Positions 1 to 32,000 of a stretch of DNA of 32,000 bases are shown in pieces; position 1 is the first letter of the stretch; the number at the start of each line of letters is the position of its first letter. The notes beneath the pieces were generated by a model. That model had not been told where the DNA came from. It was given only the letters and a program-made list of their open reading frames with translations, and did no database searches. The translations under genes and the position numbers were made by a program. The stretch spans positions 9,816-41,815 of the forward strand of contig NZ_RYFI01000018.1 of NCBI RefSeq assembly GCF_004103825.1. Reading direction: 5' to 3'. This DNA comes from Hansschlegelia zhihuaiae (GTDB lineage Bacteria > Pseudomonadota > Alphaproteobacteria > Rhizobiales > Methylopilaceae).

Positions 1-185
1 TATCCGCCTCACCTCACGAGCCGCACGCCGGCGTTCAGCTCGCGATAACCAGCGCACGGCGCTGAACAGTTCGGCCGCCGGCTCCCGCCGCGCCCGAGCC
101 CGCACCCTCTCGACGTCGTCGCCCCCGCGTCGAGCCAACGTTTCGTCACGTCGTGCCAGACGAGGTTACAGTCACATTGGTCATA

Positions 186-209
186 GAGGCGGGGCCGAAG
201 CCCCGCCTC
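186..209 (-). terminator. GC-rich hairpin (10-bp perfect stem, UUCG loop on the minus-strand RNA), 12 nt after the stop of the 222-425 gene. No U-tract.
   Basis: GAGGCGGGGC-cgaa-GCCCCGCCTC read directly. Lack of a U-run makes an intrinsic-terminator call tentative. Confidence 0.35.
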
Positions 210-221
210 CCTGTCGGCGGC

Positions 222-425
222 TCAGGTCGCCGCCGGGATCGCCGCGAACCGGTGGCCCGTCTTGATCTCGCTGATCCGTCCGGGGTTCACGTCGTAGTCG
301 GCCGCGATCCGGTTCAAGAACTCACCCAGGCGGATGCGCTTCTTGATGGTCGGAACGTCTTCCGGCTTGATGCGGCGTGACGGCATGCGGAGCCCGGCCG
401 CGCCGGGCTTCTTTGAGCTGGTCAT
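222..425 (-). CDS. Small (67 aa) basic protein, possible helix-turn-helix DNA-binding protein; function unknown.
   Basis: Internal ATG (425-423) of ORF 222-617. The upstream part of that ORF is not protein-like. The C-terminal segment GEFLNRIAADYDVNPGRISEIKTG resembles an HTH. TGA stop at 222-224. Confidence 0.5.
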   Translation of the reverse strand: MTSSKKPGAAGLRMPSRRIKPEDVPTIKKRIRLGEFLNRIAADYDVNPGRISEIKTGHRFAAIPAAT

Positions 426-562
426 AAATGCTCTCCATACGACCAGTTGACAGGCAGTCGCCTTGATCGCGAGAGCGAACAGCGCTACGAATGTAGCATC
501 GGAGTTTGCTCTCATCCGTCCTGCAGCGACCACGAGTTTCGCAGGACCCGCTCCGATCCAAA

Positions 563-599
563 CGGCCTGAGGATTGCAGCCTCGGGCCGTTTTTCTTTT
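563..599 (+). terminator. Canonical rho-independent terminator on the plus strand with no plus-strand CDS upstream (orphan).
   Basis: 10-bp stem CGGCCTGAGG / CCTCGGGCCG (one G-U pair), 7-nt loop, followed by TTTTTCTTTT (590-599). Confidence 0.65.
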
Positions 600-898
600 C
601 GGCGCGGTCAACTTCAAAGCCTAGAGCGAGTCTTTCTCAGCCGTCGAGTCTGGAATCCCCCTATCCACGGACTGACCGCTATCCCTCGTGGAAACAACGA
701 CCTTTCGCCCACTAAATTTAGTTTCAAAGAACGCGTGAATCAAAGGTTGACGATGGTGAGGGCCGCCGCGAGACAAGCGGCTCTATAGCGGCCGGACGTC
801 CGCCGTCCGCATGTATTCTCGCCACCCGTTGAATGATCGCGGCGAATTGGACGCCGTCCGCGCTAAGGCGGCGCGCGCCTCGCCGCCGGACGCTGCGC

Positions 899-1531
899 TC
901 AGGCGCCCTGGAGCTTCAGCCGCTCGCCTATGACGTCGGGCCATCTGTGCGGCACGTGGTACACAGGCGGGCCCTCGGCGCTGACGATCGCGTGCATGAC
1001 GAAGCCCCCGATCTGCGTTCCGAGGCTCGCCGCCGGCGCGCGCCGCGCTTTCTCCATGGCCGCGACGCCGTCGGCGACGGTGAACGTCGCCAGGTCGGCG
1101 GGCATGTCCCCGACGTCCCCGGTCGTGAAGCACGCGACCTCATAGACCTCGCCGGCCGTCGCGCCGGGCAAGAGATCATGCATGGCGCGATAGAGCAGCA
1201 TCGGCGCGCCCCGCCTCGTCGACCAGCCCGCGATCAGCAGCTCGGTCGGCTGCCGCAGGAAGGGCTGCATGGCGGCGTCGTAGATCTCGAGGACCGCCGG
1301 CAGCCGATCGACGAAACTGTCGAAATCCGGCGCGCCCACGGCACTGCAGGCCGCCATGAACGCCCCGAAGCTCTCGCCGGCTCCGCGCGCGGTGAACACC
1401 GCATTGACGTCGGGCACCCGCAGGATCTTCTCCGCGACGGCCTTCAGGCGGTCCGAGCCCGGCGGGAAGACCGCGGCGTCGGCCAACAGGTGAACGCGGT
1501 CGGCCTGGACGACGCCGATCATCGCGCTCAT
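899..1531 (-). CDS. Hypothetical protein, 210 aa; candidate proteasome-beta/HslV-like Ntn hydrolase with an N-terminal Ser.
   Basis: Very high third-position GC and a clean ORF. Its ATG overlaps the upstream gene's stop (ATGA at 1531-1528). By-eye motif match to the T1 family: M-SAMIGVV..LLAD(18)AA..AEK(35)ILRV..FTARGAGESF; ELLIAGWSTRRGAPMLLY; IGGFVMHAIVSAEG. Confidence 0.8.
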   Translation of the reverse strand: MSAMIGVVQADRVHLLADAAVFPPGSDRLKAVAEKILRVPDVNAVFTARGAGESFGAFMAACSAVGAPDFDSFVDRLPAVLEIYDAAMQPFLRQPTELLIAGWSTRRGAPMLLYRAMHDLLPGATAGEVYEVACFTTGDVGDMPADLATFTVADGVAAMEKARRAPAASLGTQIGGFVMHAIVSAEGPPVYHVPHRWPDVIGERLKLQGA

Positions 1532-1698
1532 TTGCGCGGGGCCTCGAGGAGCACGACCGGCGCGACCATGGCGCCCAGCGCCTCGCCGGTCGGTCGAAGG
1601 ACCACCGGCGTCAGCGCGCCCGACGCGAAGAGCGCCCCGATCGTCGTGCTGACGCCGGCGAACCCGGCTGTGATCAGCGGCGCAACCAATGCCGGCAT
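1528..1698 (-). CDS. Small hydrophobic Gly/Ala-rich protein, 56 aa, probably membrane-associated.
   Basis: ATG at 1698-1696 is preceded by AAGGAG with 9-nt spacing. The ORF-track start at 1716 is a TTG inside that RBS region. Sequence begins MPALVAPLITAGFAGVSTTIGALFASGAL. Stop overlaps the start of the 899-1531 gene. Confidence 0.6.
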   Translation of the reverse strand: MPALVAPLITAGFAGVSTTIGALFASGALTPVVLRPTGEALGAMVAPVVLLEAPRK

Positions 1699-1747
1699 CT
1701 CTGCTTTCTCCTTCAAAAGGCGGCGCTTCGCCTGCAGGCGGGCTCGC

Positions 1748-2272
1748 TCAGCCCATGTGAAAATTGTCCGTGCATTCGATCGGGGCAGTCGCGGGAACGG
1801 ACGGATCTGCCGCGACCGTCGCGGTGAGCCACCACCGCGCCGGGGTCACCAAATCCGCGCCCGCCGCCAGGTCGCCCGCGAAGCGTATCGTCTCGCCCCG
1901 CCCCATCGACCGGGTCCATACGATCGCCGATTCTTCGAACGCTCCGAAGCCCGCGGCGCGATGCAGCCTCAGCGTCACGGCCGCACCGCTCGGCGACGGA
2001 CCGACCACGAACCCCGTCACGTCGAAAAATATTCCGAAGGTCCGATCGCCGGCGAGCGCGACGTGACATCCCCGCCTCAAGTAAAGTGTATTCTGGGGAG
2101 AGCTGGACGGCGGCAGCGTCGTGTCGAACCACGAGTGACCGGAGGCCGCAGCATCGCCATAGCTGATGCATAGCCTCCTCGGGTCGAGCGGGACGACTGG
2201 CTCGATCGGCATCTCGTCACCAATTTTGCCTCCGATATACGCCATTGGTTCGGACCGTTCCTCCCCCGTCAT
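1748..2272 (-). CDS. Hypothetical protein, 174 aa (alternative start at 2245 gives 165 aa); no recognisable family.
   Basis: Protein-like composition in the same orientation as its neighbours. Separated from the capsid gene by 142 bp that contain two GC hairpins. Confidence 0.6.
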   Translation of the reverse strand: MTGEERSEPMAYIGGKIGDEMPIEPVVPLDPRRLCISYGDAAASGHSWFDTTLPPSSSPQNTLYLRRGCHVALAGDRTFGIFFDVTGFVVGPSPSGAAVTLRLHRAAGFGAFEESAIVWTRSMGRGETIRFAGDLAAGADLVTPARWWLTATVAADPSVPATAPIECTDNFHMG

Positions 2273-2386
2273 CGCCTAATCGGCCCCGCCGGACCAGCGT
2301 CGCTGAAGTCGCCGGCCGCGCGCCCTCTGTTGGAAGGGCGCCGCCGGCTGTCGGGGTTGTTGCGGACACTCGCCGACTTGTCCGGC

Positions 2387-2406
2387 GGACGCGCCGAAGC
2401 GCGCCC
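2387..2406 (-). terminator. Post-capsid GC hairpin (8-bp stem including one G-U, UUCG loop on the minus-strand RNA). A second 7-bp hairpin lies at 2320-2341.
   Basis: GGGCGCGC-UUCG-GCGCGUCC on the minus strand, 8 nt after the capsid stop. No U-tract, so it may be a stabiliser or attenuator rather than a terminator. Confidence 0.35.
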
Positions 2407-2414
2407 GCAAGCCC

Positions 2415-3692
2415 TCACGCCGCGGGAAGGGCTTTGAGAACCTTGATGGCGTTGGTGTCGTAGGGCGATCCGCCGACCCGCTTGGTGCAGTAGAACAGCA
2501 CGTAGCCCTTGCGGGTGTACGGGTCGCGCAGCACCCGCATGTCGATCCGGTCGACGATGAGATAGCCGCGGTTGAAGTCGCCGAAGGCGATCGGGAATGT
2601 CCCGTTCGCGACGTCCGGCATGTTCTCGTCGATCTCGACCGGATAGCCCAGCAGCGTGGAGGGCTGGCTGCGCTCGACGCTCTGCCGCCACACGTAGTTG
2701 CCGTCCGCGTCCTTGATCTTGCTGATGATCCCGGCCGTTTTCGAGTTCATCAGCCAGGTCGCGTTGGCCCTGTACCCGGCCTTGAGCGTATAGACGAGGT
2801 CGATCAACTGATCGCACGAGGTCGGCTTGCCCGTTTCCGTGTCCAACTGCAGGGAGACGAATTCGATCTTGCCCCACGCTCGAACGTCGTCGCTCTCCGC
2901 GACCAGAGGCACGCTCAGGAAGCCGAGCGGCTTCGACACGCCGTCGCCTGTGATGAACGCGGCGTTCTCCTTCTCGTTGAAGGTGATCCGCACATCCTCC
3001 TGGAGCACGTTGAGGACGTCGAACGCCGAGTCGTCGAGCAGCTGCTGCGTCACAGCCGGCTGCGCGTACACTTCATTGGTCGGGACGGAGAGCATCCCCC
3101 ACTTCGGGGCGTCGGTCTCCGGACGGTCGTCATGCTCGGTCACCCAGCCGGCCGACAGCCCGCCCTTGTTGACCGGGATCTTGAACTCCGCAGCCCTGGA
3201 CGTCGCGAGGCGCGAGATCCGGCGCATCGCGCTGCCGTTGCGCAGGAACGTCATGATCTCGCGCGCCACCTCCTCGGGCACGAGATAGCCGCCGTCGACC
3301 TCGCTGCTGACCTGCAGCGGCGCGGCGAACTCGCTGTCCGCCACGGCCGTGAGGGCGCGGTGGTCCCCCGTCCGCATGAAGGCGAGCATCACCCCGCGAT
3401 CGCGATCAAGGCGCCCCGCCCGATCCTCGTCAGTCGCCATCTGCGAGAGCGCCACAGGCCGGCCATCGACGATACGCATCGGTCCCTGACGCCGGCCGAC
3501 GCCAGGGATCACCCGCCGGTCGCGCTCGTCGAGCTGGCGGCGAAGGTCGTCGATCGTGTCATTCGCTCGGCCGAGCGCCTCGGTCGTCGCCTGCGTGTTC
3601 TCCTCGAACGCGGCGGCCAGTTCCTCGAAAGAGCCGCTGCCGGCCAGCGGAGTGGCAGCGAAGGTCACGCGCGGAAGGGAAGTCGAAGTCAT
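2415..3692 (-). CDS. Phage major capsid protein, HK97 family (425 aa).
   Basis: N-terminal coiled-coil delta-like region (EELAAAFEENTQATTEALGRANDTIDDLRRQLDERD) followed by a typical HK97-fold body (GGYLVPEE.., ..FITGDG.., ..AFGDF..GY.I.DR). ATG at 3692 is preceded by AAGGAG at 8 nt and overlaps the protease stop (ATGA). Confidence 0.9.
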   Translation of the reverse strand: MTSTSLPRVTFAATPLAGSGSFEELAAAFEENTQATTEALGRANDTIDDLRRQLDERDRRVIPGVGRRQGPMRIVDGRPVALSQMATDEDRAGRLDRDRGVMLAFMRTGDHRALTAVADSEFAAPLQVSSEVDGGYLVPEEVAREIMTFLRNGSAMRRISRLATSRAAEFKIPVNKGGLSAGWVTEHDDRPETDAPKWGMLSVPTNEVYAQPAVTQQLLDDSAFDVLNVLQEDVRITFNEKENAAFITGDGVSKPLGFLSVPLVAESDDVRAWGKIEFVSLQLDTETGKPTSCDQLIDLVYTLKAGYRANATWLMNSKTAGIISKIKDADGNYVWRQSVERSQPSTLLGYPVEIDENMPDVANGTFPIAFGDFNRGYLIVDRIDMRVLRDPYTRKGYVLFYCTKRVGGSPYDTNAIKVLKALPAA

Positions 3693-4390
3693 CGGGAATG
3701 CTCCTTCATGGCGGCCGTGGCCGCGCGGACGCGAGCGGCGAGTGCTTTCGCGCGAGCCGCCTGGTCGGACAGAGGGGATCGGCGCGCATCGACCGCCGGC
3801 CATCCGCCGGCGGCGAGCTGCGTCGCCATGGTTTTCGAGAAGCCGACGCCGCGCAGCATCCGGTTGAAGTCGCGCTGCGTCGCGACGCTGGAAGCCGAGA
3901 GCAGCTGAGCCCTCGGGTCGGCCCCGACGGGGACCAGCGACACCTCGTGAAGGTCGATTTCAAGGACCGTCGCCGACTTCACGGCGTCCCGATTGTGACG
4001 CACGTCACGGGTCTGGAAGCCGATCGACAGGCCCGTGATGTCGCGAGCCTCGATCTGCTCGAACACCTCGGAACCCCAACGCGACTTGAGATTGATCTGG
4101 CCGGCAAGCCTCAGACCGTAGGAGTCGACGCTCATCTCGCTCCAGCGGCCGACGACGCGGTCGCTCTGATGGCCCAGCAACATCGCGGGCATCGTTCCGC
4201 GCTCCCGATGCTCCCGGATGGTCGCGTCGAGGGCGTGGGGGTCGATGATGAGATTGGCGCGGTTCGGGCTGGGCGTGAACGTCACCCCGTAGCCCGAGAT
4301 TCTGCCGTCTCGCGGCTTGGTCGCGCTGACGTCGAGCGCGAGGACCGGCCCGACGTGAAGTCCTGAGAAATCGAGTTGCTGATCGCTCAT
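3689..4390 (-). CDS. Phage prohead (head maturation) protease, HK97 family (233 aa).
   Basis: ISGYGVTF.., MLLGHQSDRVVG, GLSIGF, LHEVSLVPVGADPRA motifs. ATG at 4390 is preceded by AAGGTGG. Lies directly upstream of the capsid gene. Confidence 0.85.
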   Translation of the reverse strand: MSDQQLDFSGLHVGPVLALDVSATKPRDGRISGYGVTFTPSPNRANLIIDPHALDATIREHRERGTMPAMLLGHQSDRVVGRWSEMSVDSYGLRLAGQINLKSRWGSEVFEQIEARDITGLSIGFQTRDVRHNRDAVKSATVLEIDLHEVSLVPVGADPRAQLLSASSVATQRDFNRMLRGVGFSKTMATQLAAGGWPAVDARRSPLSDQAARAKALAARVRAATAAMKEHSR

Positions 4391-4926
4391 CGGCCACCTT
4401 TGGCGAAGCAAAACCCAGCGGGCGGCATGATGGCCGCCACGTAGAGCCTTGACCGAGCATCCCGCCCGCGCCGAAGGAGCCTCGAACCGCGCGCCCCAGC
4501 ATCCCGCCGGCGGCGCTCCTCAGTTCGATGAGCAGGTGAAGCGTAAGTCCGTCTCGAGTGATTTGACAAGAGGCCTCGTCGGCCTCCCGAAACCCTTGAC
4601 CCCGCAGCCCCACTCGTCAGCAGGTCGCCGCCGGGGGCGGGTTCGGTTCGTTCGATGGCCAGAGATTCACCGGCGAAGCGACCCGCGGCCTGGTGAGCAA
4701 GCACATCGTTCGCGACAGAAACGATGTCCGGCCGGCGAGCGCCGGCGGCCTCGACGCGTCGCCCGACGCACGGTCTCTCCCGTGCGCCAAGGTGGCCTAA
4801 GACTATGATCGATAAAAAAAATCTCGCGCTGAGTTTCGCGGCGGTTTTCGTTGCATTGACCCACCGGTCCGGGGCTGAAGGGTCCGAACTTTTGACCCGC
4901 CCCCCGCGGGGGCGGCCACCGACCTT

Positions 4927-5194
4927 GCGAGGGTTGCGAGGGTTCGCGAGGGTTCCCGTCAAACCCTCGCGGCCGAAATTCATATTATATATTAGATACT
5001 TATAAACATCTTGCGAGGGTTGCGAGGGTTTATAGACATGCACATAAGAGATTTCAGAAGTCATCCGCCTCTCCAATCGCTGTGTACGCGTGGGTGCGTA
5101 AACCCTCGCAACCCTCGCAAGCTCCTCAATCCTGAGGCCAGAACCCTCGCGCAAACCCTCGCCGAACCCTCGCAACCCTCGTCGCGCGAGGGTT
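4927..5194. repeat. Iteron-like array of the 9-mer GCGAGGGTT / AACCCTCGC.
   Basis: Forward copies at 4927, 4936, 4946, 5013, 5022 and 5186. Reverse copies at 4962, 5101, 5110, 5142, 5154, 5165 and 5174 (the last with 1 mismatch). One outlying reverse copy at 5440-5448. All counted directly from the sequence. Confidence 0.9.
4976..5012. other. Extremely AT-rich block (5 G/C in 37 nt) flanked by the iterons; candidate DNA-unwinding element.
   Basis: aaattcatattatatattagatacttataaacatctt, set in otherwise very GC-rich DNA. Confidence 0.5.
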
Positions 5195-5406
5195 GCGAGT
5201 ACGGGGAACTATTCATGGTGGGTTGCGGGTTGGCGGGGCGGCGGACCTGGAAACTGTCGGCCGACCCGATGAGGCAATGCCTGGTCGCGGCGCGCGGTGG
5301 CAGGCTCCGCGGTCCTTACCGGCCGCCAGGACGATCAGCCGAATCGGACATTTCAGCGAACGCCCAATAGCTGTGTCCCTAACGCCGGGAGGCGAAAGCC
5401 TGCCCC

Positions 5407-5439
5407 GCACCCCGCGGCCTTGAGAGGGCCGCGGGGTGC
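5407..5439. other. Perfect 13-bp stem / 7-nt loop hairpin, immediately followed by an iteron copy.
   Basis: GCACCCCGCGGCC-ttgagag-GGCCGCGGGGTGC. No U-tract on either strand. Confidence 0.6.
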
Positions 5440-5612
5440 AACCCTCGCGGCCAAACCCGTATCGATCGAAGGGAGAGGTCAGCAACATTCACGCGGCCCC
5501 TTTGAGGGTGCATCGCGTTTTGCAGTCGGCTTCAGAGAGCGTTGATCTTCTAAGGCGTCAGTTCTTGGCGTTTGTCAGAAGAACGCCTGATTTCCCAAAG
5601 GCCTAGTCGAAA

Positions 5613-5657
5613 CTACGAATCTGGGGGTCAGAGGTTCGAATCCTTTCGGGCGCGCCA
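5613..5657 (+). tRNA. Partial tRNA-Arg(ACG): anticodon loop through 3' CCA only, with no 5' half. Probable attR core of the integrated element.
   Basis: CTACGAA anticodon loop, GGGTC variable loop, T-arm AGAGG-TTCGAAT-CCTTT, acceptor 3' strand CGGGCGC, discriminator G, CCA. The 35 nt upstream cannot form the acceptor, D-arm or anticodon 5' strands. Confidence 0.7.
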
Positions 5658-5854
5658 GAATTGCCTCCGGTTCGAACAAGACCGCGTATTTGGGCGCTTC
5701 GCGAGAGCCCCAAGGCCGACTTGGGCTCGGGCGAACTCGAAAGATCGACTCAGCTCTGCGGTTTGAACCGAGGACGACGACGATCCGTAGCGGATCGAAG
5801 CCGTCCGCCACGCCGAGCGCCCACCTTTTCAGCCCGCAAGGCTCTTGCGGCGGG

Positions 5855-6841
5855 TCACCTCCGGGCGTCGGCGAGCGCGCGATATTCGCCGACCTGCCAG
5901 AGCAGGATCGCCGGAACGCCGATCGCCAGGTCGCGGCCGCGCTTCAGCAGCGAGAGCGCCACGGCGGTCGCCGGCGGCAGGCCGAACAGCGGCCCGATCA
6001 GCACATAGGCGGCCTCCTGGATGCCGATCGCGCCGGGCACCGCGAAGGCGACGCTGCGCAGCGTGAAGATCAGCGCTTCGATCGTCATCACCCCCCAGAA
6101 CGGCGTGTCCGCGCCCATGAAGACGAGCGCGATCCACGCTCCGGCGGCGCTCGCGATCCACGCCAGGAGATTGAAGACGAAGGCGGCGAGGACGCGGCGG
6201 GGTCGTCGATAGACGGCGTCGAGCTGTTCACGCACCGCCGTCATGACCGCCTCCGATCCCGGCAGCAGTCTCGCGCCGAGCGCGCCGGCGAGCTGGAGCA
6301 TCGGGCGCTGGGCGAAGGCGAACGACGCCGCGAGCGCCGCGAGCGCCGCCAATCCGCCGGCGGCCATGGGAGCGATGTTCGCCTGAACGGCGCTGTCCGT
6401 CACCACCAGCAGCAGCAGCGCCGCGACGCCCGCCAGACTGAACAGCAGTTGCGAGGCCATCTCGGTCGTCAGGTCCACGATCATCGAGGCGTAGATGACC
6501 CGGTCGGAAATGCCGCGCGCCGCGAGCGTGCGGACCCCAACCGCGATCCCGCCGAGGTGCGAGAACGGCAGCACATCGGTCGCGGCCTCGCGCGCCGTGC
6601 GCGCCCAGACGAAGAGCGGCAGGCGCGCAAGCGGCTCGTCCGGCGCGACGACGAGCCACGCCATGCCGAGCAGCGTCAGAACGCCTCCCGACCAGAGGAT
6701 GAACACCACCATGCCGATCCAGCCGATCGACGCCATCGCGTCGAGCACTTGCCGGCCCCCGACCGCGCCGATCGTCCAGGCGGCGATCGCGAAGCCGATC
6801 ACGGTCGCAAGCAGCAGCAGGGCGCGGCCGTATCGCCTCAC
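5855..6841 (-). CDS. hpnL: Hopanoid-associated integral membrane protein HpnL (LPG-synthase-TM/UPF0104-like), 328 aa.
   Basis: Polytopic membrane protein at the end of the hpnI-J-K operon. GTG start at 6841 overlaps the hpnK stop (GTGA). The Arg-rich N-terminal extension of ORF 5855-7126 is rejected. Confidence 0.75.
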   Translation of the reverse strand: MRRYGRALLLLATVIGFAIAAWTIGAVGGRQVLDAMASIGWIGMVVFILWSGGVLTLLGMAWLVVAPDEPLARLPLFVWARTAREAATDVLPFSHLGGIAVGVRTLAARGISDRVIYASMIVDLTTEMASQLLFSLAGVAALLLLVVTDSAVQANIAPMAAGGLAALAALAASFAFAQRPMLQLAGALGARLLPGSEAVMTAVREQLDAVYRRPRRVLAAFVFNLLAWIASAAGAWIALVFMGADTPFWGVMTIEALIFTLRSVAFAVPGAIGIQEAAYVLIGPLFGLPPATAVALSLLKRGRDLAIGVPAILLWQVGEYRALADARR

Positions 6842-7668
6842 GGGAGATCCCCGAAGCGCGCCAGCGCCATGCCCTGCTCGGCGACCACATCGCGGAGGGC
6901 CATGAGCGCGGCGAGTTCGTCCGCATAGCGATAGCCCGGCGCGTGGCCCGGCCATGCGTCCGCGACGGCAGGATGGACGTAGATCTCGGTCACGCCGTCC
7001 GGCAGCGCCGCCAGCAGGCGTCTCAGCCGCTCCGCATGCATCGCGCCGCTCCAAGCGAGGCCGAACACCTGATCGGGAACGATCACGCCGGCGCGGCGGA
7101 AGCGTGCGGCGAGAAGGCGCGCCCACAGGATCGCCGGATCCCGCCGCGCCGTCACGCCAGGCTCCGCCGCCGCGAGCACGGCGCGCGGCTCGACCGGCGC
7201 GCGGGCGGCGCGCATGCCGTATCGCCTGCCGATCCTCAGGATCAGAGACGCGATGACGGGGTGGAGATGGAAATGCTTGTGCGCGTTGACGTGGTCGAGC
7301 GGCAGGCCGTTCGCCGAAAAGGCCGCGAACTGCGCTTCGATCTCGTTCGCGAGCTGGCGGCGCGCGGCGGGTCTGACTGTCACGCCGATCGCCGCCCGCA
7401 ACATGTCGCCGCGGAACCGGCCCGAGGAATCGACGAGATGCGAAACCTGTTCCGGCGGCAGCGTCGGGCGGCCCTCCACCAGCACGAGATGGAGCCCGAC
7501 CCCGAGAGACGGCAGCCGGCGCGCGCGCTCGACGGCGTCATCTGCGGCGGGCCCGGCGACCATCAGGCTCGCCGCGGTCAGCACGCCGTCGCGATGCGCC
7601 CGCTCGACCGCCTCGTTGACCGCGACGTCCGCGCCGAAATCATCGGCGGTGACGATAAGGGTCTTCAC
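6838..7668 (-). CDS. hpnK: HpnK, YdjC-family deacetylase (BHT-N-acetylglucosamine deacetylase).
   Basis: MKTLIVTADDFG.. and ..HVNAHKHFHLHP.. are YdjC hallmarks. GTG start at 7668 overlaps the hpnJ stop. Confidence 0.85.
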   Translation of the reverse strand: MKTLIVTADDFGADVAVNEAVERAHRDGVLTAASLMVAGPAADDAVERARRLPSLGVGLHLVLVEGRPTLPPEQVSHLVDSSGRFRGDMLRAAIGVTVRPAARRQLANEIEAQFAAFSANGLPLDHVNAHKHFHLHPVIASLILRIGRRYGMRAARAPVEPRAVLAAAEPGVTARRDPAILWARLLAARFRRAGVIVPDQVFGLAWSGAMHAERLRRLLAALPDGVTEIYVHPAVADAWPGHAPGYRYADELAALMALRDVVAEQGMALARFGDLP

Positions 7669-9098
7669 CCAGCGGCGTCCGCTTCCTTGCGCCGCCGCAG
7701 AAAGTCGAAGAACTCGACGCCTTCGCGCAGGCGCCGCTTCATCATGTCCCAGTCGCGCAGCATCTCGGAGACGATCGACCAGATCTTCGACGGCCTGAAA
7801 TAGAACCGCTTATAGAACTCCTCGACCTTGTGGTAGATGACGGCCGCCGGCAGGTGCGGATAGCTCAGCTGCGCGATCTGGTCGCCGCCGTCGGTCAGGA
7901 GGTGATCGCCGCCGTCGAACCAGCCGTTCTCGGTCGCCTGCCGGTAGAGGAACGTGCCCGGATAAGGCGCGGCCAGCGACACCTGAATGGTGTGGGGGTC
8001 GATGTCCTTGGCGTACTCGATGGTTTCTTCGATCGTCTCCTCGGTCTCGCCCGGGAGGCCGAGGATGAAGGTGCCGTGGATGACGATGCCGAGCGCGTGG
8101 CAATCCTTGGTGAAGCGGCGCGCCACGTCGGTGCGCATGCCCTTCTTGATGTTGTGCAGGATCTGCTGGTTGCCGCTCTCGTAGCCGACGAGCAGCAGGC
8201 GCAGGCCGTTGTCCTTCATCACCTTCAGCGTCTTGTACGGGACGTTGGCCTTGGCGTTGCAGGACCAGACGACTCCGAGCCTGCCGAGCTCGACGGCCAG
8301 CTCCTCGACGCGCGGCAGGTTGTCGGTGAGCGTGTCGTCGTCGAAGAAGATCTCCTTCACCTCCGGCATCTCGGCCTGCACGTATTTCACCTCTTCGATC
8401 ACGTGGGCGATCGACCGGGTGCGGTAGTTGTGGCCGCCCACGGTCTGGGGCCAGAGGCAGAAGGTGCAGCGGCTCTTGCAGCCGCGCCCGGTGTAGAACG
8501 ATACGTAAGGGTGCAGCAGGTAGCCGCCGAAATACTTCTCGAGCTGCAGGTCGCGCTTGTAGACCGGCGCGACGAAGGGCAGCAGATCCATGTTCTCCAG
8601 CACCGGACGATCGGCGTTGTGGACGATCTCGCCGGCTTCGTTGCGGTAGCTGATCCCGGCGATGTCCGGCAGCGGAAGCCCCATCGCGACGTCGAGGATC
8701 GTGAAGTCGAACTCGTTGCGCGCGACGAAATCCACCGCCGGCGCCGCCTCGAGCGACGTCTGCGGCTCGACCGCCACCTTCGCGCCGATCATGCCGATGA
8801 CGAGCTTCGGATTGCGCGCCTTGAGCAGCTCGGCGGTGCGGACGTCCTGCCGGAACGACGGCGTCGAGGTGTGCAGGATGACGAGGTCGCGCTCGTCGGC
8901 CTCATGGCTGATGTCGTCCCAGCCGAGGCCGTGCGCCGGGGCGTCGATCAGCTTCGAGCCTTCGACCAGGGCCGCGGGCTGCGCGAGCCAGGTCGGATAC
9001 CAGAACGACTTGACCTCGCGCTTCATCTGGTAGCGCGCGCCGGCGCCGCCGTCATAACCGTCGAAGGAGGGCGCCTGGAGGAACAGGGTCCGCATCAT
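7665..9098 (-). CDS. hpnJ: HpnJ, B12-binding-domain radical SAM enzyme (BHT cyclitol ether formation), 477 aa.
   Basis: CKSRCTFC radical-SAM CxxxCxxC motif with an N-terminal B12-binding-like region. ATG at 9098 overlaps the hpnI stop (ATGA). Confidence 0.85.
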   Translation of the reverse strand: MMRTLFLQAPSFDGYDGGAGARYQMKREVKSFWYPTWLAQPAALVEGSKLIDAPAHGLGWDDISHEADERDLVILHTSTPSFRQDVRTAELLKARNPKLVIGMIGAKVAVEPQTSLEAAPAVDFVARNEFDFTILDVAMGLPLPDIAGISYRNEAGEIVHNADRPVLENMDLLPFVAPVYKRDLQLEKYFGGYLLHPYVSFYTGRGCKSRCTFCLWPQTVGGHNYRTRSIAHVIEEVKYVQAEMPEVKEIFFDDDTLTDNLPRVEELAVELGRLGVVWSCNAKANVPYKTLKVMKDNGLRLLLVGYESGNQQILHNIKKGMRTDVARRFTKDCHALGIVIHGTFILGLPGETEETIEETIEYAKDIDPHTIQVSLAAPYPGTFLYRQATENGWFDGGDHLLTDGGDQIAQLSYPHLPAAVIYHKVEEFYKRFYFRPSKIWSIVSEMLRDWDMMKRRLREGVEFFDFLRRRKEADAAG

Positions 9099-10237
9099 GA
9101 TGTCTGGTCCCGACGGTTCTCGAGGCGACCTGCAGCGTCCACGGCGAAGGTCGCGCCGCGCCATTCAACTGAACCCCTGAAGAATGTCCAGACGAACACG
9201 GCGAAGGAAAGGAGGTCACGCGCCGGGATCCAGCGCAGCGGCGCGGCGCGCGCGGCCGCCCGCCGGTCGACCAGCAGCGCGATCGTCAGCCGGGCCGCGA
9301 GCGCCGCGCCGATCGCCGCCAAGGACAGCGGCGTGAATCCCAGAAAGGCCGCCCCGACGAGCGCGGTCGGAAAGGGATGCAGAACGACGCTGCCGGCGAA
9401 GCCGGCCTTGTCGAGGCGCTGGATCGTGAGGCTCCAGCGCAGCTCCTGCCGGAGCAGCGCCTTCAGGCTGGTTTCGGCGCAGGCATGGGTCAGCAGCAGG
9501 TCGGCCAGGACGACCTCTTCGCCTCGGGCCCGGACGGCCGCGCCGATCGCATAGTCGTCGGCGAGACGGTCGGAGAACGCCGCAAATCCGCCGATCGCCT
9601 CGAGCGTCCGCGCTCGGAGCGCGATGGTCGATCCCATGCATGGGCTGGCGAGGCCGAGAGCCGTGCCGAGCAGGACGCTCGGCAGGAAGTGGGCGTTGAT
9701 CCCCATCGCGGCGAGCCGCGACCATCCCCCGGCGTCGCCGCGCCCGCGGTAGAGGCAGGTGACCGCCCCCACGCCCGGCGCGTCGAGCGCCGCCGTCACG
9801 CGCGCCAGATAGTCGCGGCCGACGGCCATGTCGCTGTCGCTCACGATCAGAACGGCGTGGCGGGCCTTGGCAGCCATGTTGACGAGGTTGGAGATCTTGG
9901 CGTTCGCGCCGTGGATCGTAGGATCGACCACCAGCGTGATGTCGGCCTGCGGGCGCGCCTCGCGCAAGGCTTGCACGACGGCGATCGCCGGGTCGGAGGC
10001 GCTCTGGACGCCGCAGACGAGCTGAACCGGACCGTCATGATTCTGGTCTAGGAAGCTCGCCAGATTGGCGAGCAGCTCCGGCTCCGCGCCGTGCAGCGGC
10101 TTCAGGATGGTCACAGCGTCGGCGCGGATCGCCGCGGGGGATCGCGGCGCGAACCGAAAGAGGCGCGCCGCGGCGACCAGCAGGCACGCCGTTCCGGCCG
10201 CGGACAGCAACAGCAGGGCGTAGCCGGCATAGTCCAT
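9095..10237 (-). CDS. hpnI: HpnI, family-2 glycosyltransferase (ceramide-glucosyltransferase-like), 380 aa from ATG 10237. The longest ORF runs to 10321.
   Basis: N-terminal TM helix followed by a GT2 core (..VTILKPLHG.., ..VSDSDM.., ..DDYAIG.., ..QELRW..). Start 10321 would overlap the hpnA start codon on the other strand and has no RBS. Confidence 0.8.
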   Translation of the reverse strand: MDYAGYALLLLSAAGTACLLVAAARLFRFAPRSPAAIRADAVTILKPLHGAEPELLANLASFLDQNHDGPVQLVCGVQSASDPAIAVVQALREARPQADITLVVDPTIHGANAKISNLVNMAAKARHAVLIVSDSDMAVGRDYLARVTAALDAPGVGAVTCLYRGRGDAGGWSRLAAMGINAHFLPSVLLGTALGLASPCMGSTIALRARTLEAIGGFAAFSDRLADDYAIGAAVRARGEEVVLADLLLTHACAETSLKALLRQELRWSLTIQRLDKAGFAGSVVLHPFPTALVGAAFLGFTPLSLAAIGAALAARLTIALLVDRRAAARAAPLRWIPARDLLSFAVFVWTFFRGSVEWRGATFAVDAAGRLENRRDQTS

Positions 10238-10319
10238 GACCGACCAATGCCCCAGTCGCGCAAGAAGGTCGATCTCTGCTTCTCGCGATACGGTGAGGCG
10301 TTTAGGGTCGATCGTCGTC
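10238..10319. promoter_or_regulatory. Divergent hpnI / hpnA intergenic region; presumed to hold both promoters.
   Basis: Positional inference only; no consensus promoter elements were recognised. Confidence 0.3.
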
Positions 10320-11333
10320 ATGGAGGAAACGCTGACCCGATCGTCCGACCTTGTCCTTCTGACGGGCGCGTCAGGCTTTGTCGGGGCGGCCGTCGCGCGC
10401 GCTTTGCTGCGGCGCGGCTACAAGGTGCGGGCGATGGCGCGCGCGTCGAGCCCAAGGACCAACCTCGCCGACCTCGACGCGGAGATCGTGGTCGGCGACT
10501 TGCTCGACCGCGCGTCGCTCGATCGCGCGATGGCGGGCGTCGCGCGCCTCTGCCATGTCGCCGCGGACTACCGCATCTGGGCGCCGGATCCCGAGGAGAT
10601 CGTCCGCAACAACCTGGCCGGAACCCGTAACCTCATGGAGGCGGCGCTCGCGGCCGGCGTCGAGCGGATCGTCTACACCAGCAGCGTCGCGACGCTGCGA
10701 CCGGACCCCGCGGGAGTCGCCGACGAAAGCCGACCCGCGGCGCCGGACCAGGCGGTCGGCGCTTACAAGAGAAGCAAGGTCGAGGCGGAGCGGATGGTCG
10801 AACGGATGGTCGCCGAGCGCGGCCTGCCCGCGGTGATCGTGCTGCCCTCCACGCCGATCGGGCCGCGCGACGTGCGGCCGACGCCGACCGGACGGATCGT
10901 CGTCGAGGCGGCGTCGGGACGGATGCCGGCCTTCGTCGAGAGCGGGCTCAACCTCGTCCATGTGGACGACGTCGCGGAAGGCCACGTGCTGGCGCTGGAG
11001 CGCGGCCGGATCGGCGAGCGCTACATCCTGGGCGGCCAGGACGTTTCGCTGCGCGCGATGCTGGCGACGATCGCGCGGCTCGCCGGGCGCCGGGCGCCGA
11101 CGATCAGCCTGCCGCGCGCGCCGCTGTTTCCGCTCGCCTGGGTCAATGAGCGGATGGCGCGACTGACGGGCAGGGAGCCTTTCCTGACGCTCGACGGACT
11201 GCGCATGGCGGCGCATGCGATGTATTTTTCGAGCGCGAAAGCGCAGAACGAGCTCGGCTACAGCGCGCGGCCCTACGAAGCGGGGCTGAAAGACGCCATC
11301 GACTGGTTCCGGCGCGAGGGAATGATCGCGTGA
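10320..11333 (+). CDS. hpnA: HpnA, hopanoid-associated NAD-dependent sugar epimerase/dehydratase-family protein, 337 aa.
   Basis: LLTGASGFVGAAV Rossmann motif and YKRSK catalytic YxxxK. First gene of the plus-strand hpn operon. Confidence 0.85.
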   Translation: MEETLTRSSDLVLLTGASGFVGAAVARALLRRGYKVRAMARASSPRTNLADLDAEIVVGDLLDRASLDRAMAGVARLCHVAADYRIWAPDPEEIVRNNLAGTRNLMEAALAAGVERIVYTSSVATLRPDPAGVADESRPAAPDQAVGAYKRSKVEAERMVERMVAERGLPAVIVLPSTPIGPRDVRPTPTGRIVVEAASGRMPAFVESGLNLVHVDDVAEGHVLALERGRIGERYILGGQDVSLRAMLATIARLAGRRAPTISLPRAPLFPLAWVNERMARLTGREPFLTLDGLRMAAHAMYFSSAKAQNELGYSARPYEAGLKDAIDWFRREGMIA

Positions 11334-12196
11334 TCGACATCGCGACGGCGGCCGGGAGCACGACCGCGGGGAAGCTCGCATCCGGCAAGGACCACCGACA
11401 GGAGAATTTCCCGGTCGCCTCGATTGTGCTGAAGCGCGAGCAGCGGGCGCCCATCATGGCGTTCTACCGGTTCGCGCGGGCCGCCGATGACGTCGCCGAC
11501 AATCCGACGGCGAGCGCCGCGGAGCGGCTGTCCGTGCTCGCCGCGATGCGATCGACGCTGGCCGGAGAGAGCGACGAAAGCGAGGAGGCGCGCGCCCTGC
11601 GCGCCGTTCTGACCGAGCGCGGGCTGACGCCGCGCCACGGCCTCGACCTGCTCACCGCGTTCGAGCGCGACTGCACGGTCGCCCGCTACCGGACATGGGA
11701 CGACCTGATCGGCTACTGCCGGCATTCGGCCATGCCGGCCGGGCGCTATGTGCTCGACGTCCATGGCGAATCCCAGGCGACCTGGCCGGCCTCGGACGCG
11801 CTGTGCGCGGCGCTGCAGATCATCAATCACCTTCAGGACTGCGCGAAGGATTTCCGCGCGCTCGATCGGGTCTATCTGCCGCTCGAGATGCTGGCCGAGA
11901 ACGGGGCGGAGGTCGGCGATCTCGGGGGCCCCGCGGCGACGCCGGGATTGCGGGCGACCATCGAACAGATGGCGACGCGAACCGACGATCTTCTGGGCCA
12001 ATCCGCAAGCTTCGCCGCGCAGATCCGCGACCGGCGGCTCTCCGTGGAGGTCGCGATCATCCACCGTCTCGCGACGAGCCTGACGGCGCGACTGAAGACG
12101 CGCGATCCACTCTCGCAACGGGTGCATCATCGCCGGCGCGAAGCGCTCTGGCTCGCGGCGACCGCCGGGCTGTCGCGCCTGGCGGGCCGGTCATGA
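11330..12196 (+). CDS. hpnC: HpnC, squalene-synthase-like enzyme (presqualene diphosphate to hydroxysqualene).
   Basis: ENFPVAS.., ..FYRFARAADDVAD Asp-rich motif. GTG start overlaps the hpnA stop (GTGA). Confidence 0.85.
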   Translation: MIDIATAAGSTTAGKLASGKDHRQENFPVASIVLKREQRAPIMAFYRFARAADDVADNPTASAAERLSVLAAMRSTLAGESDESEEARALRAVLTERGLTPRHGLDLLTAFERDCTVARYRTWDDLIGYCRHSAMPAGRYVLDVHGESQATWPASDALCAALQIINHLQDCAKDFRALDRVYLPLEMLAENGAEVGDLGGPAATPGLRATIEQMATRTDDLLGQSASFAAQIRDRRLSVEVAIIHRLATSLTARLKTRDPLSQRVHHRRREALWLAATAGLSRLAGRS

Positions 12197-13032
12197 CCGC
12201 CAAGGCGGCCCCGGCCTCGCTGCAGGCGCAGGTCTCGGGGAGCTCGTTCTATGCCGGGATGCGCGTGCTGCCCAAGGCCGAGCGCGAGGCGATGTACGCG
12301 GTCTACGCCTTCTGCCGCGCGGTCGACGACATCGCCGATGACGCGACCGGCGATCGCGCCGGGCGCGCCGCAGCGCTCGACGCGTGGCGCGACGATATCG
12401 AGGCGCTCTATGCCGGGCGCGATCCGGGCAAGGCGGCGTTCCTCGCCGAGGCGGTCGCGCACTTCGGGCTCGACAAGGCCGATTTCCTCACCGTGATCGA
12501 CGGCATGGCGATGGACGTCGCGGGCGACATCCGCTGGCCGCCCTTCGCGACGCTCGATCTCTACTGCGACCGGGTCGCGTCGGCGGTCGGGCGGCTTTCG
12601 GTCCGGGTTTTCGGGATGGACCGCGCCATTGGCGTCGCGCTCGCGCGCCATCTCGGCCGGGCGCTGCAGCTCACCAACATCCTGCGCGACATCGACGAGG
12701 ACGCCGCGATCGGCCGGGTCTATCTCGCGGCCGAGCACCTTCAGTCCGCCGGAATCGCCTTGACGACGCCGCTCCATGTCGTCAGAGACCCGCGGCTCGA
12801 CGCCGCCTGCCGCGAACTGGCGGCGGTCGCCCATACCCACTATCGGGCGGCCGGCGCGATTCTCGCGAAACGGCCGCGCGGCCATCTGATCGCGCCGCGG
12901 TTGATGGCCGCGGTCTACGCCAAGCTCCTGCGCCGGATGGAGGCCGTCGGCTGGGCGCCGCCCCGAATCCCGGTCAAGGTCAACAAGGCGGCGCTGATCT
13001 TCACGCTCATGCGCCTGAGCCTGCTTCGTTGA
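12193..13032 (+). CDS. hpnD: HpnD, presqualene diphosphate synthase, 279 aa.
   Basis: SSFYAGMRVLP.., ..FCRAVDDIADD. ATG at 12193 overlaps the hpnC stop (ATGA). The long Arg-rich upstream extension from 11695 is rejected. Confidence 0.85.
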   Translation: MTAKAAPASLQAQVSGSSFYAGMRVLPKAEREAMYAVYAFCRAVDDIADDATGDRAGRAAALDAWRDDIEALYAGRDPGKAAFLAEAVAHFGLDKADFLTVIDGMAMDVAGDIRWPPFATLDLYCDRVASAVGRLSVRVFGMDRAIGVALARHLGRALQLTNILRDIDEDAAIGRVYLAAEHLQSAGIALTTPLHVVRDPRLDAACRELAAVAHTHYRAAGAILAKRPRGHLIAPRLMAAVYAKLLRRMEAVGWAPPRIPVKVNKAALIFTLMRLSLLR

Positions 13033-14282
13033 AGAGGCGCGCTTGGGTCATCGGCGCGGGTCTTGCGGGCTTGTCGGCCGCGGTCGAGCTCACGCAGGCC
13101 GGCTTCGCGGTCGAGGCGGCGGAGGCCGCCGCGCAGGCCGGCGGACGCTGCCGCAGCCACCACGATCCGAAGCTCGGCCGCGTCATCGACAACGGCAACC
13201 ATCTGGTCCTGTCCGGCAACGAGGCGGTGGCGCGGTATCTGGCGACGATCGGCGCGAGCGACCGGCTGAGCGGACCGGACGCGGCGGCGTTCCCGTTCGT
13301 GGATCGCGCGAGCGGCGCGCGCTGGACGTTCCGGCCGAACCAGGGGCGCTTGCCGTGGTGGATGTTGGCGCGCGACAGGCGGACGCCGGGAACGACGGCC
13401 CTGTCGCATGCGCGTTTCGTCTCGCTGATGACGGGCGCGCATGGGCAAACCGTCGCCGCGCGGGTCGACCCACAAGGGCCGGTCTGGGACAAGCTGCTGA
13501 GGCCGGTGCTGCTCGCCGCGCTCAACACCGCCCCCGAGGAAGCGTCGGCCGCGCTTACCGCGTCCGTGATCCGTGAGACGCTGGCGCGCGGCGGGCGGGC
13601 GATGCGGCCGATGATCGCCGAACCCAGCCTCGCCGCAGCCTTCGTCGACCCCGCGCTGGCGTGGCTCGCGGCGCGCGGCGTCGCGGTCGCGGTCGGCCGT
13701 CGGCTCAAATCGCTGACCATCGAGGGGGATCGCATCGCCGGGCTCGATTTCGGCGACGGCGGAAGACCAGTGGCGGCGAACGATGCGGTCGTCCTCGCGG
13801 TCCCGCCCTGGGTCGCCGCGGCGCTGCTCCCCGGCCTCACGGTTCCGGACGAGCACCGGGCGATTGTGAACGCGCATTTCGCGTATCGGCCGCCGGCGGA
13901 AGCGCCTCGGATGATCGGCGTCATCGGCGGCGACGCAGAATGGATCTTCGCGTTCGACGACCGGATCTCGGTGACGGTCAGCGCGGCCGACCGCCTGATC
14001 GACGTCGATCGCGAACAGCTCGCCCGGCGCTTCTGGGCCGACATCGCCGCGGTCCACGGCCTGCCCGTCGCCCTGCCGCCCTGGCAGATCGTCAAGGAGA
14101 AGCGCGCGACTTTCGCCGCGACGCCCGCGCAGGACGCCAGACGTCCGCCCGCCGCCACACGCTGGCGCAACCTCATTCTCGCCGGGGACTGGACCCAGAC
14201 CGGGCTGCCCGCCACCATCGAGGGCGCGCTCCGCTCGGGCGCGACCGCCGCCCGCTTGGCGGCGGCGCTTCGCGTCGTGTAG
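13029..14282 (+). CDS. hpnE: HpnE, FAD-dependent hydroxysqualene dehydroxylase (amine-oxidase family), 417 aa.
   Basis: VIGAGLAGL dinucleotide-binding motif 6 aa after a TTG start that overlaps the hpnD stop (TTGA). No ATG or GTG is available near the motif. Confidence 0.8.
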   Translation: MKRRAWVIGAGLAGLSAAVELTQAGFAVEAAEAAAQAGGRCRSHHDPKLGRVIDNGNHLVLSGNEAVARYLATIGASDRLSGPDAAAFPFVDRASGARWTFRPNQGRLPWWMLARDRRTPGTTALSHARFVSLMTGAHGQTVAARVDPQGPVWDKLLRPVLLAALNTAPEEASAALTASVIRETLARGGRAMRPMIAEPSLAAAFVDPALAWLAARGVAVAVGRRLKSLTIEGDRIAGLDFGDGGRPVAANDAVVLAVPPWVAAALLPGLTVPDEHRAIVNAHFAYRPPAEAPRMIGVIGGDAEWIFAFDDRISVTVSAADRLIDVDREQLARRFWADIAAVHGLPVALPPWQIVKEKRATFAATPAQDARRPPAATRWRNLILAGDWTQTGLPATIEGALRSGATAARLAAALRVV

Positions 14283-14291
14283 GCGTCGGTC

Positions 14292-16223
14292 ATGGATTTC
14301 GTCCTCGAAACGTCCGACATCATCAGCGAGGCGGACCGATGCGCGAACCGCGCCGCGGAGGCGATGAGAGCGGCGCAGCGCGAGGACGGCCACTGGGTGT
14401 TCGAGCTCGAGGCCGACGCCACGATCCCGGCCGAATTCGTGCTGCTCAAGCACTTCCTGGGGGAGCCGCGCGACGCGGCGCTCGAGGCCAAGATCGGCGT
14501 CTATCTGCGCCGCATCCAGGGCGACCATGGCGGCTGGCCGCTGTTTCACGGCGGCGCGCTCGACGTCAGCGCGAGCGTGAAGGCCTATTTCGCCCTCAAG
14601 GTGATCGGCGACGACGTCGACGCGCCCCACATGGCGCGCGCCAGGGCCGCGATCCTGGCCGCCGGCGGCGCCGAGGCGGTGAACGTCTTCACCCGCATCC
14701 AGCTCGCGCTGTTCGCGGCCGGCCCCTGGGACGCGGTCCCCATGCTGCCCGTCGAACTCATCCTGCTGCCGCGCTGGTTCCCGGTGCATCTTTCGAAAAT
14801 GTCCTACTGGTCGCGCGCCGTGATCGTGCCGCTGCTCGTGCTCGGCGCGCTGAAGCCGGTGGCGCGGGATCGGTCGGTTCGGGTCGACGAGCTGTTCACC
14901 GGCAGGCGGACGTCGCCAACCAGCAAGGCCGCGGGCGCGAAGCCCTTGTGGGGCGCGCTGTTCAACGGACTCGACGCCGTCTTGAAGCGGGTCGAGCCGT
15001 TCTTCCCCAAGACGCTCCGCCAGCGCGCGATCGACGCCTGCGTCGCCTTCGTGGTCGAGCGGCTCAATGGCGTCGACGGGCTCGGAGCGGTCTATCCGGC
15101 GATGGCGAACTGCGTGATGATGTTCGCCTGCCTCGATTACCCGGAAGATCACCCGCACCGGGCGGCGGCGCGCGAGTCCCTCGAGCGGCTGCTCGTGATC
15201 GGCGAGGACGAGGCTTACTGCCAGCCCTGCGTCTCGCCGGTCTGGGACACCGCTCTCGCCGCCCACGCCATGATGGAGGCGGGCGACGACGCCTCCGCCC
15301 GAGCCGCGCTCGACTGGCTGAAGCCGCTGCAGGTGCTCGATCTGAAGGGCGACTGGGCGGAGAGGCGGCCGGGCGTCCGGCCGGGCGGCTGGGCCTTCCA
15401 GTACAACAACGCGCACTACCCCGATCTCGACGACACCGCCGTCGTCGTCATGGCGATGGACCGGGCGAAAGGCCGGAGCGGCGGAGCCTATGACGAGGCG
15501 ATCGCGCGCGGCGCGGAGTGGACGGCGGGCCTGCAGAGCCGCGACGGCGGCTGGGGCGCGTTCGACGCCGACAACAGCCACCATTACCTCAACAACATCC
15601 CGTTCGCCGATCACGGCGCGCTGCTCGATCCGCCGACCAGCGACGTGACGGCGCGGTGCCTCTCCATGCTGGCCCAGCTCGGCGAGCGGGACACGCCCCG
15701 CGTGAAGGCGGCGCTGGCGTTCCTCGAGAAGGAGCAGATGCCGGATGGCAGCTGGTTCGGCCGCTGGGGGGTGAACTACATCTACGGGACCTGGTCGGCG
15801 CTGTGCGCGCTGAACGCCGCGGGGGTGGACCCGGCGTCGCCCATGGTGCGCAGAGCGGTCGACTGGCTGGTCTCGATCCAGAACGACGACGGCGGCTGGG
15901 GCGAGGACTGCGAAAGCTATGCGCTCGACTATGCCGGATATGCGCCGGCGCCGTCGACCGCGTCCCAGACGGGATGGGCGCTGCTCGGCTTGATGGCCGC
16001 CGGCGCGGTGCGCGAGCCGGCGGTGGAGCGGGGGGTTCGCCACCTCGTCGCGACACAGGGCGCCGACGGGTTCTGGCGGCAGGACTTCCACACCGGCGGC
16101 GGCTTCCCGCGCGTGTTCTACCTGCGCTACCACGGCTATCCGAAGTATTTCCCGCTCTGGGCGCTGGCGCGCTATCGCAATCTCGTGCGCTCGAACGGCT
16201 CCTCCGTGGCGTTCGGGATGTGA
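14292..16223 (+). CDS. shc: Squalene-hopene cyclase.
   Basis: DLDDTA catalytic motif (HYPDLDDTAVVV) and multiple QW repeats (QSRDGGWGAF, QNDDGGWGE, QMPDGSWFGRWG). Confidence 0.95.
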   Translation: MDFVLETSDIISEADRCANRAAEAMRAAQREDGHWVFELEADATIPAEFVLLKHFLGEPRDAALEAKIGVYLRRIQGDHGGWPLFHGGALDVSASVKAYFALKVIGDDVDAPHMARARAAILAAGGAEAVNVFTRIQLALFAAGPWDAVPMLPVELILLPRWFPVHLSKMSYWSRAVIVPLLVLGALKPVARDRSVRVDELFTGRRTSPTSKAAGAKPLWGALFNGLDAVLKRVEPFFPKTLRQRAIDACVAFVVERLNGVDGLGAVYPAMANCVMMFACLDYPEDHPHRAAARESLERLLVIGEDEAYCQPCVSPVWDTALAAHAMMEAGDDASARAALDWLKPLQVLDLKGDWAERRPGVRPGGWAFQYNNAHYPDLDDTAVVVMAMDRAKGRSGGAYDEAIARGAEWTAGLQSRDGGWGAFDADNSHHYLNNIPFADHGALLDPPTSDVTARCLSMLAQLGERDTPRVKAALAFLEKEQMPDGSWFGRWGVNYIYGTWSALCALNAAGVDPASPMVRRAVDWLVSIQNDDGGWGEDCESYALDYAGYAPAPSTASQTGWALLGLMAAGAVREPAVERGVRHLVATQGADGFWRQDFHTGGGFPRVFYLRYHGYPKYFPLWALARYRNLVRSNGSSVAFGM

Positions 16224-16903
16224 CGATCCTGGTCGCCTGCGGATTGCGGCGCGAAGCCCGCATGATGAGAGGGCGCGGCCTCGTTCCCGTCGTCGGCGGC
16301 GGCAGGGCGACCGCGCTCGAGGACGAGCTGGAGCGCCGCGTCACGCGGTTCGCGCCGGTCGCCGCGATCCTGTCCAGCGGCCTCGCCGGAGCGCTCGACC
16401 CGTCCCTGAAGCCCGGCGACGTCGTCGTCGGACATCTGGTCGCCTCGGCGGATGGAGGAAGCTCCATTCTGGAGAGGATCAGGGCTCTCCTCCCGCAGGC
16501 GCGGGTCGGCCCGATCGTCGGCAGCGACGTGATCGTGGCCACGGTCGAGGAGAAGCGCGCGCTTCACGCCCGCACCGGCGCCGTCGCGATCGACATGGAG
16601 TCCCACATAGCCGCCCGCGTCGCCGCTCGCCACGGCCTGCCGTTCGCGGCGCTGCGGACGATCTCCGACGGCGCGGACCAAGAGCTGCCGACCGCGGCGC
16701 TTGTCGGGCTGCGGCCCGACGGGCGGATGGCGGTCGGCGCCGTTCTGGCGTCGCTCGCGCGCGATCCGGCGCAGCTGTCGGCTCTCATGGGCGCCGCGAT
16801 CGGCGCCGAACGCGCGTTCCGGGCGCTACTCCGCAGCCACGACGTGCTTGCCCGCGCGGGGATTGGCGGCGCGGATCCGGGCCAGCTCCCGCTCGACATG
16901 TGA
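16220..16903 (+). CDS. hpnG: HpnG, nucleoside-phosphorylase-family adenosylhopane nucleosidase, 227 aa.
   Basis: PNP/UDP-family motifs (..AIDMESH.., ..LRTISD..). GTG at 16220 overlaps the shc stop (GTGA). Confidence 0.8.
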   Translation: MTILVACGLRREARMMRGRGLVPVVGGGRATALEDELERRVTRFAPVAAILSSGLAGALDPSLKPGDVVVGHLVASADGGSSILERIRALLPQARVGPIVGSDVIVATVEEKRALHARTGAVAIDMESHIAARVAARHGLPFAALRTISDGADQELPTAALVGLRPDGRMAVGAVLASLARDPAQLSALMGAAIGAERAFRALLRSHDVLARAGIGGADPGQLPLDM

Positions 16904-17971
16904 GGCGTGGACGTCTTCGGCCGGCCTCTGGTTCGCCAGGCTGACATCGGGCGCCATCGGCCCGTCCGTCCGCACGCCCTTGCGGCTGACGCTCAGCATC
17001 TTGAGCGGGTGACGGAGCGAGTCGGCGGCGGCCGTTCCCTCGAACCCGCAATGGACCATGCAGTCGGCGCATTTCTCGTACTTGCCGACGCCGTACTGGC
17101 TCCAATCGGTGCCGTCCATCAGCTCCGCGAATGTCGAGACGTAGCCTTCGCCGACCAGGTAACACGGCTTCTGCCAGCCGAAGACGGTGCGCAGCGGCAT
17201 GGACCAGGGCGTGCACTCATAGGTCTGGTTGCCCGCGAGGAAGTCGAGGAACAATGGCGAGTTGGTGAAGCTCCAGGCCTTGCCGCCGCGTCCGCGCTTG
17301 AACAGGTCGCGGAAAAACTGACGCGTCTTCTGGCGGCTCAGGAAATGCTCCTGATCGGGCGCGCGCTCATAGGCGTATCCCGGCGAGATCGTGATCTCGA
17401 CGCCCATCTCCTGCATCTTGTCGAAGAAGCCGGCGAGCCGCTCGGGGCTCGCGCCGTCGAACACGGTGCAATTGATCTGGACGCGGAAGCCCTTCGCCTT
17501 CGCGATCTCGATCGCCTCATAGGCGACCTCGTAGACACCCGCGCGGCAGACGGAGTGATCGTGCATCGCCTTGTCGCCGTCGAGGTGGATTGACCAGGCG
17601 AAACCGGGGTCGGGCTTGTAGTCGTCGATCTTTTTCTTCAGCAGCAGCGCGTTGGTGCAAAGGATCACGAATTTCTTCTTGGCGAGGAAGCCCTTCACGA
17701 TCCGCGGCATGTCCCGGTGCAGCAGCGGTTCGCCGCCCGCGATCGACACCGCGGGCGCCCCGCATTCGTCGATCGCCTCCATGCACTGCTCGTAACTGAG
17801 CCGCTGATTGAGGATCGGATCGGGATAGTCGATCTTGCCGCAACCGGCGCAGGCGAGATTGCAGCGCAGCAACGGCTCCAGCATCAGCACCAGCGGATAT
17901 TTGCCGCCCTTGAGGTGCTGCCGGACGGCGTAACCGCCAATGCGCATCATCTGAGGGAGGGGAAGACCCAT
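16826..17971 (-). CDS. hpnH: HpnH, radical SAM adenosylhopane synthase, 381 aa.
   Basis: CNLACAGC radical-SAM motif near the N-terminus. ATG at 17971 has AGGA 9 nt upstream. The N-terminal extension to 18097 is rejected. Confidence 0.9.
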   Translation of the reverse strand: MGLPLPQMMRIGGYAVRQHLKGGKYPLVLMLEPLLRCNLACAGCGKIDYPDPILNQRLSYEQCMEAIDECGAPAVSIAGGEPLLHRDMPRIVKGFLAKKKFVILCTNALLLKKKIDDYKPDPGFAWSIHLDGDKAMHDHSVCRAGVYEVAYEAIEIAKAKGFRVQINCTVFDGASPERLAGFFDKMQEMGVEITISPGYAYERAPDQEHFLSRQKTRQFFRDLFKRGRGGKAWSFTNSPLFLDFLAGNQTYECTPWSMPLRTVFGWQKPCYLVGEGYVSTFAELMDGTDWSQYGVGKYEKCADCMVHCGFEGTAAADSLRHPLKMLSVSRKGVRTDGPMAPDVSLANQRPAEDVHASHVERELARIRAANPRAGKHVVAAE

Positions 17972-17994
17972 AGATATCGTCCTGTCGTTCCGGC

Positions 17995-18942
17995 CTATGC
18001 CCGCGCGAGCGGCATGGAAGGCGTTCTCAGCTCGCGCGGCAGGGCGAACTCCAGTTTTTCCTCGACGCCGTCGAGTTGGGAGACCTCGACCGGACAAAAC
18101 CTGCGCAACGCGGCGATCACGTCCTCGACCAGCTCGTCCGGCGCCGAGGCGCCCGCGGTGACGCCGACCACATCGACGCCGTCGAACCAGGACGGATCGA
18201 GCGCGTCGCCATTCGCGACCAGGTGGCTCGGCAGGCCGGCGTCGAGGCCGATCTCGCGCAGACGCCTCGAGTTGGAGCTGTTGTCCGAACCGACGACCAG
18301 CAGGAGTTCGGCGACCCTGCAGAGATCGCGCACCGCAGTCTGGCGGTTTTGCGTCGCGTAGCAGATTTCGGAGACGTCGGGCCCGAGCACGTCGTCGAAC
18401 CGCTCGTTGAGCGCCGCGATGATCTCGCGCGTGTCGTCGACGCTCAAGGTCGTCTGGGTGATGTAGGCGATCGGCGTGTCCACGGCGATGTCGAGCGCCG
18501 CCACGTCGTCAACCGACTGGACAAGGCGGATCGGGACGCCGACCTGACCGATCGTGCCTTCGACCTCGGCATGGCCCTCATGCCCGATCAGCACGAGCGC
18601 GCGCCCGGTCGCGCCGTAGCGCCGGCCCTGGAGATGCACCTTGGTGACGAGCGGGCATGTCGCGTCGAGCACCGGCAGGCCGCGCGCTTTGGCCTCTTCC
18701 TCGACGCGGCGGGCCACGCCGTGGGCGCTGAACACCGTCATCGCCCCGGTCGGGATTTCGGAGAGTTCGTCGACGAACACAGCGCCTTTGCGGCGCAAGG
18801 TGTTCACGACATGACGGTTGTGGACGATTTCGTGCCGCACATAGACGGGGGCGCCGTATTTCTCGAGCGCGCGCTCGACGATCTCGATGGCTCGTACGAC
18901 CCCGGCGCAGAACCCGCGTGGTTTGGCGAGAATGACTTGCAA
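17995..18942 (-). CDS. ispH: IspH/LytB, 4-hydroxy-3-methylbut-2-enyl diphosphate reductase, 315 aa.
   Basis: ..[20 protein letters not shown].. conserved N-terminus. Proposed TTG start at 18942 is preceded by GGGAGA with 6-nt spacing. The ORF-track extension to 19065 adds 41 non-conserved residues. Confidence 0.85.
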
Positions 18943-19105
18943 CAGCAGTCTCCCTGGCAATCCCGGCGGAGTGGCGAAGCGGCGCTTGTGATCACCGAAT
19001 GCGGCTCTTTCAAATAGCCGTGAGCGCCACTTTAGGCACGCTACCACACGATCAGAAGACACCAAACGCGCAAGCGGAGAGATGCGTCGCAGCGCGTGGA
19101 CGCGC

Positions 19106-21703
19106 TCATTTCTGAACGGCGCGTTTCGAATGGTCGCGGGGCGGACCGAGCAGAGCCGGCTCGAAGATCAGCGCGCAGACGAGCGTCCAGGCGAGCGAGA
19201 TCATCAGGATCTTGCCCATGCTGGCGGTCCCGGGATGCTGCGACAGCCACAGGCTCCCGAAAGCGCTTCCCGTCGCCAAGGCGCTGAACAGCACCGCGCG
19301 CGCGAGGCTCGACTGGAGCAGATCGGTCGCGCCGCCGCGCCACGCCATGACGAAGTAGATGTGGAACGCGACCCCGACGCCGAACAGCAGCGGAAAGGCG
19401 ATGATGTTGGCGAAGTTGATCGGCTGGCCGATCAGCACGCAGGTCGCGAGCGTCAGGAATCCGGACAGCACCACCGGCGCAAGCGTGAAGGCCACTTCGC
19501 GAACGTCCCGCAAGACCACGAACAACAGCACGCTGACGAAGGCGAGGGCGAGCGCGCCGGCCTGCACGAACGCCCGCGCGACCGTATTGGCCGCCCCTTG
19601 CGTCGCGACCGGAAGACCGCTCGCGTCCGGCGCGATCGCGAGGCTCGCTTCGGTGAAGCGGGCGAGGACCCGGTTGTCGTTGCTGTCGCCGCGCGGAAAC
19701 GCCTGCACGAGAGCGCGGCCGTCCTCGGCGACCCAATCCCGCGCGATCTCGGGCGGCAGTGAGGAACGCGTCACCGGCTCAGCCTGGAGCGATGCGCGCA
19801 TCTGGGCGAGCGTCGTCTCGAGCGGCTCGATCAGCATTGCGGCTGCGCGCGCGCGTTCCGCAGGCGCCGCCTGAGCCAGTTTGTTGAATGTCTGCGCAAG
19901 CGCCTGCGCCTCGGTCGCGGGCTGAGCGGCGCGCGACGCGACCGTGCTCAGTCTGACCGCCGTGGCCTGCAGCGCGCCGACGGTCTCGGCGTCGCTCGGC
20001 GGAGCAGCTCGCTCGGGCGGGTTGATCGTCGAATCCAGCTTGAGCGCCGCCTCCCTAATTTGCGCGAGCTTCGCGGGCTGGTCGGAGGGCACGAAACTGT
20101 CGATCGTCACCACCGCGGCCACTTCGGGCAGCGCCGAGAGACGCTCCGCCACGGCGGCCGCCTTGTCGGCGTCCGCCGCCAGCAGATTGACGGTGTTGGG
20201 CGTGCGGAGCGGGTCCTGCATCAGATCGGTGAGCGCCTGCATGGCCGGGCCGTCGGGGTTGCGCAAATGCAGCGGGTTGAAGTCGAAACGGACGAGCGGC
20301 AGCAGCGCGACGCTCCCTGCCAACGACAGCGCGAACGCCCAGAGCACCGCCGCCCGGTTGCGGGCGAGCCAGCGATCGACGACCGCGGCCCTGGCGAAGC
20401 CGACCTCCCGGCGCGGGGCGCCGGGCTTCAGCAGCACGAGCAAGGCGGGCAGCAGGGTGACGCTCAGGAACAACGCGATCACCATGCCGAGCCCGGCGAT
20501 GACCCCGAGTTCCGCAATGCCGATATAGGCGGTCGGAAGAAACGCCCCGAAGCCTAGAAACACCGCCCCCGCCGCGAGCGCGAGCGGCGCGCCGAGCGCC
20601 GCGGCCGCCCGCTCCACCGCCTCGCCGACGCCGGCCCCCTCGAGCCGTTCGGCGTTGAAGCGCACGCTGATCTGAATGCCGAAGTCTACCCCCAGCCCGA
20701 CGAACAGCGGAATGAAGGCGACCGAAATCAGATTGAGGGTTCCGACCGCCAGCAAGCCGACCGCGGTGGTGATGACGAGGCCGGCGAGAATGGTCACGAC
20801 GATCGCGGCGACGATCCGCGTCGATCTCGTCGCGAACCACAGAACGGCGAGCATCGCCGCCGCCATGACGAGCCCGACAAAGCCGATATTCTCCTGAAGC
20901 GTCGCGAACTCTTCGTCGGCGAGCGGCACTTCGCCGGTCACCCGGACCGTGACGCCGTGAGCGGGGTCGAGGCCGAGCGCCGCGGCGTGGGACGAGACCG
21001 CTTCGCTCGCCGCGTCGCCCGGCTCGAGAGATCCGTAATCGAGCCTCGGCTGGACCAGGATCAACCGGCGGCGCGGCGGCGCGGCGCCGCCGGCGAAGAG
21101 CTCCTGCCATGAAAAATAGGCGGGCTCGTCGCGCATCGACTGGTCGAGGCTTCGCCGCAGGGCTCCGATCGGCGCATCGAGCTGAGCGAGCGGAGTCACG
21201 CCGTATTCGACGCCCATCAGCATCGTCGAGATCGCCGTCGTCACTCCGCGGAGCGAAGGATCGCGCGCCAGCGGACCAAGCACCGGCTGCGCCTCGATCA
21301 GCGACGCGGCGCTCGCCTTCACCTCCTCGACAGATCCGAACAGCAACCCCTGGCGGTCGAAGAACGGGCCTCCGTCGCTGCGGCGCACGCGGCGGAAATG
21401 CTCCGTAGCGGCGCTCAACCGCTCGCTGAGCCGCGCGGCCGCGCTTTCGGCGCGTTCCGGGGTCGCGCCGTCGACGATCACCAGCATCGAGTCGGCGAGA
21501 TGCGGAAACGCCGCCTCCACCGCCGCTTCGTTCCGCCGCCAATCGACGTCGAGCGAAATCAGCTCGGATGTGTCGGTCGTCATGCCGAAATTGCCGACGG
21601 CATAGAGGACCGCGCCGGCGACCGACGCGAGGCTGAGCAGCAGCACGACGACGGGGCGACGCACGCTCGCCGCGACCAGGCGGAGGATGGAGGCGGCGGT
21701 CAT
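19106..21703 (-). CDS. hpnN: HpnN, hopanoid-transporting RND-family (MMPL-like) transporter, 865 aa.
   Basis: Twelve-TM RND architecture with two large periplasmic loops. ATG at 21703. The upstream 162 codons of ORF 19106-22189 are Arg-rich out-of-frame readthrough of the dxs remnant. Confidence 0.85.
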
Positions 21704-22023
21704 CCGATCAACGCGGCCCGTCGGCGCCCGGCGCCGTGGACGGGCGAGTCCCGCCGTCCGGTCAGAATCTTGTGCTGATAGCATTGGCGTCCGACGTCCC
21801 ACACCAGGCGGTCGCGGGGCGTGTCGAACACATAGTGGATCGCTGTGGTGAGCTCGACCACGCCAAGCCCGGCGCCGAGATGCCCGCCAGTGACCGACAC
21901 CGCCGAAATCACCTCCTGGCGCAGTTCGTCGGCCAATTGCCGAAGCTGCCGGGGCTTCAAGCGGCGGAGATCGTCGGGAGTCGGGACGAGGTCGAGCAGC
22001 GGGGTGGAAGAACCAAGGGTCAT
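21700..22023 (-). pseudogene. dxs: 5' remnant of dxs (1-deoxy-D-xylulose-5-phosphate synthase): about 92 conserved codons plus 15 unrelated codons. Its stop overlaps the hpnN start.
   Basis: [15 protein letters not shown]....[66 protein letters not shown] matches the DXS N-terminus. Full-length DXS is roughly 620-640 aa. Similarity ends near 21748. Confidence 0.8.
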
Positions 22024-22255
22024 GAATGACGCGCCCGTGTCGGATACCGGACCCTAGTTCAGCCATCGCTAAGGTCGACGACTCTTTCGCGACGCATGTG
22101 CGCCGGTCGCTGGACAGATCGTCGCGCCGACCGCGCCAATGATCCGCGCGGCATATGTGTGCTCCGGCTCGTCCGGACGGCCGCGCCAAAAATCCCCGAT
22201 CCGATAAAGCGCGAAAGCCTCAAGACCCGGAGACCACAGCGGGCGCCGCCTGCCG

Positions 22256-24097
22256 TTACGCCGCAAAAATCCCCGACGGCGTCGCGGCTTGCGCAGCTGG
22301 GCGTTGGGCGAAACGCTGAAGGACGTCGGTTGTGGCGTCGCGGTCGACGGGACGGCCGAACAGATAGCCCTGGGCGAGCTTGCAACCGAGCCGTTGCAGC
22401 TGGTCCGCCTGCTCGCGGCTCTCGACCCCTTCGGCCACGATCCGCATTCCGAGGCCCTTGGCCATTTCGAGAAGCGCCGTGACGATCACCTCGCCGGCGT
22501 CGCCCGTGGACACGCGGTCCACGAAGGACTTGTCGATTTTGATGATGTCCACGGGAAAGGTGAGGAGGTGGGTGAGGGACGCGAAGCCCGTCCCGAAATC
22601 GTCGAGCGCGACGAGCAGGCCCTCGGCGCGCAGCTCCTCCACCGCGCGGGCGACCTTGCGGTCGTTCTCGCCCATGTAGACGGACTCGGTCACCTCGAGG
22701 ATGACGTGCTTGAGCGGGGCGTCGCAGCGGGCGAACGCGGCGGAGATGCGCTCGCGCAGATCGCCCTTCTGGAAATCCGCCATCGAGACGTTGACGCCGA
22801 CATGCTGCAGCGGGATGCCGCGATCGAGCCAGTGCCTGATGTCGGCGGCGACCCGCCCCAGCATGCGGTCGGTGACGAGGCTGCCGATCGACAGGTCCTG
22901 CATCGCCTCCATGAACTGGGCCGCGGGCAAGAACTCGCCCTCTCGGGTCCGCACGCGACACAGCGCCTCGACGCCGATGATCTCCTGCGTGTCCAGCCGG
23001 ACGACCGGCTGGTAGTGCGCCTCGACGCGATCCTCCGCGAGCGCGGCCGTGACGGTCTGCAGGATCTGGAACCGCCGCGCGATGGTGCTGGCGAGGTCCT
23101 CGCCATAGAGCACGAACCCGCCCCGCGCGATCTCCTTGGCGTGATAGAGCGCGAGATCGGCGCGCTGCCGAAGCGTCGCGATATCGCAGGGGTCCGACGC
23201 CCCTGAGGTCGCGCCGCCGCACGTGACCGCCGACGCGAGCGCATGCCCGTCGCACCGGACGGGCTCCCTCATGGCCGCCAGGATTCTGGCCGCCGTCGCC
23301 GGCAGGTCGACGTCCGCGCCCTCGACCAGCACGGCGAACTCGTCGCCGCCGACCCTGAAGGCCCGCCCCGCCGCGACGTTCTGGGCGATCCGCCGCCCGA
23401 CCTCGCGGATCAGCTTGTCGCCCTTGGCGTGGCCGAGGGTGTCGTTGACGCGCTTGAGGTGGTCGACGTCGACGAACAGCAGGCCGAGACGGCCGCGCCC
23501 CGACTCATGCGCGGCGTCCAGCGTCCGGTTGAAATTCGCCCGGTTGCCGAGCTCGGTCAGCACGTCGAAATAAGCGAGCCGGTGGTTCTCGGCCCGGACC
23601 TCCTCGCGCTCGAGCAGGATCGAGCAGAGGTCCACGCATTCGGCGACGATCCGCTCCTCCTGCTCGTTTGGGCCGCGGGCTTCGGCGAAGTAGAAGCCGA
23701 ACGTGCCGATCACGCGGCCGTCGCCGTGCAGGATCGGACTGGACCAGCAGGCCCTGACGCCGAGCGGATCGAGCCGTCTCGCCAGGTCCCCGTAGGACGC
23801 CCAGCGGGGATCGGTCGAGATGTCCCGGGTGACGATCGGCTTGCGCAGAAAGGCCGCCGTGCCGCAGGACCCTACGTCCGGGCCGATCACGATCCCGTCG
23901 AGCGCCGCGGAATAGTCGTCCGGAATGCTCGGACCCGCGAGAGGGTGCAGGAGGCCGGCGCGGTCGACGGTCAGGATGGAGCACAGGGCTCCGTCCGCCA
24001 GGCTCTCCGCCCGCCGGCAGATGTGCTCCGCCGTCTCCTCGACGGAGCGCCCGCGCGCGATCATCTCCAGAATGACCTGCTGAAACTGTTCCAGCAC
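22256..24097 (-). CDS. GAF-GGDEF-EAL protein (c-di-GMP diguanylate cyclase / phosphodiesterase), 613 aa; GTG start.
   Basis: N-terminal GAF-like region, then an intact GGDEF (RVGGDEFAVL). EAL-domain motifs are also present: GVEALCR, DDFGTG, EGVE, QGYLFG. Confidence 0.9.
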   Translation of the reverse strand: MLEQFQQVILEMIARGRSVEETAEHICRRAESLADGALCSILTVDRAGLLHPLAGPSIPDDYSAALDGIVIGPDVGSCGTAAFLRKPIVTRDISTDPRWASYGDLARRLDPLGVRACWSSPILHGDGRVIGTFGFYFAEARGPNEQEERIVAECVDLCSILLEREEVRAENHRLAYFDVLTELGNRANFNRTLDAAHESGRGRLGLLFVDVDHLKRVNDTLGHAKGDKLIREVGRRIAQNVAAGRAFRVGGDEFAVLVEGADVDLPATAARILAAMREPVRCDGHALASAVTCGGATSGASDPCDIATLRQRADLALYHAKEIARGGFVLYGEDLASTIARRFQILQTVTAALAEDRVEAHYQPVVRLDTQEIIGVEALCRVRTREGEFLPAAQFMEAMQDLSIGSLVTDRMLGRVAADIRHWLDRGIPLQHVGVNVSMADFQKGDLRERISAAFARCDAPLKHVILEVTESVYMGENDRKVARAVEELRAEGLLVALDDFGTGFASLTHLLTFPVDIIKIDKSFVDRVSTGDAGEVIVTALLEMAKGLGMRIVAEGVESREQADQLQRLGCKLAQGYLFGRPVDRDATTDVLQRFAQRPAAQAATPSGIFAA

Positions 24098-24241
24098 GCA
24101 GAGATCCCAATATTGCCGCCTGAGGACAGTCGCCGTGCGACTGTTAAGTTTCGTTTACGGCTTGGTATCAGGAAATGGACTTCAGGGCCTTGGGGCGCTG
24201 AGTGATTCCGACGCAGCCCGGACGCTCCGCCTCCTTCGTTT

Positions 24242-25114
24242 TCAGAGCGACTGCCGATCGGCCGCGGCCAGCTCCGAGATGGTTCGGACATATCGCTGGG
24301 ACACCGGCGCGGTCAGCCCGTTCCTGAGCTGGAGCCGCCCGACGCGGCCGGTCCGCTCGAAGCTCTCGATGGCGTCGGTCGCCACCCACCATGATCGATG
24401 CGACTGCGCCCCGGGCGTCGGCGCCGCGTCCTGGATGGCGTCGCCGAGCCTCATCAGGACCAGGACCGAGCCGCGATCCGTATGAACGCGGACATAGTGG
24501 TCCTCCATCTCGAGGCAAATGATCGGCGCTCGAAGAGCGGGCGGAAGTCTTTCCGCCAGGCGGCTGACGAGCGGCGCGACGCTCTCCGGGGCTTCGCCGC
24601 CCCGCACGGCTTCCTGTTCGGCGGTCGCGGGGGCTTCGGCCAGCGCGACGACGTCTCTTCGGTCGACTTCGCGCGGCGCCTCGCGTGCGACGGACGACGA
24701 CCCCAGTATCCCGTCCGACAGAATGACCACGCCGGTGCAGACGAGCACGATCTGCCAGTACATCTCGATCAGTTCCGGCAGCGTGGCTCGCCAACCGAGC
24801 AGCGCGGTCGTGGCCGGCGCCACGACCAGAAGCATCGGAAGCGACGCGACGCCGATGAGACAGGCGCGCCTCGCCCAGAGCCCCGCGTTCCGATAGGCGC
24901 GCAGCGTCCGCAGCCCGTGTTCGACCAGGGCCGCCACGATGAACCAGCACGCCAGCAGCCCGGCCCAGTAGCCGAGCTTCGGCAGAAACTCCGACTCGTC
25001 CGTCCTGAACGGTCCGACATAGGCGAAGGCGAGGCCGAGGCCCAACGCCAGACCAAGCTCGCCGACCCGTTGGCGAAGCCACGATTCGACAGGAAATTTC
25101 GCGAATTCACGCAT
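24242..25114 (-). CDS. Membrane-anchored LytTR-domain DNA-binding protein, 290 aa.
   Basis: About four N-terminal hydrophobic helices and a C-terminal LytTR-like segment (ICLEMEDHYVRVHTDRGSVLVLMRLGDAIQ...SHRSWWV). ATG at 25114 is preceded by GGGGGAG. Confidence 0.75.
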   Translation of the reverse strand: MREFAKFPVESWLRQRVGELGLALGLGLAFAYVGPFRTDESEFLPKLGYWAGLLACWFIVAALVEHGLRTLRAYRNAGLWARRACLIGVASLPMLLVVAPATTALLGWRATLPELIEMYWQIVLVCTGVVILSDGILGSSSVAREAPREVDRRDVVALAEAPATAEQEAVRGGEAPESVAPLVSRLAERLPPALRAPIICLEMEDHYVRVHTDRGSVLVLMRLGDAIQDAAPTPGAQSHRSWWVATDAIESFERTGRVGRLQLRNGLTAPVSQRYVRTISELAAADRQSL

Positions 25115-25256
25115 CGCGAACCAGCTCCCCCACTGAAATCTCAGCGCGATCACGAAGCATTCGGCGCAACGGCGAACGCGCTCTCGCGGATCGCCGTGGC
25201 GGCCGGTCATAGCTCTCCCCGTCGCGCCGGTCCGTTCGGCGGCGGGGAGAAAAAGC

Positions 25257-26096
25257 GTGATGGGAAATTTCCGGACGCAGGTCGGCATAGCGGCGATTTT
25301 GGCCAGCATCGGGGCGTCTTCGGTGAAGGGCGCGGATATTTACAACGAGAGCCCGCCCGACGCCGCTCTCGTCCCGAACGAGCGCGTGGTTTCCGCCTTT
25401 GTCGCGGCCGGCGCCGGCTTCGCGCCCGAATATGAAGGATCGGACAAATACAAGGTCGTCCCGTTCGCGTTCGCGAACCTGAAATGGCAGGGCGTCGAAC
25501 TCCAGCTTCGCGGCCTGCAGGCGAGGATCGACGCGCTGGGCGACAGCGCGTGGGACATCGGGCCGGTCGTCAAATACCGCGGCAAGCGCGACGACGACGT
25601 CGACGGGCCGGTGAGACGGCTGGACGAGATCGACGCCGCGGTCGAGGTCGGCGGCTTCATCGGCTACAAGTTCGGCGGCGACGAGACCGGCCAGGGCGAG
25701 ATCGGCCTCGAGGCGTCCCTCCTGCGCGACGTCGCGGACGCGCATGACGGGTTCGTGGCGATCGCCCAACTGTCCTACGCCGCGCTGAAATGGGGGCCGC
25801 TCTACGCCAATGTCGACGCGCAGACGACTTACGCCAGCAAAGAGTTCAACCGCACCTATTTCGGCGTGACCCAATCCGGATCCGTAGCTTCCGGACTTCG
25901 CGCCTATCGGCCGGGCGCCGGCTTCAAAGACGTCAGCGCGGGCCTGACGGTCGGCTACCAGATCAACGAGCGATGGGGCGTCCTCGGCCGCGCGAGCGTG
26001 ACCCGCTATGTCGGCGACGCGGCGGACAGCCCGATCGTCAAGGATGGCTCGGAGACCGCAGGTCTTTTCGGTCTCGCGGTCTCGTACCGCTACTGA
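25257..26096 (+). CDS. mipA: MipA/OmpV-family outer-membrane beta-barrel protein (start GTG 25257 or ATG 25260).
   Basis: Signal peptide (..AAILASIGASSVKG/AD), APEYEGSD and YFGV motifs, C-terminal ..AVSYRY. GGGGAGA RBS at 25244-25250. Confidence 0.8.
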   Translation: MMGNFRTQVGIAAILASIGASSVKGADIYNESPPDAALVPNERVVSAFVAAGAGFAPEYEGSDKYKVVPFAFANLKWQGVELQLRGLQARIDALGDSAWDIGPVVKYRGKRDDDVDGPVRRLDEIDAAVEVGGFIGYKFGGDETGQGEIGLEASLLRDVADAHDGFVAIAQLSYAALKWGPLYANVDAQTTYASKEFNRTYFGVTQSGSVASGLRAYRPGAGFKDVSAGLTVGYQINERWGVLGRASVTRYVGDAADSPIVKDGSETAGLFGLAVSYRY

Positions 26097-26224
26097 CGTC
26101 CTCGCTGCGGCCGGCGCGGCCTTCGGCCGGCAGGCCCTCGGCTCGCGCGGAAAACCAATTTCAAGGATCGGGCGACGACGCGCCGTGCTTGCGTCCCCAC
26201 GCGGCGCAATCGAGAGCCCGACCG

Positions 26225-26256
26225 CCGATGGCCGCCGTTTCGTCGGCGGCCATCGG
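26225..26256 (+). terminator. Perfect 13-bp stem / 6-nt loop hairpin between mipA and the CYTH-CHAD gene.
   Basis: CCGATGGCCGCCG-tttcgt-CGGCGGCCATCGG, followed by tccggatttgtg (weak U-tract). Ends 18 nt before the ATG at 26274. Confidence 0.45.
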
Positions 26257-26273
26257 TCCGGATTTGTGAAACC

Positions 26274-27968
26274 ATGGGCTCAAGGGAGTCGATGGAATAT
26301 GACATTTCCTTAGACTATGACGCTTGTGCGACAGAGCGCGAACGCGGCTGCGTCAAGTCTGGGAGCGACACGATCGAAGCGACGCATGACCATTCGACGG
26401 CGGCCGCCGGGGGCGAGGCCGCCCTTGGCGACAGCGGGTCCGATCACGAGATCGAGCTCAAATTCGTCGTGCCCGAAGGCGTGCTGAAGGGGCTTTCGGC
26501 GCGGCTCGCCGCGCTCGAGGGAGCGGCCAAGCGCGGCCGCGCCGCGCGGCTGGTCTCCGTCTATTTCGACACCGAGGACCATGCGCTTCAGGCCGCCGGC
26601 ATCTCGTTCCGCATCCGCCGGCGCGGCAGGGGCCGCGTCCAGACCATCAAGAAGGACGCCGGCGGCGCCGGGCTCTACGACCGGCTGGAGCTCGAGCGCC
26701 CGGTCCGGAGCGAGGAGCCGAGCCTCACCAATGAGGAGAGCGCCGCGATCGCCGAGATGCTCGGCGGGCCGCTCTATCCCGACCATACGCTCGCGCCCAT
26801 CTTCGTCACGACGGTCAAGCGCACGATCTTCGACGTCGCGCGCGGCGAGGCCGAGATCGAGATCGCGCTCGACGAGGGGATCGTCGAAGCCGCAGGGCGC
26901 AGCGCCTCGTTCCACGAGCTCGAGCTCGAGCTGAAGGCGGGCGACGCCGCGGCGCTGTTCGCGGTCGCGCGCGAGGCCGCCGGCGGAACGCCTTTCAGGC
27001 TCGGCGTGATGACCAAGTCGGCGCGCGGCTATGCGCTGCTCGAGGGCAAGGAGCGGAGCTCCTACAAGGAGCAGGACTCGCCGATCGTGTCCGGCATGGA
27101 CGTCGAGGCTGCGTTCCGCGCAGTCGTGTCGGACTGCCTCGCGCAATACCGCCTCAACGAGGATCTGCTGCTCGACAAGCCGGGCTCGAAGGCGATCCAT
27201 CGGGCGCGGGTCGGGCTCCGGCGGCTGCGCTCGGCCTTCACGCTGTTCAAGGCTGTGATCTCCGACCAGCGCTCGGAGGCGATCGCGGCCGAGGTCAAAT
27301 GGCTCGCCGGCTCGCTCGGCGACGCCCGCGACCTCGACGTCTTTCGCGGGCGGCTGCCGGAGGGCGACGAGATTGGCGCCGAAGGCCTCGCGGCCCGCAC
27401 GGAGGCGCATCGGCAGGACGCCTATCGCGAGGCGCTCGGCGCGATCCGCTCGACCCGCGCGCCGGCGCTGCTACTCGACCTGGTCGAATGGACCACGATC
27501 GGGGACTGGAGATCCAACCCCGAGACCGCCGAGGCGCGCGCCGCGCCGATCGAGCGCCTGGCCGCCGAGATCCTGGACAAGCGGCTGAAGAAGCTCCGGA
27601 AGTCCGGCCACGGCCTGTCGCATCTGTCGCCGGAGGAGCGCCACAAGGCCCGGATCGCCGCCAAGAAGCTGCGCTACGCCTGCGGCTTCTTCGGCGCGCT
27701 CTACGACGAGCGGGCGGCGAAGCGCCGCGACGCCTTCATCGAGCTGATGACCGACCTCCAGGACGAGCTCGGCGCGCTGAACGACATCGCGACCGCGCGC
27801 AAGCTCACCACGGGCCTCGCGCGCGAGGCGGGCGCGGAGCGCGACGGCGACGCGGCGTTCTCGGCCGGCCTGCTCGCGGGCAAGGCCGAGGCCGGCATCG
27901 ACAAGCTGCTGCGCAAGGCCGAAAAGAGCCTCGACCGTCTCTGCGCCGCGAAGCCCTTCTGGCGTTGA
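26274..27968 (+). CDS. CYTH-domain plus CHAD-domain protein (YgiF-like inorganic triphosphatase family), 564 aa; start uncertain.
   Basis: EIELKF (ExExK) CYTH signature, ..FRIRRRG..QTIK.., ..HELELELK... C-terminal helical CHAD repeats follow (IHRARVGLRRLRSAF.., HKARIAAKKLRYACGFF). Confidence 0.85.
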   Translation: MGSRESMEYDISLDYDACATERERGCVKSGSDTIEATHDHSTAAAGGEAALGDSGSDHEIELKFVVPEGVLKGLSARLAALEGAAKRGRAARLVSVYFDTEDHALQAAGISFRIRRRGRGRVQTIKKDAGGAGLYDRLELERPVRSEEPSLTNEESAAIAEMLGGPLYPDHTLAPIFVTTVKRTIFDVARGEAEIEIALDEGIVEAAGRSASFHELELELKAGDAAALFAVAREAAGGTPFRLGVMTKSARGYALLEGKERSSYKEQDSPIVSGMDVEAAFRAVVSDCLAQYRLNEDLLLDKPGSKAIHRARVGLRRLRSAFTLFKAVISDQRSEAIAAEVKWLAGSLGDARDLDVFRGRLPEGDEIGAEGLAARTEAHRQDAYREALGAIRSTRAPALLLDLVEWTTIGDWRSNPETAEARAAPIERLAAEILDKRLKKLRKSGHGLSHLSPEERHKARIAAKKLRYACGFFGALYDERAAKRRDAFIELMTDLQDELGALNDIATARKLTTGLAREAGAERDGDAAFSAGLLAGKAEAGIDKLLRKAEKSLDRLCAAKPFWR

Positions 27969-28029
27969 CGTCAGCTTTGGCGGCCCGGGCGCGCCGCGCT
28001 TGGGTTCGCGTCGGCGCCCGGACCCGACG

Positions 28030-28914
28030 TCAGCGCGACGTCCGCTCGAGCCGGTCGGTGACGAAGTAAAGCGCGTCCGGCGAGCGCGAGGCGACCAGCG
28101 TGACGTCGGTCGAGCGGCGCGCGCCCTCACGCTCGATCTCGACCCTCACCGTGAAGGCGATCGGCTTCTGCTCGAGCGTCAGGAACTCGGCGGCGTCCCC
28201 CAGCGCCTCCTCCAGCCCGTCCTCGGCGTCCTGCGGCGGGCGCGAGCGAAGCGTGGCGATCCGGTCGACCAGCGAGGAGCCGCCCGGCAGCGCGCGCAGC
28301 ACCGCGGGCGAGGCGTCGAAGGCCGAAAGCTTGCCGGTCGGATTGTGCACGGTGACCACCGGGGCGAGCGCGCGAACCGCTTCGGAGGGGACGCCGAGGA
28401 CATATTGCAGGTCGTCGACCTGTTCGAAGGGCGCGTTGGCGGGCTGGAGGGTCGGCCCTGCGGCCTTGTATTCCGCGGCTTCCGCCCCGCCGTTCTTCGA
28501 CAGTTCGCTGTCCTCGTCGCGATAATCGATCACGCGCGCCGCGAAGGTCTCGGGCCGCATGCCGCCCGGCGCGCCAATCGACGACCAGAGGCCCGCGAGC
28601 AGCTCGGGCGAGGCGGCGTTGAGGTCGATCCGGCCGGCCTCGGAGCGCACATACAGCGTGACGACGCCGTCATTCATCCGGACCCGCTGGTTGTTCACGA
28701 GCGCCGCCGGCCGCCGCAGCATGAAGAGTTCATAACCGGCGAGCTCGATCCCGGAGCGGGTGAGCACGTCGGTCGAAAGCTCCTGCCGGACGGAGGCCGC
28801 GCCGATCACCGCGGTGCGCACCAGATAGGAGACCGCCGCGACCAGCCCGGAGAGCACGATCAGCGCGCCGAGCACCGAGACCAGGATGAAGCCCTCGCGG
28901 CCGCGGCGCGTCAC
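28030..28914 (-). CDS. gspK: Type II secretion minor pseudopilin GspK, 294 aa.
   Basis: Prepilin-like N-terminus lacking Glu+5 (G/FILVSVL), as is typical of GspK. Also EAGRIDLNAAS, DYRDEDS, GAEAAEYK and NAPFEQVDDLQYVLG. GTG start overlaps the gspJ stop. Confidence 0.8.
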   Translation of the reverse strand: MTRRGREGFILVSVLGALIVLSGLVAAVSYLVRTAVIGAASVRQELSTDVLTRSGIELAGYELFMLRRPAALVNNQRVRMNDGVVTLYVRSEAGRIDLNAASPELLAGLWSSIGAPGGMRPETFAARVIDYRDEDSELSKNGGAEAAEYKAAGPTLQPANAPFEQVDDLQYVLGVPSEAVRALAPVVTVHNPTGKLSAFDASPAVLRALPGGSSLVDRIATLRSRPPQDAEDGLEEALGDAAEFLTLEQKPIAFTVRVEIEREGARRSTDVTLVASRSPDALYFVTDRLERTSR

Positions 28915-29792
28915 TCCTGCTCTCCCGAGGCGCTGGGCTTCGTCGGTTGGGGCGTCTGGCCGGCTGCGGCCTGCGCCTTCTCGACCCGGCTGCAGAAGCT
29001 CTTCTGCGGCTCGGCGCAGCCGGGCTCGCCGTCGAGCAGCAGGGGCGTCCTGAGCGACCCCAGCAGCAGTCCGGTCGCCGGATCGGTGCGGTCGATGCGG
29101 ACTGCGGCCGGCATCTGCAGCGGGTTGGCCCAGACGTCGACGATCACCTCGCCGCCGTTCGGCTGGCGCTCGACATAGGCGAAGCGCAGCCGCTCGGGCC
29201 CCGGCTCGATCCGCGCCACCGGGCCGAGCCTGACGGCGCCGGGACCGGTGGCGTTCGGCGGCAGCGCGCCCTCGGCGCGCAGCACCGCGCCGCTCGGATC
29301 GATCTGGTAGGCGACCAGGACGGGCGCCCGGAAACCGCTGGCCTGCTCGGGATTGAGCGCGAACAGCACGCGGTCCGGCGAACCCGAGAACACGAAGGGC
29401 CGGTTGCGCTGCGCCTCGCTCTGGCCGGGGCCGCCCTCTCCGCCTTCGGCCTCGTCCTGCCGCGCGCCCTGCGTCGGGCGCCGCCGTCCGTCGGGGTCCT
29501 CGTCGGCGCGTGGGGCGGGCTGCGCCGGCCCCCGGGCCGGGCCGCCCTGCAGCCCGGGCTCGGCCGCCCAGCGCCTGCGGCTCGCCAGCCGGATCTCGCC
29601 CGCGATCGTGGCCAGCGTGCGGCCCGTCACTTCCATGGTCTCGACGCTCGCGGCCGCCCGGTCGGCGGAGCGGCGGAGCAGCCCCATGAGGGAGAGCAGC
29701 GCGACCAGGATCAGCGCGCTGAGCGCGAACGCGCTGAGCGCCTCGATGAGCAGGAAGCCCTCCGACCCGCGACGCCGGGCCTCGCCGCGCAT
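28911..29792 (-). CDS. gspJ: Type II secretion minor pseudopilin GspJ-like, 293 aa, with a long low-complexity insert.
   Basis: Prepilin N-terminus SEG/FLLIEAL and position between gspI and gspK. The body is only weakly recognisable. Confidence 0.65.
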   Translation of the reverse strand: MRGEARRRGSEGFLLIEALSAFALSALILVALLSLMGLLRRSADRAAASVETMEVTGRTLATIAGEIRLASRRRWAAEPGLQGGPARGPAQPAPRADEDPDGRRRPTQGARQDEAEGGEGGPGQSEAQRNRPFVFSGSPDRVLFALNPEQASGFRAPVLVAYQIDPSGAVLRAEGALPPNATGPGAVRLGPVARIEPGPERLRFAYVERQPNGGEVIVDVWANPLQMPAAVRIDRTDPATGLLLGSLRTPLLLDGEPGCAEPQKSFCSRVEKAQAAAGQTPQPTKPSASGEQE

Positions 29793-29795
29793 CGC

Positions 29796-30281
29796 TCAGA
29801 GCTCCTTGGCGAGGTGAATGGTCTCGACGACCAGCGGCCGGCCGCGGCCGTTCGCGACCATGACGGTGACGCGCAGCGTCCGCCAGCGCTGGGACGGCCC
29901 CTCGGACGCGCCGGCGGGTTCGTCACCCGCGTCGCGGGCGCCGGCCTGGCCCGTCGGCGTCGCCTCGCGCGCCGTGGCGCTGTTCGCGGGCGGCGGCGGG
30001 GCGGCCGGCAGCGGAACCACGACCGGCTCGGCCGTCACCCGCCAGGCGATCCCATCGGTCTCGCCATCCCTGACGCCCGGAACAGGCGCGAGCCTGTCGA
30101 GCTCGGTCTCGACGATCGAGCGGGCCACGGCCTCCGCAGCGATCGTCGACCGGGCGCGGTCGAGGCCGAGCCTCGCCGCCACGATGCCGCGCTGCGCGAC
30201 CAGCATGACGGCGGCCAGCACGACCAGCGCCACCATGCTCTCGATCAGGGTGAAGCCGTCCCGGCCGCCCGCGCGCGTCAT
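29796..30281 (-). CDS. gspI: Type II secretion minor pseudopilin GspI-like, 161 aa.
   Basis: Prepilin N-terminus RDG/FTLIESMVAL and gene order. ATG overlaps the gspH stop (ATGA). Confidence 0.7.
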   Translation of the reverse strand: MTRAGGRDGFTLIESMVALVVLAAVMLVAQRGIVAARLGLDRARSTIAAEAVARSIVETELDRLAPVPGVRDGETDGIAWRVTAEPVVVPLPAAPPPPANSATAREATPTGQAGARDAGDEPAGASEGPSQRWRTLRVTVMVANGRGRPLVVETIHLAKEL

Positions 30282-30775
30282 TGCAGGTCGCGCTCCGCGG
30301 CGCGGATCTCGACCGCCGAGGTCAGGCGGTCGACCTTGAGCGTCAGCGTGCGGCCGCCGCCGGCGTCGAGAGTCAGCCGGCCGCCGCTCGAGCGGCCGTC
30401 GGGGAAGAAGCGGAAGCCCGAGAACCGGTCAGCCGAGAGCCGCATCGCGATCCCGTCGGGCAACCCCACGGCCGTGCGGGCGGAGCCGGAGGCGATGCGC
30501 CGGCTCGAGAAATCGACCACGCTCGCGACCTCGCGGTTGACGCGCCGCGCGGCGTCGCGGTCGGCGCGCAGCAGCGCCGCTGTCTCGTAAGCCTTGGCGC
30601 GGAGCGCCGCGCCGCCGTCGATCGGCCGCGCCCGCGGCAGCGCGAGCGCGGCCACCAGCGCGATCAGCGCCATCGCCAGCATGACCTCGATCAGGACGAA
30701 GCCTTCGCGGCCGTTGCGCCGTGCGGGACTCAGCCGCTCTAGGCGGTCAGTCGCTGACGATGTCGGCGGCGTCAC
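30278..30775 (-). CDS. gspH: Type II secretion minor pseudopilin GspH-like, 165 aa.
   Basis: Prepilin motif REG/FVLIEVMLAM. Proposed GTG start at 30775 is preceded by GGAGG with 5-nt spacing and overlaps the gspG 3' end by 29 nt. The ORF-track start at 30898 lies deep inside gspG. Confidence 0.65.
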   Translation of the reverse strand: MTPPTSSATDRLERLSPARRNGREGFVLIEVMLAMALIALVAALALPRARPIDGGAALRAKAYETAALLRADRDAARRVNREVASVVDFSSRRIASGSARTAVGLPDGIAMRLSADRFSGFRFFPDGRSSGGRLTLDAGGGRTLTLKVDRLTSAVEIRAAERDLQ

Positions 30776-31223
30776 TTTCGCCTCCGCGCCGGCCGTCGGA
30801 GCCAAGGGAGGTGATCGCGTAGGCCTTGGTTCGCCCTGGCGTCCGGTATTCGTACTGGTTGCCCCACGGGTCCGCGGGAATCTGGCCCTGCTGGACATAG
30901 GGGCCGGCCCATTTGTCTTGGCCCGGAGGGGCCTTGACCAGCGACTGCAGACCCTCGGTCGTCGAGGGATAGCGGCCCATGTCGAGATAATAGAGGTCGA
31001 GCGCCGCCGAGAACGACTGCAACTGCAGCCGGGCCGCGCGCTCGCGCGAGCTCGACAGGTAGCTGAGCACGCGCGGGCCGACGAGGCCCATCACCAGGCT
31101 CAGGATCACCAGCACGACCAGCAGCTCCACGAGCGTGAAGCCCCCCGTTCTGTCGCGCGGCGCGCGGGCGGGCGGCGCGTCCCTCCGGTCCTCGTGTCTG
31201 TCGTCGGTCTTCGGGTCCGTCAT
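30747..31223 (-). CDS. gspG: Type II secretion major pseudopilin GspG, 158 aa.
   Basis: GG/FTLVELLVVLVIL prepilin motif and DPWGNQYEY signature. ATG at 31223 lies 10 nt after the gspF TAA, with AAGGG upstream. Confidence 0.9.
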   Translation of the reverse strand: MTDPKTDDRHEDRRDAPPARAPRDRTGGFTLVELLVVLVILSLVMGLVGPRVLSYLSSSRERAARLQLQSFSAALDLYYLDMGRYPSTTEGLQSLVKAPPGQDKWAGPYVQQGQIPADPWGNQYEYRTPGRTKAYAITSLGSDGRRGGESDAADIVSD

Positions 31224-31233
31224 GCGCAAGCCC

Positions 31234-32000
31234 TTACACAAGAAGATCGTTGATGCTCGTCAGCGCCGTCATGACAGAGACGATCAGCCAGGCCACCAGA
31301 CAGGCGACCGCGATCATCATCACCGGACCGATGACCGCCACAAGACGCTTGAGGCTCGTTTCGAGCTTGGTCTCGTAAAAGCCGGCGATCCGCGCCGCGC
31401 TGTCGGGGAGCTTGCCGGCCTCCTCGCCGACGCGGAGCATCTGCGTGACATGCGCCGGAAGGAAGGCGCGGCGCGCCAGCGCTTCCGACAATCGCTGGCC
31501 CTGACGCACGTCCGCCATTGCAAGATCGATGGCGGCGGCCGCCGACGGCACCCGGACGATGTCGCGGATGAGGCGGAGCGCGATGGTGATCGGCACGCCG
31601 TTGGTGAGCAGGATCGAGAGCGTCCGGCAGAAGGTGACGGTCAGTTCGTGGGACAGAAGCGTCCGGGTCAGCGGCATGCGCGCAAGCCCACGCACGATCA
31701 GGTTGCCGCCGCGCCCGACCCGGCTCAGCACGAGCAGCAGCAGCAGGACGCCCGCGACCGACAGCACGATGACGTTGATGTTGTCGCGGAACCAGCGCGA
31801 GAGGTCGAACACGAAGGTGGTGGAGGGCGAGAGCTTCGACCGGAAGCCCTGCAGCGCGCCCTCGAATTGCGGGATCACGAACAGCAGCACGAAGGACATA
31901 ACGCCAATGGCCGCGACCGCGAGGAAGCCCGGATAGGCGATCGCCGAGGTGAAGGACTTGCGCAGCCGCTCGTTGCGCTGGCGCTCCTGGGCGATGTCGG
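31234..32000 (-). CDS. gspF: Type II secretion inner-membrane platform protein GspF; C-terminal part only, the gene continues past the window edge.
   Basis: The reading frame stays open upstream of the ORF-track Met (..DIAQERQRNERLRKSFTSAIAYPGFLAVAAIGVMSFVLLFVIPQF..), typical of the second GspF repeat. TAA stop at 31234-31236. Confidence 0.85.
   Translation of the reverse strand, partial: DIAQERQRNERLRKSFTSAIAYPGFLAVAAIGVMSFVLLFVIPQFEGALQGFRSKLSPSTTFVFDLSRWFRDNINVIVLSVAGVLLLLLVLSRVGRGGNLIVRGLARMPLTRTLLSHELTVTFCRTLSILLTNGVPITIALRLIRDIVRVPSAAAAIDLAMADVRQGQRLSEALARRAFLPAHVTQMLRVGEEAGKLPDSAARIAGFYETKLETSLKRLVAVIGPVMMIAVACLVAWLIVSVMTALTSINDLLV

Follow-up and report, generated by a model that had tools for sequence, protein, structure and literature searches.

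The window analyzed here is a 32,000 nt stretch of a Hansschlegelia zhihuaiae contig (NZ_RYFI01000018.1, positions 9,816 to 41,815), and the features of the locus within it are listed in Table 1. As the original prediction stated, three co-oriented ORFs of 174, 56, and 210 aa are present, all on the minus strand, and they are located downstream of the capsid gene, with the genes of an HK97-type capsid and an S78 prohead protease upstream of them. The last two ORFs are joined by an ATGA, in which the TGA stop of the 56-aa ORF overlaps the ATG of the 210-aa gene, and the predicted strong ribosome-binding site of the 56-aa ORF was recognized as AAGGAG at a spacing of 9 nt to the ATG. The 174-aa ORF is annotated by NCBI as 165 aa with the start at Met10, while the record of the 210-aa protein (WP_128778676.1) reads 'hypothetical protein.'

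Table 1. Features identified at the locus; positions are those of the window.
Feature	Position	Strand	Evidence or remark
Predicted 210-aa proteasome-beta/HslV-like Ntn hydrolase	899..1531	-	AF2 model, Foldseek, conservation in 165 homologs
56-aa Gly/Ala-rich hydrophobic protein	1528..1698	-	ATG start; 62 aa if the TTG at 1716 is used
174-aa ORFan	1748..2272	-	Predicted all-beta, low confidence
Hairpin-forming RNA element, immediately behind the capsid stop codon	2346..2413	-	Resembles the Rfam Proteo-phage-1 motif
HK97-type major capsid protein	2415..3803	-	PF05065 E = 9.6e-85; phrog_10 E = 1.8e-80
S78 prohead (head-maturation) serine protease	3689..4411	-	PF04586 E = 1.8e-19; phrog_80 E = 1.6e-33
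Direct and inverted GCGAGGGTT(GCGAGGGTT) repeats, clustered on the flanks of an AT-rich stretch	4921..5199		Repeat families D3, D5, D11; inverted pairs I3-I5, I12
tRNA 3'-end-like fragment (T-arm, acceptor strand, and CCA)	5610..5660	+	Sequence GGTTCGAATCCTTTCGGGCGCGCCA

The spacer between the capsid gene and the 174-aa ORF forms GC-rich hairpins (-84 kcal/mol, z = -2.2), in agreement with the two hairpins predicted there, and the RNA element after the capsid stop codon matched RF03044 with 29.3 bits, below the gathering score of 42; the E-value was 0.032 when 7 kb were searched and 9e-4 for 200 nt. The repeat cluster has the appearance of an iteron-type origin, or else of a regulatory region belonging to the element. 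The tRNA-like fragment gave a partial match to RF00005 (17.7 bits, E = 0.19, model positions 9-71), no intact tRNA was found in the window by ARAGORN, and the fragment is probably an attachment-site remnant that marks the right end of the element.

The three ORFs had been regarded as a cassette. However, the sole match of the 174-aa protein among 5.8 billion proteins was itself, no family model of Pfam, PHROG, NCBIfam, or PADLOC was matched by it, and a single-sequence AF2 run gave a pLDDT of 46. When all ORFs of 14 related loci were searched by phmmer with the filters off, homologs of neither the 174-aa nor the 56-aa protein were found. Judged by these searches, the 174-aa ORFan is not a conserved partner of the 210-aa gene. 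The 56-aa protein was found homologous to a 79-aa protein of Hansschlegelia beijingensis (score 66 vs. 32 +/- 5.7 for shuffled sequences, with 0/500 reaching 66), and the closest relative is from H. beijingensis. In that element, the 79-aa protein, which carries a signal-peptide-like N-terminus, is encoded between the tape-measure gene and the gene of the Ntn family; besides it, no other homologs of the 56-aa protein were found in the searches, PHROGs and the 14 related loci included. A conserved three-gene cassette was therefore rejected, because the 174-aa protein is an ORFan and the 56-aa protein is shared only with the closest relative. The description of the 56-aa protein as hydrophobic is borne out by a GRAVY of 1.09, but its best 19-residue Kyte-Doolittle window (1.61) is only borderline for a transmembrane helix.

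The AF2 model of the 210-aa protein had a pLDDT of 91.6 and a pTM of 0.90, with strands and helices in the order of an Ntn sandwich. In a Foldseek search against the PDB, all 50 of the 50 matches listed were 20S proteasome beta subunits (best E = 4e-9, probability 1.0, TM 0.55-0.64). In the model, helices H1 (residues 53-65) and H2 (residues 70-91) are predicted, while the second helix pair of 20S beta and HslV is reduced to a single helix. On the basis of this model, the 210-aa protein has the Ntn alpha-beta-beta-alpha sandwich of the proteasome-like superfamily, which upholds the proteasome-beta/HslV-type fold of the original prediction. By sequence alone, membership of the superfamily was only weakly indicated, as none of 58 family members matched PF00227 even at E <= 10, the family profile matched PDB beta subunits at E = 0.3-2.4, and hhalign of the family with HslV gave 3% probability. 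Searches with the single 210-aa sequence of Pfam, PHROGs, NCBIfam, PADLOC, and the PDB sequences returned nothing meaningful, which supports the claim that it does not belong to the known structural proteins of phages; a Cupin_6 match (E = 0.004, below its cut-off) was rejected as noise. A word-indexed search with the 210-aa protein found itself and one weak relative, and the family came to light only in an exhaustive HMMER search. A scan of genome contigs with the single protein found no related locus, and with a motif-restricted alignment 3 loci were obtained from genomes and 2 from IMG/VR.

Conservation was counted over 165 homologs of this family, whose members are 200-240 aa long. The 210-aa protein starts with Met-Ser-Ala and a propeptide is absent, and M-S/T-A is found from residue 1 on in nearly all family proteins. 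Position 2 is Ser in 102/165 homologs and Thr in 60/165 (162 together). Asp18 is present in 164/165, Lys35 in 165/165, and Gly50 in 161/165, and the two glycines at 175-176 are found in 163/165 and 151/165, respectively. In addition, S104 is near-invariant, R163 is invariant, and the C-terminus has a conserved H-x-W-P-D-x-[IV]-G-E motif. In the family profile alignments, which are themselves weak-scoring, Ser2, Asp18, and Lys35 are in register with Thr1, Asp17, and Lys33 of beta1i and E. coli HslV. In the AF2 model, residue 2 is at the start of strand 1, D18 at the end of strand 2, K35 at the start of strand 3, and G50 just after strand 4, as in the proteasome; the active-site geometry, as read from this topology, is consistent with juxtaposed catalytic residues. 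Thus, an N-terminal Thr/Ser together with the equivalents of Asp17, Lys33, and Gly47 is conserved in the family, and the motifs noticed by eye in the original prediction, including Ser2/Asp18/Lys35, are real and far beyond chance at the family level. Near-absolute conservation of this set across sequences that are only 25-35% identical argues for catalysis.

Compared with the 20S beta subunits and HslV (MEROPS T1, PF00227), the family shares the Ntn fold and has Ser/Thr1, Asp17, Lys33, and Gly47 at the same topological positions, and by eye G175-G176 correspond to the GG after Ser169 of the beta subunit. In contrast to them, it has no PF00227 match, no propeptide, and a majority of Ser at the nucleophile position; an equivalent of the GSG(128-130) motif or of Asp166 of the 20S beta subunit is missing, with S104 and R163 being conserved instead. 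It also differs in being encoded in phage-like tail modules, and in the neighborhoods examined no HslU-like gene was present and no gene of another AAA+ unfoldase was adjacent, as the AAA-type genes found were of the AAA_25 primase/helicase type and several genes away. An HslV orthologue was rejected, because HslU is missing and the sequences are too divergent. A head-maturation protease was rejected as well, because a separate S78 protease is encoded at the locus; further, the predicted fold differs from the herpesvirus-protease-like or ClpP-like fold of the Caudovirus prohead proteases (S78/S77/S49), whose usual place between portal and capsid genes is taken by the S78 protease in the window.

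The original prediction knew of no proteasome-fold peptidase within a head-proximal phage module. Phage-borne proteins of this fold do have precedents, as the proteasome homologs PPH and AAH were already described in phages by Fuchs, Alva and Lupas (2021; PMC8665760), who count Ser1 among the accepted nucleophiles. The present family shares with PPH, AAH, RPC, and DPH a divergent, propeptide-less sequence with Thr1/Ser1-Asp17-Lys33-Gly47, the absence of a C-terminal helix H5, and the occurrence in phages, prophage regions, and proteobacteria. PPH is of approximately 140 aa and RPC is a PPH-like protein with a C-terminal domain, both lacking helix H2 (PMC8665760), so that a family of 200-240 aa with H1 and H2 predicted is set apart from them by the published descriptions. 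DPH was reported as 37 sequences from proteobacteria only, with WP_074989469.1 as the representative (PMC8665760); by this description, the few sequences and the restriction to proteobacteria are a compatible distribution, while WP_074989469.1 was absent from the ten 90%-identity clusters inspected. For the phage and bacterial proteasome homologs, no gene context that hints at a function was found (Fuchs et al., 2021; PMC8665760), whereas the present family is strongly associated with tape-measure genes, as follows.

The genomic context was surveyed in 17 independent loci, and a tape-measure protein was encoded adjacent or nearly adjacent to the family gene in 12 of them. A recognized tape-measure gene was directly upstream in L001, L002, L003, L006, L007, L010, L018, L021, and L023, upstream with intervening small ORFs in L015 and L008, and directly downstream in L012. 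A long Gly-rich protein was encoded upstream in L017 and L019, and in L005 and L022 the upstream gene encodes a lambda gpI-like tail assembly protein (phrog_31 E = 6e-7 and 7e-7; phrog_32 E = 2e-3) with a Gly-rich hydrophobic C-terminus. In 9 loci, the start codon of the family gene overlaps the stop of the upstream gene as ATGA or GTGA. The studied window, L005, and L022 have no adjacent tape-measure gene; the window copy of the 210-aa gene is intact but stripped down, with the 56-aa hydrophobic peptide upstream and no tape-measure gene within the window. These observations place the family gene in the tail module and not in the head module, and the near-constant adjacency of the tape-measure gene points to a role in tail assembly. 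The statement that none of the three products resembles a head-tail connector or tail protein is thus right by sequence, but misleading on context, given the tape-measure or gpI-like neighbors in most loci.

Wherever the host was identifiable, the carriers were members of the Hyphomicrobiales (Rhizobiales), in which the family was confined to small plasmids and to small, satellite-like integrative elements of phage type, and it was found in none of 50,697 sequenced phage genomes, so that 'phage-borne' describes its carriers only loosely. For a generic tail-assembly factor, such an absence from isolated phages would be unexpected. By their gene content alone, the carriers would be phage satellites. 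Like capsid-forming PICIs (cf-PICIs) and other phage satellites, they combine an integrase and AlpA with partial virion genes and a primase of the AAA_25 or PrimPol/VapE type; in L005, the virion genes are those of a terminase, portal, S78 protease, capsid, connector, and head closure, as in a cf-PICI. The described cf-PICIs have no tail genes and obtain their tails from a helper phage (10.1101/2022.09.08.507074); in contrast, genes for a tape-measure protein and a tail assembly chaperone are present in many of the carriers (L006, L010, L015, and L023).

Such carriers invite the explanation that the enzyme is accessory satellite cargo for defence, counter-defence, or helper interference, which would break down a protein of the host or of a helper phage, such as the helper's tape-measure protein or the ejection proteins of an incoming phage, and would have no part in the tail assembly of its own element. 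The satellite-like gene set with integrase, AlpA, primase, and partial virion genes and the lack of the family in isolated phages are in line with it, and in L001 and L006 the family gene borders defence-type cargo (AbiTii or CTD12/MC8/DUF2326), as would likewise suit an accessory gene placed last in the late operon. However, no PADLOC model was matched at E <= 1 by the three window proteins and P0002, and in L003, L012, L017, and L023 the family gene is embedded between structural genes, followed in L003 by a tail-fibre-like gene. Furthermore, in most loci its start codon overlaps the stop of the tape-measure gene, indicating co-expression from a late structural operon and not from a separate cargo promoter. 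We consider an accessory protease unlikely on this evidence.

The hydrophobic 56-aa ORF directly upstream had also raised a lysis-type function, in which the small protein would be holin-like and the Ntn enzyme an amidase acting on peptidoglycan peptides. The signal-peptide-like N-terminus of the H. beijingensis counterpart would suit such a pair, and Ntn hydrolases as a class cut diverse amide bonds. But a small hydrophobic partner was present in only 2 of the 17 loci, and the borderline hydrophobic window of the 56-aa protein also argues against a holin. The enzyme itself has neither a signal peptide nor a cell-wall-binding domain and needs a free N-terminus, while in L002 and L015 the tape-measure proteins already contain VanY domains that provide for wall degradation. 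Hence the lysis reading is extremely improbable, and both it and the defence reading of the original prediction found little support.

The reading that we prefer, with a probability of about 0.5, is that the 210-aa protein is a propeptide-less Ntn peptidase of the proteasome-beta/HslV type that serves the tail module by processing Gly-rich hydrophobic partners. Met1 would be cleaved off by the methionine aminopeptidase of the host, as we infer from the specificity of this enzyme for small P1' residues, and its loss would expose Ser2 (Thr in about a third of the relatives) as the nucleophile, which would act together with Asp18, Lys35, and an oxyanion hole at Gly50. As a rule, the family gene adjoins the 3' end of the tape-measure gene and is translationally coupled to it, and in some elements it follows a lambda gpI-like gene or a free-standing Gly/Ala-rich hydrophobic peptide instead. 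The enzyme may then trim or otherwise process the C-terminal parts of these partners, which are Gly-rich and hydrophobic, either while the tail tip is assembled or when DNA is delivered. Its role would be analogous to that of the peptidase gpK beside gpI in lambda, as in L005 and L022 a peptidase gene is likewise placed in the tail-tip assembly block beside a gpI-like gene. This analogy is positional only, and the fold and catalytic mechanism are entirely different: the domains of lambda gpK are reportedly MPN/JAB and NlpC/P60, as described by Iyer, Burroughs and Aravind in 2006, and neither JAB nor NlpC/P60 was matched by the family in Pfam and PHROG. Our best guess for the 210-aa protein is accordingly worded as a putative tail-tip or tape-measure processing peptidase.

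Since an enzyme need not be made in stoichiometric amounts with its substrate, the ATGA coupling could point to a structural function instead. HslV forms six-fold rings, and a hexameric, HslV-like ring could form the tail tip in place of the distal tail protein, with the catalytic residues kept for folding or as relics; the oligomeric state of the protein, like its hydrolytic activity and its substrate, is something that we infer. The gene follows the tape-measure gene right where siphophages encode the distal tail protein, and the stoichiometric coupling to the upstream gene would fit a purely structural ring. It is nevertheless a poor candidate, which we regard as quite improbable, since the full catalytic set is conserved as described above, the family gene precedes the tape-measure gene in L012, and in L005 it is located among head-completion and terminase genes.

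The same catalytic residues could also serve a transpeptidase or ligase, which would covalently join or cyclize tail components, such as the tape-measure protein to a tip protein, via an acyl-enzyme. Connectase, a monomeric proteasome homolog with an N-terminal nucleophile and the same catalytic set, ligates proteins, and its action is directed at one specific partner instead of at bulk proteolysis (PMC8665760). A near 1:1 translational coupling to one partner would suit a single-turnover or partner-specific reaction, and the invariant C-terminal W-P-D-x-[IV]-G could serve recognition. On the other hand, connectase has a two-helix insertion between S3 and S4 over the active site and lacks H1/H2 (PMC8665760), while the AF2 model of the 210-aa protein has no counterpart of this insertion between strands 3 and 4 and does have the H1/H2 pair. 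Connectase itself is restricted to methanogenic archaea, and the partners here have no known ligation motif. A connectase-like ligase is therefore rated as very unlikely, and the processing peptidase of the tail module is retained as the preferred reading.

Tape-measure proteins of several siphophages are proteolytically processed, as in lambda gpH to H*, and we know of no report that identifies the protease responsible. An Ntn peptidase that is dedicated to this task and encoded alongside would solve the processing of tape-measure proteins in a new way. More tentatively, and with clear doubt, the family could be a dedicated tape-measure or tail-tip maturation enzyme, be it a protease or a connectase-like ligase, of an unrecognized satellite class in Hyphomicrobiales. 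Such satellites would bring along a tail-length module of their own, made up of a chaperone, the tape-measure protein, and the Ntn enzyme, either besides head genes or instead of them. If this were true, no enzyme would have been identified earlier for tape-measure processing, and a viral proteasome homolog would have its function assigned for the first time. The small int/AlpA/primase islands with a tape-measure gene, and sometimes a capsid gene, are a poor match to the described satellite families. While phage-borne proteasome homologs have been known since 2021 without a clue from their context, what is new is this uncharacterized family with its tape-measure or gpI-like context. Experiments are feasible, since the model methylotroph Methylorubrum extorquens AM1 carries a family member on its plasmid p3META1. 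The tight, translationally coupled association with tape-measure or gpI-like genes thus provides a concrete, testable hypothesis for one proteasome homolog.

Single-sequence searches of Pfam, PHROGs, NCBIfam, PADLOC and PDB sequences with the 210-aa protein (WP_128778676.1 of Hansschlegelia zhihuaiae, annotated as "hypothetical protein") found nothing, and a word-indexed search of 5.8 billion proteins returned only itself and one weak relative. Exhaustive HMMER searching of 1.84 billion cluster representatives recovered 178 relatives with E <= 1e-3, of which 29 had E <= 1e-10. Nearly all the relatives are 200-240 aa long and align from residue 1. In an alignment of 165 proteins of this Ntn family, position 2 was Ser in 102 and Thr in 60; Lys35 was found in 165, Asp18 and Trp197 each in 164, Gly175 in 163, Asp199 in 162, and Gly50 and Gly102 each in 161. 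The family lacks a propeptide, and the few N-termini without an M-S/T start appear to be mis-called starts, one case having been checked directly. In P0004 of the Methylopila henanensis element (locus L002), which carries two family paralogs, the annotated start at 10001 is 15 residues short; the ORF begins MSAVLAW at 9956, where ATGA overlaps the tape-measure stop codon.

A confident AlphaFold2 model from 19 family sequences (pLDDT 91.6, pTM 0.90) was compared with the PDB by Foldseek. The 50 matches listed were without exception beta subunits of 20S proteasomes, their sources ranging from archaea to mammals (E = 4e-9 to 1e-7, probability 1.0, TM 0.55-0.64). Ser2 at the start of strand 1, Asp18 at the end of strand 2, Lys35 at the start of strand 3 and Gly50 after strand 4 occupy, in this model, the topological positions of proteasome Thr1, Asp17, Lys33 and Gly47, respectively. 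In sequence, the family profile matched beta1i (E = 0.3-2.4) and HslV of E. coli (hhalign E = 0.013, probability 3%) only marginally, yet in both alignments S/T2, D18, K35 and G50 are paired with Thr1, Asp17, Lys33 and the oxyanion glycine, respectively. A search with 58 members gave no match to PF00227 or another Pfam family, which places the family outside the curated T1/PF00227 family by sequence criteria. Structure comparison and independent residue conservation thus uphold the proteasome-beta/HslV fold and catalytic triad of the original prediction, and the protein is very probably an active proteasome-type Ntn enzyme. That a protein with this fold and these residues serves instead as a connectase-like ligase is improbable, and a purely structural ring is equally so.

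Twenty-two new proteasome-like families were described in 2021 by authors who accept Thr1 or Ser1 as their nucleophile, note that propeptides are absent and state that no gene context suggested a function (Fuchs, Alva and Lupas, 2021; PMC8665760). Among them, PPH (about 140 aa, without helix H2) and AAH are phage-borne, while RPC and DPH are confined to proteobacteria (PMC8665760). Therefore, enzymes with the proteasome fold are not new in kind on phage-like elements, and the claim that this was unprecedented is wrong or outdated. The Ntn family does not fit PPH or RPC, being larger and having H2 predicted; it could be DPH or a distinct family. A few phage proteins in BFVD share the fold, and they lie further from the 210-aa protein than true beta subunits do (best E = 1.7e-5). 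What is new is the tape-measure coupling together with the family's own features, namely a near-invariant Ser104 (155/165), an invariant Arg163 (164/165), a C-terminal H-x-W-P-D-x-[IV]-G-E motif and, as predicted, only one helix in the second helix pair.

The neighbourhood of the family gene was surveyed in 17 independent loci. A recognised tape-measure protein was encoded immediately upstream in L001, L002, L003, L006, L007, L010, L018, L021 and L023, upstream but separated by one to three small ORFs in L015 (the H. beijingensis element) and L008, and immediately downstream in L012. The upstream neighbour was a lambda gpI-like tail assembly protein in L005 and L022 (phrog_31, E = 6e-7 and 7e-7; phrog_32, E = 2e-3), a long unclassified protein in L017 and L019 (that of L019 having a Gly-rich hydrophobic C-terminus), and in the window only the 56-aa hydrophobic peptide. 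The start codon of the family gene overlaps the upstream stop codon as ATGA or GTGA in nine loci. The upstream partners mostly terminate in a Gly/Ala-rich hydrophobic stretch, and the free-standing peptides of 56 and 79 aa are similar to it in composition. The family gene is followed by genes for a tail-fibre-like protein (L003), virion structural proteins (L012, L017) or a second tail assembly chaperone (L023). These results show that it is located inside tail modules, translationally coupled to tape-measure or gpI-like proteins. Inside the L002 and L015 tape-measure proteins lies a VanY (D-Ala-D-Ala carboxypeptidase) domain, which suggests that these proteins themselves carry the cell-wall-degrading activity. 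Defence-type cargo placed shortly after the family gene in L001 and L006 is consistent with accessory-gene hotspots at the structural operon's end.

All genes of the finding in the window lie on the minus strand, transcribed in the order S78 protease, capsid, spacer, 174-aa, 56-aa and 210-aa ORF (table). The 174-aa protein was its own sole match among 5.8 billion proteins, had no similar ORF in 14 related loci and gave an unusable AF2 model (pLDDT 46); by sequence comparison it is classed as an ORFan. The one detectable counterpart of the 56-aa protein is the 79-aa protein of the closest related element, that of H. beijingensis (alignment score 66; shuffles 32 +/- 5.7, 0/500 reaching 66), whose Ntn protein is 48% identical to the 210-aa protein. 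The 79-aa gene lies between the tape-measure and Ntn genes, with stop and start codons overlapping on both sides. That a small hydrophobic protein and the Ntn protein form a lysis pair is highly improbable. A signal-peptide-like N-terminus (MERTRKMRLGLTGLSGLATLLGSTGTANA/DP) is present in the 79-aa protein and absent from the 56-aa protein. The original gene description was accurate, since the ORFs, their order and the ATGA overlap were re-found, but the proposed three-gene cassette fails as a unit, one member being an ORFan and another having a counterpart only in H. beijingensis, and the head-proximal placement gives way to the recurring tail-module context.

Features of the window and of related loci
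Feature	Locus	Coordinates	Strand	Detail
67-aa ORF	window	222-425	-	downstream of Ntn gene
GC hairpin, 13 bp, with T-run	window	560-592	+	strong; between Ntn gene and 67-aa ORF
446-aa ORF	window	833-2173	+	antisense to whole finding; Arg/Ala/Pro-rich
210-aa ORF	window	899-1531	-	ATG overlaps preceding TGA (ATGA)
56-aa hydrophobic ORF	window	1528-1698	-	AAGGAG 9 nt ahead of ATG
174-aa ORF	window	1748-2272	-	NCBI: 165 aa, starting at Met10
GC-rich spacer, 142 nt	window	between capsid gene and 174-aa ORF	-	
Proteo-phage-1 RNA match (RF03044)	window	2346-2413	-	29.3 bits, sub-threshold (gathering score 42)
HK97-type major capsid	window	2415-3803	-	PF05065, E = 9.6e-85
S78 prohead protease	window	3689-4411	-	PF04586, E = 1.8e-19
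Iteron-like repeats	window	4921-5199		at least six GCGAGGGTT copies, direct and inverted
tRNA 3' half	window	~5610-5660	+	T-arm, acceptor strand, CCA; 5' half absent
AbiTii	L001	2775-3641		
Ntn paralogs	L002	6273-6908; 9956-10618		
Tape-measure, VanY	L002	7716-9959		
CTD12/MC8/DUF2326	L006	10941-13948		
Tape-measure, VanY	L015	7450-9765		771 aa; phrog_10574, E = 1e-144
79-aa gene	L015	9765-10004		
p3META1 Ntn member	L019 (NC_012810.1)	3640-4578		C-terminal extension of ~80 aa

Directly after the capsid stop codon, both conserved single-stranded segments of the Proteo-phage-1 RNA (AAGUCGG.GAGUG and AAC.CCG.CAGCC) were matched, and the RNA probably belongs to this motif as a diverged example. 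The 67-aa ORF matched no family model and, read by eye, has a helix-turn-helix-like segment (GEFLNRIAADYDVNPGRISEI); the 446-aa ORF is probably a high-GC artefact and not a gene. No intact tRNA was found in the window by ARAGORN. The tRNA fragment is probably an att remnant at the element's right boundary, in which case the intact tRNA and integrase would be left of the window. The repeats, GCGAGGGTT(GCGAGGGTT), surround an AT-rich patch (tataagtatctaatatataatatgaat) and look like an iteron-type replication origin or operator array of the element; together with the tRNA fragment they probably mark the right end. The stretch separating these features from the protease gene holds no portal, terminase or tail gene, and the element extends leftward beyond the window.

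The carriers are small elements of roughly 8-17 kb, with integrase, AlpA, primase (AAA_25 or PrimPol/VapE) and a partial virion gene set. L005 resembles a capsid-forming PICI in gene content (portal, S78 protease, capsid, connector, head-closure protein and terminase), L015 carries capsid, neck, tape-measure, small-peptide and Ntn genes, and the virion set of L010 is only tail assembly chaperone, tape-measure and Ntn. On such elements the protein could be a satellite's protease with an accessory or interference role, which we regard as rather unlikely. All identifiable hosts are Hyphomicrobiales (Hansschlegelia, Methylopila, Ciceribacter/Rhizobium, Bradyrhizobium, Devosia and Methylobacterium). 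Members were present on two IMG/VR contigs and two small Methylobacterium/Methylorubrum plasmids, and tblastn with two members as queries found none in 50,697 sequenced phage genomes. One plasmid, p3META1 of the model methylotroph M. extorquens AM1, encodes a 549-aa Gly-rich protein adjoining its member upstream, and further ParA, PrtN and a separate tape-measure family gene.

Methionine aminopeptidase favours Ser and Thr as P1' residues and would remove Met1; with Ser/Thr1 exposed, the Ntn peptidase would then attack its co-translated partner, trimming or processing the C-terminus of the tape-measure or tip protein while the tail tip is assembled or DNA is delivered. In function, the closest analogue is lambda gpK, a peptidase with an unrelated fold whose gene lies beside gpI in the tail-tip block. 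We place the probability that the enzyme acts in tail or tape-measure maturation at about 0.45-0.5. An orphan proteasome homologue thereby gains a tail-assembly hypothesis that can be tested in tractable hosts.

Follow-up and report, generated by a model that had tools for sequence, protein, structure and literature searches.

An iteron array at the end of a small capsid island

The window, i.e. the whole 32-kb stretch of DNA analysed here, includes part of a small island in which a cluster of short repeats lies between an att-like tRNA fragment and two head genes, and is colinear with the head genes on the minus strand. Downstream of the repeats, the first gene encodes a prohead serine protease (Peptidase_S78; 3689–4411, minus strand), and homology identifies the other as an HK97-type major capsid gene (2415–3803, minus strand, with a likely start at 3695). 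Both reading frames are intact and have a strong GC3 coding signal, and the capsid protein shares 46–55% identity with capsids from small satellite-like islands. In the ~5.6 kb of island sequence within the window, the protease and capsid genes are the only recognisable phage genes; over this length the island resembles satellites in being without most virion, packaging and lysis genes. Around the repeats there is about 1.2 kb of non-coding DNA. The 515 bp between the conserved cassette described below and the protease gene (4412–4926) contain no convincing open reading frame by ORF and homology searches, and no terminase remnant; on the opposite side there are 420 bp of non-coding DNA and then the putative att site.

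The island end is probably marked by this att site, a 3′ fragment of a tRNA-Arg gene (5613–5657, plus strand) that retains the anticodon loop CTACGAA (ACG, for Arg), the T arm GGTTCGAATCC, the acceptor end and the terminal CCA. The Rfam tRNA model matches it at 19.5 bits, which is below threshold, with the T arm and acceptor aligned. The fragment is unique in the window, and a tRNA scan found no intact tRNA there; an integrase gene of the island would be expected outside the window. Synteny with a 95%-identical relative begins only at 5836; the corresponding locus of that relative contains a CRISPR array, cas2 and an IS remnant, and no clean attB is definable.

The repeated unit, or iteron, is the 9-mer GCGAGGGTT. 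An exact-match scan of the whole window finds 13 copies, all within 4927–5448, which start at 4927, 4936, 4946, 5013, 5022 and 5186 on the plus strand, and at 4962, 5101, 5110, 5142, 5154, 5165 and 5440 on the minus strand. A mismatch scan adds one minus-strand copy with a single mismatch, ACGAGGGTT, at 5174–5182, and the tally of 13 perfect and one imperfect copies given by an earlier sequence-only reading was the same on re-scanning. No exact copy lies outside this segment in the 32 kb, and there are just two other single-mismatch matches, both isolated (13448 and 28890); by chance, 522 bp would contain 0.0065 exact copies, and the probability of 13 or more is about 6e-39. The lowest-GC 37-mer is 4976–5012, with 5 G/C in surroundings of 63–70% GC, exactly the AT-rich core that had been described. 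The hairpins proposed for the outermost repeat pairs are also real, with stems of 10 bp at 4945–4971 (−12.3 kcal/mol, z −5.7) and 13 bp at 5169–5199 (−17.3 kcal/mol, z −6.4). A third hairpin adjoins the outlying iteron copy as reported, and its stem is 14 bp (5407–5439; −21.0 kcal/mol, z −4.6) rather than 13 bp. Scanning with Rfam and ARAGORN revealed no RNA gene within the array or close to it. The repeats of the array cluster above chance in both orientations and adjoin an AT-rich segment, as those of iteron origins do.

From its alignment with homologous arrays, the cassette proper is a unit of about 270 bp made up of four blocks, A to D, with the minus strand as its sense. The minus strand of the window aligns end to end with these arrays and the order of the blocks is kept; because the central spacer is asymmetric, the orientation is fixed. 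The opposite, plus-strand sense, which the quasi-palindromic blocks had suggested, is ruled out by the central spacer, the AT-rich C–D spacer and the full alignment. Two opposed blocks around the AT-rich core had been described previously; the iterons and the core stand, but there are four blocks and they are centred on 5031–5100. Taken in the minus-strand sense, block A (5142–5194) contains four copies of the same sense (5142, 5154, 5165 and, with one mismatch, 5174) and an inverted one (5186–5194); this is the side that faces a primase-helicase gene in phages, and the 5169–5199 hairpin falls within it. The array alignment places a spacer of 23 bp (5119–5141) between blocks A and B. This is short, and similarly so in the arrays closest to that of the window, L221 and L193; most phage arrays have ~45 bp here. 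Block B (5101–5118) is a tandem iteron dimer that is invariant across all aligned arrays. The asymmetric central spacer of 70 bp (5031–5100) has alternating purine/pyrimidine tracts at both ends and contains a degenerate form (GGAGAGGCGG) of a GGGGyyNCGGGG motif conserved among phage arrays. Block C (5013–5030), seen in both the iteron scan and the alignment, is an inverted tandem dimer. The C–D spacer (4971–5012) has 10 G/C in 42 nt, five of them in 4976–5012; it is AT-rich in the homologous arrays too, and is a candidate DNA-unwinding element. In block D (4927–4970), which includes the 4945–4971 hairpin, one copy (4962–4970) opposes three (4946, 4936 and 4927), and in phage arrays the start codon of the first late gene follows directly. 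The GC-rich hairpin and lone iteron (5440–5448) at 5407–5448 lie outside the conserved cassette. Selection on the iterons is suggested by this alignment, since all but one of the 14 copies are perfect amid spacers that have diverged from those of the nearest arrays.

The cassette in phages and its adjacent primase-helicase

Dimers of GCGAGGGTT are present in 66 stretches from IMG/VR and at least 120 from metagenomes, and true clustered arrays with the four-block layout of the window number 55 and 32 in these two sets, respectively. The cassette is thus conserved in related phages, where a search for the 9-mer and its architecture had been recommended, and with 13 perfect iterons the window has the highest number among the arrays found. 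A dispersed REP-type repeat, which the sequence-only reading had named as the finding that would undo it, is ruled out, as is a MITE or other host repeat, since the 9-mer is not scattered in the window and recurs elsewhere as a clustered cassette beside phage genes. A contrasting example is the AGTGGCGAG repeat in Brevundimonas loci, which is dispersed. A blastn search of the array against deposited phage genomes gave no match, which either the low-complexity filter or true absence may explain, and the only occurrences of the 9-mer in the literature are unrelated primers.

The 3′ end of one gene, here termed C0, lies no more than 600 bp from the array in 50 of the 55 IMG/VR and 23 of the 32 metagenome arrays, i.e. 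73 of 87; the other 14 mostly have no flanking sequence. In every informative case (73/73) the end of C0 is on the block-A side, mostly within 120 bp. The arrays of phages lie at the junction of the replication genes and the HNH/TerS/TerL genes, as seen from these neighbours. The genes beyond the array are not constant: the identical iteron accompanies GpA-type terminases at 12 loci and a TerL+HNH+Terminase_4-type arrangement at five, such that GCGAGGGTT is not specific to one kind of terminase, and the gene immediately downstream varies (C1, C16, C32, C146 or none) while the iteron is unchanged. Diverged primases (below 45% identity) have different iterons at the same position, as in Rhodobacter phage RcapNL (GCAAGGGAC), Pthi1 (GGGCCTGA), R. 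rhizoryzae (GGACAGTT) and the satellite L053 (GGTGCGGTT), and a Methylobacterium currus phage-plasmid whose primase is 52% identical still has an iteron of the AACCCTCGC family. By these comparisons the iteron appears to track the initiator rather than the other neighbouring genes, with physical linkage as a confounder. Because the iteron is common to two terminase types and changes with the primase, we favour the primase-helicase as its binder and replication origin as its function. Two other candidate binders were rejected: C1 (PHROG 9306) is absent from about 16 arrays with the identical iteron, and TerS is an unlikely reader because the one 9-mer co-occurs with several unrelated TerS and terminase types.

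NCBI names C0 a 'phage/plasmid primase, P4 family', and it contains Prim-Pol, D5_N, DUF5906 and Pox_D5/RFX-like domains. The named hosts of C0 are Hyphomicrobiales, and Xanthobacter and Methylobacterium prophages carry P4-family primases. An AlphaFold2 model of the full-length protein (pLDDT 86) has a fold like those of the ASFV PrimPol and MPXV E5 hexameric helicases, with a winged-helix topology (H-E-E-H-H-E-E) at the C-terminus, residues 473–543. We infer that this C-terminal winged helix of a D5-like, SF3-type protein is the iteron-binding module. The Pfam scores of the region are 26 bits for Pox_D5 and 26.9 bits for RFX_DNA_binding, the latter against a cut-off of 27; modelled alone, the domain has a pLDDT of 49, and in the conservation profile of C0 it is no more conserved than the ATPase core. 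A phmmer search against PDB sequences retrieved no chain of P4 alpha, the origin-binding domain of which has a solved structure.

The window departs from the phages in this respect. The adjacency of initiator gene and iterons seen in the 73 of 87 homologous arrays is missing, and there is no homolog of C0 or C1 anywhere in the 32 kb, in agreement with the earlier remark that no gene for the cognate binding protein was evident. No trace of a C0, C1 or portal gene, beyond compositional noise, was returned by tblastn and tblastx searches of the flanks (4380–4930 and 5190–5700).

Sister islands, orphan cassettes and known systems

Sister islands (L252–L254) are about 11 kb long, with int beside tRNA-Cys or tRNA-Arg, and contain no portal, terminase or tail genes; a primase-helicase gene is also absent across the ~11 kb. 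Upstream of their protease and capsid genes, in the slot that the cassette occupies in the window, is a lambda-O-like initiator gene with internal iterons and origin, an arrangement like that of lambda O and ori-lambda, where the origin lies inside the gene of its own initiator. The window itself contains no O-like gene. The sister-island iteron, AAACCTCGCA, is one indel from AACCCTCGCA, and no homology was detected between the winged helix-turn-helix of the O-like protein and the C-terminus of C0.

Cassettes without C0 occur elsewhere as well. One is on the complete Acuticoccus plasmid p3, the whole of which lacks C0, and others are on the Methylobacterium plasmid pB and contigs L150 and L160; some are beside cellular genes. 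Both plasmids are RepA plasmids without C0, and their cassettes lie 1.5–3 kb from the repA/parA modules.

Several known systems share parts of this organization. Satellite phage P4 has short iteron clusters (ori and crr) in both orientations, one of them beside the 3′ end of the alpha gene, and the window family is alike in both respects. The alpha protein resembles C0 as a multidomain primase and SF3 helicase with a C-terminal winged helix (predicted in C0), under the shared 'P4 family' name. However, the iteron sequence and the four-block layout of the window differ from those of P4, and its initiator gene is absent. In SaPIs, PICIs and cf-PICIs the origin is directly 3′ of the initiator gene and iterons flank AT-rich DNA, as in the cassette family, and the satellite L053 has exactly the SaPI/PICI order of primase and then iterons. 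The window island is like these elements in its probable tRNA integration and its head-morphogenesis genes, but has only a protease and a capsid gene rather than the full head and packaging set of cf-PICIs, and a candidate origin with no initiator in view. Known satellites replicate from their own origin with their own initiator (PMC10803314), unlike the window, which contains an origin-type cassette and no gene for its initiator.

RcapNL (Capnelvirus), whose primase, gp64, is 34% identical, shares the grammar of the cassette family in this region. Downstream of its primase gene, forward iterons lead to a GGGGTTCGGGG motif, then come a forward dimer, an alternating purine/pyrimidine tract, reverse iterons, an AT-rich spacer and reverse iterons, followed by the first late gene, HNH, TerS and TerL. 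RcapNL differs from the window in its iteron and in being a complete phage with its own primase, and its record places the genome ends within the region, with the type of end in dispute. A further parallel is with the PER fragments of lactic acid bacteria, e.g. a 302-bp element of phage Sfi21, which are non-coding phage origins activated only by infection (PMC6356513). Like the window cassette they are non-coding, about 300 bp long and apart from the phage replication genes; however, PER fragments are multicopy or cloned fragments in Firmicutes, whereas the window has a natural single chromosomal copy in a capsid island.

Proposed replication in trans and alternative roles

We give about an even chance to the interpretation that this is a complete and intact replication-origin cassette of alphaproteobacterial temperate phages and phage-plasmids, which in the window is fired in trans by a helper. 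The earlier suggestion of a phage- or satellite-type iteron origin is strengthened by the position of the cassette 3′ of a P4-family primase-helicase in most of the arrays, and by the initiator and origin in the corresponding slot of the sister islands. The island would then be a mobilisable satellite that probably relies on the enzyme of a helper phage for its copying. On infection by, or induction of, a helper from the GCGAGGGTT-iteron family, the helper primase-helicase would bind blocks A to D, melt an adjacent spacer (either the AT-rich 4971–5012 or the central spacer), load itself and prime synthesis, and the excised island would be amplified in step with the helper. Because its GGGGyyNCGGGG motif is degenerate, the copy in the window may bind the initiator yet not fire.

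Tentatively, we speculate that this could be a form of origin piracy, in which a capsid mini-island and at least two RepA plasmids carry a ~270-bp origin (possibly with a cos) and no initiator, and are replicated, and perhaps prepared for packaging, by a helper. If so, they would represent the first natural satellite lineage with replication initiation wholly outsourced, and the cassette would be a portable tag that directs replication on arrival of a particular phage; to our knowledge, all characterised satellite families keep an initiator of their own.

Packaging was the alternative put forward previously, namely that the cassette is or contains cos, such that the island and the plasmids would be natural cosmids, cut and packaged by a helper terminase. 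On this view the iterons flank a cosN in the C–D spacer and serve as sites for terminase or an accessory protein, and a variant combines origin and cos. The phage cassettes do lie at the junction of the replication and HNH/TerS/TerL genes, the counterpart of the C–D spacer in the GenBank record of RcapNL contains a 26-nt cohesive end bracketed by inverted iterons, and an island with no terminase in view would need a packaging signal compatible with its helper. However, RcapNL is listed as circularly permuted in PMC8601537, contradicting the GenBank feature, and the C–D spacer of the window shares no sequence with the RcapNL overhang. The proposal is weakened further in that the identical 9-mer accompanies several families of TerS-like proteins and terminase systems of at least two unrelated kinds, and in that the order in L053 is the layout of a PICI origin. 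We therefore consider a packaging role unlikely, if by no means negligible.

An ordinary origin acting in cis, served by a C0-type gene of the island itself that lies to the left of the window, at a distance from its array, is rather unlikely. The window shows no more of the island than its right-hand 5.6 kb, and satellites such as L053 and PICMI do carry their own primase (for PICMI, PMC10803314). Against this, in every one of the 73 informative arrays C0 ends no more than 600 bp from block A, where the window has non-coding DNA and the att site, and the sister islands manage without a primase-helicase anywhere in their ~11 kb.

It is distinctly unlikely that the array is an inert relic, the functionless remainder of a decayed prophage or satellite. 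The absence of C0, C1, terminase and portal genes, the degenerate central G-motif and the ~1.2 kb of surrounding non-coding DNA would fit with decay, but the near-perfect iterons and four intact blocks amid diverged spacers would not, and neither would the intact, strongly coding protease and capsid frames; the reduced gene set also matches that of intact sister islands.

There is a slim chance that the cassette is a PER-like decoy, which would titrate an incoming initiator or trigger futile replication and so protect the host, for which PER offers a precedent (PMC6356513). The cassette has no coding sequence, more perfect sites than any other array and a degenerate central motif, and orphan copies occur on plasmids and beside cellular genes. 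The effects of PER depend on copy number, however, and the window has a single chromosomal copy; this copy lies where a capsid-encoding island has its replication module, which points to a role in the life cycle of the island itself. An operator for a late or head-operon regulator, or a centromere bound by a partition protein, is very improbable: in phages the first late gene directly adjoins block D, and both plasmid copies are near repA/parA modules, but the array is not accompanied by any regulator or ParB-like gene, its downstream neighbour varies while the iteron is constant, and integrated prophages need no centromere.

If the cassette is indeed fired in trans by a helper, initiation is a function that a satellite can drop completely, and the helper range of the island could be read from sequence alone as those phages whose primase-helicase reads GCGAGGGTT. 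The plasmid copies would also be explained, whether by phage-triggered amplification, by transduction or as decoys. A defined 270-bp element and a named protein family come out of these comparisons, and in searches of alphaproteobacterial genomes the cassette offers a conserved marker of this phage family and its parasites.

Layout of the iteron cassette

The 9-bp iteron GCGAGGGTT occurs at 4927-5448 on both strands in thirteen perfect copies and one with a single mismatch, as claimed in the sequence-only reading, and there is no further exact copy within the 32-kb window; the expectation from the window's dinucleotide composition is 0.0065 copies per 522 bp (P for 13 or more of ~6e-39). The 37-nt AT-rich stretch with 5 G/C is likewise confirmed (4976-5012), as are two hairpins formed by facing copies, with 10-bp and 13-bp stems, and the hairpin beside the outlying copy has a perfect GC stem of 14 bp, rather than the 13 bp described earlier. 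This hairpin and the lone iteron abut at 5407-5448, 245 bp beyond the cassette proper (4927-5194) on the side of the putative att, and no counterpart of the pair is seen in phage arrays.

The dimer GCGAGGGTTGCGAGGGTT is present in 66 IMG/VR stretches and in at least 120 metagenomic stretches, many of the latter being chance dimers or simple tandem runs. The sequence-only reading proposed looking for the 9-mer and its architecture in related elements, and clustered arrays are found at 55 viral and at least 32 metagenomic loci, in which 4-13 copies of either orientation span about 250-300 bp. A different repeat, AGTGGCGAG, is found in Brevundimonas (L010:8017-8400 and L050:7080-7511), where portal-like and protease genes flank inverted clusters of it that are paired and hairpin-like. 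It has 22 occurrences in L010 and, in contrast to the 9-mer of the window, behaves like a dispersed repeat of REP type.

Four blocks are common to the arrays, rather than the two initially proposed to surround the AT-rich core, although the AT-rich segment itself stands. Reading from the adjacent primase-helicase gene (C0, see below) towards the late genes, block A contains 2-4 copies plus one inverted copy and is followed by a spacer, and block B is a tandem dimer. A central spacer of 65-90 bp then leads to block C, an inverted dimer or trimer, and an AT-rich spacer of 40-70 bp to block D, in which one copy faces two or three just before the start codon of the next gene. The central spacer is asymmetric, with alternating purine/pyrimidine tracts and usually the motif GGGGyyNCGGGG; the B-C interval of most phage arrays (for example L117:1800-1860 and L091:5340-5400) has this motif conserved together with its flanking tracts (cgcgcacgtgtgtat...), and the motif occurs twice in phage RcapNL (L130:4390-4410 and 4510-4530), but the motif is degenerate in the window (5031-5100) and absent from the copy on an Acuticoccus plasmid.

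Because the block pattern is almost palindromic, the window cassette was first assigned to the plus strand. Two features, the asymmetry of the central spacer and the place of the AT-rich one, rule this out and show that the correct sense is the minus strand. In that sense (alignment A1) the window and phage arrays match end to end, and the cassette is therefore colinear with the protease and capsid genes, as in phages. The closest arrays are those of L193 and L221, the latter with 7 bp between block A and the end of C0; the corresponding side of the window cassette is non-coding for 420 bp, up to the putative att. Each of the four blocks is intact in the window and 13 of the 14 copies are perfect, whereas the spacers are diverged and the G-rich motif at the center is degenerate. 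DNA similarity to phage loci is restricted to 4919-5195, no remnants of C0, its usual neighbor C1, terminase or portal genes are detectable in the flanks, and a C0 homolog is absent from the window.

The primase-helicase neighbor

Comparison of array neighbors by clustering of flanking ORFs reveals a very consistent position: the array comes after the stop codon of C0, a large gene, and before the start of a second gene, most often C1 (PHROG 9306) but sometimes an unrelated one. Beyond this second gene lie HNH/TerS/TerL or GpA-type terminase genes; L067 and L077 also have, ~6.5 kb downstream of the array, a capsid gene whose product is about 40% identical to that of the window. Among the matches listed, the 3′ end of C0 is within 600 bp of the array at 50 of 55 viral and 23 of 32 metagenomic loci, and for almost all remaining loci no sequence is available on the C0 side. 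No neighbor other than C0 is constant among these arrays; C1 is missing from about 16 that have an unchanged iteron, and the terminase type varies as well.

C0 is named 'phage/plasmid primase, P4 family' at NCBI, with named hosts in the Hyphomicrobiales (Xanthobacter, Methylobacterium, Bosea, Kaistia and others). It contains Prim-Pol (in long forms), D5_N and DUF5906 domains and a C-terminal Pox_D5/RFX-like region, and a confident AlphaFold model (pLDDT 86) can be superposed on the ASFV PrimPol and mpox E5 hexameric helicases, with a winged-helix topology at its end. The placement of an iteron array immediately 3′ of a C0-type gene is general, and the repeat changes with divergence of the primase. 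RcapNL, with a primase 34% identical, has the iteron GCAAGGGAC, Paracoccus phage Pthi1 has GGGCCTGA, the 54-kb plasmid of Rhizobium rhizoryzae has GGACAGTT, and a Methylococcaceae satellite (L053) has GGTGCGGTT, while a Methylobacterium currus phage-plasmid with a 52% identical primase keeps AACCCTCGC-type repeats. L053 is a textbook P4/SaPI/PICI-like case, with a tRNA, P4-type integrase, CHC2 primase, D5-like helicase, iterons, SSB, HNH and capsid. The iterons likewise adjoin the initiator gene at the P4 alpha/crr, SaPI and PICI origins.

The constancy of C0, the shift of the repeat with the primase and this P4/SaPI/PICI-like arrangement point to C0 as the probable reader of the GCGAGGGTT iterons. 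The C-terminal domain of C0 is no better conserved than the ATPase core, but a GR(I/V)RxY...DVP motif is common to the GCGAGGGTT group and is replaced in RcapNL and Pthi1. No homology of this domain to the solved P4 alpha origin-binding domain is evident from sequence, and no literature match to the 9-mer was found.

The island end and its sister elements

GC3-supported genes and Pfam/PHROG matches partition the window, whose DNA is 63-77% GC, in two. Left of about 5.6 kb, the minus strand encodes a Peptidase_S78 prohead protease (3689-4411) and an HK97-type capsid (2415-3803) and has four small ORFs. A 210-aa protein without a family match (899-1531, minus strand) is weakly similar to one in a Xanthobacteraceae element (L001:13899-14600; 27% identity full-length, pairwise E 0.002), whose gene there comes after a tape-measure-like gene; the 210-aa protein may be the product of a conserved island gene. 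At 5613-5657 is the 3′ portion of a tRNA, unique within the window, with an anticodon loop CTACGAA (ACG, Arg), a GGTTCGAATCC T-loop, an acceptor end and CCA. ARAGORN finds no tRNA and the Rfam tRNA model scores 19.5 bits here, below threshold; the fragment looks like the displaced end of a tRNA-integrated element. From this gene and att layout, the array is placed in ~1.2 kb of non-coding DNA at an integrated island's end, between the putative att and the protease.

To the right is a complete-looking chromosomal hopanoid cluster (5855-22189), which contains LPG_synthase_TM-like, YdjC, B12 radical SAM, GT21 glycosyltransferase, epimerase, two SQS_PSY, amine oxidase, shc, hpnH-like radical SAM/DUF3463, ispH and MMPL transporter genes. 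The closest named relatives of the Shc protein are Sphingomonas proteins (77-81% identical), which places the probable host in the Sphingomonadaceae. Synteny with the contig of a close relative (L260; Shc 97% and DNA 95% identical) begins only at 5836, and the DNA left of ~5.8 kb is therefore strain-specific accessory DNA. Opposite it, L260:1-1545 contains cas2, a CRISPR array (about 11 repeats of 36 bp, agcttagcggtctggtgattgagggccaaccgcaac) and an IS5-like pseudogene or IS remnant; the position beside the hopanoid cluster is a strain-variable hotspot. The relative also has a purine nucleoside phosphorylase-like gene in this cluster.

The closest relatives of the window's capsid (46-55% identical) are not in phages but in small integrative islands (L252-L255). 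These are ~11-12 kb, tRNA-integrated, and encode only a lambda-O-like initiator, the S78 protease, the HK97-type capsid, a tape-measure-like protein of 650-755 aa, a cI-like HTH protein and an integrase, with no portal, terminase or tail genes. The ~11-kb Phreatobacter island (L253:6800-17650) contains, in order, three small ORFs, a 260-aa HTH_36+DnaA_N protein, an 85-aa ORF, the S78 protease, the capsid, a 755-aa tape-measure-like protein, a cI-like HTH protein, three ORFs and a tyrosine integrase abutting tRNA-Cys; in the Bradyrhizobiaceae SG-6C island (L255:~6000-17960) the terminal integrase adjoins tRNA-Arg(TCT). PHROGs assigns the 260-aa protein to the lambda-O-like replication initiators, and within the O-like gene is an origin with four AAACCTCGCA iterons, an AT-rich stretch and a gcgcgtgtgcgcgtgag tract (L253:8270-8440, L252:780-950 and L254:1585-1750). 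This tract resembles the central spacer of the phage arrays, and AAACCTCGCA is one indel from the window's AACCCTCGCA, a likeness that could be fortuitous, or could reflect a host factor common to both or one origin mimicking another.

Homology between the window and the sister islands is limited to the protease and capsid. The gene order nonetheless indicates the same topology, with an att fragment, replication slot, protease and capsid running toward an integrase that would lie past the window edge. The slots are equivalent in position and differ in content, the sister islands having an O-like initiator with an internal origin and the window a C0-type cassette without an initiator. Together these elements look like an uncharacterised capsid-encoding satellite family of Hyphomicrobiales and Sphingomonadaceae.

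A probable origin cassette apart from its putative initiator

The identity and integrity of the cassette, its linkage to C0 elsewhere and the equivalence of its slot to the sister replication module make a replication origin of the P4-family primase-helicase type the best-supported reading of 4927-5194, in agreement with one of the two roles first suggested. The earlier remark that no gene in the window evidently encodes the cognate binding protein also holds, C0 being absent. The island would thus carry an origin cassette without its initiator, and we infer a satellite life cycle in which C0 of a helper phage reading GCGAGGGTT would bind the iterons and fire the origin in trans. The named bearers of C0 belong to the Hyphomicrobiales, and the host indicated by Shc to the Sphingomonadaceae. 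Known satellites, minimalist PICMIs included, retain their own replication protein and origin (PMC10803314), and an initiator-less island would therefore be new among them.

The chief alternative to this reading is a role in packaging, by itself or together with an origin. The cassette is located at the replication/packaging junction, and the GenBank record of RcapNL (NC_020489.1) places a cohesive end in the spacer matching the window's AT-rich segment, annotating 26-nt 3′ cohesive overhangs with inverted 13-mers at both genome ends (L130:4571-4638 and L131:1-78). However, RcapNL is listed as circularly permuted in Table 3 of PMC8601537, the sole paper tabulating it, and the iteron of the window accompanies GpA-type terminases at 12 loci, TerL+HNH+Terminase_4 systems at 5, and several TerS-like families, so that TerS is an unlikely reader. 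Of lower probability than either role are an initiator acting in cis from past the window edge, a PER-like decoy, and an inert relic.

Orphan cassettes recur elsewhere, with similarity between copies confined to the cassette. The complete 35.8-kb Acuticoccus plasmid p3 has a 9-copy cassette and no C0 homolog anywhere, and on Methylobacterium sp. FF17 plasmid pB (NZ_CP107534.1; L125/L127) the cassette has 12 copies, with no C0 found in the 50 kb that were examined; both are RepA/ParA replicons with the cassette 1.5-3 kb from repA. L132 and L196 are possible further examples. In metagenome contig L160 an orphan cassette adjoins a PAS/MCP/PilZ gene, and in L150 it has a CtrA-like neighbor, as on pB, where the cassette lies among several paralogues of global regulators carried by the plasmid (three CtrA, two MucR and several Crp/Fnr).
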